DNA of 64,000 bases from Heterodontus francisci (Eukaryota). The notes under the pieces are model-generated. The model was not told where the DNA came from. It did not search any database and saw only the letters and a list, made by a program, of their open reading frames with translations. Position numbers and translations under genes: made by a program. Positions 1 through 64,000 of the stretch are shown piece by piece (within the stretch, counting starts at the first letter, position 1; each line of letters begins with the position of its first letter). Where the stretch lies: the NCBI RefSeq assembly GCF_036365525.1, contig NC_090399.1:66830862-66894861 (forward strand), written 5' to 3'.

Positions 1-1245
1 CCTGACCTCCTCCTCTTTATCCCCCTCCTCTTCCTGCCTCCTCCTCCTCCTCTTCTTGCCTCCTTCTCTTCTCCCTGCCTCCTCCTCTTCTCCTCTTCCT
101 GCCTCGTCCTCCTCTTGACCAGCTCCTCTTCCTGCCTCTCCTCTCCTTCCTTCTCCTCTTCTTCACCTCTTTTCCTGACACCTCCTCTTCTTCTTCCTCC
201 TCCTCCTCCTCTTATTCCTCCTCCTCTCCTCTTCTTCTTCCTGCCTCCCCCTCATCCGGCCTCCTCCTCTTCCTGCCTCCTGCTTTGTCCTCCTCCTCTT
301 CCTTCCTCCTCCTATACCTCCTCCTCCTGCCTCCTCCTATACCTCCTCCTCCTCTTCCTGCCTCCTCCTCCTCTTCCTGCCTCCCCCTCATCCTGCCTCC
401 TCTTCTCCTCCTCCTCTTCCTGCCTCCTCCTCCTCTTCTTTCCTGCCTCCTCTTCCTTCCTGCCTCATCTTCTTCCTGCCTCCTCCTCTTTTCCCTGCCT
501 CCTCCTCTTCTCCCTGCCTCCTCCTCTTCTCCCTGCCTCCCCCTCCTCTTCCTGCACTCTGCACTTCCTGCCTCCTCCTCTTCCTGCCTCCTCCTCTTCC
601 TGCCTCCTCATCTTTCTGCCTCATCTTCTCCTCCTCTTCTCCTCTTCCTGCCTCCGCCTCTTCTCCTCCTCCTCCTGCCTCGTCCTCTTCTGCTCCTCCT
701 CATCTCCTCCTCCTCCTCCTCTCCTTCCTCCTCCTCTTCTTCCTCCCCCCTCCTCTTCTTCCCCCTCTTCCTGCCTACTCCACTTCCTGCCTCCTCCTCT
801 TCTCCTCCTACCCTTCCTGTCTCCTGCTCTTCTTCCACCTCCTCTCACTGACTTCTCATCTTCTTCCTCCCCTCTTCCTGCCTGATCCTCTTCCACTTCC
901 TCCCACTCTTCCTGCCTCCTCTTCATCCTCCGCCTCTTCCTGCCTCCTCCCCTTCCTGCCTCCTCCCCTTCTCCTCCTCCTCTTCTCCTCCTTCTCTTCT
1001 TGCCTCCTCCCCTTCCTGCCTCCTCCTCTTCTCCTCCACCTCTTCCTGTCTCATCTTCCTGCATCCTCCTCTTCCTTCCTCCTCCTCTTCCTCTCCTCCT
1101 ACTACCTCCCCCTCTTCTTCCCCCTCCTCCTTTTTGCCTCCTCCTCATCCTGTCTCCTCCTCTTCTCCTCCTCCTCTTCCTGCTTCCTCCTCCTTCGCTT
1201 CCTGCCTCCTCCTCTATTTCCTCCTCCTCCTCATCCTGCCTCCTC
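1..1245. repeat. Degenerate (CCT/CTT)n polypyrimidine low-complexity tract, in the intron downstream of the MHC alpha2 exon
   Basis: Almost purely C/T on the + strand with recurring cctcctcctcttcctg; it produces the Pro/Ser/Leu and Glu/Arg/Gly ORFs. Confidence 0.95.
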
Positions 1246-1274
1246 ACCATCCCCACAATAACACCACTGTCTGC

Positions 1275-2419
1275 CCCTCACCCACTTTCAGTCCTGCTCC
1301 CTGCACTCACTTGCCGACTCTCAGCACCCCCACTCCCCACTCACTCACTCTCAGTTCCCCTCCCTCCCACTCTCAGTTCCCCCCACTCACCCACTCTCAG
1401 TTCCCCCATCCACTCACCGACTCTCAATCCTGCCCCCCGCCCTCAATTGCCAACTCTCAATACCTCCACTCCATACTCACTCACCTACTCTCAGTTCTGC
1501 CCCTCACTCACCCACTCTCATCCCCCCCGCCCACTCATCCACTCTCAGCCCTCTCCCTGCCCTCACCTGCCAACTCTCAGTACCCCCACTCACTCACTCA
1601 CTCTCAATCCTGCCCCCCCACCCTCACTTGCCGACTCTCAGTGCCCCCACTCACTCACCCACTCTCAGGCCTGCTCCCCGCCCTCACCTGCCGACTCTCA
1701 GTGCCATCACTCCCCACTCACTCACCCACTCTCAGTCCTGTCCCTCGCCCTCACTTGCCGACTCTCAGTACCCTCACTCACTCACCCACTCTCAGTCCCC
1801 CTGCCCACTCACCCACTTTCAGTCCTGCCCTCTCCGCCCTCACTCGCCGACTCTTAGTGCCCCCACTCACTCACCCACTCTCAATCCTGCCCCCCCACCC
1901 TCACTTGCCGACTCTCAGTGCCCCCACTCACTCACCCACTCTCAGTCCTGCTCCCCGCCCTCACCTGCCGACTCTCAGTGCCATCACACCCCACTCACTC
2001 ACCCACTCTCAGTCCTTTCCCTCGCCCTCACTTGCCGACTCTCAGTACCCCCACTCACTCACCCACTCTCAGTCCCCCTGCCCACTCACCCACTTTCAGT
2101 CCTGCCCTCTCAGCCCTCACTCGCCGACTCTTAGTGCCCCCACTCACTCACCCACTCTCAGTCCTGTCTCCCACCCTCACTTGCCGACTCTCAGTACCCC
2201 CACTCCCCGCCCACTCACCCACTCTCAGTCCTGCCCCCCGCCCTCACTCGTCGACTCTCAGTACCCCTACTTCCCGCCCACTCACCCACTCTCAGTCCTG
2301 CCCCCCGCCCTCACCTGCCGACTCTCAGTACCCCCACTCCCCGCCCACTCATCCACTCTCAGTCCTGCCCCCCGCCCTCACTTGCCGACTCTCAGTACCA
2401 CCACTCCCCACTCACTCAC
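1275..2419. repeat. ~58-63-bp minisatellite abutting the alpha2 splice donor, with an internal 277-bp duplication
   Basis: Unit resembles cccactctcagtcctgccccccgccctcacttgccgactctcagtacccccactcactca. Marker variants gtgccatcac (1701/1978) and ctcttagtgc (1851/2128) recur 277 bp apart. Confidence 0.9.
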
Positions 2420-2692
2420 CCGGTCTCAGTTCGTTCTCTCCAGGTTTCAGGAATTCATTCAGCCAGGCGATGCACTCCTGCTCCAGGTAATCCTTCCACC
2501 GCTGGTTCCTGGCAGTGTCTCTGTCCCACTCCTGTTTGGTCAGCACCATGAATGGTGCCACTGCGACCCACACCATGTTCTCTTTGTCTCATACGATGGG
2601 ATCCTTCCCGTCCCAGCCATCTTGATAAAACCCCCAGGTACTCCCATCTTCCCGCAGCTCACAGCCGTACACTGTCTGGAGTATGTGAATCC
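2420..2692 (-). pseudogene. MHC class I heavy chain alpha2-domain exon with in-frame stop
   Basis: Manual translation: (G)[89 protein letters not shown]. Class I motifs YGC, WDGKD, TK..W and YL...C..WL are present. Acceptor ttgacag, donor gtgagt, 273 bp, phase 1/1; TGA at 2591-2589. Confidence 0.93.
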
Positions 2693-2699
2693 CTGTCAA

Positions 2700-2900
2700 T
2701 CAAACACACACAGCCATTCAGAGCCCTCTCCACCACGTTCAAACAGATAGCCAGTCAGAGCCCCCACCGCCAATCAAACTGTCAATCAACCACACAGCCA
2801 ATCAGACTGAGACCCCGACAATCCTCCACTGACAGCCAAACACAGCCTGGCCCAGAGAGCCCACCCTCCCCGCAATGTCAATCAAAGACAGCCAATCAGG
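2700..2900. repeat. Old degenerate repeat carrying the (a)cagccaatcaga motif; continues at ~3965-4178 and ~4972-5090
   Basis: About ten variants of acagccaatcaga spaced roughly 40-90 bp apart, interrupted by LINE/Penelope insertions. Confidence 0.6.
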
Positions 2901-2901
2901 G

Positions 2902-3380
2902 GAGGTGAGAGTGACTGCCCTTGACATCAAGGCAGCATTTGACTGAATACGGCATCAAGCAGCCCCAGCAAAACTGGAGTCAATGGGAATCAGGCAGAAA
3001 ACCTACCGCTGGCTGGAGCCATACCTAGCACAAAGGAAGATGGTTGTGGTTGTTGGAGGTCAATCATCTGAGCTCCAGGACATCACTGCAGGAGTTCCTC
3101 AGGGTAGTGTCCTAGGCCCAAACATCTTCAGCTGCTTCATCAATGACCTTCCTTCAATCATAAGGTCAGAAGTGGAGATGTTCACATTTGATTGCACAAT
3201 GTTCAGCACCATTCGTGACTCCTCAGATACTGAAGCAGTCCGTGTAGAAATGCAGCAAGACCTGGACAATATCCAGGCTTGGGCTGATAAGTGGCACACA
3301 AGTGCCAGGCAATGACCATCTCCAACAAGAGCATATCTAACCATTTCCCCCTGATGTTCACAAGCATTACCATCGCTGAA
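2902..3380 (+). mobile_element. CR1-clade LINE reverse-transcriptase fragment
   Basis: ORF 2983-3315 contains GVPQGSVLGP.IF..FINDL, a degenerate FADD (MFTFD) and QQDLDNIQAWADKW; upstream is EVRVTALDIKAAFD. Confidence 0.92.
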
Positions 3381-3381
3381 A

Positions 3382-3925
3382 AGGGGGAGCCTGTCATGCT
3401 CTGAAATGATCAAACTCAATGTTCAGTCCGGCAGGTTGTAGCAACTGAATATTGAGTTTAATAATTTCAGAGCATGTCAGGCCCCACCCCCCCACCCGAT
3501 TTATTTTCAGTTTTTTTTTCTTTTTATTTTATTTTAGTTTGTTTCATAATTCATTTTTCTTACCATATGCCTGCCCACTCTTTTTTCATGTTTGAGCTTG
3601 GGACCAGGCTGTTCAGTTTTCTGTCAATTAACACCCTCTCTGCACTAACACTTTGTCTTTTACCACACCATTAACATACCGTTTGCCTTTGCTCCATGAC
3701 CTTCTGGTCAGTTATTCTCTGTGACCTTGTCCTATCAGCACCATCTCTTTGGTTATCTCTTGCCCCCCACCAACCCCCGCTTTACTTGCTCAAAATCTAT
3801 TACATTTCTAGCCAATGCAAATTCTGATGAAGGGTCACTGACCTGAAACGTTAATTCTGCTTCTCTCTCCACAGACGTTGTCAGATCTGCTGAGTATTTC
3901 CAGCACTTCTTGTTTTTGTTAACAA
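3382..3925 (+). mobile_element. Penelope-like element 3' fragment with a short inverted 5' piece (~3382-3440)
   Basis: Similar in inverted orientation to 4179-4650. catgctctgaaat...atttcagagcatg forms an inverted junction, and the fragment ends in the hammerhead/tail segment. Confidence 0.75.
3817..3860 (+). ncRNA. Minimal type I hammerhead ribozyme motif (Penelope pLTR type)
   Basis: gcaaatt CTGATGA a gggtca c tgacct GAAA cgtt aattctgc: CUGAUGA and GAAA cores, hairpin II, palindromic ACGU helix III, and flanking helix I aatt/aatt. Confidence 0.65.
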
Positions 3926-4178
3926 AAACAGTGCCTGGCTCACACTTACCCCATCGTCTCCCCACTGGCAATCAAACATACACAGCCAATCAGAGGTCCC
4001 ATGTCAAACTCATACACAGCCAGAGGTCCCATGGCAAACACACACAACCAATCAGAACACTGCCCGCAGCGAACCACCCTCCACAGACTGTCAATAAAAG
4101 AACACCAAATCAGATCCTGGTGCACAGGGACCACAGCCACTCACCAACAACTTTTAATCAAACATACAGCCAATCAGA

Positions 4179-4971
4179 AATGAAAACAAGAAATGCTGGA
4201 ACCACTCAGCAGGTCTGGCAGCATCTGTGGAAAGAGAAGCAGAGTTAACGTTTTGGGTCAGTGACCCTTCTTCGGAACGAGCAACTATTAGAAATGTCAA
4301 AGGTTATAAGCAAGTGAGCCGGGGGTGGGGCAAGAGATAACAAAAGAGAAGGTGTAGATTGGACAAGGCCACAAGGCTGACCAAGAGATCATGGAGCAAA
4401 GGCAAACAATATGTTAATGGTGTGTTGAAAGACAAAGCATTAGTACAGATAGGGTTTTAACGAACTGAAGATTGAACAGCAGCAAGTACAAACATGAAAA
4501 AAAAACAGTGGGTAAGCAAACTAAACAAACTACGATGAAATGAAATAAACAAAAGAAAAAAAGTTGTAAAAAATGTAAAAAAGAAAAATAACTAAAAATA
4601 AAAGTAAAATGGGGGGCCCGTCATGCTCTGAAATGATTGAACGCAATGTTCAGTCCGGCAGGCTGCAGTGTGCCTAATCGGAAAATGAGATGCTGTTCCT
4701 CGACCTTGCGTTGATGTTCAGTGGAAAACTGCAGCAAGCTCAGGATAGAGATGTGCACATGAGAGCAGAGGGGAGTGTTGAAATGGCAAGCAACCGGAAG
4801 CTCAGGGTCCTGCTTGTGGACTGATATTTGCCAGTTCTGAAGAAGGGTCACTGACCCGAAACGTTAACTCTGCTTCTCTCTCCACAGATGCTGTAAGACC
4901 TGCTGAGTATTTCCAGCATTTCTTGTTTTTATTTCAGATTTCCAGCATCCGCAGTATTTTGCTTTTATTAT
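4179..4971 (-). mobile_element. 5'-truncated Penelope-like element (GIY-YIG endonuclease C-terminus + 3' UTR) with inverted terminal copy (~4825-4971) and candidate 15-bp TSD
   Basis: ORF 4621-4851 PVACHFN..CSH...RKVEEQHLIFRLGTLQPAGLN resembles the PLE endonuclease C-terminus. 4180-4280 and 4830-4930 are inverted repeats. atacagccaatcaga flanks both ends (4164-4178, 4972-4986). Confidence 0.82.
4833..4869 (+). ncRNA. Minimal type I hammerhead ribozyme motif (Penelope pLTR type)
   Basis: agtt CTGAAGA a gggtca c tgaccc GAAA cgtt aact: intact cores, hairpin II, helix I agtt/aact. Confidence 0.65.
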
Positions 4972-5235
4972 ATACAGCCAATCAGAGCCTGGACCACAAA
5001 GACCCCCAACCTCCCACCAAGTCAAACTCACAGCCAATCAAAGCACAGAGCACGTAGAATTTCCCTCCCTCAACTGCCAATCAGAGCACGGTTCACAGAG
5101 AACCCAGAGGTTAGGGGTGATGAGGGAGTGGGCGGAGCCACCCGGATCACCGTGACCCCGGGTCACGTACCCCCACCCGCTCCTAGTCTGAGGCCCCATT
5201 CCATGCCCTGATCCCCGAGAGGGGGGATGACTCAC

Positions 5236-5496
5236 CGGCTGACTGGTTGTTCCGTTTCATGAGGGTCTGAATCTGGGCCTTTGCAGTCTGCTCCCAAATC
5301 CGCAGCCTCTGTGTCTGTTCCTGCCAGAAATCAGGACCCTGACTCTCCGCCATCCACAGCTGCCGAAAGGTCGCCTTCTGAAGGTTGCAATCGTAGTAAT
5401 CAAACTGAGCCTCATCCACATAACCGACAGAAAAAATCTCTGGGAGACCGGGAATCGGGGTCATTGAGGTAAAGGAAAACCGGAGCGAATGAAAGC
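5236..5496 (-). pseudogene. MHC class I heavy chain alpha1-domain exon (open frame; same probable pseudogene as the alpha2 exon)
   Basis: (G)FHSLRFSFTSMTPIPGLPEIFSVGYVDEAQFDYYDCNLQKATFRQLWMAESQGPDFWQEQTQRLRIWEQTAKAQIQTLMKRNNQSA, with HSLR, VGYVD, GPDFW and the NQS glycosylation site. Acceptor tctctgcgtttcag, donor gtgagt, 261 bp, phase 1/1. Confidence 0.95.
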
Positions 5497-5504
5497 CTGA
5501 AACG

Positions 5505-6137
5505 CAGAGAGAGAGAGACATCAGGGCATGAACCCCAAAACATCAACCCCAAAGAGAGAGAGACATCAGGGCATGAACCCCAAAACATCAACCTCAGAGA
5601 GAGAGAGAGAGAAACATCAGGGCATGAACCCCAAAACATCAACCCCACAGAGAGAGAGACATCAGGGCATGAACCCCAAAACATCAACCCCACAGAGAGA
5701 GAGACATCAGGGCATGAACACCAAAACGTCAACCCCAGAGAGAGAGAGAGAGACATCAGGGCACGAACCCCAAAACATCAACCCCAAAGAGAGAGACATC
5801 AGGGCATGAACCCCAAAACATCAACCCCAAAGAGAGAGACATCAGGGCATGAACCCCAAAACATCAACCCCAAAGAGAGAGAGAGAGACATCAGGGCATG
5901 AACCCCAAAACATCAACCCCACAGACAGAGAGACATCAGGGCATGAACCCCAAAACATCAACCCAACAGAGAGAGAGAGAGACATCAGGGCATGAACACC
6001 AAAATATCAACCCCAGAGAGAGAGACATCAGGGCAGGAACGCCAAAAAATCAACCCCACAGAGAGAGAGAGACATTAGGGCATGAACCCCAAAACATCAA
6101 CCCCAGAGAGAGAGAGAGACATCAGGGCATGAACCCC
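5505..6137. repeat. ~43-51-bp minisatellite (~14 copies) with variable (GA)n, abutting the alpha1 acceptor
   Basis: Unit (ga)n catcagggcatgaaccccaaaacatcaacccc. Confidence 0.95.
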
Positions 6138-6530
6138 TGATTCCTATCGACTCCAGTTTTGCTAGGGCTCCTTGATGCCGTACTCGGTCAAATGCTGCCT
6201 CGATGTCAAGGGCAGTCACTCTCACCTCGTCCCTGGAGTTCAGCTGTTTTGTCCATGATTGGGCCAAGGCTGTAATGAGGTCAGGAGCTGAGTGGCCCTG
6301 GTGGAACCCAAACTGAGTGTCACTGAGCAGGTTATTGCTGAGCATGTGGCGCTTGATGGCACTGTCAATGACACCTTCCATCACTGATGATTAAGAGTGG
6401 ACTGATAGGGCGGTAATTGGCTGGGTTGGATTTGTCCTGCTGTTTTGTGGACAGGACGTGCCTGGGCAATTTTCCACGTTGTTGGGTAGATATCAGTGTT
6501 GTAGCTGTACTGGAACAGCTTGACTTGGGG
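6135..6530 (-). mobile_element. CR1-clade LINE ORF2 fragment (N-terminal RT region)
   Basis: Minus-strand ORFs give NPANYRPIS and LLSDTQFGF.QGHSAPDL...DEVRVTALDIEAAFDRV. Confidence 0.92.
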
Positions 6531-6554
6531 ATTCGATAATTCAAGACATTTGTA

Positions 6555-6685
6555 AAGTTTATTTCCACACAACCTCAAACTCCACAACTCTCCTACTGTC
6601 TGCTGACTCACAGATTGTTTCTATTTGAATTGACACTAATATACCATTGAACCAATCAGAATTGAGGTGTCTGAATTTATTACCA
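6555..6685 (+). promoter_or_regulatory. MHC class I-type proximal promoter: ISRE-like, S, X1/X2, degenerate Y, CCAAT
   Basis: agtttatttcc (6556-6566); S core AACCT (6571-6575); 16-bp gap; X1X2-like cctactgtctgcTGACTCA (6592-6610); 15-bp gap; Y-like tgaATTGA (6626-6633); CCAATCAG (6652-6659). It lies upstream of, and in the same orientation as, the leader exon. Confidence 0.6.
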
Positions 6686-6729
6686 TCAGCACTGGGCAAA
6701 GTGCACAGACACAAAGCACTGAGTGCAAA

Positions 6730-6925
6730 GAGACAATCCAGGAAGCACAGGATCCACACTGGGCACAGAGATACAGTCCAGCAGGAACAGGATCCACACT
6801 GGGCACAGAGACACAGTCCAGCAGGAACAGGATCCGCAGTGGGCACAGAGACACAGTCCAGGAGGCACAGGATCCGCAGTGGGCACAGAGACACAGTCCA
6901 GCAGGAACAGGATCCGCAGTGGGCT
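6730..6925. repeat. 40-bp tandem repeat (5 copies) between promoter and ATG
   Basis: caggatcc recurs at 6748, 6788, 6828, 6868 and 6908. Confidence 0.92.
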
Positions 6926-6991
6926 CAGCTCACGAACAGAGGGAAGACAGCTTCTTCGGAAAGGATTGCCAGCCCATCGAGCGAAAAAGCA

Positions 6992-7040
6992 ATGATTGGA
7001 CTGACAGTGCTCGTCCTTCTGTATGGAGGGGTCTCTGCAG
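6992..7040 (+). CDS. MHC class I signal-peptide (leader) exon
   Basis: ATG-initiated MIGLTVLVLLYGGVSA+G, 49 nt, phase-1 donor cag|gtgggt. It is a hydrophobic leader ending in a VSA cleavage site and resembles shark class I leaders as I recall them. Confidence 0.82.
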
Positions 7041-7051
7041 GTGGGTGCTCG

Positions 7052-10000
7052 GGTCTGAGAGGGTCTCAATGCCAGGCTGAGTACTGGGGTATTAACCCTC
7101 AGTCATTGGGTATTGGGGTCTGAGCGGGTTTCTGTGCCAGGCTGTGTACTGGGGTATTAACCCTCAGTCAGTGGGTAATGGGGACTGAGAGGGTCTCAGT
7201 GCCAGGCTGTGTACTGGGGTATTAACCCTCAGTCAGTGGGTAATGGGGTCTGAGCGGGTTTCGGTGCCAGGCTGTGTATTGGGGTATTAACCCTTGATCA
7301 GTTGGTATTGGGGTCTGACCGGTTTTGGTGCCAGGCTGTGTATTGGGGTATTAACCCTTGATCAGTTGGTATTGGGGTCTGACCGGTTTTGGTGCCAGGC
7401 TGCGTACTGGGGTATTAACCCTTGGTCAGTTGGTATTGGGGTCTGAGCGGATTTTGGTGCCAGGCTGTGTACTGGGGTATTAACCCTTGGTCAGTTGGTA
7501 TTGGGGTCTGAGCGGGTTTTGGTGCCAGGCTGTGTACTGGGGTATTAACCCTTGGTCAGTTGGCATTGGAGTCTGAGCGGGTTTTGGTGCTAGGCTGTGC
7601 ACTGGGGTATTAACCCTTGGTCAGTTGGTATTAGGGTCTGAGCGGGTTTTGGTGCCAGGCTGTGCACTGGGGTATTAACACTTGGTCAGTTGGTATTGGG
7701 GTCTGAGCGGGTTTTGGTGCCAGGCTGTGTACTGGGGTATTAACCCTTGCTCAGTTGGTATTGGGGTCTGAGCGGGTTTTGGTACCAGGCTGTGTACTGG
7801 GTTATTAACCCTTGGTCAGTTGGTATTGGAGTCTGAGCGGGTTTTGGTGCCAGGCTGTGCACTGGGGTATTAACCCTTGGTCAGTTGGTATTAGGGTCTG
7901 AGCGGGTTTTGGTGCCAGGCTGTGTACTGGGGTATTAACACTTGGTCAGTTGGGATTGGGGTCTGAGCGGGTTTTGGTGCCAGGCTGTGTACTGGGTTAT
8001 TAACCCTTGGTCAGTTGGTATTGGAGTCTGAGCTGGTTTTGGTGCCAGGCTGTGCACTGGGGTATTAACACTTGGTCAGTTGGTATTAGGGTCTGAGCGG
8101 GTTTTGGTCCCAGGCTGTGTACTGGGGTATTAACACTTGGTCAGTTGGTATTGGGGTCTGAGCGGGTTTTGGTGCCAGGCTGTGTACTGGGGTATTAACA
8201 CTTGGTCAGTTGGTATTGGGGTCTGAGCGGGTTTTGGTGCCAGGCTGTGTACTGGGGTATTAACCCTTGGTCAGTTGGTATTGGGGTCTGAGCGGTTTTG
8301 GTGCCAGGCTGTGTACTGGGGTATTAACCCTTGGTCAGTTGGTATTAGGGTCTGAGCGGGTTTTGGTGCCAGGCTGTGTACTGGGGTATTAACACTTGGT
8401 CAGTTGGTATTAGGGTCTGAGCGGGTTTTGGTGCCAGGCTGTGTACTGGGGTATTAACACTTGGTCAGTTGGTATTGGGGTCTGAGCGGGTTTTGGTGCC
8501 AGGCTGTGTACTGGGGTATTAACACTTGGTCAGTTGGTATTAGGGTCTGAGCGGGTTTTGGTGCCAGGCTGTGTACTGGGGTATTAACACTTGGTCAGTT
8601 GGTATTGGGGTCTGAGCGGGTTTTGGTGCCAGGCTGTGTACTGGGGTATTAACCCTTGGTCAGTTGGTATTGGGGTCTGAGCGGTTTTGGTGCTAGGCTG
8701 TGTACTGGGGTATTAACCCTTGGTCAGTTGGTATTGGGGTCTGAGCGGGTTTGGTGCCAGGCTGTGTACTGGGATATTAACCCTTGGTCAGTTGGTATTG
8801 GGGTCTGAGCGGGTTTGGTGCCAGGCTGTGTACTGGGATATTAACACTTGGTCAGTTGGTATTGGGGTCTGAGCGGGTTTGGTGCCAGGCTGTGTACTGG
8901 GATATTAACCCTTGGTCAGTTGGTATTAGGATCTGAGCGGGTTTGGTGCCAGGCTGTGTACTGGGGTATTAACCTTTGGTCAGTTGGTATTGGGGTCTGA
9001 GCGGGTTTGGTGCCAGGCTGTGTACTGGGGTATTAACCTTTGGTCAGTTGGTATTAGGGTCTGAGCGGGTTTGGTGCCAGGCTGTGTACTGGGGTATTAA
9101 CCCTTGGTCAGTTGGTATTGGGGTCTGAGCGGGTTTGCGCCAGGCTGTGTACTGGGGTATTAACCCTTGGTCAGTTGGTATTGGGGTCTGAGCGGGTTTG
9201 GTGCCAGGCTGTGTACTGGGGTATTAACCCTTGGTCAGTTGGTATGGGGGACTGAGAGGGTCTCAGTGCCAGGCTGTGTACTGGGGTATTAACCCTCAGT
9301 CAGTGGGTAATGGGGTCTGAGCGGGTTTCGGTGCCAGGCTGTGTATTGGGGTATTAACCCTTGATCAGTTGGTATTGGGGTCTGACCGGTTTTGGTGCCA
9401 GGCTGTGTATTGGGGTATTAACCCTTGATCAGTTGGTATTGGGGTCTGACCGGTTTTGGTGCCAGGCTGCGTACTGGGGTATTAACCCTTGGTCAGTTGG
9501 TATTGGGGTCTGAGCGGATTTTGGTGCCAGGCTGTGTACTGGGGTATTAACCCTTGGTCAGTTGGTATTGGGGTCTGAGCGGGTTTTGGTGCCAGGCTGT
9601 GTACTGGGGTATTAACCCTTGGTCAGTTGGCATTGGAGTCTGAGCGGGTTTTGGTGCTAGGCTGTGCACTGGGGTATTAACCCTTGGTCAGTTGGTATTA
9701 GGGTCTGAGCGGGTTTTGGTGCCAGGCTGTGCACTGGGGTATTAACACTTGGTCAGTTGGTATTGGGGTCTGAGCGGGTTTTGGTGCCAGGCTGTGTACT
9801 GGGGTATTAACCCTTGCTCAGTTGGTATTGGGGTCTGAGCGGGTTTTGGTACCAGGCTGTGTACTGGGTTATTAACCCTTGGTCAGTTGGTATTGGAGTC
9901 TGAGCGGGTTTTGGTGCCAGGCTGTGCACTGGGGTATTAACCCTTGGTCAGTTGGTATTAGGGTCTGAGCGGGTTTTGGTGCCAGGCTGTGTACTGGGGT

Positions 10001-11470
10001 ATTAACACTTGGTCAGTTGGGATTGGGGTCTGAGCGGGTTTTGGTGCCAGGCTGTGTACTGGGTTATTAACCCTTGGTCAGTTGGTATTGGAGTCTGAGC
10101 TGGTTTTGGTGCCAGGCTGTGCACTGGGGTATTAACACTTGGTCAGTTGGTATTAGGGTCTGAGCGGGTTTTGGTCCCAGGCTGTGTACTGGGGTATTAA
10201 CACTTGGTCAGTTGGTATTGGGGTCTGAGCGGGTTTTGGTGCCAGGCTGTGTACTGGGGTATTAACACTTGGTCAGTTGGTATTGGGGTCTGAGTGGGTT
10301 TTGGTGCCAGGCTGTGTACTGGGGTATTAACCCTTGGTCAGTTGGTATTGGGGTCTGAGCGGTTTTGGTGCCAGGCTGTGTACTGGGGTATTAACCCTTG
10401 GTCAGTTGGTATTAGGGTCTGAGCGGGTTTTGGTGCCAGGCTGTGTACTGGGGTATTAACACTTGGTCAGTTGGCATTAGGGTCTGAGCGGGTTTTGGTG
10501 CCAGGCTGTGTACTGGGGTATTAACACTTGGTCAGTTGGTATTGGGGTCTGAGCGGGTTTTGGTGCCAGGCTGTGTACTGGGGTATTAACACTTGGTCAG
10601 TTGGTATTAGGGTCTGAGCGGGTTTTGGTGCCAGGCTGTGTACTGGGGTATTAACACTTGGTCAGTTGGTATTGGGGTCTGAGCGGGTTTTGGTGCCAGG
10701 CTGTGTACTGGGGTATTAACCCTTGGTCAGTTGGTATTGGGGTCTGAGCGGTTTTGGTGCTAGGCTGTGTACTGGGGTATTAACCCTTGGTCAGTTGGTA
10801 TTGGGGTCTGAGCGGGTTTGGTGCCAGGCTGTGTACTGGGATATTAACCCTTGGTCAGTTGGTATTGGGGTCTGAGCGGGTTTGGTGCCAGGCTGTGTAC
10901 TGGGATATTAACCCTTGGTCAGTTGGTATTGGGGTCTGAGCGGGTTTGGTGCCAGGCTGTGTACTGGGATATTAACCCTTGGTCAGTTGGTATTAGGATC
11001 TGAGCGGGTTTGGTGCCAGGCTGTGTACTGGGGTATTAACCTTTGGTCAGTTGGTATTGGGGTCTGAGCGGGTTTGGTGCCAGGCTGTGTACTGGGGTAT
11101 TAACCTTTGGTCAGTTGGTATTAGGGTCTGAGCGGGTTTGGTGCCAGGCTGTGTACTGGGGTATTAACCCTTGGTCAGTTGGTATTGGGGTCTGAGCGGG
11201 TTTGCGCCAGGCTGTGTACTGGGGTATTAACCCTTGGTCAGTTGGTATTGGGGTCTGAGCGGGTTTGGTGCCAGGCTGTGTACTGGGGTATTAACCCTTG
11301 GTCAGTTGGTATGGGGGTCTGAGCGGGTTTGGTGCCAGGCTGTGTACTGGGGTATTAACCCTTGGTCAGTTGGTATTGGGGTCTGAGCGGGTTTTGGTGC
11401 CAGGCTGTGTACTGGGGTATTAATCCTTGGTCAGTTGGTATTGGGGTCTGAGCGGGTTTGGTGCCAGGCT
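7052..11470. repeat. 64-65-bp minisatellite (~68 copies) with a 2067-bp internal tandem duplication
   Basis: Unit ggtgccaggctgtgtactggggtattaacccttggtcagttggtattggggtctgagcgggtttt. Rare variants recur at +2067 (7184/9251; 9134/11201). Confidence 0.97.
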
Positions 11471-11479
11471 GGGATGGAG

Positions 11480-11990
11480 ACAGGAACACAACAACAGGAG
11501 GCTTTTCAGCCCCTCCAGTCTCTCCCACCAGCCAATGAAATCATGTCTGATCTGTACCTTTGCTCGCTATCCCGTGACATCCTTTCCAAATAAAAAGCTA
11601 ACAATGGAGAGAGAAACAACGTTCTGATAAAAGGTTATTGAACTGAAACATTCACTCTGTTTCTCTCTCTCTACAGATACTGCTAAACCTGCTGGGTATT
11701 TCCAGCATCTTCTATTTTTATTTCAGATTTCCAACATTCTCAGTATTTTGCTTCTGTAAAAATCTCTCTCAGTTTTGAAAGGTTCAGTTGAGCCTCCACA
11801 TCCACAGCCTTGGGGGGGGGGAGGGGGGGTGGGGGGGTGGGGAGGGGGAAGAGTTCCCGATATCCACTGCTCTTTATATGGGATATTGTTTCCTGAATTC
11901 CCTCCGAAATGGCCTCGCTCGAATTTTAAGATGATGCCTCTTGTTCCTGATTCGAGCACCAGAGGGAGCAGTTTCTCACTATCGAATGCT
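11480..11990 (-). mobile_element. CR1-like LINE 3' end (ORF2 C-terminus + 3' UTR), interrupted by a Penelope-derived tail and a G-run
   Basis: Frameshifted minus-strand remnants of the SRTRGH.LK and WNSLP motifs; 11480-11590 resembles the reverse complement of a CR1 3' UTR. Confidence 0.65.
11605..11760 (+). mobile_element. Degenerate Penelope-derived tail/pLTR fragment
   Basis: Homologous to 4833-4965 (ctgataaaaggttattgaactgaaacatt...tccagcatcttctatttttatttcagatttcc). Confidence 0.7.
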
Positions 11991-12100
11991 TGGTATTAAT
12001 TGTCGATTAATTGAGGGTTTAATTATGTTCAGTTTACGGGTATTACTTCAGAATTCAATTGTGCTGCTGTAAATTCTGGTGAGGCAGAGACTTTCCACAT

Positions 12101-13740
12101 TCAGACCCTGCAGAGATACCTGTACGTCGAGCCTCCTCCTTCAGACCCTGCAGAGATACCTGTACGTTGAACCTCTTCCTTCAGACGCTGCAGAGATACC
12201 TGTACGTCGAGCCTCGTCCTTCAGGCCCTGCAGAGATACCTGTACGTTGAGCCTCCTCCTTCAGACGCTGCAGAGATACCTGTACGTTGAGCCTCCTTCT
12301 TCAGACGCTGCAGAGATACCTGTACGTCGAGCCTCGTCCTTCAGGCCCTGCAGAGATACCTGTACGTTGAGCCTCCTGCTTGAGGCCCTGCAGAGATACC
12401 TGTACATCGGGCCTCCTCCTTCAGACCCTGCAGAGATACCTGTACGTCGAGTCTCCTCCTTCAGACCCTGCAGAGATACCTGTACGTCGAGCCTCGTCCT
12501 TCAGACCCTGTAGAGATACCTGTACGTCGAGTCTCCTCCTTCAGACCCTGCAGAGATACCTGTACGTCGAGTCTCCTCCTTCAGACCCTGCAGAGATACC
12601 TGTACGTCGAGCCTCGTCCTTCAGACCCTGCAGAGATACCTGTACGTCGAGTCTCCTCCTTCAGACCCTGCAGAGATACCTGTACGTCGAGTCTCCTCCT
12701 TCAGACCCTGCAGAGATACCTGTACGTCGAGTCTCCTTCTTCAGACGCTGCAGAGATACCTGTACGTCGAGCCTCGTCCTTCAGACCCTGTAGAGATACC
12801 TGGACATCGAGCCTCCTCCTTCAGACCCTGCAGAGATACCTGTACGTCGAGTCTCCTCCTTCAGACCCTGCAGAGATACCTCTACGTCGAGCCTCGTCCT
12901 TCAGACCCTGTAGAGATACCTGTACGTCGAGTCTCCTCCTTCAGACCCTGCAGAGATATCTGTACGTCGGGCCTCCTCCTTCAGACCCTGTAGAGATACC
13001 TGTACGTCGAGTCTCCTCCTTCAGACCCTGCAGAGATACCTGTACGTCGAGTCTCCTCCTTCAGACCCTGCAGAGATACCTCTACGTCGAGCCTCGTCCT
13101 TCAGACCCTGCAGAGATACCTGTACGTCGAGTCTCCTCCTTCAGACCCTGTAGAGATACCTGTACGTCGAGTCTCCTCCTTCAGACCCTGCAGAGATACC
13201 TGTACATCGAGCCTCCTCCTTCAGGCCCTGTAGAGATACCTGTACGTCGAGTCTCCTCCTTCAGACCCTGCAGAGATACCTGTACATCGAGCCTCCTCCT
13301 TCAGGCCCTGTAGAGATACCTGTACGTCGAGCCTCCTCCTTCAGACCCTGCAGAGATACCTGTACGTCGAGCCTCCTCCTTCAGACCCTGCAGAGATACC
13401 TGTACGTCGAGTCTCCTCCTTCAGACCCTGCAGAGATACCTGTACGTCGAGTCTCCTCCTTCAGACCCTGCAGAGATACCTGTACGTCGAGTCTCCTCCT
13501 TCAGACCCTGTAGAGATACCTGTACGTCGAGTCTCCTCCTTCAGACCCTGCAGAGATACCTGTACATCGAGCCTCCTCCTTCAGGCCCTGTAGAGATACC
13601 TGTACGTCGAGTCTCCTCCTTCAGACCCTGTAGAGATACCTGTACGTCGAGTCTCCTCCTTCAGACCCTGTAGAGATACCTGTACATCGGGCCTCCTCCT
13701 TCAGACCCTGCAGAGATACCTGTACGTCGAGCCTCCTCCC
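12101..13740. repeat. 40-bp minisatellite (~41 copies)
   Basis: Unit tcagaccctgcagagatacctgtacgtcgag(c/t)ctcctcct with an exact 40-bp period. Confidence 0.97.
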
Positions 13741-13984
13741 AGATGGTGTGCAATTGCAACATTTTTCGTCCAGAGCTCCTGTTTGAAAACCTGGGGGTCT
13801 TCCTGTGGGAAGTGCAGGAGCTGCCTGTCTTTTACCAGGAACAGATCAGGATCTGGAACATGGACACCTCCAGCCGGAGCAGTCTCCCATCAGGAATGAT
13901 GGATCTACTCCAGGAACTGCTGCTCAGGAATCTGCACCTCCATCAGTCCAGGTTCATGTGGCTGGGAGGGAGAGGGCACAGGCT

Positions 13985-14665
13985 GGCAAGGTGACCAGAG
14001 TCAGGGGTGTACTGGAAGGTGGAGGAGAGGGCACTGCCAAGGTGACCAGAGTCAAGGATTGACTGGATGGTGGAGGAGAGGGCACTGCCAAGGCGACCAG
14101 AGTCAGGGGTGTACTGGATGGTGGAGGAGAGGGCACTGCCAAGGTGACCAGAGTCAGGGGTGTACTGGAAGGTGGAGGAGAGGGCACTGCCAAGGTGACC
14201 AGAGTCAAGTGTGTACTGGATGGTGGAGGAGAGGGCACTGCCAAGGTGACCAGAGTCAGGGGTGTACTGGATGGTGGAGGAGAGGGCACTGCCAAGGCGA
14301 CCAGAGTCAGGGGTGTACTGGAAGGTGGAGGAGAGGGCACTGCCAAGGTGACCAGAGTCAGGGGTGTACTGGATTGTGGAGGAGAGGGCACTGCCAAGGT
14401 GACCAGAGTCAGGGGTGTACTGGATGGTGGAGGAGAGGGCACTGCCAAGGTGACCAGAGTCAGGGACAGACTGGATGATGGAGGAGAGGGCACTGCCAAG
14501 GTGACCAGAGTCAGGCACAGACTGGATGGTGGAGGAGAGGGCACTGCCAAGGTGACCAGACAAGGGTGTACTGTATGGTGGAGGAGAGGGCACTGCCAAT
14601 GTGACCAGAGTCAGGGACAGACTGGATGGTGGAGGAGAGGGCACTAGCTCCAAGGTGACCAGAGT
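13985..14665. repeat. 51-bp minisatellite (~13 copies)
   Basis: Unit caaggtgaccagagtcaggggtgtactggatggtggaggagagggcactgc; period 51 (13988, 14039, ...). Confidence 0.96.
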
Positions 14666-14727
14666 TGGGCGGTGTCCACCAGTGAGGGCGTGCATGCGGT
14701 GTCTGCCCGAGAGGGAGCGAGTGAGGC

Positions 14728-17700
14728 ATTATCGACAGGGACTCTGTGTTGTGTTGTGTTTATTTACAGGGACTCTGTGTTGGGGGTTATCTACAGGGAC
14801 TCTGTGTTGTTTTGGGGTTTATTTACAAAGGCTCTGTGTTGTGTTGGGTTTATTTACAGGGGCTGAGTGTTGTGTTGGGGTTATTTACAGGGGCTCTGTG
14901 TTGTTTTGGAGTTTATTTACAGCGGCTCTGTGTTGTGTTGTCTTGGGGTTTATTTACAGGGGCTCTGTGTTGTGTTGGAGTTTATTTACAGGGACTCTGT
15001 GTTGTGTTGTCTTGGGGTTTATTTACAGGGGCTCTGTGTTGTTTTGGAGTTTATTTACAGCGGCTCTGTGTTGTGTTGTCTTGGGGTTTATTTACAGGGG
15101 CTCTGTGTTGTGTTGGAGTTTATTTACAGGGACTCTGTGTTGTGTTGTCTTGGGGTTTATTTACAGGGGCTCTGTGTTGTGTTGGAGTTTATTTACAGGG
15201 ACTCTGTGTTGTGTTGTGTTGGGGTTTATTTACAGGGGCTCTGAGTTGTGTTGGGGTTTATTTACAGGGACTCTGTTGTGTTGGGGTTTATTTACAGGGG
15301 CTCTGTGTTGTGTTGGGGTAAATTTACAGGGGCTCTGTGTTGTGTTGGAGTTTATTTACAGGGACTCTGTTGTATTGGGGTTTATTTACAGGGGCTCTGT
15401 GTTGTGTTGGGGTAAATTTACAGGGGTTCTGTGTTGTGTTGGGGTTTATTTACAGGGGCTCTGTGTTGTGTTGGGGTTTATTTACAAAGGCTCTGTGTTG
15501 TGTTGGGTTTATTTACAGGGGCTGTGTGTTGTGTTGGGGTTATTTACAGGGGCTCTGTGTTGTTTTGGGGTTTATTTACAAAGGCTCTGTGTTGATTTGG
15601 GTTTATTTACAGGGGCTCTGTGTTGTGTCGGTGTTTATTTACAGGGGCTCTGTGTTGTGTTGGGGTTTATGTACAGGGGCTCTGTGTTGTGTTGGGGTTT
15701 ATTTACAGGGGCTCTGTGTTGTTTTGGGGTTTATTTACAAAGGCTCTGTGTTGTGTTGGGTTTATTTCCATGGGCTGTGTGTTGTGTTGGGGTTATTTAC
15801 AGGGGCTCTGTGTTGGTTTGGGGTTTATTTACAGGGGCTCTGTGTTGTGTTGGAGTTTATTTACAGGGACTCTGTTGTGTTGTGTTGGGGTTTATTTACA
15901 GGGGCTCTGAGTTGTGTTGGGGTTTATTTACAGGGACTCTGTTGCGTTGGGGTTTATTTACAGGGGCACTGTGTTGTATTGTTTTGAGGTTTATTTACAG
16001 GGGCTCTGAGTTGTGTTGGGGTTTATTTACAGGGACTCTGTTGTGTTGGAGTTTATTTACAGGGACTCTGTGTTGTTTTGGGGTAAATTTACAGGGGTTC
16101 TGTGTTGTGTTGGGGTTTATTTACAGGGGCTCTGTTGCGTTGGGGTTTATTTACAGGGTCTCTTTGTTGTGTTGTGTTGGGGTTTATTTACAGGGGCTCT
16201 GTGTTGTGTTGGGGTTTACTTACAGGGGCTCTGTGTTGTGTTGTTTTGGGGTTTATTTCCATGGGACTCTGTGTTGTGTTGGGGTTTATTTACAGGGGCT
16301 CTGTGTTGTGTTGTTTTGGGGTTTATTTCCAGGGACTCTGTGTTGTGTTGGGGTTTATTTACAGGGACTCTGTGTTGTGTTGGGGTTTATTTACAGGGGA
16401 CCTGTGTTGTGTTGGGGTTTATTTACTGCTGATCTGTGTTGTGTTGTTTTGGGGTTTATTTACAGGGGCTCTGTGATGTGTTGGGGTTTATTTGCAAGGA
16501 CTCTGCTGTTTTGGGGTCTATTTCCAGGGACTCTGTGTTGTGTTGGAGTTTATTTACAGGGACTCTGTGTTGTGTTGGGGTTTATTTACAGGGGACCTGT
16601 GTTGTGTTGGGGTTTATTTACTGCTGATCTGTGTTGTGTTGTTTTGGGGTTTATTTCCAGGGACTCTGTGTTGTGTTGGGGTTTATTTGCAAGGACTCTG
16701 CTGTTTTGGGGTCTATTTCCAGGGACTCTGTGTTGTGTTGGAGTTTATTTACAGGGACTCTGTGTTGTGTTGGGGTTTATTTACAGGGGACCTGTGTTGT
16801 GTTGGGGTTTATTTACTGCTGATCTGTGTTGTGTTGTTTTGGGGTTTATTTACAGGGGCTCTGTGATGTGTTGGGGTTTATTTACAGGGACTCTGTTGTG
16901 TTGGGGTTTATTTACAGGGGCTCTGTGTTGTGTTGTGGTTAATTATCAGGGGTTCTGTGTTGTGTTGGGGTTTATTTACAGGGGCTCTGTGTTGTGTTGT
17001 GTTGGAGTTTATTTACAGGGACTCTGTTGTGTTGGGGTTTATTTACAGGGGCTCTCTGTTGTGTTGGGGTTTATTTACAGGGGCTCTGTGTTGTGTTGTG
17101 GTTTATTCACAGAGACTCTGTGTTGTGTTGGGGTTTATTTACAGGGGCTCTGTGTTGTGTTGTTTTGGGGTTTATTTACAGGGGCTCAGTGTTGTGTTGG
17201 GGTTTTTTTTACAGGGACTCTGTGTTGTGTTGTGTTGGGGTTTATTTACAGGGGCTCTGTGTTGTGTTGTTTTGGGGTTTATTTCCAGGGGCTCTGTGTT
17301 GCGTTGGGGTTTATTTACAGGGTCTCTGTTGTGTTGGGGTTTATTTACAGGGGCTCTGTGTTGTGTTGTGTTGGGGTTTATTTACAGGGGCTCTGTGTTG
17401 TGTTGGGGTTTATTTACAGGGGCTCTGTGTTGTGTTGTTATGGGGTTTATTTACAGGGGCTCTGTTTTGTGTTGTGTTGGGGTTTATTTACAGGGGCTCT
17501 GTGTTGTGTTGCGGTTTATTTACAGGGGCTCTGTGTTGTGTTGGGGTTTATTTACAGGGACTCTGTTGTGTTGGGGTTTATTTACATGGGCTCTGTGTTG
17601 TGTTGTTTTGGGGTTTATTTACAGGGGCTCTGTGTTGTGTTGGGGTTTATTTACAGGGACTCTGTTGTGTTGGGGTTTATTTACAGGGGCTCTGTGTTGT

Positions 17701-20700
17701 GTTGTTTTGGGGTTTATTTACAGGGGCTCTGTTTTGTGTTGTGTTGGGGTTTATTTACAGGGGCTCTGTGTTGTGTTGTTTTGGGGTATATTTACAGGGG
17801 CTCTGTGTTGTGTTGTGGTGGGGTTTATTTACAGGGGCTCTGTGTTGTGTTGTTTTGGGGTTTATTTACAGGGGCTCTGTGTTGCGTTGGGGTTTATTAA
17901 CAGGGACTCTGTGTTGTGTTGGGGTTTATTTACAGGGGCTCTGTGTTGTGTTGTTTTGGGGTTTATTTAGAGCGGCTCTGTTTTGTGTTGTGTTGGTCAT
18001 TATTTACAGGGGCTCTGTGTTGTTTTGGGGTTTATTTACAGGGGCTCTATGTTGTGTTGGGGTTTATTCACAGGGATTCTGTTGTGCTGGGGTTTATTTA
18101 CAGGGGCTCTGTGTTGTGTTGTTTTGGGGTATATTTACAGGGACTCTGTGTTGTGTTGGGGTAAATTTACAGGGGCTCTGTATTGTGTTGGGGTTTATTT
18201 ACAGGGAATCTGTTGTGTTGGGGTTTATTTACAGGGGCTCTGTGTTGTTTTGGGGTAAATTTACAGGGGTTCTGTGTTGTGTTGGGGTTTATTTACAGGG
18301 GCTCTGTTGTGTTGGGGTTTATTTACAGGGTCTCTTTGTTGTGTTGTGTTGGGGTTTATTTACAGGGGCTCTGTGTTGTGTTGGGGTTTATTTACAGGGG
18401 CTCTGTGTTGTGTTGTTTTGGGGTTTATTTACAGGGACTCTGTGTTGTGTTGGGGCTTATTTACAGGGGCTCTGTGTTGTGTTGTTTTGGGGTTTATTTC
18501 CAGGGACTCTGTGTTGTGTTGGGGTTTATTTACAGGGACTCTGCTGTTTTGGGGTCTATTTACAGGGACTCTGTGTTGTGTTGGGGTTTATTTACAGGGG
18601 ACCTGTGTTGTGTTGGGGTTTATTTACTGCTGATCTGTGTTGTGTTGTTTTGGGGTTTATTTACAGGGGCTCTGTGATGTGTTGGGGTTTATTTACAGGG
18701 ACTCTGTTGTGTTGGGGTTTATTTACAGGGGCTCTGTGTTGTGTTGTGGTTACTTATCAGGGGTTCTGTGTTGTGTTGGGGTTTATTTACAGGGGCTCTG
18801 TGTTGTGTTGTGTTGGAGTTTATTTACAGGGACTCTGTTGTGTTGGGGTTTATTTACAGGGGCTCTCTGTTGTGTTGGGGTTTATTTACAGGGGCTCTGT
18901 GTTGTGTTGTGGTTTATTCACAGAGACTCTGTGTTGTGTTGGGGTTTATTTACAGGGGCTCTGTGTTGTGTTGTTTTGGGGTTTATTTACAGGGGCTCAG
19001 TGTTGTGTTGGGGTTTTTTTTACAGGGACTCTGTGTTGTGTTGTGTTGGGGTTTATTTACAGGGGCTCTGTGTTGTGTTGTTTTGGGGTTTATTTCCAGG
19101 GGCTCTGTGTTGCGTTGGGGTTTATTTACAGGGTCTCTGTGTTGTGTTGTTATGGGGTTTATTTACAGGGGCTCTGTTTTGTGTTGTGTTGGTCATTATT
19201 TACAGGGGCTCTGTGTTGTGTTGGGGTTTATTTACAGGGGCTCTGTGTTGTGTTGTTTTGGGGTTTATTTACAGGGGCTCTGTGTTGTGTTGTGGTTTAT
19301 TTACAGGGGCTCTGTGTTGTGTTGGGGTTTATTTACAGGGACTCTGTTGTGTTGGGGTTTATTTACATGGGCTCTGTGTTGTGTTGTTTTGGGGTTTATT
19401 TACAGGGGCTCTGTGTTGTGTTGGGGTTTATTTACAGGGACTCTGTTGTGTTGGGGTTTATTTACAGGGGCTCTGTGTTGTGTTGTGGTTTATTTACAGG
19501 GGCTCTGTGTTGTGTTGGGGTTTATTTACAGGGACTCTGTTGTGTTGGGGTTTATTTACAGGGGCTCTGTTTTGTGTTGTGTTGGGGTTTATTTACAGGG
19601 GCTCTGTGTTGTGTTGTTTTGGGGTATATTTACAGGGGCTCTGTGTTGTGTTGTGTTGGGGTTTATTTACAGGGGCTCTGTGTTGTTTTGGGGTTTATTT
19701 ACAAAGGCACTGTGTTGTGTTGGGTTTATTTCCATGGGCTGTGTGTTGTGTTGGGGTTATTTCCAGGGATCTGTGTTGGTTTGGGGTTTATTTACAGGGG
19801 CTCTGTGTTGTGTTGGAGTTTATTTACAGGGACTCTGTTGTGTTGTGTTGGGGTTTATTTACAGGGGCTCTGAGTTGTGTTGTGTTGGAGTATATTTACA
19901 GGGACTGTGTGTTGTGTTGGGGTTTATTTACAGGGACTCTGTTGTGTTGGGGTTTATTTACAGGGGCTCTGTGTTGTGTTGGGGTAAATTTACAGGGGCT
20001 CTTTGTTGTGTTGGGGTTTATTTACAGGGAATCTGTTGTGTTGGGGTTTATTTACAGGGGCTCTGTGTTGTTTTGGGGTAAATTTACAGGGGTTCTGTGT
20101 TGTGTTGGGGTTTATTTACAGGGGCTCTGTTGTGTTGGGGTTTATTTACAGGGGCTCTTTGTTGTGTTGTGTTGGGGTTTATTTACAGGGCCTCTGAGTT
20201 GTGTTGGGGTTTATTTACAGGGGCTCTGTGTTGTGTTGTTTTGGGGTTTATTTCCAGGGACTCTGTGTTGTGTTGGGGTTTATTTACAGGGACTCTGCTG
20301 TTTTGGGGTCTATTTACAGGGGCTCTGTGTTGTGTTGGAGTTTATTTACAGGGACTCTGTGTTGTGTTGGGGTTTATTTACAGGGGACCTGTGTTGTGTT
20401 GGGGTTTATTTACTGCTGATCTGTGTTGTGTTGTTTTGGGGTTTATTTACAGGGGCTCTGTGTTGTGTTGGGGTTTATTTACAGGGGCTCTGTGTTGTGT
20501 TGTTTTGGGGTTTATTTAGAGCGGCTCTGTTTTGTGTTGTGTTGGTCATTATTTACAGGGGCTCTGTGTTGTTTTGGGGTTTATTTACAGGGGCTCTGTG
20601 TTGTGTTGGGGTTTATTCACAGGGATTCTGTTGTGCTGGGGTTTATTTACAGGGGCTCTGTGTTGTGTTGTTTTGGGGTATATTTACAGGGACTCTGTTT

Positions 20701-23700
20701 TGTGTTGGGGTAAATTTACAGGGGCTCTGTATTGTGTTGGGGTTTATTTACAGGGAATCTGTTGTGTTGGGGTTTATTTACAGGGGCTCTGTGTTGTTTT
20801 GGGGTAAATTTACAGGGGTTCTGTGTTGTGTTGGGGTTTATTTACAGGGGCTCTGTTGTGTTGGGGTTTATTTACAGGGTCTCTTTGTTGTGTTGTGTTG
20901 GGGTTTATTTACAGGGGCTCTGTGTTGTGTTGGGGTTTATTTACAGGGGCTCTGTGTTGTGTTGTATTGGGGTTTATTTCCAGGGACTCTGTGTTGTGTT
21001 GGGGTTTATTTACAGGGGCTCTGTGTTGTGTTGTTTTGGGGTTTATTTCCAGGGACTCTGTGTTGTGTTGGGGTTTATTTACAGGGACTCTGCTGTTTTG
21101 GGGTCTATTTACAGGGACTGTGTGTTGTGTTGGGGTTTATTTACAGGGGACCTGTGTTGTGTTGGGGTTTATTTACTGCTGATCTGTGTTGTGTTGTTTT
21201 GGGGTTTATTTACAGGGGCTCTGTGATGTGTTGGGGTTTATTTACAGGGACTCTGTTGTGTTGGGGTTTATTTACAGGGGCTCTGTGTTGTGTTGTGGTT
21301 AATTATCAGGGGTTCTGTGTTGTGTTGGGGTTTATTTACAGGGGCTCTGTGTTGTGTTGTGTTGGAGTTTATTTACAGGGACTCTGTTGTGTTGGGGTTT
21401 ATTTACAGGGGCTCTCTGTTGTGTTGGGGTTTATTTACAGGGGCTCTGTGTTGTGTTGTGGTTTATTCACAGAGACTCTGTGTTGTGTTGGGGTTTATTT
21501 ACAGGGGCTCTGTGTTGTGTTGTTTTGGGGTTTATTTACAGGGGCTCAGTGTTGTGTTGGGGTTTTTTTTACAGGGACTCTGTGTTGTGTTGTGTTGGGG
21601 TTTATTTACAGGGGCTCTGTGTTGTGTTGTTTTGGGGTTTATTTCCAGGGGCTCTGTGTTGCGTTGGGGTTTATTTACAGGGTCTCTGTTGTGTTGGGGT
21701 TTATTTACAGGGGCTCTGTGTTGTGTTGTGTTGGGGTTTATTTACAGGGGCTCTGTGTTGTGTTGGGGTTTATTTACAGGGGCTCTGTGTTGTGTTGTTA
21801 TGGGGTTTATTTACAGGGGCTCTGTTTTGTGTTGTGTTGGTCATTATTTACAGGGGCTCTGTGTTGTGTTGGGGTTTATTTACAGGGGCTCTGTGTTGTG
21901 TTGTTTTGGGGTTTATTTACAGGGGCTCTGTGTTGTGTTGTGGTTTATTTACAGGGGCTCTGTGTTGTGTTGGGGTTTATTTACAGGGACTCTGTGTTGT
22001 GTTGTTTTGGGGTTTATTTACAGGGGCTCTGTGTTGTGTTGGGGTTTATTTACAGGGACTCTGTTGTGTTGGGGTTTATTTACAGGGACTCTGTTGTGTT
22101 GGGGTTTATTTACAGGGGCTCTGTGTTGTGTTGTGGTTTATTTACAGGGGCTCTGTGTTGTGTTGGGGTTTATTTACAGGGACTCTGTTGTGTTGGGGTT
22201 TATTTACAGGGGCTCTGTTTTGTGTTGTGTTGGGGTTTATTTACAGGGGCTCTGTGTTGTGTTGTTTTGGGGTATATTTACAGGGGCTCTGTGTTGTGTT
22301 GTGTTGGGGTTTATTTACAGGGGCTCTGTGTTGTTTTGGGGTTTATTTACAAAGGCACTGTGTTGTGTTGGGTTTATTTCCATGGGCTGTGTGTTGTGTT
22401 GGGGTTATTTCCAGGGATCTGTGTTGGTTTGGGGTTTATTTACAGGGGCTCTGTGTTGTGTTGGAGTTTATTTACAGGGACTCTGTTGTGTTGTGTTGGG
22501 GTTTATTTACAGGGGCTCTGAGTTGTGTTGTGTTGGAGTATATTTACAGGGACTGTGTGTTGTGTTGGGGTTTATTTACAGGGACTCTGTTGTGTTGGGG
22601 TTTATTTACAGGGGCTCTGTGTTGTGTTGGGGTAAATTTACAGGGGCTCTTTGTTGTGTTGGGGTTTATTTACAGGGAATCTGTTGTGTTGGGGTTTATT
22701 TACAGGGGCTCTGTGTTGTTTTGGGGTAAATTTACAGGGGTTCTGTGTTGTGTTGGGGTTTATTTACAGGGGCTCTGTTGTGTTGGGGTTTATTTACAGC
22801 GGCTCTTTGTTGTGTTGTGTTGGGGTTTATTTACAGGGCCTCTGTGTTGTGTTGGGGTTTATTTACAGGGGCTCTGTGTTGTGTTGTTTTGGGGTTTATT
22901 TCCAGGGACTCTGTGTTGTGTTGGGGTTTATTTACAGGGACTCTGCTGTTTTGGGGTCTATTTACAGGGGCTCTGTGTTGTGTTGGAGATTATTTACAGG
23001 GCCTCTGTGTTGTGTTGGGGTTTATTTACAGGGGACCTGTGTTGTGTTGGGGTTTATTTACTGCTGATCTGTGTTGTGTTGTTTTGGGGTTTATTTACAG
23101 GGGCTCTGTGATGTGTTAGAGTTTATTTACAGGGACTCTGTTGTGTTGGGGTTTATTTACAGGGGCTCTGTGTTGTGTTGTGGTTTATTATCAGGGGTTC
23201 TGTGTTGTGTTGGGGTTTATTTACAGGGGCTCTGTGTTGTGTTGTGTTGGAGTTTATTTACAGGGACTCTGTTGTGTTGGGGTTTATTTACAGGGGCTCT
23301 CTGTTGTGTTGGGGTTTATTTACAGGGGCTCTGTGTTGTGTTGTGGTTTATTCACAGAGACTCTGTGTTGTGTTGGTGTTTATTTACAGGGGCTCTGTGT
23401 TGTGTTGTTTTGGGGTTTATTTACAGGGGCTCAGTGTTGTGTTGGGTTTTTTTTTACAGGGACTCTGTGTTGTGTTGTGTTGGGGTTTATTTACAGGGGC
23501 TCTGTGTTGTGTTGTTTTGGGGTTTATTTACAGGGGCTCTGTGTTGCGTTGGGGTTTATTTACAGGGACTCTGTTGTGTTGGGGTTTATTTACAGGGGCT
23601 CTGTGTTGTGTTGTGTTGGGGTTTATTTACAGGGGCTCTGTGTTGTGTTGGGGTTTCTTTACAGGGGCTCTGTGTTGTGCTGTTATGGGTTTTATTTACA

Positions 23701-26700
23701 GGGGCTCTGTTTTGTGTTGTGTTGGGGTTTATTTACAGGGGCTCTGTGTTGTGTTGTTTTGGGGTTTATTTACAGGAGCTCTGTTTTGTGTTGTGTTGGG
23801 GTTTATTTACAGGGGCTCTGTGTTGTGTTGCGGTTTATTTACAGGGGCTCTGTGTTGTGTTGGGGTTTATTTACAGGGACTCTGTGTTGTGTTGTTTTGG
23901 GGTTTATTTCCAGGGACTCTGTGTTGTGTTGGGGTTTATTTACAGGGACTCTGCTGTTTTGGGGTCTATTTACAGGGACTCTGTATTGTGTTGGGGTTTA
24001 TTTACAGGGGACCTGTGTTGTGTTGGGGTTTATTTACTGCTGATCTGTGTTGTGTTGTTTTGGGGTTTATTTACAGGGGCTCTGTGATGTGTTGGGGTTT
24101 ATTTACAGGGACTCTGTTGTGTTGGGGTTTATTTACAGGGGCTCTGTGTTGTGTTGTGGTTAATTATCAGGGGTTCTGTGTTGTGTTGGGGTTTATTTAC
24201 AGGGGCTCTGTGTTGTGTTGTGTTGGAGTTTATTTACAGGGACTCTGTTGTGTTGGGGTTTATTTACAGGGGCTCTCTGTTGTGTTGGGGTTTATTTACA
24301 GGGGCTCTGTGTTGTGTTGTGGTTTATTCACAGAGACTCTGTGTTGTGTTGGGGTTTATTTACAGGGGCTCTGTGTTGTGTTGTTTTGGGGTTTATTTAC
24401 AGGGGCTCAGAGTTGTGTTGGGGTTTTTTTTACAGGGACTCTGTGTTGTGTTGTGTTGGGGTTTATTTACAGGGGCTCTGTGTTGTGTTGTTTTGGGGTT
24501 TATTTCCAGGGGCTCTGTGTTGCGTTGGGGTTTATTTACAGGGTCTCTGTTGTGTTGGGGTTTATTTACAGGGGCTCTGTGTTGTGTTGTGTTGGGGTTT
24601 ATTTACAGGGGCTCTGTGTTGTGTTGGGGTTTATTTACAGGGGCTCTGTGTTGTGTTGTTATGGGGTTTATTTACAGGGGCTCTGTTTTGTGTTGTGTTG
24701 GTCATTATTTACAGGGGCTCTGTGTTGTGTTGGGGTTTATTTACAGGGGCTCTGTGTTGTGTTGTTTTGGGGTTTATTTACAGGGGCTCTGTGTTGTGTT
24801 GTGGTTTATTTACAGGGGCTCTGTGTTGTGTTGGGGTTTATTTACAGGGACTCTGTTGTGTTGGGGTTTATTTACATGGGCTCTGTGTTGTGTTGTTTTG
24901 GGGTTTATTTACAGGGGCTCTGTGTTGTGTTGGGGTTTATTTACAGGGACTCTGTTGTGTTGGGGTTTATTTACAGGGACTCTGTTGTGTTGGGGTTTAT
25001 TTACAGGGGCTCTGTGTTGTGTTGCGGTTTATTTACAGGGGCTCTGTGTTGTGTTGGGGTTTATTTACAGGGACTCTGTTGTGTTGGGGTTTATTTACAG
25101 GGGCTCTGTTTTGTGTTGTGTTGGGGTTTATTTACAGGGGCTCTGTGTTGTGTTGTTTTGGGGTATATTTACAGGGGCTCTGTGTTGTGTTGTGTTGGGG
25201 TCTATTTACAGGGACTCTGTGTTGTGTTGGGGTTTATTTACAGGGGACCTGTGTTGTGTTGGGGTTTATTTACTGCTGATCTGTGTTGTGTTGTTTTGGG
25301 GTTTATTTACAGGGGCTCTGTGATGTGTTGGGGTTTATTTACAGGGACTCTGTTGTGTTGGGGTTTATTTACAGGGGCTCTGTGTTGTGTTGTGGTTAAT
25401 TATCAGGGGTTCTGTGTTGTGTTGGGGTTTATTTACAGGGGCTCTGTGTTGTGTTGTGTTGGAGTTTATTTACAGGGACTCTGTTGTGTTGGGGTTTATT
25501 TACAGGGGCTCTCTGTTGTGTTGGGGCTTATTTACAGGGGCTCTGTGTTGTGTTGTGGTTTATTCACAGAGACTCTGTGTTGTGTTGGGGTTTATTTACA
25601 GGGGCTCTGTGTTGTGTTGTTTTGGGGTTTATTTACAGGGGCTCAGTGTTGTGTTGGGGTTTTTTTTACAGGGACTCTGTGTTGTGTTGTGTTGGGGTTT
25701 ATTTACAGGGGCTCTGTGTTGTGTTGTTTTGGGGTTTATTTCCAGGGGCTCTGTGTTGCGTTGGGGTTTATTTACAGGGTCTCTGTTGTGTTGGGGTTTA
25801 TTTACAGGGGCTCTGTGTTGTGTTGTGTTGGGGTTTATTTACAGGGGCTCTGTGTTGTGTTGGGGTTTATTTACAGGGGCTCTGTGTTGTGTTGTTATGG
25901 GGTTTATTTACAGGGGCTCTGTTTTGTGTTGTGTTGGTCATTATTTACAGGGGCTCTGTGTTGTGTTGGGGTTTATTTACAGGGGCTCTGTGTTGTGTTG
26001 TTTTGGGGTTTATTTACAGGGGCTCTGTGTTGTGTTGTGGTTTATTTACAGGGGCTCTGTGTTGTGTTGGGGTTTATTTACAGGGACTCTGTTGTGTTGG
26101 GGTTTATTTACATGGGCTCTGTGTTGTGTTGTTTTGGGGTTTATTTACAGGGGCTCTGTGTTGTGTTGGGGTTTATTTACAGGGACTCTGTTGTGTTGGG
26201 GTTTATTTACAGGGACTCTGTTGTGTTGGGGTTTATTTACAGGGGCTCTGTGTTGTGTTGTGGTTTATTTACAGGGGCTCTGTGTTGTGTTGGGGTTTAT
26301 TTACAGGGACTCTGTTGTGTTGGGGTTTATTTACAGGGGCTCTGTGTTGTGTTGTGTTGGGGTTTATTTACAGGGGCTCTGTGTTGTGTTGGGGTTTATT
26401 TACAGGGGCTCTGTGTTGTGTTGTTATGGGGTTTATTTACAGGGGCTCTGTTTTGTGTTGTGTTGGTCATTATTTACAGGGGCTCTGTGTTGTGTTGGGG
26501 TTTATTTACAGGGGCTCTGTGTTGTGTTGTTTTGGGGTTTATTTACAGGGGCTCTGTGTTGTGTTGTGGTTTATTTACAGGGGCTCTGTGTTGTGTTGGG
26601 GTTTATTTACAGGGACTCTGTTGTGTTGGGGTTTATTTACATGGGCTCTGTGTTGTGTTGTTTTGGGGTTTATTTACAGGGGCTCTGTGTTGTGTTGGGG

Positions 26701-29700
26701 TTTATTTACATGGACTCTGTTGTGTTGGGGTTTATTTACAGGGACTCTGTTGTGTTGGGGTTTATTTACAGGGGCTCTGTGTTGTGTTGTGGTTTATTTA
26801 CAGGGGCTCTGTGTTGTGTTGGGGTTTATTTACAGGGACTCTGTTGTGTTGGGGTTTATTTACAGGGGCTCTGTTTTGTGTTGTGTTGGGGTTTATTTAC
26901 AGGGGCTCTGTGTTGTGTTGTTTTGGGGTATATTTACAGGGGCTCTTTGTTGTGTTGTGTTGGGGTTTATTTACAGGGGCTCTGTGTTGTTTTGGGGTTT
27001 ATTTACAAAGGCACTGTGTTGTGTTGGGTTTATTTCCATGGGCTGTGTGTTGTGTTGGGGTTATTTCCAGGGATCTGTGTTGGTTTGGGGTTTATTTACA
27101 GGGGCTCTGTGTTGTGTTGGAGTTTATTTACAGGGACTCTGTTGTGTTGTGTTGGGGTTTATTTACAGGGGCTCTGAGTTGTGTTGTGTTGGAGTATATT
27201 TACAGGGACTGTGTGTTGTGTTGGGGTTTATTTACAGGGACTCTGTTGTGTTGGGGTTTATTTACAGGGGCTCTGTGTTGTGTTGGGGTAAATTTACAGG
27301 GGCTCTTTGTTGTGTTGGGGTTTATTTACAGGGAATCTGTTGTGTTGGGGTTTATTTACAGGGGCTCTGTGTTGTTTTGGGGTAAATTTACAGGGGTTCT
27401 GTGTTGTGTTGGGGTTTATTTACAGGGGCTCTGTTGTGTTGGGGTTTATTTACAGGGGCTCTTTGTTGTGTTGTGTTGGGGTTTATTTACAGGGCCTCTG
27501 TGTTGTGTTGGGGTTTATTTACAGGGGCTCTGTGTTGTGTTGTTTTGGGGTTTATTTCCAGGGACTCTGTGTTGTGTTGGGGTTTATTTACAGGGACTCT
27601 GCTGTTTTGGGGTCTATTTACAGGGGCTCTGTGTTGTGTTGGAGTTTATTTACAGGGACTCTGTGTTGTGTTGGGGTTTATTTACAGGGGACCTGTGTTG
27701 TGTTGGGGTTTATTTACTGCTGATCTGTGTTGTGTTGTTTTGGGGTTTATTTACAGGGGCTCTGTGATGTGTTAGAGTTTATTTACAGGGACTCTGTTGT
27801 GTTGGGGTTTATTTACAGGGGCTCTGTGTTGTGTTGTGGTTTATTTACAGGGGCTCTGTGTTGTGTTGGGGTTTATTTACAGGGACTCTGTGTTGTGTTG
27901 TTTTGGGGTTTATTTCCAGGGACTCTGTGTTGTGTTGGGGTTTATTTACAGGGACTCTGCTGTTTTGGGGTCTATTTACAGGGACTCTGTATTGTGTTGG
28001 GGTTTATTTACAGGGGACCTGTGTTGTGTTGGGGTTTATTTACTGCTGATCTGTGTTGTGTTGTTTTGGGGTTTATTTACAGGGGCTCTGTGATGTGTTG
28101 GGGTTTATTTACAGGGACTCTGTTGTGTTGGGGTTTATTTACAGGGGCTCTGTGTTGTGTTGTGGTTAATTATCAGGGGTTCTGTGTTGTGTTGGGGTTT
28201 ATTTACAGGGGCTCTGTGTTGTGTTGTGTTGGAGTTTATTTACAGGGACTCTGTTGTGTTGGGGTTTATTTACAGGGGCTCTCTGTTGTGTTGGGGTTTA
28301 TTTACAGGGGCTCTGTGTTGTGTTGTGGTTTATTCACAGAGACTCTGTGTTGTGTTGGGGTTTATTTACAGGGGCTCTGTGTTGTGTTGTTTTGGGGTTT
28401 ATTTACAGGGGCTCAGAGTTGTGTTGGGGTTTTTTTTACAGGGACTCTGTGTTGTGTTGTGTTGGGGTTTATTTACAGGGGCTCTGTGTTGTGTTGTTTT
28501 GGGGTTTATTTCCAGGGGCTCTGTGTTGCGTTGGGGTTTATTTACAGGGTCTCTGTTGTGTTGGGGTTTATTTACAGGGGCTCTGTGTTGTGTTGTGTTG
28601 GGGTTTATTTACAGGGGCTCTGTGTTGTGTTGGGGTTTATTTACAGGGGCTCTGTGTTGTGTTGTTATGGGGTTTATTTACAGGGGCTCTGTTTTGTGTT
28701 GTGTTGGTCATTATTTACAGGGGCTCTGTGTTGTGTTGGGGTTTATTTACAGGGGCTCTGTGTTGTGTTGTTTTGGGGTTTATTTACAGGGGCTCTGTGT
28801 TGTGTTGTGGTTTATTTACAGGGGCTCTGTGTTGTGTTGGGGTTTATTTACAGGGACTCTGTTGTGTTGGGGTTTATTTACATGGGCTCTGTGTTGTGTT
28901 GTTTTGGGGTTTATTTACAGGGGCTCTGTGTTGTGTTGGGGTTTATTTACAGGGACTCTGTTGTGTTGGGGTTTATTTACAGGGACTCTGTTGTGTTGGG
29001 GTTTATTTACAGGGGCTCTGTGTTGTGTTGTGGTTTATTTACAGGGGCTCTGTGTTGTGTTGGGGTTTATTTACAGGGACTCTGTTGTGTTGGGGTTTAT
29101 TTACAGGGGCTCTGTTTTGTGTTGTGTTGGGGTTTATTTACAGGGGCTCTGTGTTGTGTTGTTTTGGGGTATATTTACAGGGGCTCTGTGTTGTGTTGTG
29201 TTGGGGTCTATTTACAGGGACTCTGTGTTGTGTTGGGGTTTATTTACAGGGGACCTGTGTTGTGTTGGGGTTTATTTACTGCTGATCTGTGTTGTGTTGT
29301 TTTGGGGTTTATTTACAGGGGCTCTGTGATGTGTTGGGGTTTATTTACAGGGACTCTGTTGTGTTGGGGTTTATTTACAGGGGCTCTGTGTTGTGTTGTG
29401 GTTAATTATCAGGGGTTCTGTGTTGTGTTGGGGTTTATTTACAGGGGCTCTGTGTTGTGTTGTGTTGGAGTTTATTTACAGGGACTCTGTTGTGTTGGGG
29501 TTTATTTACAGGGGCTCTCTGTTGTGTTGGGGTTTATTTACAGGGGCTCTGTGTTGTGTTGTGGTTTATTCACAGAGACTCTGTGTTGTGTTGGGGTTTA
29601 TTTACAGGGGCTCTGTGTTGTGTTGTTTTGGGGTTTATTTACAGGGGCTCAGTGTTGTGTTGGGGTTTTTTTTACAGGGACTCTGTGTTGTGTTGTGTTG

Positions 29701-32700
29701 GGGTTTATTTACAGGGGCTCTGTGTTGTGTTGTTTTGGGGTTTATTTCCAGGGGCTCTGTGTTGCGTTGGGGTTTATTTACAGGGTCTCTGTTGTGTTGG
29801 GGTTTATTTACAGGGGCTCTGTGTTGTGTTGTGTTGGGGTTTATTTACAGGGGCTCTGTGTTGTGTTGGGGTTTATTTACAGGGGCTCTGTGTTGTGTTG
29901 TTATGGGGTTTATTTACAGGGGCTCTGTTTTGTGTTGTGTTGGTCATTATTTACAGGGGCTCTGTGTTGTGTTGGGGTTTATTTACAGGGGCTCTGTGTT
30001 GTGTTGTTTTGGGGTTTATTTACAGGGGCTCTGTGTTGTGTTGTGGTTTATTTACAGGGGCTCTGTGTTGTGTTGGGGTTTATTTACAGGGACTCTGTTG
30101 TGTTGGGGTTTATTTACAGGGGCTCTGTGTTGTGTTGTGGTTAATTATCAGGGGTTCTGTGTTGTGTTGGGGTTTATTTACAGGGGCTCTGTGTTGTGTT
30201 GTGTTGGAGTTTATTTACAGGGACTCTGTTGTGTTGGGGTTTATTTACAGGGGCTCTCTGTTGTGTTGGGGTTTATTTACAGGGGCTCTGTGTTGTGTTG
30301 TGGTTTATTCACAGAGACTCTGTGTTGTGTTGGGGTTTATTTACAGGGGCTCTGTGTTGTGTTGTTTTGGGGTTTATTTACAGGGGCTCAGAGTTGTGTT
30401 GGGGTTTTTTTTACAGGGACTCTGTGTTGTGTTGTGTTGGGGTTTATTTACAGGGGCTCTGTGTTGTGTTGTTTTGGGGTTTATTTCCAGGGGCTCTGTG
30501 TTGCGTTGGGGTTTATTTACAGGGTCTCTGTTGTGTTGGGGTTTATTTACAGGGGCTCTGTGTTGTGTTGTGTTGGGGTTTATTTACAGGGGCTCTGTGT
30601 TGTGTTGGGGTTTATTTACAGGGGCTCTGTGTTGTGTTGTTATGGGGTTTATTTACAGGGGCTCTGTTTTGTGTTGTGTTGGTCATTATTTACAGGGGCT
30701 CTGTGTTGTGTTGGGGTTTATTTACAGGGGCTCTGTGTTGTGTTGTTTTGGGGTTTATTTACAGGGGCTCTGTGTTGTGTTGTGGTTTATTTACAGGGGC
30801 TCTGTGTTGTGTTGGGGTTTATTTACAGGGACTCTGTTGTGTTGGGGTTTATTTACATGGGCTCTGTGTTGTGTTGTTTTGGGGTTTATTTACAGGGGCT
30901 CTGTGTTGTGTTGGGGTTTATTTACAGGGACTCTGTTGTGTTGGGGTTTATTTACAGGGACTCTGTTGTGTTGGGGTTTATTTACAGGGGCTCTGTGTTG
31001 TGTTGTGGTTTATTTACAGGGGCTCTGTGTTGTGTTGGGGTTTATTTACAGGGACTCTGTTGTGTTGGGGTTTATTTACAGGGGCTCTGTTTTGTGTTGT
31101 GTTGGGGTTTATTTACAGGGGCTCTGTGTTGTGTTGTTTTGGGGTATATTTACAGGGGCTCTGTGTTGTGTTGTGTTGGGGTCTATTTACAGGGACTCTG
31201 TGTTGTGTTGGGGTTTATTTACAGGGGACCTGTGTTGTGTTGGGGTTTATTTACTGCTGATCTGTGTTGTGTTGTTTTGGGGTTTATTTACAGGGGCTCT
31301 GTGATGTGTTGGGGTTTATTTACAGGGACTCTGTTGTGTTGGGGTTTATTTACAGGGGCTCTGTGTTGTGTTGTGGTTAATTATCAGGGGTTCTGTGTTG
31401 TGTTGGGGTTTATTTACAGGGGCTCTGTGTTGTGTTGTGTTGGAGTTTATTTACAGGGACTCTGTTGTGTTGGGGTTTATTTACAGGGGCTCTCTGTTGT
31501 GTTGGGGTTTATTTACAGGGGCTCTGTGTTGTGTTGTGGTTTATTCACAGAGACTCTGTGTTGTGTTGGGGTTTATTTACAGGGGCTCTGTGTTGTGTTG
31601 TTTTGGGGTTTATTTACAGGGGCTCAGTGTTGTGTTGGGGTTTTTTTTACAGGGACTCTGTGTTGTGTTGTGTTGGGGTTTATTTACAGGGGCTCTGTGT
31701 TGTGTTGTTTTGGGGTTTATTTCCAGGGGCTCTGTGTTGCGTTGGGGTTTATTTACAGGGTCTCTGTTGTGTTGGGGTTTATTTACAGGGGCTCTGTGTT
31801 GTGTTGTGTTGGGGTTTATTTACAGGGGCTCTGTGTTGTGTTGGGGTTTATTTACAGGGGCTCTGTGTTGTGTTGTTATGGGGTTTATTTACAGGGGCTC
31901 TGTTTTGTGTTGTGTTGGTCATTATTTACAGGGGCTCTGTGTTGTGTTGGGGTTTATTTACAGGGGCTCTGTGTTGTGTTGTTTTGGGGTTTATTTACAG
32001 GGGCTCTGTGTTGTGTTGTGGTTTATTTACAGGGGCTCTGTGTTGTGTTGGGGTTTATTTACAGGGACTCTGTTGTGTTGGGGTTTATTTACATGGGCTC
32101 TGTGTTGTGTTGTTTTGGGGTTTATTTACAGGGGCTCTGTGTTGTGTTGGGGTTTATTTACAGGGACTCTGTTGTGTTGGGGTTTATTTACAGGGACTCT
32201 GTTGTGTTGGGGTTTATTTACAGGGGCTCTGTGTTGTGTTGTGGTTTATTTACAGGGGCTCTGTGTTGTGTTGGGGTTTATTTACAGGGACTCTGTTGTG
32301 TTGGGGTTTATTTACAGGGGCTCTGTGTTGTGTTGTGTTGGGGTTTATTTACAGGGGCTCTGTGTTGTGTTGGGGTTTATTTACAGGGGCTCTGTGTTGT
32401 GTTGTTTTGGGGTTTATTTCCAGGGGCTCTGTGTTGCGTTGGGGTTTATTTACAGGGTCTCTGTTGTGTTGGGGTTTATTTACAGGGGCTCTGTGTTGTG
32501 TTGTGTTGGGGTTTATTTACAGGGGCTCTGTGTTGTGTTGGGGTTTATTTACAGGGGCTCTGTGTTGTGTTGTTATGGGGTTTATTTACAGGGGCTCTGT
32601 TTTGTGTTGTGTTGGTCATTATTTACAGGGGCTCTGTGTTGTGTTGGGGTTTATTTACAGGGGCTCTGTGTTGTGTTGTTTTGGGGTTTATTTACAGGGG

Positions 32701-35700
32701 CTCTGTGTTGTGTTGTGGTTTATTTACAGGGGCTCTGTGTTGTGTTGGGGTTTATTTACAGGGACTCTGTTGTGTTGGGGTTTATTTACATGGGCTCTGT
32801 GTTGTGTTGTTTTGGGGTTTATTTACAGGGGCTCTGTGTTGTGTTGGGGTTTATTTACAGGGACTCTGTTGTGTTGGGGTTTATTTACAGGGGCTCTGTG
32901 TTGTGTTGTGGTTTATTTACAGGGGCTCTGTGTTGTGTTGGGGTTTATTTACAGGGACTCTGTGTTGTGTTGTTTTGGGGTTTATTTCCAGGGACTCTGT
33001 GTTGTGTTGGGGTTTATTTACAGGGACTCTGCTGTTTTGGGGTCTATTTACAGGGACTCTGTATTGTGTTGGGGTTTATTTACAGGGGACCTGTGTTGTG
33101 TTGGGGTTTATTTACTGCTGATCTGTGTTGTGTTGTTTTGGGGTTTATTTACAGGGGCTCTGTGATGTGTTGGGGTTTATTTACAGGGACTCTGTTGTGT
33201 TGGGGTTTATTTACAGGGGCTCTGTGTTGTGTTGTGGTTAATTATCAGGGGTTCTGTGTTGTGTTGGGGTTTATTTACAGGGGCTCTGTGTTGTGTTGTG
33301 TTGGAGTTTATTTACAGGGACTCTGTTGTGTTGGGGTTTATTTACAGGGGCTCTCTGTTGTGTTGGGGTTTATTTACAGGGGCTCTGTGTTGTGTTGTGG
33401 TTTATTCACAGAGACTCTGTGTTGTGTTGGGGTTTATTTACAGGGGCTCTGTGTTGTGTTGTTTTGGGGTTTATTTACAGGGGCTCAGAGTTGTGTTGGG
33501 GTTTTTTTTACAGGGACTCTGTGTTGTGTTGTGTTGGGGTTTATTTACAGGGGCTCTGTGTTGTGTTGTTTTGGGGTTTATTTCCAGGGGCTCTGTGTTG
33601 CGTTGGGGTTTATTTACAGGGTCTCTGTTGTGTTGGGGTTTATTTACAGGGGCTCTGTGTTGTGTTGTGTTGGGGTTTATTTACAGGGGCTCTGTGTTGT
33701 GTTGGGGTTTATTTACAGGGGCTCTGTGTTGTGTTGTTATGGGGTTTATTTACAGGGGCTCTGTTTTGTGTTGTGTTGGTCATTATTTACAGGGGCTCTG
33801 TGTTGTGTTGGGGTTTATTTACAGGGGCTCTGTGTTGTGTTGTTTTGGGGTTTATTTACAGGGGCTCTGTGTTGTGTTGTGGTTTATTTACAGGGGCTCT
33901 GTGTTGTGTTGGGGTTTATTTACAGGGACTCTGTTGTGTTGGGGTTTATTTACATGGGCTCTGTGTTGTGTTGTTTTGGGGTTTATTTACAGGGGCTCTG
34001 TGTTGTGTTGGGGTTTATTTACAGGGACTCTGTTGTGTTGGGGTTTATTTACAGGGACTCTGTTGTGTTGGGGTTTATTTACAGGGGCTCTGTGTTGTGT
34101 TGTGGTTTATTTACAGGGGCTCTGTGTTGTGTTGGGGTTTATTTACAGGGACTCTGTTGTGTTGGGGTTTATTTACAGGGGCTCTGTTTTGTGTTGTGTT
34201 GGGGTTTATTTACAGGGGCTCTGTGTTGTGTTGTTTTGGGGTATATTTACAGGGGCTCTGTGTTGTGTTGTGTTGGGGTCTATTTACAGGGACTCTGTGT
34301 TGTGTTGGGGTTTATTTACAGGGGACCTGTGTTGTGTTGGGGTTTATTTACTGCTGATCTGTGTTGTGTTGTTTTGGGGTTTATTTACAGGGGCTCTGTG
34401 ATGTGTTGGGGTTTATTTACAGGGACTCTGTTGTGTTGGGGTTTATTTACAGGGGCTCTGTGTTGTGTTGTGGTTAATTATCAGGGGTTCTGTGTTGTGT
34501 TGGGGTTTATTTACAGGGGCTCTGTGTTGTGTTGTGTTGGAGTTTATTTACAGGGACTCTGTTGTGTTGGGGTTTATTTACAGGGGCTCTGTGTTGTGTT
34601 GTGGTTTATTCACAGAGACTCTGTGTTGTGTTGGGGTTTATTTACAGGGGCTCTGTGTTGTGTTGTTTTGGGGTTTATTTACAGGGGCTCAGTGTTGTGT
34701 TGGGGTTTTTTTTACAGGGACTCTGTGTTGTGTTGTGTTGGGGTTTATTTACAGGGGCTCTGTGTTGTGTTGTTTTGGGGTTTATTTCCAGGGGCTCTGT
34801 GTTGCGTTGGGGTTTATTTACAGGGTCTCTGTTGTGTTGGGGTTTATTTACAGGGGCTCTGTGTTGTGTTGTGTTGGGGTTTATTTACAGGGGCTCTGTG
34901 TTGTGTTGGGGTTTATTTACAGGGGCTCTGTGTTGTGTTGTTATGGGGTTTATTTACAGGGGCTCTGTTTTGTGTTGTGTTGGTCATTATTTACAGGGGC
35001 TCTGTGTTGTGTTGGGGTTTATTTACAGGGGCTCTGTGTTGTGTTGTTTTGGGGTTTATTTACAGGGGCTCTGTGTTGTGTTGTGGTTTATTTACAGGGG
35101 CTCTGTGTTGTGTTGGGGTTTATTTACAGGGACTCTGTTGTGTTGGGGTTTATTTACATGGGCTCTGTGTTGTGTTGTTTTGGGGTTTATTTACAGGGGC
35201 TCTGTGTTGTGTTGGGGTTTATTTACAGGGACTCTGTTGTGTTGGGGTTTATTTACAGGGACTCTGTTGTGTTGGGGTTTATTTACAGGGGCTCTGTGTT
35301 GTGTTGTGGTTTATTTACAGGGGCTCTGTGTTGTGTTGGGGTTTATTTACAGGGACTCTGTTGTGTTGGGGTTTATTTACAGGGGCTCTGTGTTGTGTTG
35401 TGTTGGGGTTTATTTACAGGGGCTCTGTGTTGTGTTGGGGTTTATTTACAGGGGCTCTGTGTTGTGTTGTTATGGGGTTTATTTACAGGGGCTCTGTTTT
35501 GTGTTGTGTTGGTCATTATTTACAGGGGCTCTGTGTTGTGTTGGGGTTTATTTACAGGGGCTCTGTGTTGTGTTGTTTTGGGGTTTATTTACAGGGGCTC
35601 TGTGTTGTGTTGTGGTTTATTTACAGGGGCTCTGTGTTGTGTTGGGGTTTATTTACAGGGACTCTGTTGTGTTGGGGTTTATTTACATGGGCTCTGTGTT

Positions 35701-38700
35701 GTGTTGTTTTGGGGTTTATTTACAGGGGCTCTGTGTTGTGTTGGGGTTTATTTACAGGGACTCTGTTGTGTTGGGGTTTATTTACAGGGACTCTGTTGTG
35801 TTGGGGTTTATTTACAGGGGCTCTGTGTTGTGTTGTGGTTTATTTACAGGGGCTCTGTGTTGTGTTGGGGTTTATTTACAGGGACTCTGTTGTGTTGGGG
35901 TTTATTTACAGGGGCTCTGTTTTGTGTTGTGTTGGGGTTTATTTACAGGGGCTCTGTGTTGTGTTGTTTTGGGGTATATTTACAGGGGCTCTTTGTTGTG
36001 TTGTGTTGGGGTTTATTTACAGGGGCTCTGTGTTGTTTTGGGGTTTATTTACAAAGGCACTGTGTTGTGTTGGGTTTATTTCCATGGGCTGTGTGTTGTG
36101 TTGGGGTTATTTCCAGGGATCTGTGTTGGTTTGGGGTTTATTTACAGGGGCTCTGTGTTGTGTTGGAGTTTATTTACAGGGACTCTGTTGTGTTGTGTTG
36201 GGGTTTATTTACAGGGGCTCTGAGTTGTGTTGTGTTGGAGTATATTTACAGGGACTGTGTGTTGTGTTGGGGTTTATTTACAGGGACTCTGTTGTGTTGG
36301 GGTTTATTTACAGGGGCTCTGTGTTGTGTTGGGGTAAATTTACAGGGGCTCTTTGTTGTGTTGGGGTTTATTTACAGGGAATCTGTTGTTTTGGGGTTTA
36401 TTTACAGGGGCTCAGAGTTGTGTTGGGGTTTTTTTTACAGGGACTCTGTGTTGTGTTGTGTTGGGGTTTATTTACAGGGGCTCTGTGTTGTGTTGTTTTG
36501 GGGTTTATTTCCAGGGGCTCTGTGTTGCGTTGGGGTTTATTTACAGGGTCTCTGTTGTGTTGGGGTTTATTTACAGGGGCTCTGTGTTGTGTTGTGTTGG
36601 GGTTTATTTACAGGGGCTCTGTGTTGTGTTGGGGTTTATTTACAGGGGCTCTGTGTTGTGTTGTTATGGGGTTTATTTACAGGGACTGTGTGTTGTGTTG
36701 GGGTTTATTTACAGGGACTCTGTTGTGTTGGGGTTTATTTACAGGGGCTCTGTGTTGTGTTGGGGTAAATTTACAGGGGCTCTTTGTTGTGTTGGGGTTT
36801 ATTTACAGGGAATCTGTTGTGTTGGGGTTTATTTACAGGGGCTCTGTGTTGTTTTGGGGTAAATTTACAGGGGTTCTGTGTTGTGTTGGGGTTTATTTAT
36901 AGGGGCTCTGTTGTGTTGGGGTTTATTTACAGGGGCTCTTTGTTGTGTTGTGTTGGGGTTTATTTACAGGGCCTCTGTGTTGTGTTGGGGTTTATTTACA
37001 GGGGCTCTGTGTTGTGTTGTTTTGGGGTTTATTTCCAGGGACTCTGTGTTGTGTTGGGGTTTATTTACAGGGACTCTGCTGTTTTGGGGTCTATTTACAG
37101 GGGCTCTGTGTTGTGTTGGAGTTTATTTACAGGGACTCTGTGTTGTGTTGGGGTTTATTTACAGGGGACCTGTGTTGTGTTGGGGTTTATTTACTGCTGA
37201 TCTGTGTTGTGTTGTTTTGGGGTTTATTTACAGGGGCTCTGTGATGTGTTAGAGTTTATTTACAGGGACTCTGTTGTGTTGGGGTTTATTTACAGGGGCT
37301 CTGTGTTGTGTTGTGGTTTATTATCAGGGGTTCTGTGTTGTGTTGGGGTTTATTTACAGGGGCTCTGTGTTGTGTTGTGTTGGAGTTTATTTACAGGGAC
37401 TCTGTTGTGTTGGGGTTTATTTACAGGGGCTCTCTGTTGTGTTGGGGTTTATTTACAGGGGCTCTGTGTTGTGTTGTGGTTTATTCACAGAGACTCTGTG
37501 TTGTGTTGGTGTTTATTTACAGGGGCTCTGTGTTGTGTTGTTTTGGGGTTTATTTACAGGGGCTCAGTGTTGTGTTGGTTTTTTTTTTACAGGGACTCTG
37601 TGTTGTGTTGTGTTGGGGTTTATTTACAGGGGCTCTGTGTTATGTTGTTTTGGGGTTTATTTACAGGGGCTCTGTGTTGCGTTGGGGTTTATTTACAGGG
37701 ACTCTGTTGTGTTGGGGTTTATTTACAGGGGCTCTGTGTTGTGTTGTGTTGGGGTTTATTTACAGGGGCTCTGTGTTGTGTTGGGGTTTCTTTACAGGGG
37801 CTCTGTGTTGTGCTGTTATGGGTTTTATTTACAGGGGCTCTGTTTTGTGTTGTGTTGGGGTTTATTTACAGGGGCTCTGTGTTGTGTTGTTTTGGGGTTT
37901 ATTTACAGGAGCTCTGTTTTGTGTTGTGTTGGGGTTTATTTACAGGGGCTCTGTGTTGTGTTGCCGTTTATTTACAGGGGCTCTGTGTTGTGTTGGGGTT
38001 TATTTACAGGGACTCTGTGTTGTGTTGTTTTGGGGTTTATTTCCAGGGACTCTGTGTTGTGTTGGGGTTTATTTACAGGGACTCTGCTGTTTTGGGGTCT
38101 ATTTACAGGGACTCTGTATTGTGTTGGGGTTTATTTACAGGGGACCTGTGTTGTGTTGGGGTTTATTTACTGCTGATCTGTGTTGTGTTGTTTTGGGGTT
38201 TATTTACAGGGGCTCTGTGATGTGTTGGGGTTTATTTACAGGGACTCTGTTGTGTTGGGGTTTATTTACAGGGGCTCTGTGTTGTGTTGTGGTTAATTAT
38301 CAGGGGTTCTGTGTTGTGTTGGGGTTTATTTACAGGGGCTCTGTGTTGTGTTGTGTTGGAGTTTATTTACAGGGACTCTGTTGTGTTGGGGTTTATTTAC
38401 AGGGGCTCTCTGTTGTGTTGGGGTTTATTTACAGGGGCTCTGTGTTGTGTTGTGGTTTATTCACAGAGACTCTGTGTTGTGTTGGGGTTTATTTACAGGG
38501 GCTCTGTGTTGTGTTGTTTTGGGGTTTATTTACAGGGGCTCAGAGTTGTGTTGGGGTTTTTTTTACAGGGACTCTGTGTTGTGTTGTGTTGGGGTTTATT
38601 TACAGGGGCTCTGTGTTGTGTTGTTTTGGGGTTTATTTCCAGGGGCTCTGTGTTGCGTTGGGGTTTATTTACAGGGTCTCTGTTGTGTTGGGGTTTATTT

Positions 38701-41700
38701 ACAGGGGCTCTGTGTTGTGTTGTGTTGGGGTTTATTTCCAGGGGCTCTGTGTTGCGTTGGGGTTTATTTACAGGGTCTCTGTTGTGTTGGGGTTTATTTA
38801 CAGGGGCTCTGTGTTGTGTTGTGTTGGGGTTTATTTACAGGGGCTCTGTGTTGTGTTGGGGTTTATTTACAGGGGCTCTGTGTTGTGTTGTTATGGGGTT
38901 TATTTACAGGGACTGTGTGTTGTGTTGGGGTTTATTTACAGGGACTCTGTTGTGTTGGGGTTTATTTACAGGGGCTCTGTGTTGTGTTGGGGTAAATTTA
39001 CAGGGGCTCTTTGTTGTGTTGGGGTTTATTTACAGGGAATCTGTTGTGTTGGGGTTTATTTACAGGGGCTCTGTGTTGTTTTGGGGTAAATTTACAGGGG
39101 TTCTGTGTTGTGTTGGGGTTTATTTACAGGGGCTCTGTTGTGTTGGGGTTTATTTACAGGGGCTCTTTGTTGTGTTGTGTTGGGGTTTATTTACAGGGCC
39201 TCTGTGTTGTGTTGGGGTTTATTTACAGGGGCTCTGTGTTGTGTTGTTTTGGGGTTTATTTCCAGGGACTCTGTGTTGTGTTGGGGTTTATTTACAGGGA
39301 CTCTGCTGTTTTGGGGTCTATTTACAGGGGCTCTGTGTTGTGTTGGAGTTTATTTACAGGGACTCTGTGTTGTGTTGGGGTTTATTTACAGGGGACCTGT
39401 GTTGTGTTGGGGTTTATTTACTGCTGATCTGTGTTGTGTTGTTTTGGGGTTTATTTACAGGGGCTCTGTGATGTGTTAGAGTTTATTTACAGGGACTCTG
39501 TTGTGTTGGGGTTTATTTACAGGGGCTCTGTGTTGTGTTGTGGTTTATTATCAGGGGTTCTGTGTTGTGTTGGGGTTTATTTACAGGGGCTCTGTGTTGT
39601 GTTGTGTTGGAGTTTATTTACAGGGACTCTGTTGTGTTGGGGTTTATTTACAGGGGCTCTCTGTTGTGTTGGGGTTTATTTACAGGGGCTCTGTGTTGTG
39701 TTGTGGTTTATTCACAGAGACTCTGTGTTGTGTTGGTGTTTATTTACAGGGGCTCTGTGTTGTGTTGTTTTGGGGTTTATTTACAGGGGCTCAGTGTTGT
39801 GTTGGTTTTTTTTTTACAGGGACTCTGTGTTGTGTTGTGTTGGGGTTTATTTACAGGGGCTCTGTGTTATGTTGTTTTGGGGTTTATTTACAGGGGCTCT
39901 GTGTTGCGTTGGGGTTTATTTACAGGGACTCTGTTGTGTTGGGGTTTATTTACAGGGGCTCTGTGTTGTGTTGTGTTGGGGTTTATTTACAGGGGCTCTG
40001 TGTTGTGTTGGGGTTTCTTTACAGGGGCTCTGTGTTGTGCTGTTATGGGTTTTATTTACAGGGGCTCTGTTTTGTGTTGTGTTGGGGTTTATTTACAGGG
40101 GCTCTGTGTTGTGTTGTTTTGGGGTTTATTTACAGGAGCTCTGTTTTGTGTTGTGTTGGGGTTTATTTACAGGGGCTCTGTGTTGTGTTGCCGTTTATTT
40201 ACAGGGGCTCTGTGTTGTGTTGGGGTTTATTTACAGGGACTCTGTGTTGTGTTGTTTTGGGGTTTATTTCCAGGGACTCTGTGTTGTGTTGGGGTTTATT
40301 TACAGGGACTCTGCTGTTTTGGGGTCTATTTACAGGGACTCTGTATTGTGTTGGGGTTTATTTACAGGGGACCTGTGTTGTGTTGGGGTTTATTTACTGC
40401 TGATCTGTGTTGTGTTGTTTTGGGGTTTATTTACAGGGGCTCTGTGATGTGTTGGGGTTTATTTACAGGGACTCTGTTGTGTTGGGGTTTATTTACAGGG
40501 GCTCTGTGTTGTGTTGTGGTTAATTATCAGGGGTTCTGTGTTGTGTTGGGGTTTATTTACAGGGGCTCTGTGTTGTGTTGTGTTGGAGTTTATTTACAGG
40601 GACTCTGTTGTGTTGGGGTTTATTTACAGGGGCTCTCTGTTGTGTTGGGGTTTATTTACAGGGGCTCTGTGTTGTGTTGTGGTTTATTCACAGAGACTCT
40701 GTGTTGTGTTGGGGTTTATTTACAGGGGCTCTGTGTTGTGTTGTTTTGGGGTTTATTTACAGGGGCTCAGAGTTGTGTTGGGGTTTTTTTTACAGGGACT
40801 CTGTGTTGTGTTGTGTTGGGGTTTATTTACAGGGGCTCTGTGTTGTGTTGTTTTGGGGTTTATTTCCAGGGGCTCTGTGTTGCGTTGGGGTTTATTTACA
40901 GGGTCTCTGTTGTGTTGGGGTTTATTTACAGGGGCTCTGTGTTGTGTTGTGTTGGGGTTTATTTACAGGGGCTCTGTGTTGTGTTGGGGTTTATTTACAG
41001 GGGCTCTGTGTTGTGTTGTTATGGGGTTTATTTACAGGGGCTCTGTTTTGTGTTGTGTTGGGGTTTATTTACAGGGGCTCTGTGTTGTGTTGTGTTGGAG
41101 TTTATTTACAGGGACTCTGTTGTGTTGAGGTTTATTTACAGGGGCTCTCTGTTGTGTTGGGGTTTATTTACAGGGGCTCTGTGTTGTGTTGTTTTGGGGT
41201 TTATTTACAGGAGCTCAGTGTTGTGTTGTGTTGGGGTCTATTTACAGGGACTCTGTGTTGTGTTGGGGTTTATTTACAGGGGACCTGTGTTGTGTTGGGG
41301 TTTATTTACTGCTGATCTGTGTTGTGTTGTGTTGGGGTTTATTTACAGGGACTCTGTTGTGTTGGGGTTTATTTACAGGGGCTCTGTTTTGTGTTTTGTT
41401 GGGGTTTATTTACAGGGGCTCTGTGTTGTGTTGTTTTGGGGTATATTTACAGGGGCTCTGTGTTGTGTTGTGTTGGGGTCTATTTACAGGGACTCTGTGT
41501 TGTGTTGGGGTTTATTTACAGGGGACCTGTGTTGTGTTGGGGTTTATTTACTGCTGATCTGTGTTGTGTTGTTTTGGGGTTTATTTACAGGGGCTCTGTG
41601 ATGTGTTGGGGTTTATTTACAGGGACTCTGTTGTGTTGGGGTTTATTTACAGGGGCTCTGTGTTGTGTTGTGGTTAATTATCAGGGGTTCTGTGTTGTGT

Positions 41701-44700
41701 TGGGGTTTATTTACAGGGGCTCTGTGTTGTGTTGTGTTGGAGTTTATTTACAGGGACTCTGTTGTGTTGGGGTTTATTTACAGGGGCTCTCTGTTGTGTT
41801 GGGGTTTATTTACAGGGGCTCTGTGTTGTGTTGTGGTTTATTCACAGAGACTCTGTGTTGTGTTGGGGTTTATTTACAGGGGCTCTGTGTTGTGTTGTTT
41901 TGGGGTTTATTTACAGGGGCTCAGTGTTGTGTTGGGGTTTTTTTTACAGGGACTCTGTGTTGTGTTGTGTTGGGGTTTATTTACAGGGGCTCTGTGTTGT
42001 GTTGTTTTGGGGTTTATTTCCAGGGGCTCTGTGTTGCGTTGGGGTTTATTTACAGGGTCTCTGTTGTGTTGGGGTTTATTTACAGGGGCTCTGTGTTGTG
42101 TTGTGTTGGGGTTTATTTACAGGGGCTCTGTGTTGTGTTGGGGTTTATTTACAGGGGCTCTGTGTTGTGTTGTTATGGGGTTTATTTACAGGGGCTCTGT
42201 TTTGTGTTGTGTTGGTCATTATTTACAGGGGCTCTGTGTTGTGTTGGGGTTTATTTACAGGGGCTCTGTGTTGTGTTGTTTTGGGGTTTATTTACAGGGG
42301 CTCTGTGTTGTGTTGTGGTTTATTTACAGGGGCTCTGTGTTGTGTTGGGGTTTATTTACAGGGACTCTGTTGTGTTGGGGTTTATTTACATGGGCTCTGT
42401 GTTGTGTTGTTTTGGGGTTTATTTACAGGGGCTCTGTGTTGTGTTGGGGTTTATTTACAGGGACTCTGTTGTGTTGGGGTTTATTTACAGGGACTCTGTT
42501 GTGTTGGGGTTTATTTACAGGGGCTCTGTGTTGTGTTGTGGTTTATTTACAGGGGCTCTGTGTTGTGTTGGGGTTTATTTACAGGGACTCTGTTGTGTTG
42601 GGGTTTATTTACAGGGGCTCTGTGTTGTGTTGTGTTGGGGTTTATTTACAGGGGCTCTGTGTTGTGTTGGGGTTTATTTACAGGGGCTCTGTGTTGTGTT
42701 GTTTTGGGGTTTATTTCCAGGGGCTCTGTGTTGCGTTGGGGTTTATTTACAGGGTCTCTGTTGTGTTGGGGTTTATTTACAGGGGCTCTGTGTTGTGTTG
42801 TGTTGGGGTTTATTTACAGGGGCTCTGTGTTGTGTTGGGGTTTATTTACAGGGGCTCTGTGTTGTGTTGTTATGGGGTTTATTTACAGGGGCTCTGTTTT
42901 GTGTTGTGTTGGTCATTATTTACAGGGGCTCTGTGTTGTGTTGGGGTTTATTTACAGGGGCTCTGTGTTGTGTTGTTTTGGGGTTTATTTACAGGGGCTC
43001 TGTGTTGTGTTGTGGTTTATTTACAGGGGCTCTGTGTTGTGTTGGGGTTTATTTACAGGGACTCTGTTGTGTTGGGGTTTATTTACATGGGCTCTGTGTT
43101 GTGTTGTTTTGGGGTTTATTTACAGGGGCTCTGTGTTGTGTTGGGGTTTATTTACAGGGACTCTGTTGTGTTGGGGTTTATTTACAGGGGCTCTGTGTTG
43201 TGTTGTGGTTTATTTACAGGGGCTCTGTGTTGTGTTGGGGTTTATTTACAGGGACTCTGTGTTGTGTTGTTTTGGGGTTTATTTCCAGGGACTCTGTGTT
43301 GTGTTGGGGTTTATTTACAGGGACTCTGCTGTTTTGGGGTCTATTTACAGGGACTCTGTATTGTGTTGGGGTTTATTTACAGGGGACCTGTGTTGTGTTG
43401 GGGTTTATTTACTGCTGATCTGTGTTGTGTTGTTTTGGGGTTTATTTACAGGGGCTCTGTGATGTGTTGGGGTTTATTTACAGGGACTCTGTTGTGTTGG
43501 GGTTTATTTACAGGGGCTCTGTGTTGTGTTGTGGTTAATTATCAGGGGTTCTGTGTTGTGTTGGGGTTTATTTACAGGGGCTCTGTGTTGTGTTGTGTTG
43601 GAGTTTATTTACAGGGACTCTGTTGTGTTGGGGTTTATTTACAGGGGCTCTCTGTTGTGTTGGGGTTTATTTACAGGGGCTCTGTGTTGTGTTGTGGTTT
43701 ATTCACAGAGACTCTGTGTTGTGTTGGGGTTTATTTACAGGGGCTCTGTGTTGTGTTGTTTTGGGGTTTATTTACAGGGGCTCAGAGTTGTGTTGGGGTT
43801 TTTTTTACAGGGACTCTGTGTTGTGTTGTGTTGGGGTTTATTTACAGGGGCTCTGTGTTGTGTTGTTTTGGGGTTTATTTCCAGGGGCTCTGTGTTGCGT
43901 TGGGGTTTATTTACAGGGTCTCTGTTGTGTTGGGGTTTATTTACAGGGGCTCTGTGTTGTGTTGTGTTGGGGTTTATTTACAGGGGCTCTGTGTTGTGTT
44001 GGGGTTTATTTACAGGGGCTCTGTGTTGTGTTGTTATGGGGTTTATTTACAGGGACTGTGTGTTGTGTTGGGGTTTATTTACAGGGACTCTGTTGTGTTG
44101 GGGTTTATTTACAGGGGCTCTGTGTTGTGTTGGGGTAAATTTACAGGGGCTCTTTGTTGTGTTGGGGTTTATTTACAGGGAATCTGTTGTGTTGGGGTTT
44201 ATTTACAGGGGCTCTGTGTTGTTTTGGGGTAAATTTACAGGGGTTCTGTGTTGTGTTGGGGTTTATTTACAGGGGCTCTGTTGTGTTGGGGTTTATTTAC
44301 AGGGGCTCTTTGTTGTGTTGTGTTGGGGTTTATTTACAGGGCCTCTGTGTTGTGTTGGGGTTTATTTACAGGGGCTCTGTGTTGTGTTGTTTTGGGGTTT
44401 ATTTCCAGGGACTCTGTGTTGTGTTGGGGTTTATTTACAGGGACTCTGCTGTTTTGGGGTCTATTTACAGGGGCTCTGTGTTGTGTTGGAGTTTATTTAC
44501 AGGGACTCTGTGTTGTGTTGGGGTTTATTTACAGGGGACCTGTGTTGTGTTGGGGTTTATTTACTGCTGATCTGTGTTGTGTTGTTTTGGGGTTTATTTA
44601 CAGGGGCTCTGTGATGTGTTAGAGTTTATTTACAGGGACTCTGTTGTGTTGGGGTTTATTTACAGGGGCTCTGTGTTGTGTTGTGGTTTATTATCAGGGG

Positions 44701-47700
44701 TTCTGTGTTGTGTTGGGGTTTATTTACAGGGGCTCTGTGTTGTGTTGTGTTGGAGTTTATTTACAGGGACTCTGTTGTGTTGGGGTTTATTTACAGGGGC
44801 TCTCTGTTGTGTTGGGGTTTATTTACAGGGGCTCTGTGTTGTGTTGTGGTTTATTCACAGAGACTCTGTGTTGTGTTGGTGTTTATTTACAGGGGCTCTG
44901 TGTTGTGTTGTTTTGGGGTTTATTTACAGGGGCTCAGTGTTGTGTTGGTTTTTTTTTTACAGGGACTCTGTGTTGTGTTGTGTTGGGGTTTATTTACAGG
45001 GGCTCTGTGTTATGTTGTTTTGGGGTTTATTTACAGGGGCTCTGTGTTGCGTTGGGGTTTATTTACAGGGACTCTGTTGTGTTGGGGTTTATTTACAGGG
45101 GCTCTGTGTTGTGTTGTGTTGGGGTTTATTTACAGGGGCTCTGTGTTGTGTTGGGGTTTCTTTACAGGGGCTCTGTGTTGTGCTGTTATGGGTTTTATTT
45201 ACAGGGGCTCTGTTTTGTGTTGTGTTGGGGTTTATTTACAGGGGCTCTGTGTTGTGTTGTTTTGGGGTTTATTTACAGGAGCTCTGTTTTGTGTTGTGTT
45301 GGGGTTTATTTACAGGGGCTCTGTGTTGTGTTGCCGTTTATTTACAGGGGCTCTGTGTTGTGTTGGGGTTTATTTACAGGGACTCTGTGTTGTGTTGTTT
45401 TGGGGTTTATTTCCAGGGACTCTGTGTTGTGTTGGGGTTTATTTACAGGGACTCTGCTGTTTTGGGGTCTATTTACAGGGACTCTGTATTGTGTTGGGGT
45501 TTATTTACAGGGGACCTGTGTTGTGTTGGGGTTTATTTACTGCTGATCTGTGTTGTGTTGTTTTGGGGTTTATTTACAGGGGCTCTGTGATGTGTTGGGG
45601 TTTATTTACAGGGACTCTGTTGTGTTGGGGTTTATTTACAGGGGCTCTGTGTTGTGTTGTGGTTAATTATCAGGGGTTCTGTGTTGTGTTGGGGTTTATT
45701 TACAGGGGCTCTGTGTTGTGTTGTGTTGGAGTTTATTTACAGGGACTCTGTTGTGTTGGGGTTTATTTACAGGGGCTCTCTGTTGTGTTGGGGTTTATTT
45801 ACAGGGGCTCTGTGTTGTGTTGTGGTTTATTCACAGAGACTCTGTGTTGTGTTGGGGTTTATTTACAGGGGCTCTGTGTTGTGTTGTTTTGGGGTTTATT
45901 TACAGGGGCTCAGAGTTGTGTTGGGGTTTTTTTTACAGGGACTCTGTGTTGTGTTGTGTTGGGGTTTATTTACAGGGGCTCTGTGTTGTGTTGTTTTGGG
46001 GTTTATTTCCAGGGGCTCTGTGTTGCGTTGGGGTTTATTTACAGGGTCTCTGTTGTGTTGGGGTTTATTTACAGGGGCTCTGTGTTGTGTTGTGTTGGGG
46101 TTTATTTACAGGGGCTCTGTGTTGTGTTGGGGTTTATTTACAGGGGCTCTGTGTTGTGTTGTTATGGGGTTTATTTACAGGGGCTCTGTTTTGTGTTGTG
46201 TTGGTCATTATTTACAGGGGCTCTGTGTTGTGTTGGGGTTTATTTACAGGGGCTCTGTGTTGTGTTGTTTTGGGGTTTATTTACAGGGGCTCTGTGTTGT
46301 GTTGTGGTTTATTTACAGGGGCTCTGTGTTGTGTTGGGGTTTATTTACAGGGACTCTGTTGTGTTGGGGTTTATTTACATGGGCTCTGTGTTGTGTTGTT
46401 TTGGGGTTTATTTACAGGGGCTCTGTGTTGTGTTGGGGTTTATTTACAGGGACTCTGTTGTGTTGGGGTTTATTTACAGGGACTCTGTTGTGTTGGGGTT
46501 TATTTACAGGGGCTCTGTGTTGTGTTGTGGTTTATTTACAGGGGCTCTGTGTTGTGTTGGGGTTTATTTACAGGGACTCTGTTGTGTTGGGGTTTATTTA
46601 CAGGGGCTCTGTTTTGTGTTGTGTTGGGGTTTATTTACAGGGGCTCTGTGTTGTGTTGTTTTGGGGTATATTTACAGGGGCTCTGTGTTGTGTTGTGTTG
46701 GGGTCTATTTACAGGGACTCTGTGTTGTGTTGGGGTTTATTTACAGGGGACCTGTGTTGTGTTGGGGTTTATTTACTGCTGATCTGTGTTGTGTTGTTTT
46801 GGGGTTTATTTACAGGGGCTCTGTGATGTGTTGGGGTTTATTTACAGGGACTCTGTTGTGTTGGGGTTTATTTACAGGGGCTCTGTGTTGTGTTGTGGTT
46901 AATTATCAGGGGTTCTGTGTTGTGTTGGGGTTTATTTACAGGGGCTCTGTGTTGTGTTGTGTTGGAGTTTATTTACAGGGACTCTGTTGTGTTGGGGTTT
47001 ATTTACAGGGGCTCTCTGTTGTGTTGGGGTTTATTTACAGGGGCTCTGTGTTGTGTTGTGGTTTATTCACAGAGACTCTGTGTTGTGTTGGGGTTTATTT
47101 ACAGGGGCTCTGTGTTGTGTTGTTTTGGGGTTTATTTACAGGGGCTCAGTGTTGTGTTGGGGTTTTTTTTACAGGGACTCTGTGTTGTGTTGTGTTGGGG
47201 TTTATTTACAGGGACTCTGTTGTGTTGGGGTTTATTTACAGGGGCTCTGTGTTGTGTTGTGGTTTATTTACAGGGGCTCTGTGTTGTGTTGGGGTTTATT
47301 TACAGGGACTCTGTTGTGTTGGGGTTTATTTACATGGGCTCTGTGTTGTGTTGTTTTGGGGTTTATTTACAGGGGCTCTGTGTTGTGTTGGGGTTTATTT
47401 ACAGGGACTCTGTTGTGTTGGGGTTTATTTACAGGGACTCTGTTGTGTTGGGGTTTATTTACAGGGGCTCTGTGTTGTGTTGTGGTTTATTTACAGGGGC
47501 TCTGTGTTGTGTTGGGGTTTATTTACAGGGACTCTGTTGTGTTGGGGTTTATTTACAGGGGCTCTGTTTTGTGTTGTGTTGGGGTTTATTTACAGGGGCT
47601 CTGTGTTGTGTTGTTTTGGGGTATATTTACAGGGGCTCTGTGTTGTGTTGTGTTGGGGTTTATTTACAGGGGCTCTGTGTTGTTTTGGGGTTTATTTACA

Positions 47701-50700
47701 AAGGCACTGTGTTGTGTTGGGTTTATTTCCATGGGCTGTGTGTTGTGTTGGGGTTATTTCCAGGGATCTGTGTTGGTTTGGGGTTTATTTACAGGGGCTC
47801 TGTGTTGTGTTGGAGTTTATTTACAGGGACTCTGTTGTGTTGTGTTGGGGTTTATTTACAGGGGCTCTGAGTTGTGTTGTGTTGGAGTATATTTACAGGG
47901 ACTGTGTGTTGTGTTGGGGTTTATTTACAGGGACTCTGTTGTGTTGCGGTTTATTTACAGGGGCTCTGTGTTGTGTTGGGGTAAATTTACAGGGGCTCTG
48001 TGTTGTGTTGGGGTTTATTTACAGGGAATCTGTTGTGTTGGGGTTTATTTACAGGGGCTCTGTGTTGTTTTGGGGTAAATTTACAGGGGTTCTGTGTTGT
48101 GTTGGGGTTTATTTACAGGGGCTCTGTTGTGTTGGGGTTTATTTACAGGGGCTCTTTGTTGTGTTGTGTTGGGGTTTATTTACAGGGCCTCTGTGTTGTG
48201 TTGGGGTTTATTTACAGGGGCTCTGTGTTGTGTTGTTTTGGGGTTTATTTCCAGGGACTCTGTGTTGTGTTGGGGTTTATTTACAGGGACTCTGTGTTGT
48301 GTTGGGGTTTATTTACAGGGGACCTGTGTTGTGTTGGGGTTTATTTACTGCTGATCTGTGTTGTGTTGTTTTGGGGTTTATTTACAGGGGCTCTGTGATG
48401 TGTTAGGGTTTATTTACAGGGACTCTGTTGTGTTGGGGTTTATTTACACGGGCTCTGTGTTGTGTTGTGGTTTATTATCAGGGGTTCTGTGTTGTGTTGG
48501 GGTTTATTTACAGGGGCTCTGTGTTGTGTTGTGTTGGAGTTTATTTACAGGGACTCTGTTGTGTTGGGGTTTATTTACAGGGGCTCTCTGTTGTGTTGGG
48601 GTTTATTTACAGGGGCTCTGTGTTGTGTTGTGGTTTATTCACAGAGACTCTGTGTTGTGTTGGTGTTTATTTACAGGGGCTCTGTGTTGTGTTGTTTTGG
48701 GGTTTATTTACAGGGGCTCAGTGTTGTGTTGTGTTTTTTTTTACAGGGACTCTGTGTTGTGTTGTGTTGGGGTTTATTTACAGGGGCTCTGTGTTGTGTT
48801 GTTTTGGGGTTTATTTACAGGGGCTCTGTGTTGCGTTGGGGTTTATTTACAGGGACTCTGTTGTGTTGGGGTTTATTTACAGGGGCTCTGTGTTGTGTTG
48901 TGTTGGGGTTTATTTACAGGGGCTCTGTGTTGTGTTGGGGTTTCTTTACAGGGGCTCTGTGTTGTGCTGTTATGGGGTTTATTTACAGGGGCTCTGTTTT
49001 GTGTTGTGTTGGTCATTATTTACAGGGGCTCTGTGTTGTGTTGGGGTTTATTTACAGGGGCTCTGTGTTGTGTTGTTTTGGGGTTTATTTACAGGAGCTC
49101 TGTTTTGTGTTGTGTTGGGGTTTATTTACAGGGGCTCTGTGTTGTGTTGGGGTTTATTTACAGGGACTCTGTGTTGTGTTGTTTTGGGGTTTATTTACAG
49201 GGGCTCTGTGTTGTGTTGTGTTGGGGTTTATTTACAGGGGCTCTGTGTTGTGTTGGGGTTTCTTTACAGGGGCTCTGTGTTGTGCTGTTATGGGGTTTAT
49301 TTACAGGGGCTCTGTTTTGTGTTGTGTTGGTCATTATTTACAGGGGCTCTGTGTTGTGTTGGGGTTTATTTACAGGGGCTCTGTGTTGTGTTGTTTTGGG
49401 GTTTATTTACAGGAGCTCTGTTTTGTGTTGTGTTGCGGTTTATTTACAGGGGCTCTGTGTTGTGTTGGGGTTTATTTACAGGGACTCTGTGTTGTGTTGT
49501 TTTGGGGTTTATTTACAGGGGCTCTGTGTTGTGTTGGGGTTTATTTACAGGGACTCTGTTGTGTTGGGGTTTATTTACAGGGGCTCTGTGTTGTGTTGTT
49601 TTGGGGTTTATTTACAGGGGCTCTGTTTTGTGTTGTGTTGGGGTTTATTGACAGGGGCTCTGTGTTGTGTTGTTCTGGGGTTTATTTACAGGGGCTCTGT
49701 GTTGCGTTGGGGTTTATTTACAGGGACTCTGTTGTGTTGGGGTTTATTTACAGGGGCTCTGTGTTGTTTTGGGGTTTATTTACAGGGACTCTGTTGTGTT
49801 GGGGTTTATTTCCAGGGGCTCTGTGTTGTGTTGTGTTGGGGTTTATTTACAGGGGCTCTTTGTTGTTTTGTGTTGGGGTTTATTTACAGGGGCTCTGTGT
49901 TGTGTTGGGGTTTATTTACAGGGACTCTGCTGTTTTGGGGTATATTTACAGGGGCTCTGTGTTGTGTTGGAGTTTATTTACAGGGACTCTGTGTTGTGTT
50001 GGGATTTATTTACAGGGGATCTGTGTTGTGTTGGGGTTTATTTACCGCTGATCTGTGTTGTGTTGTTTTGGGGTTTATTTACAGGGGCTCTGTGATGTGT
50101 TGGGGTTTATTTACAGGGACTCCGATGTATTGGGGTTGATTTACAGTGGCTCTGTGTTGTGTTGTGGTTAATTATCAGGGGTTCTGTGTTGTATTGGGGT
50201 TTATTTACAGGGGCTCTGTGTTGTGTTGTGTTGGAGTTTATTTACAGGGACTCTGTTGTGTTGAGGTTTATTTACAGGGGCTCTCTGTTGTGTTGGGGTT
50301 TATTTACAGGGGCTCTGTGTTGTGTTGTTTTGGGGTTTATTTACAGGAGCTCAGTGTTGTGTTGTGTTGGGGTCTATTTACAGGGACTCTGTGTTGTGTT
50401 GGGGTTTATTTACAGGGGACCTGTGTTGTGTTGGGGTTTATTTACTGCTGATCTGTGTTGTGTTGTGTTGGGGTTTATTTACAGGGACTCTGTTGTGTTG
50501 GGGTTTATTTACAGGGGCTCTGTTTTGTGTTTTGTTGGGGTTTATTTACAGGGGCTCTGTGTTGTGTTGTTTTGGGGTATATTTACAGGGGCTCTGTGTT
50601 GTGTTGTGTTGGGGTCTATTTACAGGGACTCTGTGTTGTGTTGGGGTTTATTTACAGGGGACCTGTGTTGTGTTGGGGTTTATTTACTGCTGATCTGTGT

Positions 50701-53700
50701 TGTGTTGTTTTGGGGTTTATTTACAGGGGCTCTGTGATGTGTTGGGGTTTATTTACAGGGACTCTGTTGTGTTGGGGTTTATTTACAGGGGCTCTGTGTT
50801 GTGTTGTGGTTAATTATCAGGGGTTCTGTGTTGTGTTGGGGTTTATTTACAGGGGCTCTGTGTTGTGTTGTGTTGGAGTTTATTTACAGGGACTCTGTTG
50901 TGTTGGGGTTTATTTACAGGGGCTCTCTGTTGTGTTGGGGTTTATTTACAGGGGCTCTGTGTTGTGTTGTGGTTTATTCACAGAGACTCTGTGTTGTGTT
51001 GGGGTTTATTTACAGGGGCTCTGTGTTGTGTTGTTTTGGGGTTTATTTACAGGGGCTCAGTGTTGTGTTGGGGTTTTTTTTACAGGGACTCTGTGTTGTG
51101 TTGTGTTGGGGTTTATTTACAGGGGCTCTGTGTTGTGTTGTTTTGGGGTTTATTTCCAGGGGCTCTGTGTTGCGTTGGGGTTTATTTACAGGGTCTCTGT
51201 TGTGTTGGGGTTTATTTACAGGGGCTCTGTGTTGTGTTGTGTTGGGGTTTATTTACAGGGGCTCTGTGTTGTGTTGGGGTTTATTTACAGGGGCTCTGTG
51301 TTGTGTTGTTATGGGGTTTATTTACAGGGGCTCTGTTTTGTGTTGTGTTGGTCATTATTTACAGGGGCTCTGTGTTGTGTTGGGGTTTATTTACAGGGGC
51401 TCTGTGTTGTGTTGTTTTGGGGTTTATTTACAGGGGCTCTGTGTTGTGTTGTGGTTTATTTACAGGGGCTCTGTGTTGTGTTGGGGTTTATTTACAGGGA
51501 CTCTGTTGTGTTGGGGTTTATTTACATGGGCTCTGTGTTGTGTTGTTTTGGGGTTTATTTACAGGGGCTCTGTGTTGTGTTGGGGTTTATTTACAGGGAC
51601 TCTGTTGTGTTGGGGTTTATTTACAGGGACTCTGTTGTGTTGGGGTTTATTTACAGGGGCTCTGTGTTGTGTTGTGGTTTATTTACAGGGGCTCTGTGTT
51701 GTGTTGGGGTTTATTTACAGGGACTCTGTTGTGTTGGGGTTTATTTACAGGGGCTCTGTTTTGTGTTGTGTTGGGGTTTATTTACAGGGGCTCTGTGTTG
51801 TGTTGTTTTGGGGTATATTTACAGGGGCTCTGTGTTGTGTTGTGTTGGGGTTTATTTACAGGGGCTCTGTGTTGTTTTGGGGTTTATTTACAAAGGCACT
51901 GTGTTGTGTTGGGTTTATTTCCATGGGCTGTGTGTTGTGTTGGGGTTATTTCCAGGGATCTGTGTTGGTTTGGGGTTTATTTACAGGGGCTCTGTGTTGT
52001 GTTGGAGTTTATTTACAGGGACTCTGTTGTGTTGTGTTGGGGTTTATTTACAGGGGCTCTGAGTTGTGTTGTGTTGGAGTATATTTACAGGGACTGTGTG
52101 TTGTGTTGGGGTTTATTTACAGGGACTCTGTTGTGTTGCGGTTTATTTACAGGGGCTCTGTGTTGTGTTGGGGTAAATTTACAGGGGCTCTGTGTTGTGT
52201 TGGGGTTTATTTACAGGGAATCTGTTGTGTTGGGGTTTATTTACAGGGGCTCTGTGTTGTTTTGGGGTAAATTTACAGGGGTTCTGTGTTGTGTTGGGGT
52301 TTATTTACAGGGGCTCTGTTGTGTTGGGGTTTATTTACAGGGGCTCTTTGTTGTGTTGTGTTGGGGTTTATTTACAGGGCCTCTGTGTTGTGTTGGGGTT
52401 TATTTACAGGGGCTCTGTGTTGTGTTGTTTTGGGGTTTATTTCCAGGGACTCTGTGTTGTGTTGGGGTTTATTTACAGGGACTCTGCTGTTTTGGGGTCT
52501 ATTTACAGGGGCTCTGTGTTGTGTTGGAGTTTATTTACAGGGACTCTGTGTTGTGTTGGGGTTTATTTACAGGGGACCTGTGTTGTGTTGGGGTTTATTT
52601 ACTGCTGATCTGTGTTGTGTTGTTTTGGGGTTTATTTACAGGGGCTCTGTGATGTGTTAGGGTTTATTTACAGGGACTCTGTTGTGTTGGGGTTTATTTA
52701 CAGGGGCTCTGTGTTGTGTTGTGGTTTATTATCAGGGGTTCTGTGTTGTGTTGGGGTTTATTTACAGGGGCTCTGTGTTGTGTTGTGTTGGAGTTTATTT
52801 ACAGGGACTCTGTTGTGTTGGGGTTTATTTACAGGGGCTCTCTGTTGTGTTGGGGTTTATTTACAGGGGCTCTGTGTTGTGTTGTGGTTTATTCACAGAG
52901 ACTCTGTGTTGTGTTGGTGTTTATTTACAGGGGCTCTGTGTTGTGTTGTTTTGGGGTTTATTTACAGGGGCTCTGTGTTGTGTTGGGGTTTCTTTACAGG
53001 GGCTCTGTGTTGTGCTGTTATGGGGTTTATTTACAGGGGCTCTGTTTTGTGTTGTGTTGGTCATTATTTACAGGGGCTCTGTGTTGTGTTGGGGTTTATT
53101 TACAGGGGCTCTGTGTTGTGTTGTTTTGGGGTTTATTTACAGGAGCTCTGTTTTGTGTTGTGTTGGGGTTTATTTACAGGGGCTCTGTGTTGTGTTGCGG
53201 TTTATTTACAGGGGCTCTGTGTTGTGTTGGGGTTTATTTACAGGGACTCTGTGTTGTGTTGTTTTGGGGTTTATTTACAGGGACTCTGTTGTGTTGGGGT
53301 TTATTTACAGGGGCTCTGTGTTGTGTTGTTTTGGGGTTTATTTACAGGGGCTCTGTTTTGTGTTGTGTTGGGGTTTATTTACAGGGGCTCTGTGTTGTGT
53401 TGTTCTGGGGTTTATTTACAGGGGCTCTGTGTTGCGTTGGGGTTTATTTACAGGGACTCTGTTGTGTTGGGGTTTATTTACAGGGGCTCTGTGTTGTTTT
53501 GGGGTTTATTTACAGGGACTCTGTTGTGTTGGGGTTTATTTCCAGGGGCTCTGTGTTGTGTTGTGTTGGGGTTTATTTACAGGGGCTCTTTGTTGTTTTG
53601 TGTTGGGGTTTATTTACAGGGGCTCTGTGTTGTGTTGGGGTTTATTTACAGGGGCTCTGTGTTGTGTTGTTTTGGGGTTTATTTCCAGGGACTCTGTGTT

Positions 53701-56700
53701 GTGTTGGGGTTTATTTACAGGGACTCTGCTGTTTTGGGGTATATTTACAGGGGCTCTGTGTTGTGTTGGAGTTTATTTACAGGGACTCTGTGTTGTGTTG
53801 GGATTTATTTACAGGGGATCTGTGTTGTGTTGGGGTTTATTTACTGCTGATCTGTGTTGTGTTGTTTTGGGGTTTATTTACAGGGGCTCTGTGATGTGTT
53901 GGGGTTTATTTACAGGGACTCCGATGTATTGGGGTTGATTTACAGTGGCTCTGTGTTGTGTTGTGGTTAATTATCAGGGGTTCTGTGTTGTATTGGGGTT
54001 TATTTACAGGGGCTCTGTGTTGTGTTGTGTTGGAGTTTATTTACAGGGACTCTGTTGTGTTGAGGTTTATTTACAGGGGCTCTCTGTTGTGTTGGGGTTT
54101 ATTTACAGGGGCTCTGTGTTGTGTTGTTTTGGGGTTTATTTACAGGAGCTCAGTGTTGTGTTGGGGTTTTTTGTACAGGGACTCTGTGTTGTGTTGGGGT
54201 TTATTTACAGGGACTCTGTTTTGTGTTGTGTTGGGGTTTATTTACAGGGGCTCTGTGTTGTGTTGTTTTGGGGTTTATTTACAGGGGCTCTGTGTTGCGT
54301 TGGGGTTTATTTACAGGGACTCTGTTGTGTTGGGGTTTATTTACAGGGGCTCTGTGTTGTGTTGTGTTGGGGTTTATTGACAGGGGCTCTGTGTTGTGTT
54401 GGGGTTTATTTACAGGGGCTCTGTGTTGTGTTGTTATGGGCTTTATTTTCAGGGGCTCTGTTTTGTGTTGTGTTGGTCATTATTTACAGGGGCTCTGTTT
54501 TGTGTTGTGTTGGGGTTTATTTACAGGGGCTCTGTTGTGTTGGGGTTTATTTACAGGGGCTCTTTGTTGTGTTGTGTTGGGGTTTATTTACAGGGGCTCT
54601 GTGTTGTGTTAGGGTTTATTTACAGGGGCTCTGTGTTGTGTTGTTTTGGGGTTTATTTCCAGGGACTCTGTGTTGTGTTGGGGTTTATTTACAGGGACTC
54701 TGCTGTTTTGGGGTCTATTTACAGGGGCTCTGTGTTGTGTTGGAGTTTATTTACAGGGACTCTGTGTTGTGTTGGGGTTTATTTACAGGGGACCTGTGTT
54801 GTTTTGGGGTTTATTTACAGGGACTCTGTGATGTGTTGGGGTTTATTTACAGGGACTCTGTTGTGTTGGGGTTTATTTACAGGGGCTCTGTGTTGTGTTG
54901 TGGTTAATTATCAGGGGTTCTGTGTTGTGTTGGGGTTTATTTACAGGGGCTCTGTGTTGTGTTGTGTTGGAGTTTATTTACAGGGACTCTGTTGTGTTGG
55001 GGTTTATTTACAGGGGCTCTCTGTTGTGTTGGGGTTTATTTACAGGGGCTCTGTGTTGTGTTGTGGTTTATTCACAGAGACTCTGTGTTGTGTTGGTGTT
55101 TATTTACAGGGCTCTGTGTTGTGTTTTTTGGGGGTTTATTTACAGGGGCTCAGTGTTGTGTTGGGGTTTTTTTTTACAGGGACTCTGTGTTGTGTTGGGG
55201 TTTATTTACAGGGGCTCTTTGTTGTGTTGTGTTGGGGTTTATTTACAGGGGCTCTGTGTTGTGTTGGGGTTTATTTACAAGGGCTCTGTGTTGTGTTGTG
55301 TTGGGGTTTATTTACAGGGGCTCTCTGTTGTGTTGGGGTTTATTTGCAGGGGCTCTGTGTTGTGTTGTGGTTTATTCACAGAGACTCTGTGTTGTGTTGG
55401 TGTTTATTTACAGGGGCTCTGTGTTGTGTTGTTTTGGGGTTTATTAACAGGGGCTCTGTTTTGTGTTGTGTTGGGGTTTATTTACAGGGGCTCTGTGTTG
55501 TGTTGGGGTTTATTTACAGGGACTCTGTTGTGTTGGGGTTTATTTACAGGGGCTCTTTGTTGTTTTGTGTTGGGGTTTATTTACAGGGGCTCTGTGTTGT
55601 GTTGGGGTTTATTTACAGGGGCTCTGTGTTGTGTTGTTTTGGGGTTTATTTCCAGGGACTCTGTGTTGTGTTGGGGTTTATTTACAGGGACCCTGCTGTT
55701 TTGGGGTATATTTACAGGGGCTCTGTGTTGTGTTGGAGTTTATTTACAGGGACTCTGTGTTGTGTTGGGATTTATTTACAGGGGATCTGTGTTGTGTTGG
55801 GGTTTATTTACAGGGACTCCGATGTATTGGGGTTGATTTACACTGGCTCTGTGTTGTGTTGTGGTTAATTATCAGGGGTTCTGTGTTGTGTTGGGGTTTA
55901 TTTACAGGGGCTCTGTGTTGTGTTGTGTTGGAGTTTATTTACTGCTGATCTGTGTTGTGTTGTTTTGGGGTTTATTTACAGGGGCTCTGTGATGTGTTGG
56001 GGTTTATTTACAGGGACTCCGATGTATTGGGGTTGATTTACAGTGGCTCTGTGTTGTGTTGTGGTTAATTATCAGGGGCTCTGTGTTGTGTTGGGGTTTA
56101 TTTACAGGGGCTCTGTGTTGTGTTGTGTTGGAGTTTATTTACAGGGACTCTGTTGTGTTGAGGTTTATTTACAGGGGCTCTCTGTTGTGTTGGGGTTTAT
56201 TTACAGGGGCTCTGTGTTGTGTTGTTTTGGGGTTTATTTACAGGAGCTCAGTGTTGTGTTGGGGTTTTTTGTACAGGGACTCTGTGTTGTGTTGGGGTTT
56301 ATTTACAGGGACTCTGTTTTGTGTTGTGTTGGGGTTTATTTACAGGGGCTCTGTGTTGCGTTGGGGTTTATTTACAGGGACTCTGTTGTGTTGGGGTTTA
56401 TTTACAGGGGCTCTGTGTTGTGTTGTGTTGGGGTTTATTTACAGGGGCTCTGTGTTGTGTTGGGGTTTATTTACAGGGGCTCTGTGTTGTGTTGTTATGG
56501 GCTTTATTTTCAGGGGCTCTGTTTTGTGTTGTGTTGGTCATTATTTACAGGGGCTCTGTGTTGTGTTGGGGTTTATTTACAGGGTCTCTGTGTTGTGTTG
56601 TTTTGGGGTTTATTTACAGGGGCTCTGTTTTGTGTTGTGTTGGGGTTTATTTACAGGGGCTCTGTTGTGTTGGGGTTTATTTACAGGGGCTCTTTGTTGT

Positions 56701-59700
56701 GTTGTGTTGGGGTTTATTTACAGGGGCTCTGTGTTGTGTTGGGGTTTATTTACAGGGGCTCTGTGTTGTGTTGTTTTGGGGTTTATTTCCAGGGACTCTG
56801 TGTTGTGTTGGGGTTTATTTACAGGGACTCTGCTGTTTTGGGGTCTATTTACAGGGGCTCTGTGTTGTGTTGGAGTTTATTTACAGGGACTCTGTGTTGT
56901 GTTGGGGTTTATTTACAGGGGACCTGTGTTGTTTTGGGGTTTATTTACAGGGACTCTGTGATGTGTTGGGGTTTATTTACAGGGACTCTGTTGTGTTGGG
57001 GTTTATTTACAGGGGCTCTGTGTTGTGTTGTGGTTAATTATCAGGGGTTCTGTGTTGTGTTGGGGTTTATTTACAGGGGCTCTGTGATGTGTTGGGGTTT
57101 ATTTACAGGGACTCTGTTGTGTTGGGGTTTATTTACAGGGGCTCTGTGTTGTGTTGTGGTTAATTATCAGGGGTTCTGTGTTGTGTTGGGGTTTATTTAC
57201 AGGGGCTCTGTGTTGTGTTGTGTTGGAGTTTATTTACAGGGACTCTGTTGTGTTGGGGTTTATTTACAGGGGCTCTCTGTTGTGTTGGGGTTTATTTACA
57301 GGGGCTCTGTGTTGTGTTGTGGTTTATTCACAGAGACTCTGTGTTGTGTTGGGGTTTATTTACAGGGGCTCTGTGTTGTGTTGTTTTGGGGTTTATTTAC
57401 AGGGGCTCAGAGTTGTGTTGGGGTTTTTTTTACAGGGACTCTGTGTTGTGTTGTGTTGGGGTTTATTTACAGGGGCTCTGTGTTGTGTTGTTTTGGGGTT
57501 TATTTCCAGGGGCTCTGTGTTGCGTTGGGGTTTATTTACAGGGTCTCTGTTGTGTTGGGGTTTATTTACAGGGGCTCTGTGTTGTGTTGTGTTGGGGTTT
57601 ATTTACAGGGGCTCTGTGTTGTGTTGGGGTTTATTTACAGGGGCTCTGTGTTGTGTTGTTATGGGGTTTATTTACAGGGGCTCTGTTTTGTGTTGTGTTG
57701 GTCATTATTTACAGGGGCTCTGTGTTGTGTTGGGGTTTATTTACAGGGGCTCTGTGTTGTGTTGTTTTGGGGTTTATTTACAGGGGCTCTGTGTTGTGTT
57801 GTGGTTTATTTACAGGGGCTCTGTGTTGTGTTGGGGTTTATTTACAGGGACTCTGTTGTGTTGGGGTTTATTTACATGGGCTCTGTGTTGTGTTGTTTTG
57901 GGGTTTATTTACAGGGGCTCTGTGTTGTGTTGGGGTTTATTTACAGGGACTCTGTTGTGTTGGGGTTTATTTACAGGGACTCTGTTGTGTTGGGGTTTAT
58001 TTACAGGGGCTCTGTGTTGTGTTGTGGTTTATTTACAGGGGCTCTGTGTTGTGTTGGGGTTTATTTACAGGGACTCTGTTGTGTTGGGGTTTATTTACAG
58101 GGGCTCTGTTTTGTGTTGTGTTGGGGTTTATTTACAGGGGCTCTGTGTTGTGTTGTTTTGGGGTATATTTACAGGGGCTCTGTGTTGTGTTGTGTTGGGG
58201 TCTATTTACAGGGACTCTGTGTTGTGTTGGGGTTTATTTACAGGGGACCTGTGTTGTGTTGGGGTTTATTTACTGCTGATCTGTGTTGTGTTGTTTTGGG
58301 GTTTATTTACAGGGGCTCTGTGATGTGTTGGGGTTTATTTACAGGGACTCTGTTGTGTTGGGGTTTATTTACAGGGGCTCTGTGTTGTGTTGTGGTTAAT
58401 TATCAGGGGTTCTGTGTTGTGTTGGGGTTTATTTACAGGGGCTCTGTGTTGTGTTGTGTTGGAGTTTATTTACAGGGACTCTGTTGTGTTGGGGTTTATT
58501 TACAGGGGCTCTCTGTTGTGTTGGGGTTTATTTACAGGGGCTCTGTGTTGTGTTGTGGTTTATTCACAGAGACTCTGTGTTGTGTTGGGGTTTATTTACA
58601 GGGGCTCTGTGTTGTGTTGTTTTGGGGTTTATTTACAGGGGCTCAGTGTTGTGTTGGGGTTTTCTTTACAGGGACTCTGTGTTGTGTTGTGTTGGGGTTT
58701 ATTTACAGGGGCTCTGTGTTGTGTTGTTTTGGGGTTTATTTCCAGGGGCTCTGTGTTGCGTTGGGGTTTATTTACAGGGTCTCTGTTGTGTTGGGGTTTA
58801 TTTACAGGGGCTCTGTGTTGTGTTGTGTTGGGGTTTATTTACAGGGGCTCTGTGTTGTGTTGGGGTTTATTTACAGGGGCTCTGTGTTGTGTTGTTATGG
58901 GGTTTATTTACAGGGGCTCTGTTTTGTGTTGTGTTGGTCATTATTTACAGGGGCTCTGTGTTGTGTTGGGGTTTATTTACAGGGGCTCTGTGTTGTGTTG
59001 TTTTGGGGTTTATTTACAGGGGCTCTGTGTTGTGTTGTGGTTTATTTACAGGGGCTCTGTGTTGTGTTGGGGTTTATTTACAGGGACTCTGTTGTGTTGG
59101 GGTTTATTTACATGGGCTCTGTGTTGTGTTGTTTTGGGGTTTATTTACAGGGGCTCTGTGTTGTGTTGGGGTTTATTTACAGGGACTCTGTTGTGTTGGG
59201 GTTTATTTACAGGGACTCTGTTGTGTTGGGGTTTATTTACAGGGGCTCTGTGTTGTGTTGTGGTTTATTTACACGGGCTCTGTGTTGTGTTGGGGTTTAG
59301 TTACAGGGACTCTGTTGTGTTGGGGTTTATTTACAGGGGCTCTGTTTTGTGTTGTGTTGGGGTTTATTTACAGGGGCTCTGTGTTGTGTTGTTTTGGGGT
59401 ATATTTACAGGGGCTCTGTGTTGTGTTGTGTTGGGGTTTATTTACAGGGGCTCTGTGTTGTTTTGGGGTTTATTTACAAAGGCACTGTGTTGTGTTGGGT
59501 TTATTTCCATGGGCTGTGTGTTGTGTTGGGGTTATTTCCAGGGATCTGTGTTGGTTTGGGGTTTATTTACAGGGGCTCTGTGTTGTGTTGGAGTTTATTT
59601 ACAGGGACTCTGTTGTGTTGTGTTGGGGTTTATTTACAGGGGCTCTGAGTTGTGTTGTGTTGGAGTATATTTACAGTGACTGTGTGTTGTGTTGGGGTTT

Positions 59701-62700
59701 ATTTACAGGGACTCTGTTGTGTTGCGGTTTATTTACAGGGGCTCTGTGTTGTGTTGGGGTAAATTTACAGGGGCTCTGTGTTGTGTTGGGGTTTATTTAC
59801 AGGGAATCTGTTGTGTTGGGGTTTATTTACAGGGGCTCTGTGTTGTTTTGGGGTAAATTTACAGGGGTTCTGTGTTGTGTTGGGGTTTATTTACAGGGGC
59901 TCTGTTGTGTTGGGGTTTATTTACAGGGGCTCTTTGTTGTGTTGTGTTGGGGTTTATTTACAGGGCCTCTGTGTTGTGTTGGGGTTTATTTACAGGGGCT
60001 CTGTGTTGTGTTGTTTTGGGGTTTATTTCCAGGGACTCTGTGTTGTGTTGGGGTTTATTTACAGGGACTCTGCTGTTTTGGGGTCTATTTACAGGGGCTC
60101 TGTGTTGTGTTGGAGTTTATTTACAGGGACTCTGTGTTGTGTTGGGGTTTATTTACTGCTGATCTGTGTTGTGTTGTTTTGGGGTTTATTTACAGGGGCT
60201 CTGTGATGTGTTAGGGTTTATTTACAGGGACTCTGTTGTGTTGGGGTTTATTTACACGGGCTCTGTGTTGTGTTGTGGTTTATTATCAGGGGTTCTGTGT
60301 TGTGTTGGGGTTTATTTACAGGGGCTCTGTGTTGTGTTGTGTTGGAGTTTATTTACAGGGACTCTGTTGTGTTGGGGTTTATTTACAGGGGCTCTCTGTT
60401 GTGTTGGGGTTTATTTACAGGGGCTCTGTGTTGTGTTGTGGTTTATTCACAGAGACTCTGTGTTGTGTTGGTGTTTATTTACAGGGGCTCTGTGTTGTGT
60501 TGTTTTGGGGTTTATTTACAGGGGCTCAGTGTTGTGTTGTGTTTTTTTTTACAGGGACTCTGTGTTGTGTTGTGTTGGGGTTTATTTACAGGGGCTCTGT
60601 GTTGTGTTGTTTTGGGGTTTATTTACAGGGGCTCTGTGTTGCGTTGGGGTTTATTTACAGGGACTCTGTTGTGTTGGGGTTTATTTACAGGGGCTCTGTG
60701 TTGTGTTGTGTTGGGGTTTATTTACAGGGGCTCTGTGTTGTGTTGGGGTTTCTTTACAGGGGCTCTGTGTTGTGCTGTTATGGGGTTTATTTACAGGGGC
60801 TCTGTTTTGTGTTGTGTTGGTCATTATTTACAGGGGCTCTGTGTTGTGTTGGGGTTTATTTACAGGGGCTCTGTGTTGTGTTGTTTTGGGGTTTATTTAC
60901 AGGAGCTCTGTTTTGTGTTGTGTTGGGGTTTATTTACAGGGGCTCTGTGTTGTGTTGCGGTTTATTTACAGGGGCTCTGTGTTGTGTTGGGGTTTATTTA
61001 CAGGGACTCTGTGTTGTGTTGTTTTGGGGTTTATTTACAGGGGCTCTGTGTTGTGTTGGGGTTTATTTACAGGGACTCTGTTGTGTTGGGGTTTATTTAC
61101 AGGGGCTCTGTGTTGTGTTGTTTTGGGGTTTATTTACAGGGGCTCTGTTTTGTGTTGTGTTGGGGTTTATTTACAGGGGCTCTGTGTTGTGTTGTTCTGG
61201 GGTTTATTTACAGGGGCTCTGTGTTGCGTTGGGGTTTATTTACAGGGACTCTGTTGTGTTGGGGTTTATTTACAGGGGCTCTGTGTTGTTTTGGGGTTTA
61301 TTTACAGGGACTCTGTTGTGTTGGGGTTTATTTCCAGGGGCTCTGTGTTGTGTTGTGTTGGGGTTTATTTACAGGGGCTCTTTGTTGTTTTGTGTTGGGG
61401 TTTATTTACAGGGGCTCTGTGTTGTGTTGGGGTTTATTTACAGGGGCTCTGTGTTGTGTTGTTTTGGGGTTTATTTCCAGGGACTCTGTGTTGTGTTGGG
61501 GTTTATTTACAGGGACTCTGCTGTTTTGGGGTATATTTACAGGGGCTCTGTGTTGTGTTGGAGTTTATTTACAGGGACTCTGTGTTGTGTTGGGATTTAT
61601 TTACAGGGGATCTGTGTTGTGTTGGGGTTTATTTACTGCTGATCTGTGTTGTGTTGTTTTGGGGTTTATTTACAGGGGCTCTGTGATGTGTTGGGGTTTA
61701 TTTACAGGGACTCCGATGTATTGGGGTTGATTTACAGTGGCTCTGTGTTGTGTTGTGGTTAATTATCAGGGGTTCTGTGTTGTATTGGGGTTTATTTACA
61801 GGGGCTCTGTGTTGTGTTGTGTTGGAGTTTATTTACAGGGACTCTCTGTTGTGTTGGGGTTTATTTACAGGGGCTCTGTGTTGTGTTGTTTTGGGGTTTA
61901 TTTACAGGAGCTCAGTGTTGTGTTGTGTTGGGGTCTATTTACAGGGACTCTGTGTTGTGTTGGGGTTTATTTACAGGGGACCTGTGTTGTGTTGGGGTTT
62001 ATTTACTGCTGATCTGTGTTGTGTTGTGTTGGGGTTTATTTACAGGGACTCTGTTGTGTTGGGGTTTATTTACAGGGGCTCTGTTTTGTGTTGTGTTGGG
62101 GTTTATTTACAGGGGTTCTGTGTTGTGTTGTTTTGGGGTATATTTACAGGGGCTCTGTGTTGTGTTGTGTTGGGGTCTATTTACAGGGACTCTGTGTTGT
62201 GTTGGGGTTTATTTACAGGGGACCTGTGTTGTGTTGGGGTTTATTTACTGCTGATCTGTGTTGTGTTGTTTTGGGGTTTATTTACAGGGGCTCTGTGATG
62301 TGTTGGGGTTTATTTACAGGGACTCTGTTGTGTTGGGGTTTATTTACAGGGGCTCTGTGTTGTGTTGTGGTTAATTATCAGGGGTTCTGTGTTGTGTTGG
62401 GGTTTATTTACAGGGGCTCTGTGTTGTGTTGTGTTGGAGTTTATTTACAGGGACTCTGTTGTGTTGGGGTTTATTTACAGGGGCTCTCTGTTGTGTTGGG
62501 GTTTATTTACAGGGGCTCTGTGTTGTGTTGTGGTTTATTCACAGAGACTCTGTGTTGTGTTGGGGTTTATTTACAGGGGCTCTGTGTTGTGTTGTTTTGG
62601 GGTTTATTTACAGGGGCTCAGTGTTGTGTTGGGGTTTTTTTTACAGGGACTCTGTGTTGTGTTGTGTTGGGGTTTATTTACAGGGGCTCTGTGTTGTGTT

Positions 62701-64000
62701 GTTTTGGGGTTTATTTCCAGGGGCTCTGTGTTGCGTTGGGGTTTATTTACAGGGTCTCTGTTGTGTTGGGGTTTATTTACAGGGGCTCTGTGTTGTGTTG
62801 TGTTGGGGTTTATTTACAGGGGCTCTGTGTTGTGTTGGGGTTTATTTACAGGGGCTCTGTGTTGTGTTGTTATGGGGTTTATTTACAGGGGCTCTGTTTT
62901 GTGTTGTGTTGGTCATTATTTACAGGGGCTCTGTGTTGTGTTGGGGTTTATTTACAGGGGCTCTGTGTTGTGTTGTTTTGGGGTTTATTTACAGGGGCTC
63001 TGTGTTGTGTTGTGGTTTATTTACAGGGGCTCTGTGTTGTGTTGGGGTTTATTTACAGGGACTCTGTTGTGTTGGGGTTTATTTACATGGGCTCTGTGTT
63101 GTGTTGTTTTGGGGTTTATTTACAGGGGCTCTGTGTTGTGTTGGGGTTTATTTACAGGGACTCTGTTGTGTTGGGGTTTATTTACAGGGACTCTGTTGTG
63201 TTGGGGTTTATTTACAGGGGCTCTGTGTTGTGTTGTGGTTTATTTACAGGGGCTCTGTGTTGTGTTGGGGTTTATTTACAGGGACTCTGTTGTGTTGGGG
63301 TTTATTTACAGGGGCTCTGTTTTGTGTTGTGTTGGGGTTTATTTACAGGGGCTCTGTGTTGTGTTGTTTTGGGGTATATTTACAGGGGCTCTGTGTGGTG
63401 TTGTGTTGGGGTTTATTTACAGGGGCTCTGTGTTGTTTTGGGGTTTATTTACAAAGGCACTGTGTTGTGTTGGGTTTATTTCCATGGGCTGTGTGTTGTG
63501 TTGGGGTGATTTCCAGGGATCTGTGTTGGTTTGGGGTTTATTTACAGGGGCTCTGTGTTGTGTTGGAGTTTATTTACAGGGACTCTGTTGTGTTGTGTTG
63601 GGGTTTATTTACAGGGGCTCTGAGTTGTGTTGTGTTGGAGTATATTTACAGGGACTGTGTGTTGTGTTGGGGTTTATTTACAGGGACTCTGTTGTGTTGC
63701 GGTTTATTTACAGGGGCTCTGTGTTGTGTTGGGGTAAATTTACAGGGGCTCTGTGTTGTGTTGGGGTTTATTTACAGGGAATCTGTTGTGTTGGGGTTTA
63801 TTTACAGGGGCTCTGTGTTGTTTTGGGGTAAATTTACAGGGGTTCTGTGTTGTGTTGGGGTTTATTTACAGGGGCTCTGTTGTGTTGGGGTTTATTTACA
63901 GGGGCTCTTTGTTGTGTTGTGTTGGGGTTTATTTACAGGGCCTCTGTGTTGTGTTGGGGTTTATTTACAGGGGCTCTGTGTTGTGTTGTTTTGGGGTTTA
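14728..64000. repeat. Large G/T-rich satellite array of 30/32/37-bp monomers (~1,500 copies) with kb-scale higher-order repeats; runs off the window
   Basis: Consensus GGGGTTTATTTACAGGGGCTCTGTGTTGTGTT, with length variants from +/-TG and +GTGTT. Uninterrupted for >49 kb. Confidence 0.99.

Follow-up and report, generated by a model that had tools for sequence, protein, structure and literature searches.

The MHC class I parts that lie in opposite orientations at positions 2420-7040 of the window (the whole stretch analysed, 64,000 nt of Heterodontus francisci, GCF_036365525.1, NC_090399.1, 66,830,862-66,894,861, forward strand) belong to two genes, not one. We read the locus, with good confidence, as the head of a plus-strand class I gene, here gene D, beside a dead inverted copy of part of the neighbouring gene A, the latter likely dropped into the seam of the tandem duplication that comprises gene D and its paralog B. 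The stretch that holds the minus-strand alpha1/alpha2, 4.9 kb long, is by its sequence an inverted copy of part of gene A, cut at both ends; it is a duplicated (unprocessed) class I pseudogene fragment, that is, ordinary gene debris. The unusual part of the locus is the repeat-filled intron 1 of gene D, which is likely spliced. Exon positions and phases, the stop codon, the truncation at either end, the continuity of the array, the junction microhomology, and the paralogous relation of the fragment to A and of the D flanks to B were all read directly from the assembly.

Results

The minus-strand exons are a truncated copy of gene A

The pseudogene alpha1 exon (5236..5496, minus strand) is open, keeps an AG acceptor and a GT donor, and is 96.1% identical to gene A in nucleotides and 91% in amino acids. 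Pfam, run on a stop-free part of the frame, recognizes MHC_I (E 3.7e-15), and the best PDB match is 6lup_A (E 1.8e-21). The alpha2 exon (2420..2692, minus strand; 97.4% nucleotide identity to gene A) carries an in-frame TGA at 2591-2589, where gene A has Leu. The initial annotation had seen the two exons in correct order on the minus strand, as we also find (5496..5236 and 2692..2420), and had overlooked this stop. Intron 2 between them (2693..5235, minus strand; 2,543 bases versus 1,741 in A) is homologous to that of A with extra repeat insertions, at 91-92.5% by BLAST with gaps, while the 3.9% divergence from a gap-broken global alignment is a rough figure. Across the exons, 13 of the 16 codons changed relative to A are replacements or the stop.

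At its outer ends the copy breaks off within satellite. The last ~640 bases of intron 1 (5497..6137, minus strand) consist of a 45-bp satellite, a stump of the 54-kb array of A, and outside gene A this A-type satellite is confined to 5505-6137; the start of intron 3 (1276..2419, minus strand) is A-type G-rich satellite, cut off with no alpha3 beyond. The fragment keeps the introns and splice sites of its parent, as intron 2 and the stumps of introns 1 and 3 match A. A minus-strand leader was found neither by a genome-wide DNA search nor by regional BLAST with the leaders of D and A nor by a pattern scan, which gave, from 5497 to the alpha1 of D, no leader-like exon on the minus strand and one on the plus strand; the earlier statement that no minus-strand leader was found upstream of alpha1 is thereby upheld. 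The alpha3 that it had proposed to seek on the minus strand left of the window was not found in 855 kb, nor, besides A's own, was an A-type TM or leader.

Lacking a leader, alpha3 and TM and bearing the alpha2 TGA, the fragment is disabled, and its parent is intact: gene A is open, has four NCBI isoform models, and is represented by spliced RNA-labelled contigs with its letters. All listed spliced alpha1-alpha2 contigs carry the letters of gene A; no spliced fragment-type contig is among the listed pieces, and no model of at least 152 aa was found for the fragment. Most likely, the fragment has no role.

The plus-strand leader heads gene D

The promoter and 5′ UTR of gene D (6531..6991, plus strand) are 95% identical to those of paralog B, with a promoter identity to A of ~68%, contain a 40-bp minisatellite, and are covered from 6895 by an RNA-labelled contig. 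Across ~6531-6740 the sequence can be aligned to the promoters of paralogs A, B and C; conserved words occur at ~6554, 6604 and 6652, which we take to be ISRE-like, TGACTCA and CCAAT, respectively. The leader exon (6992..7040, plus strand; 49 nt, 16 codons plus one base, phase 1, GT at 7041) lies 1,496 bases from the alpha1 acceptor of the fragment, in agreement with the plus-strand promoter and leader annotated about 1.5 kb away, and differs from the leader of A at 5 of 49 bases and from those of B and C at 2 each. The comparison with paralogs that had been proposed therefore assigns the two parts to different sources: the fragment is A-type, and the leader, promoter and unique intron-1 spacers of D are B/C-type.

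The leader is very likely spliced to the alpha1 of gene D (C29:67034034-67034294), which lies 196,132 bases downstream. The initial annotation had seen no plus-strand alpha1 in the next 57 kb, which is true within the window, but the exon is present 196 kb from the leader, beyond the satellite, where a search had been recommended. The leader, alpha1, alpha2, alpha3 and TM of D are open, in frame and bounded by canonical splice sites, and no other leader for this alpha1 was found. The NCBI model XP_067865034.1 (P0001), a prediction built on the same assembly, joins the exact 6992-7040 leader to the alpha1 of D, and in the GenBank protein AAC60349.1 (P0003) an alpha1 of this lineage (74%) follows a C-type leader. 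Among contig pieces from four runs of one sample, possibly the assembled one, in which three RNA labels are guessed and depths in repeats are ignored, the RNA-labelled X5 record 22 shows 0 differences over the 146 bases of 6895-7040, where B differs at 15 and C at 20, and leaves at the donor; the pieces listed for 2300-7110 do not include its remaining 157 bases. The implied pairing of this leader with the minus-strand alpha1 is thus unsupported, as the leader has its own downstream gene. Their phase compatibility (G|GC = Gly1) is correct as to phase 1 but uninformative, because each of the four leaders in the cluster has phase 1; with the actual partner exon the codon is Ala (G|CC).

Gene D is only 57% identical to B in the nucleotides of alpha1 but 95% in alpha3; it therefore did not arise simply by copying B, and its history requires additional events. 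It carries an old alpha1 lineage, found in other shark genera at 63-67%, together with B-like alpha2, alpha3 and TM. A UBA-lineage label for this alpha1 was dropped, the best matches being named class I or class IA. The peptide-end anchor residues, which we number by assumption as Y7, Y59, R84, T143, K146, W147, Y159, W167 and Y171, are kept at 8 of 9 positions in D and at 9/9 in C; position 59 of D is F, as in P0004, a protein named class IA by its source. D lacks the last cytoplasmic exon of B and has ~190 other bases in its place, so it may be decaying.

Satellite fills intron 1 of gene D

The 5′ part of this intron (7041..14734, plus strand) comprises 65-, 40- and 51-bp satellites and unique spacers, one of 628 bp common to B and C and one of 243 bp common to C and absent from B. 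It is followed by the first 49 kb of a ~32-bp satellite array (14735..64000, plus strand) that runs past the window end, totals 188,413 bases and ends at G000:C29:67034008, 25 bases before the alpha1 of D. The array is continuous, with a largest motif gap of at most 52 bases and motif copies of 4,699 versus 0 by strand, and 150/150 of the listed array matches fall at the D locus; no 8-kb word recurs, and 34% of its 500-mers recur exactly, which makes its length uncertain. Its sense strand contains no polyadenylation word and no GTRAG donor, and the intron holds ~5,200 acceptor-like words. The initial annotation had offered, as one of three options, a truncated pseudogene fused to a paralog with a satellite-swollen intron 1; such an abutment is what we find, except that the intron measures 196 kb, not just >57 kb, and that the pseudogene is also truncated at its 3′ side and carries a stop.

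Introns swollen by satellite are typical of this cluster (68% of 855 kb). In all three of the other leader-bearing genes, whose first introns measure 10, 59 and 21 kb, the intron-1 satellite abuts the alpha1 acceptor, and the intronic array lengths differ 10- to 100-fold between neighbouring paralogs. The array of D may have grown later, by ordinary tandem amplification of T/G-rich sequence beside the acceptor, and may be tolerated because its sense strand lacks the polyadenylation word and the GTRAG donor, so that the acceptor-like words would define no exons; we hold this account of growth and tolerance to be an evenly balanced conjecture. A bolder proposal, that an ancient-alpha1 shark gene is spliced correctly across a 188-kb satellite whose length acts as a fast-evolving dial of class I expression, and that the arrays which persist are those whose orientation is free of poly(A) signals, is speculative and unlikely.

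The fragment lies at the seam between paralogs B and D

Left of the fragment, the window begins with the end of a CCT-rich array (1..1245, plus strand), the last part of the 3′ flank of paralog B; the same flank follows gene D, and the 3′ flanks of B and D are collinear as far as this array; to the right, the upstream sequence of D matches that of B from 6138 onward. B-type flanks thus stand on either side of the fragment right up to both junctions, which places it at the seam between the tandem paralogs, ~300 kb from gene A. The left junction (1246..1275) holds ~25-30 bases that fit neither A nor the B/D flank, filler or decayed satellite, which match only themselves genome-wide in a search that skips simple repeats; no microhomology can be assigned there. 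The right junction (6134..6137) is a 4-base microhomology, CCCC, common to the A-type satellite and to the LINE piece upstream of B-type promoters. That piece, a LINE reverse-transcriptase fragment (6138..6530, minus strand; Pfam RVT_1, E 2.3e-8), also occurs upstream of B with 5.6% mismatch and is presumably CR1. The divergence of the fragment from A (2.6-3.9%) overlaps that between B and D (1.3-6.2% over 9 blocks).

The cluster sits on the same contig as ABC_membrane matches at 65.13-65.66 Mb and a proteasome match at 65.90 Mb, of putative gene identity, which may represent the linkage to TAP and PSMB8/9 expected of a classical class Ia gene; the distance from these ABC-membrane and proteasome-subunit matches to several of the class I genes is 0.4-1.9 Mb, with gene C nearer than gene D. 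Genes C and A form a head-to-head pair elsewhere in the cluster. The region analysed for the cluster has an N gap at 66332892, and the alpha3 of gene C would lie to the left of that region.

Discussion

We would give a modest preference to a single replication-based event with both template switches as the origin of the insertion. A fork engaged on the end of the 3′ flank of B could have jumped ~300 kb to an A-type template, replicated 4.9 kb of it in reverse, and finally moved, through the 4-base microhomology, onto the LINE piece that precedes a B-type promoter. FoSTeS/MMBIR templated insertions, as presented in PMC5120786, are alike in the inverted insert from a nearby locus, the junction microhomology and the duplicated flanks, whereas the shark event is old and germline, 3-4% diverged, with microhomology at one of two junctions and with the parental state not in hand.

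Less probable is a history in which a whole inverted A-type gene once lay between B and D and was trimmed by two later separate deletions, one from the intron-1 satellite to the LINE piece and the other from the intron-3 satellite to the CCT array. Both fragment ends lie in or at repeats, the microhomology suits deletion equally well, and the C/A pair provides an existing head-to-head arrangement, with D sharing the 243-bp spacer of C that B lacks. However, no further inverted A-type remnant occurs in 855 kb, and B-type flanks reaching both junctions would need chance in two independent deletions.

It is unlikely that the promoter of D is bidirectional and that non-coding transcription from it runs across the inverted alpha1, which it faces outward from at ~1.1 kb. 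The 125-nt unspliced contig X6 record 30 is identical to the fragment alpha1 at 6 diagnostic sites and would suit such a transcript, but a fragment contig is in the listed pieces of only 1/3 RNA-labelled runs, at depth 6.6; that run has A-type alpha2 only and leaves the leader uncovered, the contig is unstranded, an identical contig would result from carried-over DNA or from conversion of an A allele, and the spliced contigs are all A-lettered.

Misassembly, the third of the earlier options, in which a piece of the other haplotype or of a paralog was joined backwards at a repeat, is very improbable. Both junctions touch repeats, a third of the array 500-mers recur, and the listed contig pieces span neither 6137 nor the left junction, which has no bearing either way. 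Against it, the locus contig is gap-free, with no N between 66.333 and 67.155 Mb, and at the right junction the two sides overlap cleanly by 4 bases, with no long repeat; the fragment has private changes (3-4% from A) and insertions, with no second near-identical copy among the genome matches; it is matched without a difference, also at the stop, by contigs from a DNA-labelled run (e.g., 2370-2634); and the array matches and 8-kb words point to one locus.

A local inversion that turned the promoter and leader away from their own alpha1/alpha2, the first of those options, is hardly credible: the two are phase-compatible and 1.5 kb apart, joining at the donor yields Gly, the residue of gene A, and 2902-2994 and 6136-6228 form a pair of inverted LINE arms (92%), but promoter and leader are closer to B than to A, no A-type 45-bp satellite follows the leader, which heads its own downstream gene, there is no reciprocal breakpoint, and the arms flank alpha1 alone, itself not inverted relative to alpha2. 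As inversion breakpoints the arms were rejected; they predate the junction, because gene A has the intron-2 piece as well and B has the upstream one.

Class I fragments are well known in MHC regions, for example the human HLA fragments. Among the newt class I pseudogenes, which follow birth-and-death evolution in the text of PMC12863176, intron-containing truncated copies of an expressed neighbour with a disabling stop are alike, but the shark piece is exactly alpha1-alpha2, inverted, abuts the promoter of another gene at a duplication seam, and has both ends mapped. In elasmobranchs the Ia-like genes near the Ia gene vary by species, and the MHC-Ia region, which there also has zinc-finger neighbours, resembles ours in several class I genes near ABC-membrane and proteasome-subunit matches; the main text of that source is free of the words intron and pseudogene and does not describe satellite-filled introns or the shark fragment (PMC10751288). 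The divergent alpha1 of D paired with B-like alpha2/alpha3/TM recalls the shuffling of alpha1 lineages in trout UBA, an allelic exchange via a long intron 2 in the text of PMC6523485, whereas the shark case is between paralogs, in one haplotype, with a giant intron 1 and the exchange unmapped. The giant introns of Drosophila Y fertility genes, as given in PMC11207136 and PMC6508621, likewise make a coding gene mostly one intronic satellite that is transcribed through, while the shark intron has 196 kb, not megabases, belongs to a vertebrate immune gene, and gives no sign here of dedicated machinery. No description of this locus, or of satellite-filled class I introns in sharks, was found in the literature covered, mostly non-subscription papers without supplements.

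In conclusion, the puzzle resolves into a pseudogene fragment beside a second gene, and therefore no new mechanism is needed. The locus offers a base-level view of the birth and breakage of class I genes in cartilaginous fish. The satellite within a shark class I gene can exceed 200 kb, and short windows or fragmented assemblies will split or mis-join such genes. Intron 1 of gene D also provides a natural system in which to study how the splicing machinery passes over acceptor-like repeats by the thousand.

The class I cluster around the window

The window is drawn from a genome of 6.0 Gb, and the region analysed around it comprises 854,861 contiguous bases (66.30-67.155 Mb of contig NC_090399.1, here C29), in which the only N run is at 66332892. 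Five alpha1/alpha2 pairs were found in it, those of the MHC class I paralogs C (minus strand), A (plus), B (plus) and D (plus; alpha1 at 67034034, alpha2 at 67039391) and that of the window fragment (minus), together with four leaders, not five, namely those of C, A and B and the one in the window. Tandem arrays occupy 68% of C29:66300001-67154861; tandem-repeat-rich regions are known from shark genomes, according to passages of PMC10620051 and bioRxiv 10.1101/2025.06.08.657570. A different intron is swollen with its own repeat unit in each gene (introns 1 and 3 of A; 1, 3 and 4 of B; 3 of C), and two longer units, both including interspersed repeats, are amplified, a ~3.3-kb CCT-array unit in tandem behind D (C29:67071104-67102840) and, between A and B, a ~6-7-kb unit containing a 33-bp satellite (C29:66622010-66670824).

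On the same contig, ABC-membrane matches at 65.13-65.66 Mb and a proteasome-subunit match at 65.90 Mb fit the elasmobranch class Ia region as outlined in parts of PMC10751288, with TAP and PSMB8/9 as candidate identities only. Genome-wide, 31 of 34 alpha1-like matches lie on C29 over 35 Mb (32-67 Mb), including a near-identical set at 57-63 Mb that occurs also on two small contigs; the contigs other than C29 are C815, C1655 and C130.

The window leader and the satellite intron of gene D

As the initial annotation claimed, the window carries a 49-base phase-1 leader exon (6992-7040, plus strand) preceded by a promoter-like sequence that is conserved among three paralogs and whose motifs we take to be ISRE and CCAAT. 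From 7051 onward, the window is nearly all tandem repeat. Between 5497 and D alpha1, pattern scanning returned one leader-like exon on the plus strand (6992) and none on the minus strand, where a leader had indeed been reported missing. The reported lack of a plus-strand alpha1 holds within the window, but a search past the satellite found one, the D alpha1 at C29:67034034-67034294. The window leader faces D, which has no other leader, and the leader, alpha1, alpha2, alpha3 and TM of D are open and in phase, with Ala at the leader-alpha1 joint.

The NCBI model XP_067865034.1 of Heterodontus francisci, a prediction made on the same assembly, consists of the exact window leader followed by D alpha1, and AAC60349.1, presumably of cDNA origin, joins the C leader to the alpha1 lineage of D. 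Moreover, a 303-base contig in one of three presumed-RNA runs follows 6895-7040 without difference and leaves at the donor, while over these 146 bases B has 15 differences from it and C has 20; its other 157 bases are not among the pieces listed. We infer, with this contig read as far as the donor, that the window leader is spliced to D alpha1.

Arrays make up 195,157 of the 196,132 bases of D intron 1. The ~32-bp satellite of this intron (window 14735-64000, on to C29:67034008) counts 188,413 bases in one orientation and about 5,100 units, although array length is the weakest number here, as 34% of 500-mers and no 8-kb words recur exactly. The largest motif gap is at most 52 bases, and the array ends 25 bases before the D acceptor; when its first 241 bases were compared with the genome, all 150 matches listed (of 212) lay inside the array, with 40 of 119 candidates scored. 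Intron 1 measures 9,952 bases in C, 58,843 in A and 21,037 in B, and because satellite abuts the alpha1 acceptor in these three genes also, D represents the most extreme case of a local pattern. A public prediction already spans this very large D intron. Giant introns filled by satellite are known in Drosophila, as described in PMC11207136.

The sense strand of the array has no AATAAA/ATTAAA, no GTRAG and 5,249 YYYNYAG words, and the antisense strand 4,977 polyadenylation words. Sense polyadenylation words number at most one in all eight large arrays tested, and antisense ones occur in only three of the eight; for this reason, and given few independent units and T/G-rich strands, the bias is not taken as selection. 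Several other intronic arrays are opposite in kind, donor-rich and acceptor-free. By the general rules of splicing, exon definition requires a donor, and the acceptor-like words of the array may fail to define exons for lack of one.

Nature of genes D and A

The genome search revealed a single copy of D alpha1, with the next match at no more than 43% amino acid identity. The exon shares 38-39% with B and C, 66% with a Chiloscyllium protein named class IA, and 63-74% with proteins of three shark genera, while D alpha3 is 95% identical to B in nucleotides. This suggests a mosaic composition for D, in which an old lineage of alpha1 is joined to an otherwise B-like gene, and recalls the alpha1-lineage shuffling of trout described in parts of PMC6523485. 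The last cytoplasmic exon of B (66813835) is missing from D, which has ~190 other bases there (C29:67055105-67055293); in the NCBI model, sequence from downstream supplies an unrelated tail instead. For want of this exon, D is not filed as the classical gene. It keeps eight of nine residues at what we take to be the class I anchor positions. At the same presumed positions A has F7, F59, E146 and F171, and its alpha3 is only 53% identical to that of D; A is likely a nonclassical offshoot. A (C29:66528139-66584140) is spliced in all three presumed-RNA runs.

The minus-strand fragment

The alpha1 (5496..5236) and alpha2 (2692..2420) exons of the fragment lie on the minus strand with canonical splice sites, as initially annotated, but alpha2 also contains an in-frame TGA (2591-2589) at a codon that reads Leu in the closest paralog; this stop had been overlooked. 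Its alpha1 matches Pfam MHC_I at E 3.7e-15, with 6lup_A as best PDB match. The sole close genome match is A, ~300 kb off in the other orientation (96.1% of nucleotides in alpha1, 97.4% in alpha2, 85-92.5% with gaps in intron 2), and 13 of 16 changed codons are replacements or stop. Stumps of A's 54-kb intron-1 satellite (~640 bases) and intron-3 satellite (~1.1 kb) are retained. The 854,861-base region yielded no minus-strand alpha3, for which the initial annotation had suggested a search, and no second A-type leader or A-type TM.

Spliced alpha1-alpha2 contigs carry A letters at all 14 exon sites listed (8 of 10 alpha1 and 6 of 7 alpha2 differences), which identifies A rather than the fragment as the spliced gene. 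A protein search for a fragment product returned only A's four isoform models, which is weak evidence of absence. One presumed-RNA contig of 125 bases and depth 6.6 (run X6, record 30) matches fragment alpha1 exactly at 5310-5434, including six diagnostic sites; a transcript, DNA carry-over or a converted allele are candidate sources.

Origin of the arrangement

The 3′ flanks of B and D remain collinear over ~32 kb as far as a CCT array, which ends at 1245, and from 6138 on, D matches B in the LINE piece upstream of the gene, the promoter and the first intron spacer. The fragment therefore lies at a seam, with B-type 3′ sequence on one side and B-type 5′ sequence on the other. At the right junction (6134-6137) satellite and LINE piece overlap by CCCC, and at the left ~25-30 bases match neither side; divergence is similar for fragment and A (2.6-3.9%) and for B and D (1.3-6.2% over nine blocks). 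The fragment may well have arisen in one replication-based event, which would involve two template switches, a kind of rearrangement summarised in PMC5120786. That a longer inverted A-type gene was trimmed later is a less likely alternative.

Misassembly, one option of the initial annotation, is unlikely: the locus has no gap, the fragment shows divergence of its own, and one DNA-labelled run, possibly from the assembled sample, yields contigs that are exact at 2370-2634 (with the stop), 2606-2926, 3893-4206, 4948-5534 and 6526-6812, although none of the pieces listed crosses 6137. Inversion of one gene, also proposed, is contradicted, since the leader is of one paralog type and the body of another, and the unique intron spacers after the leader are common to B and C only, even though the intron types are related, A intron 1 having two short stretches akin to the 65-bp satellite.

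No account of this locus was found in the main texts and abstracts searched; class I loci may be listed in the supplements of PMC10751288. MHC regions commonly contain pseudogenes and fragments of class I genes, as stated in parts of PMC12863176. In conclusion, the window sequence is genuine and, as the two-gene option had it, combines parts of two genes: an A-type fragment, which is ordinary debris of birth-and-death evolution, and the leader of the class I gene D in front of its very large satellite intron.
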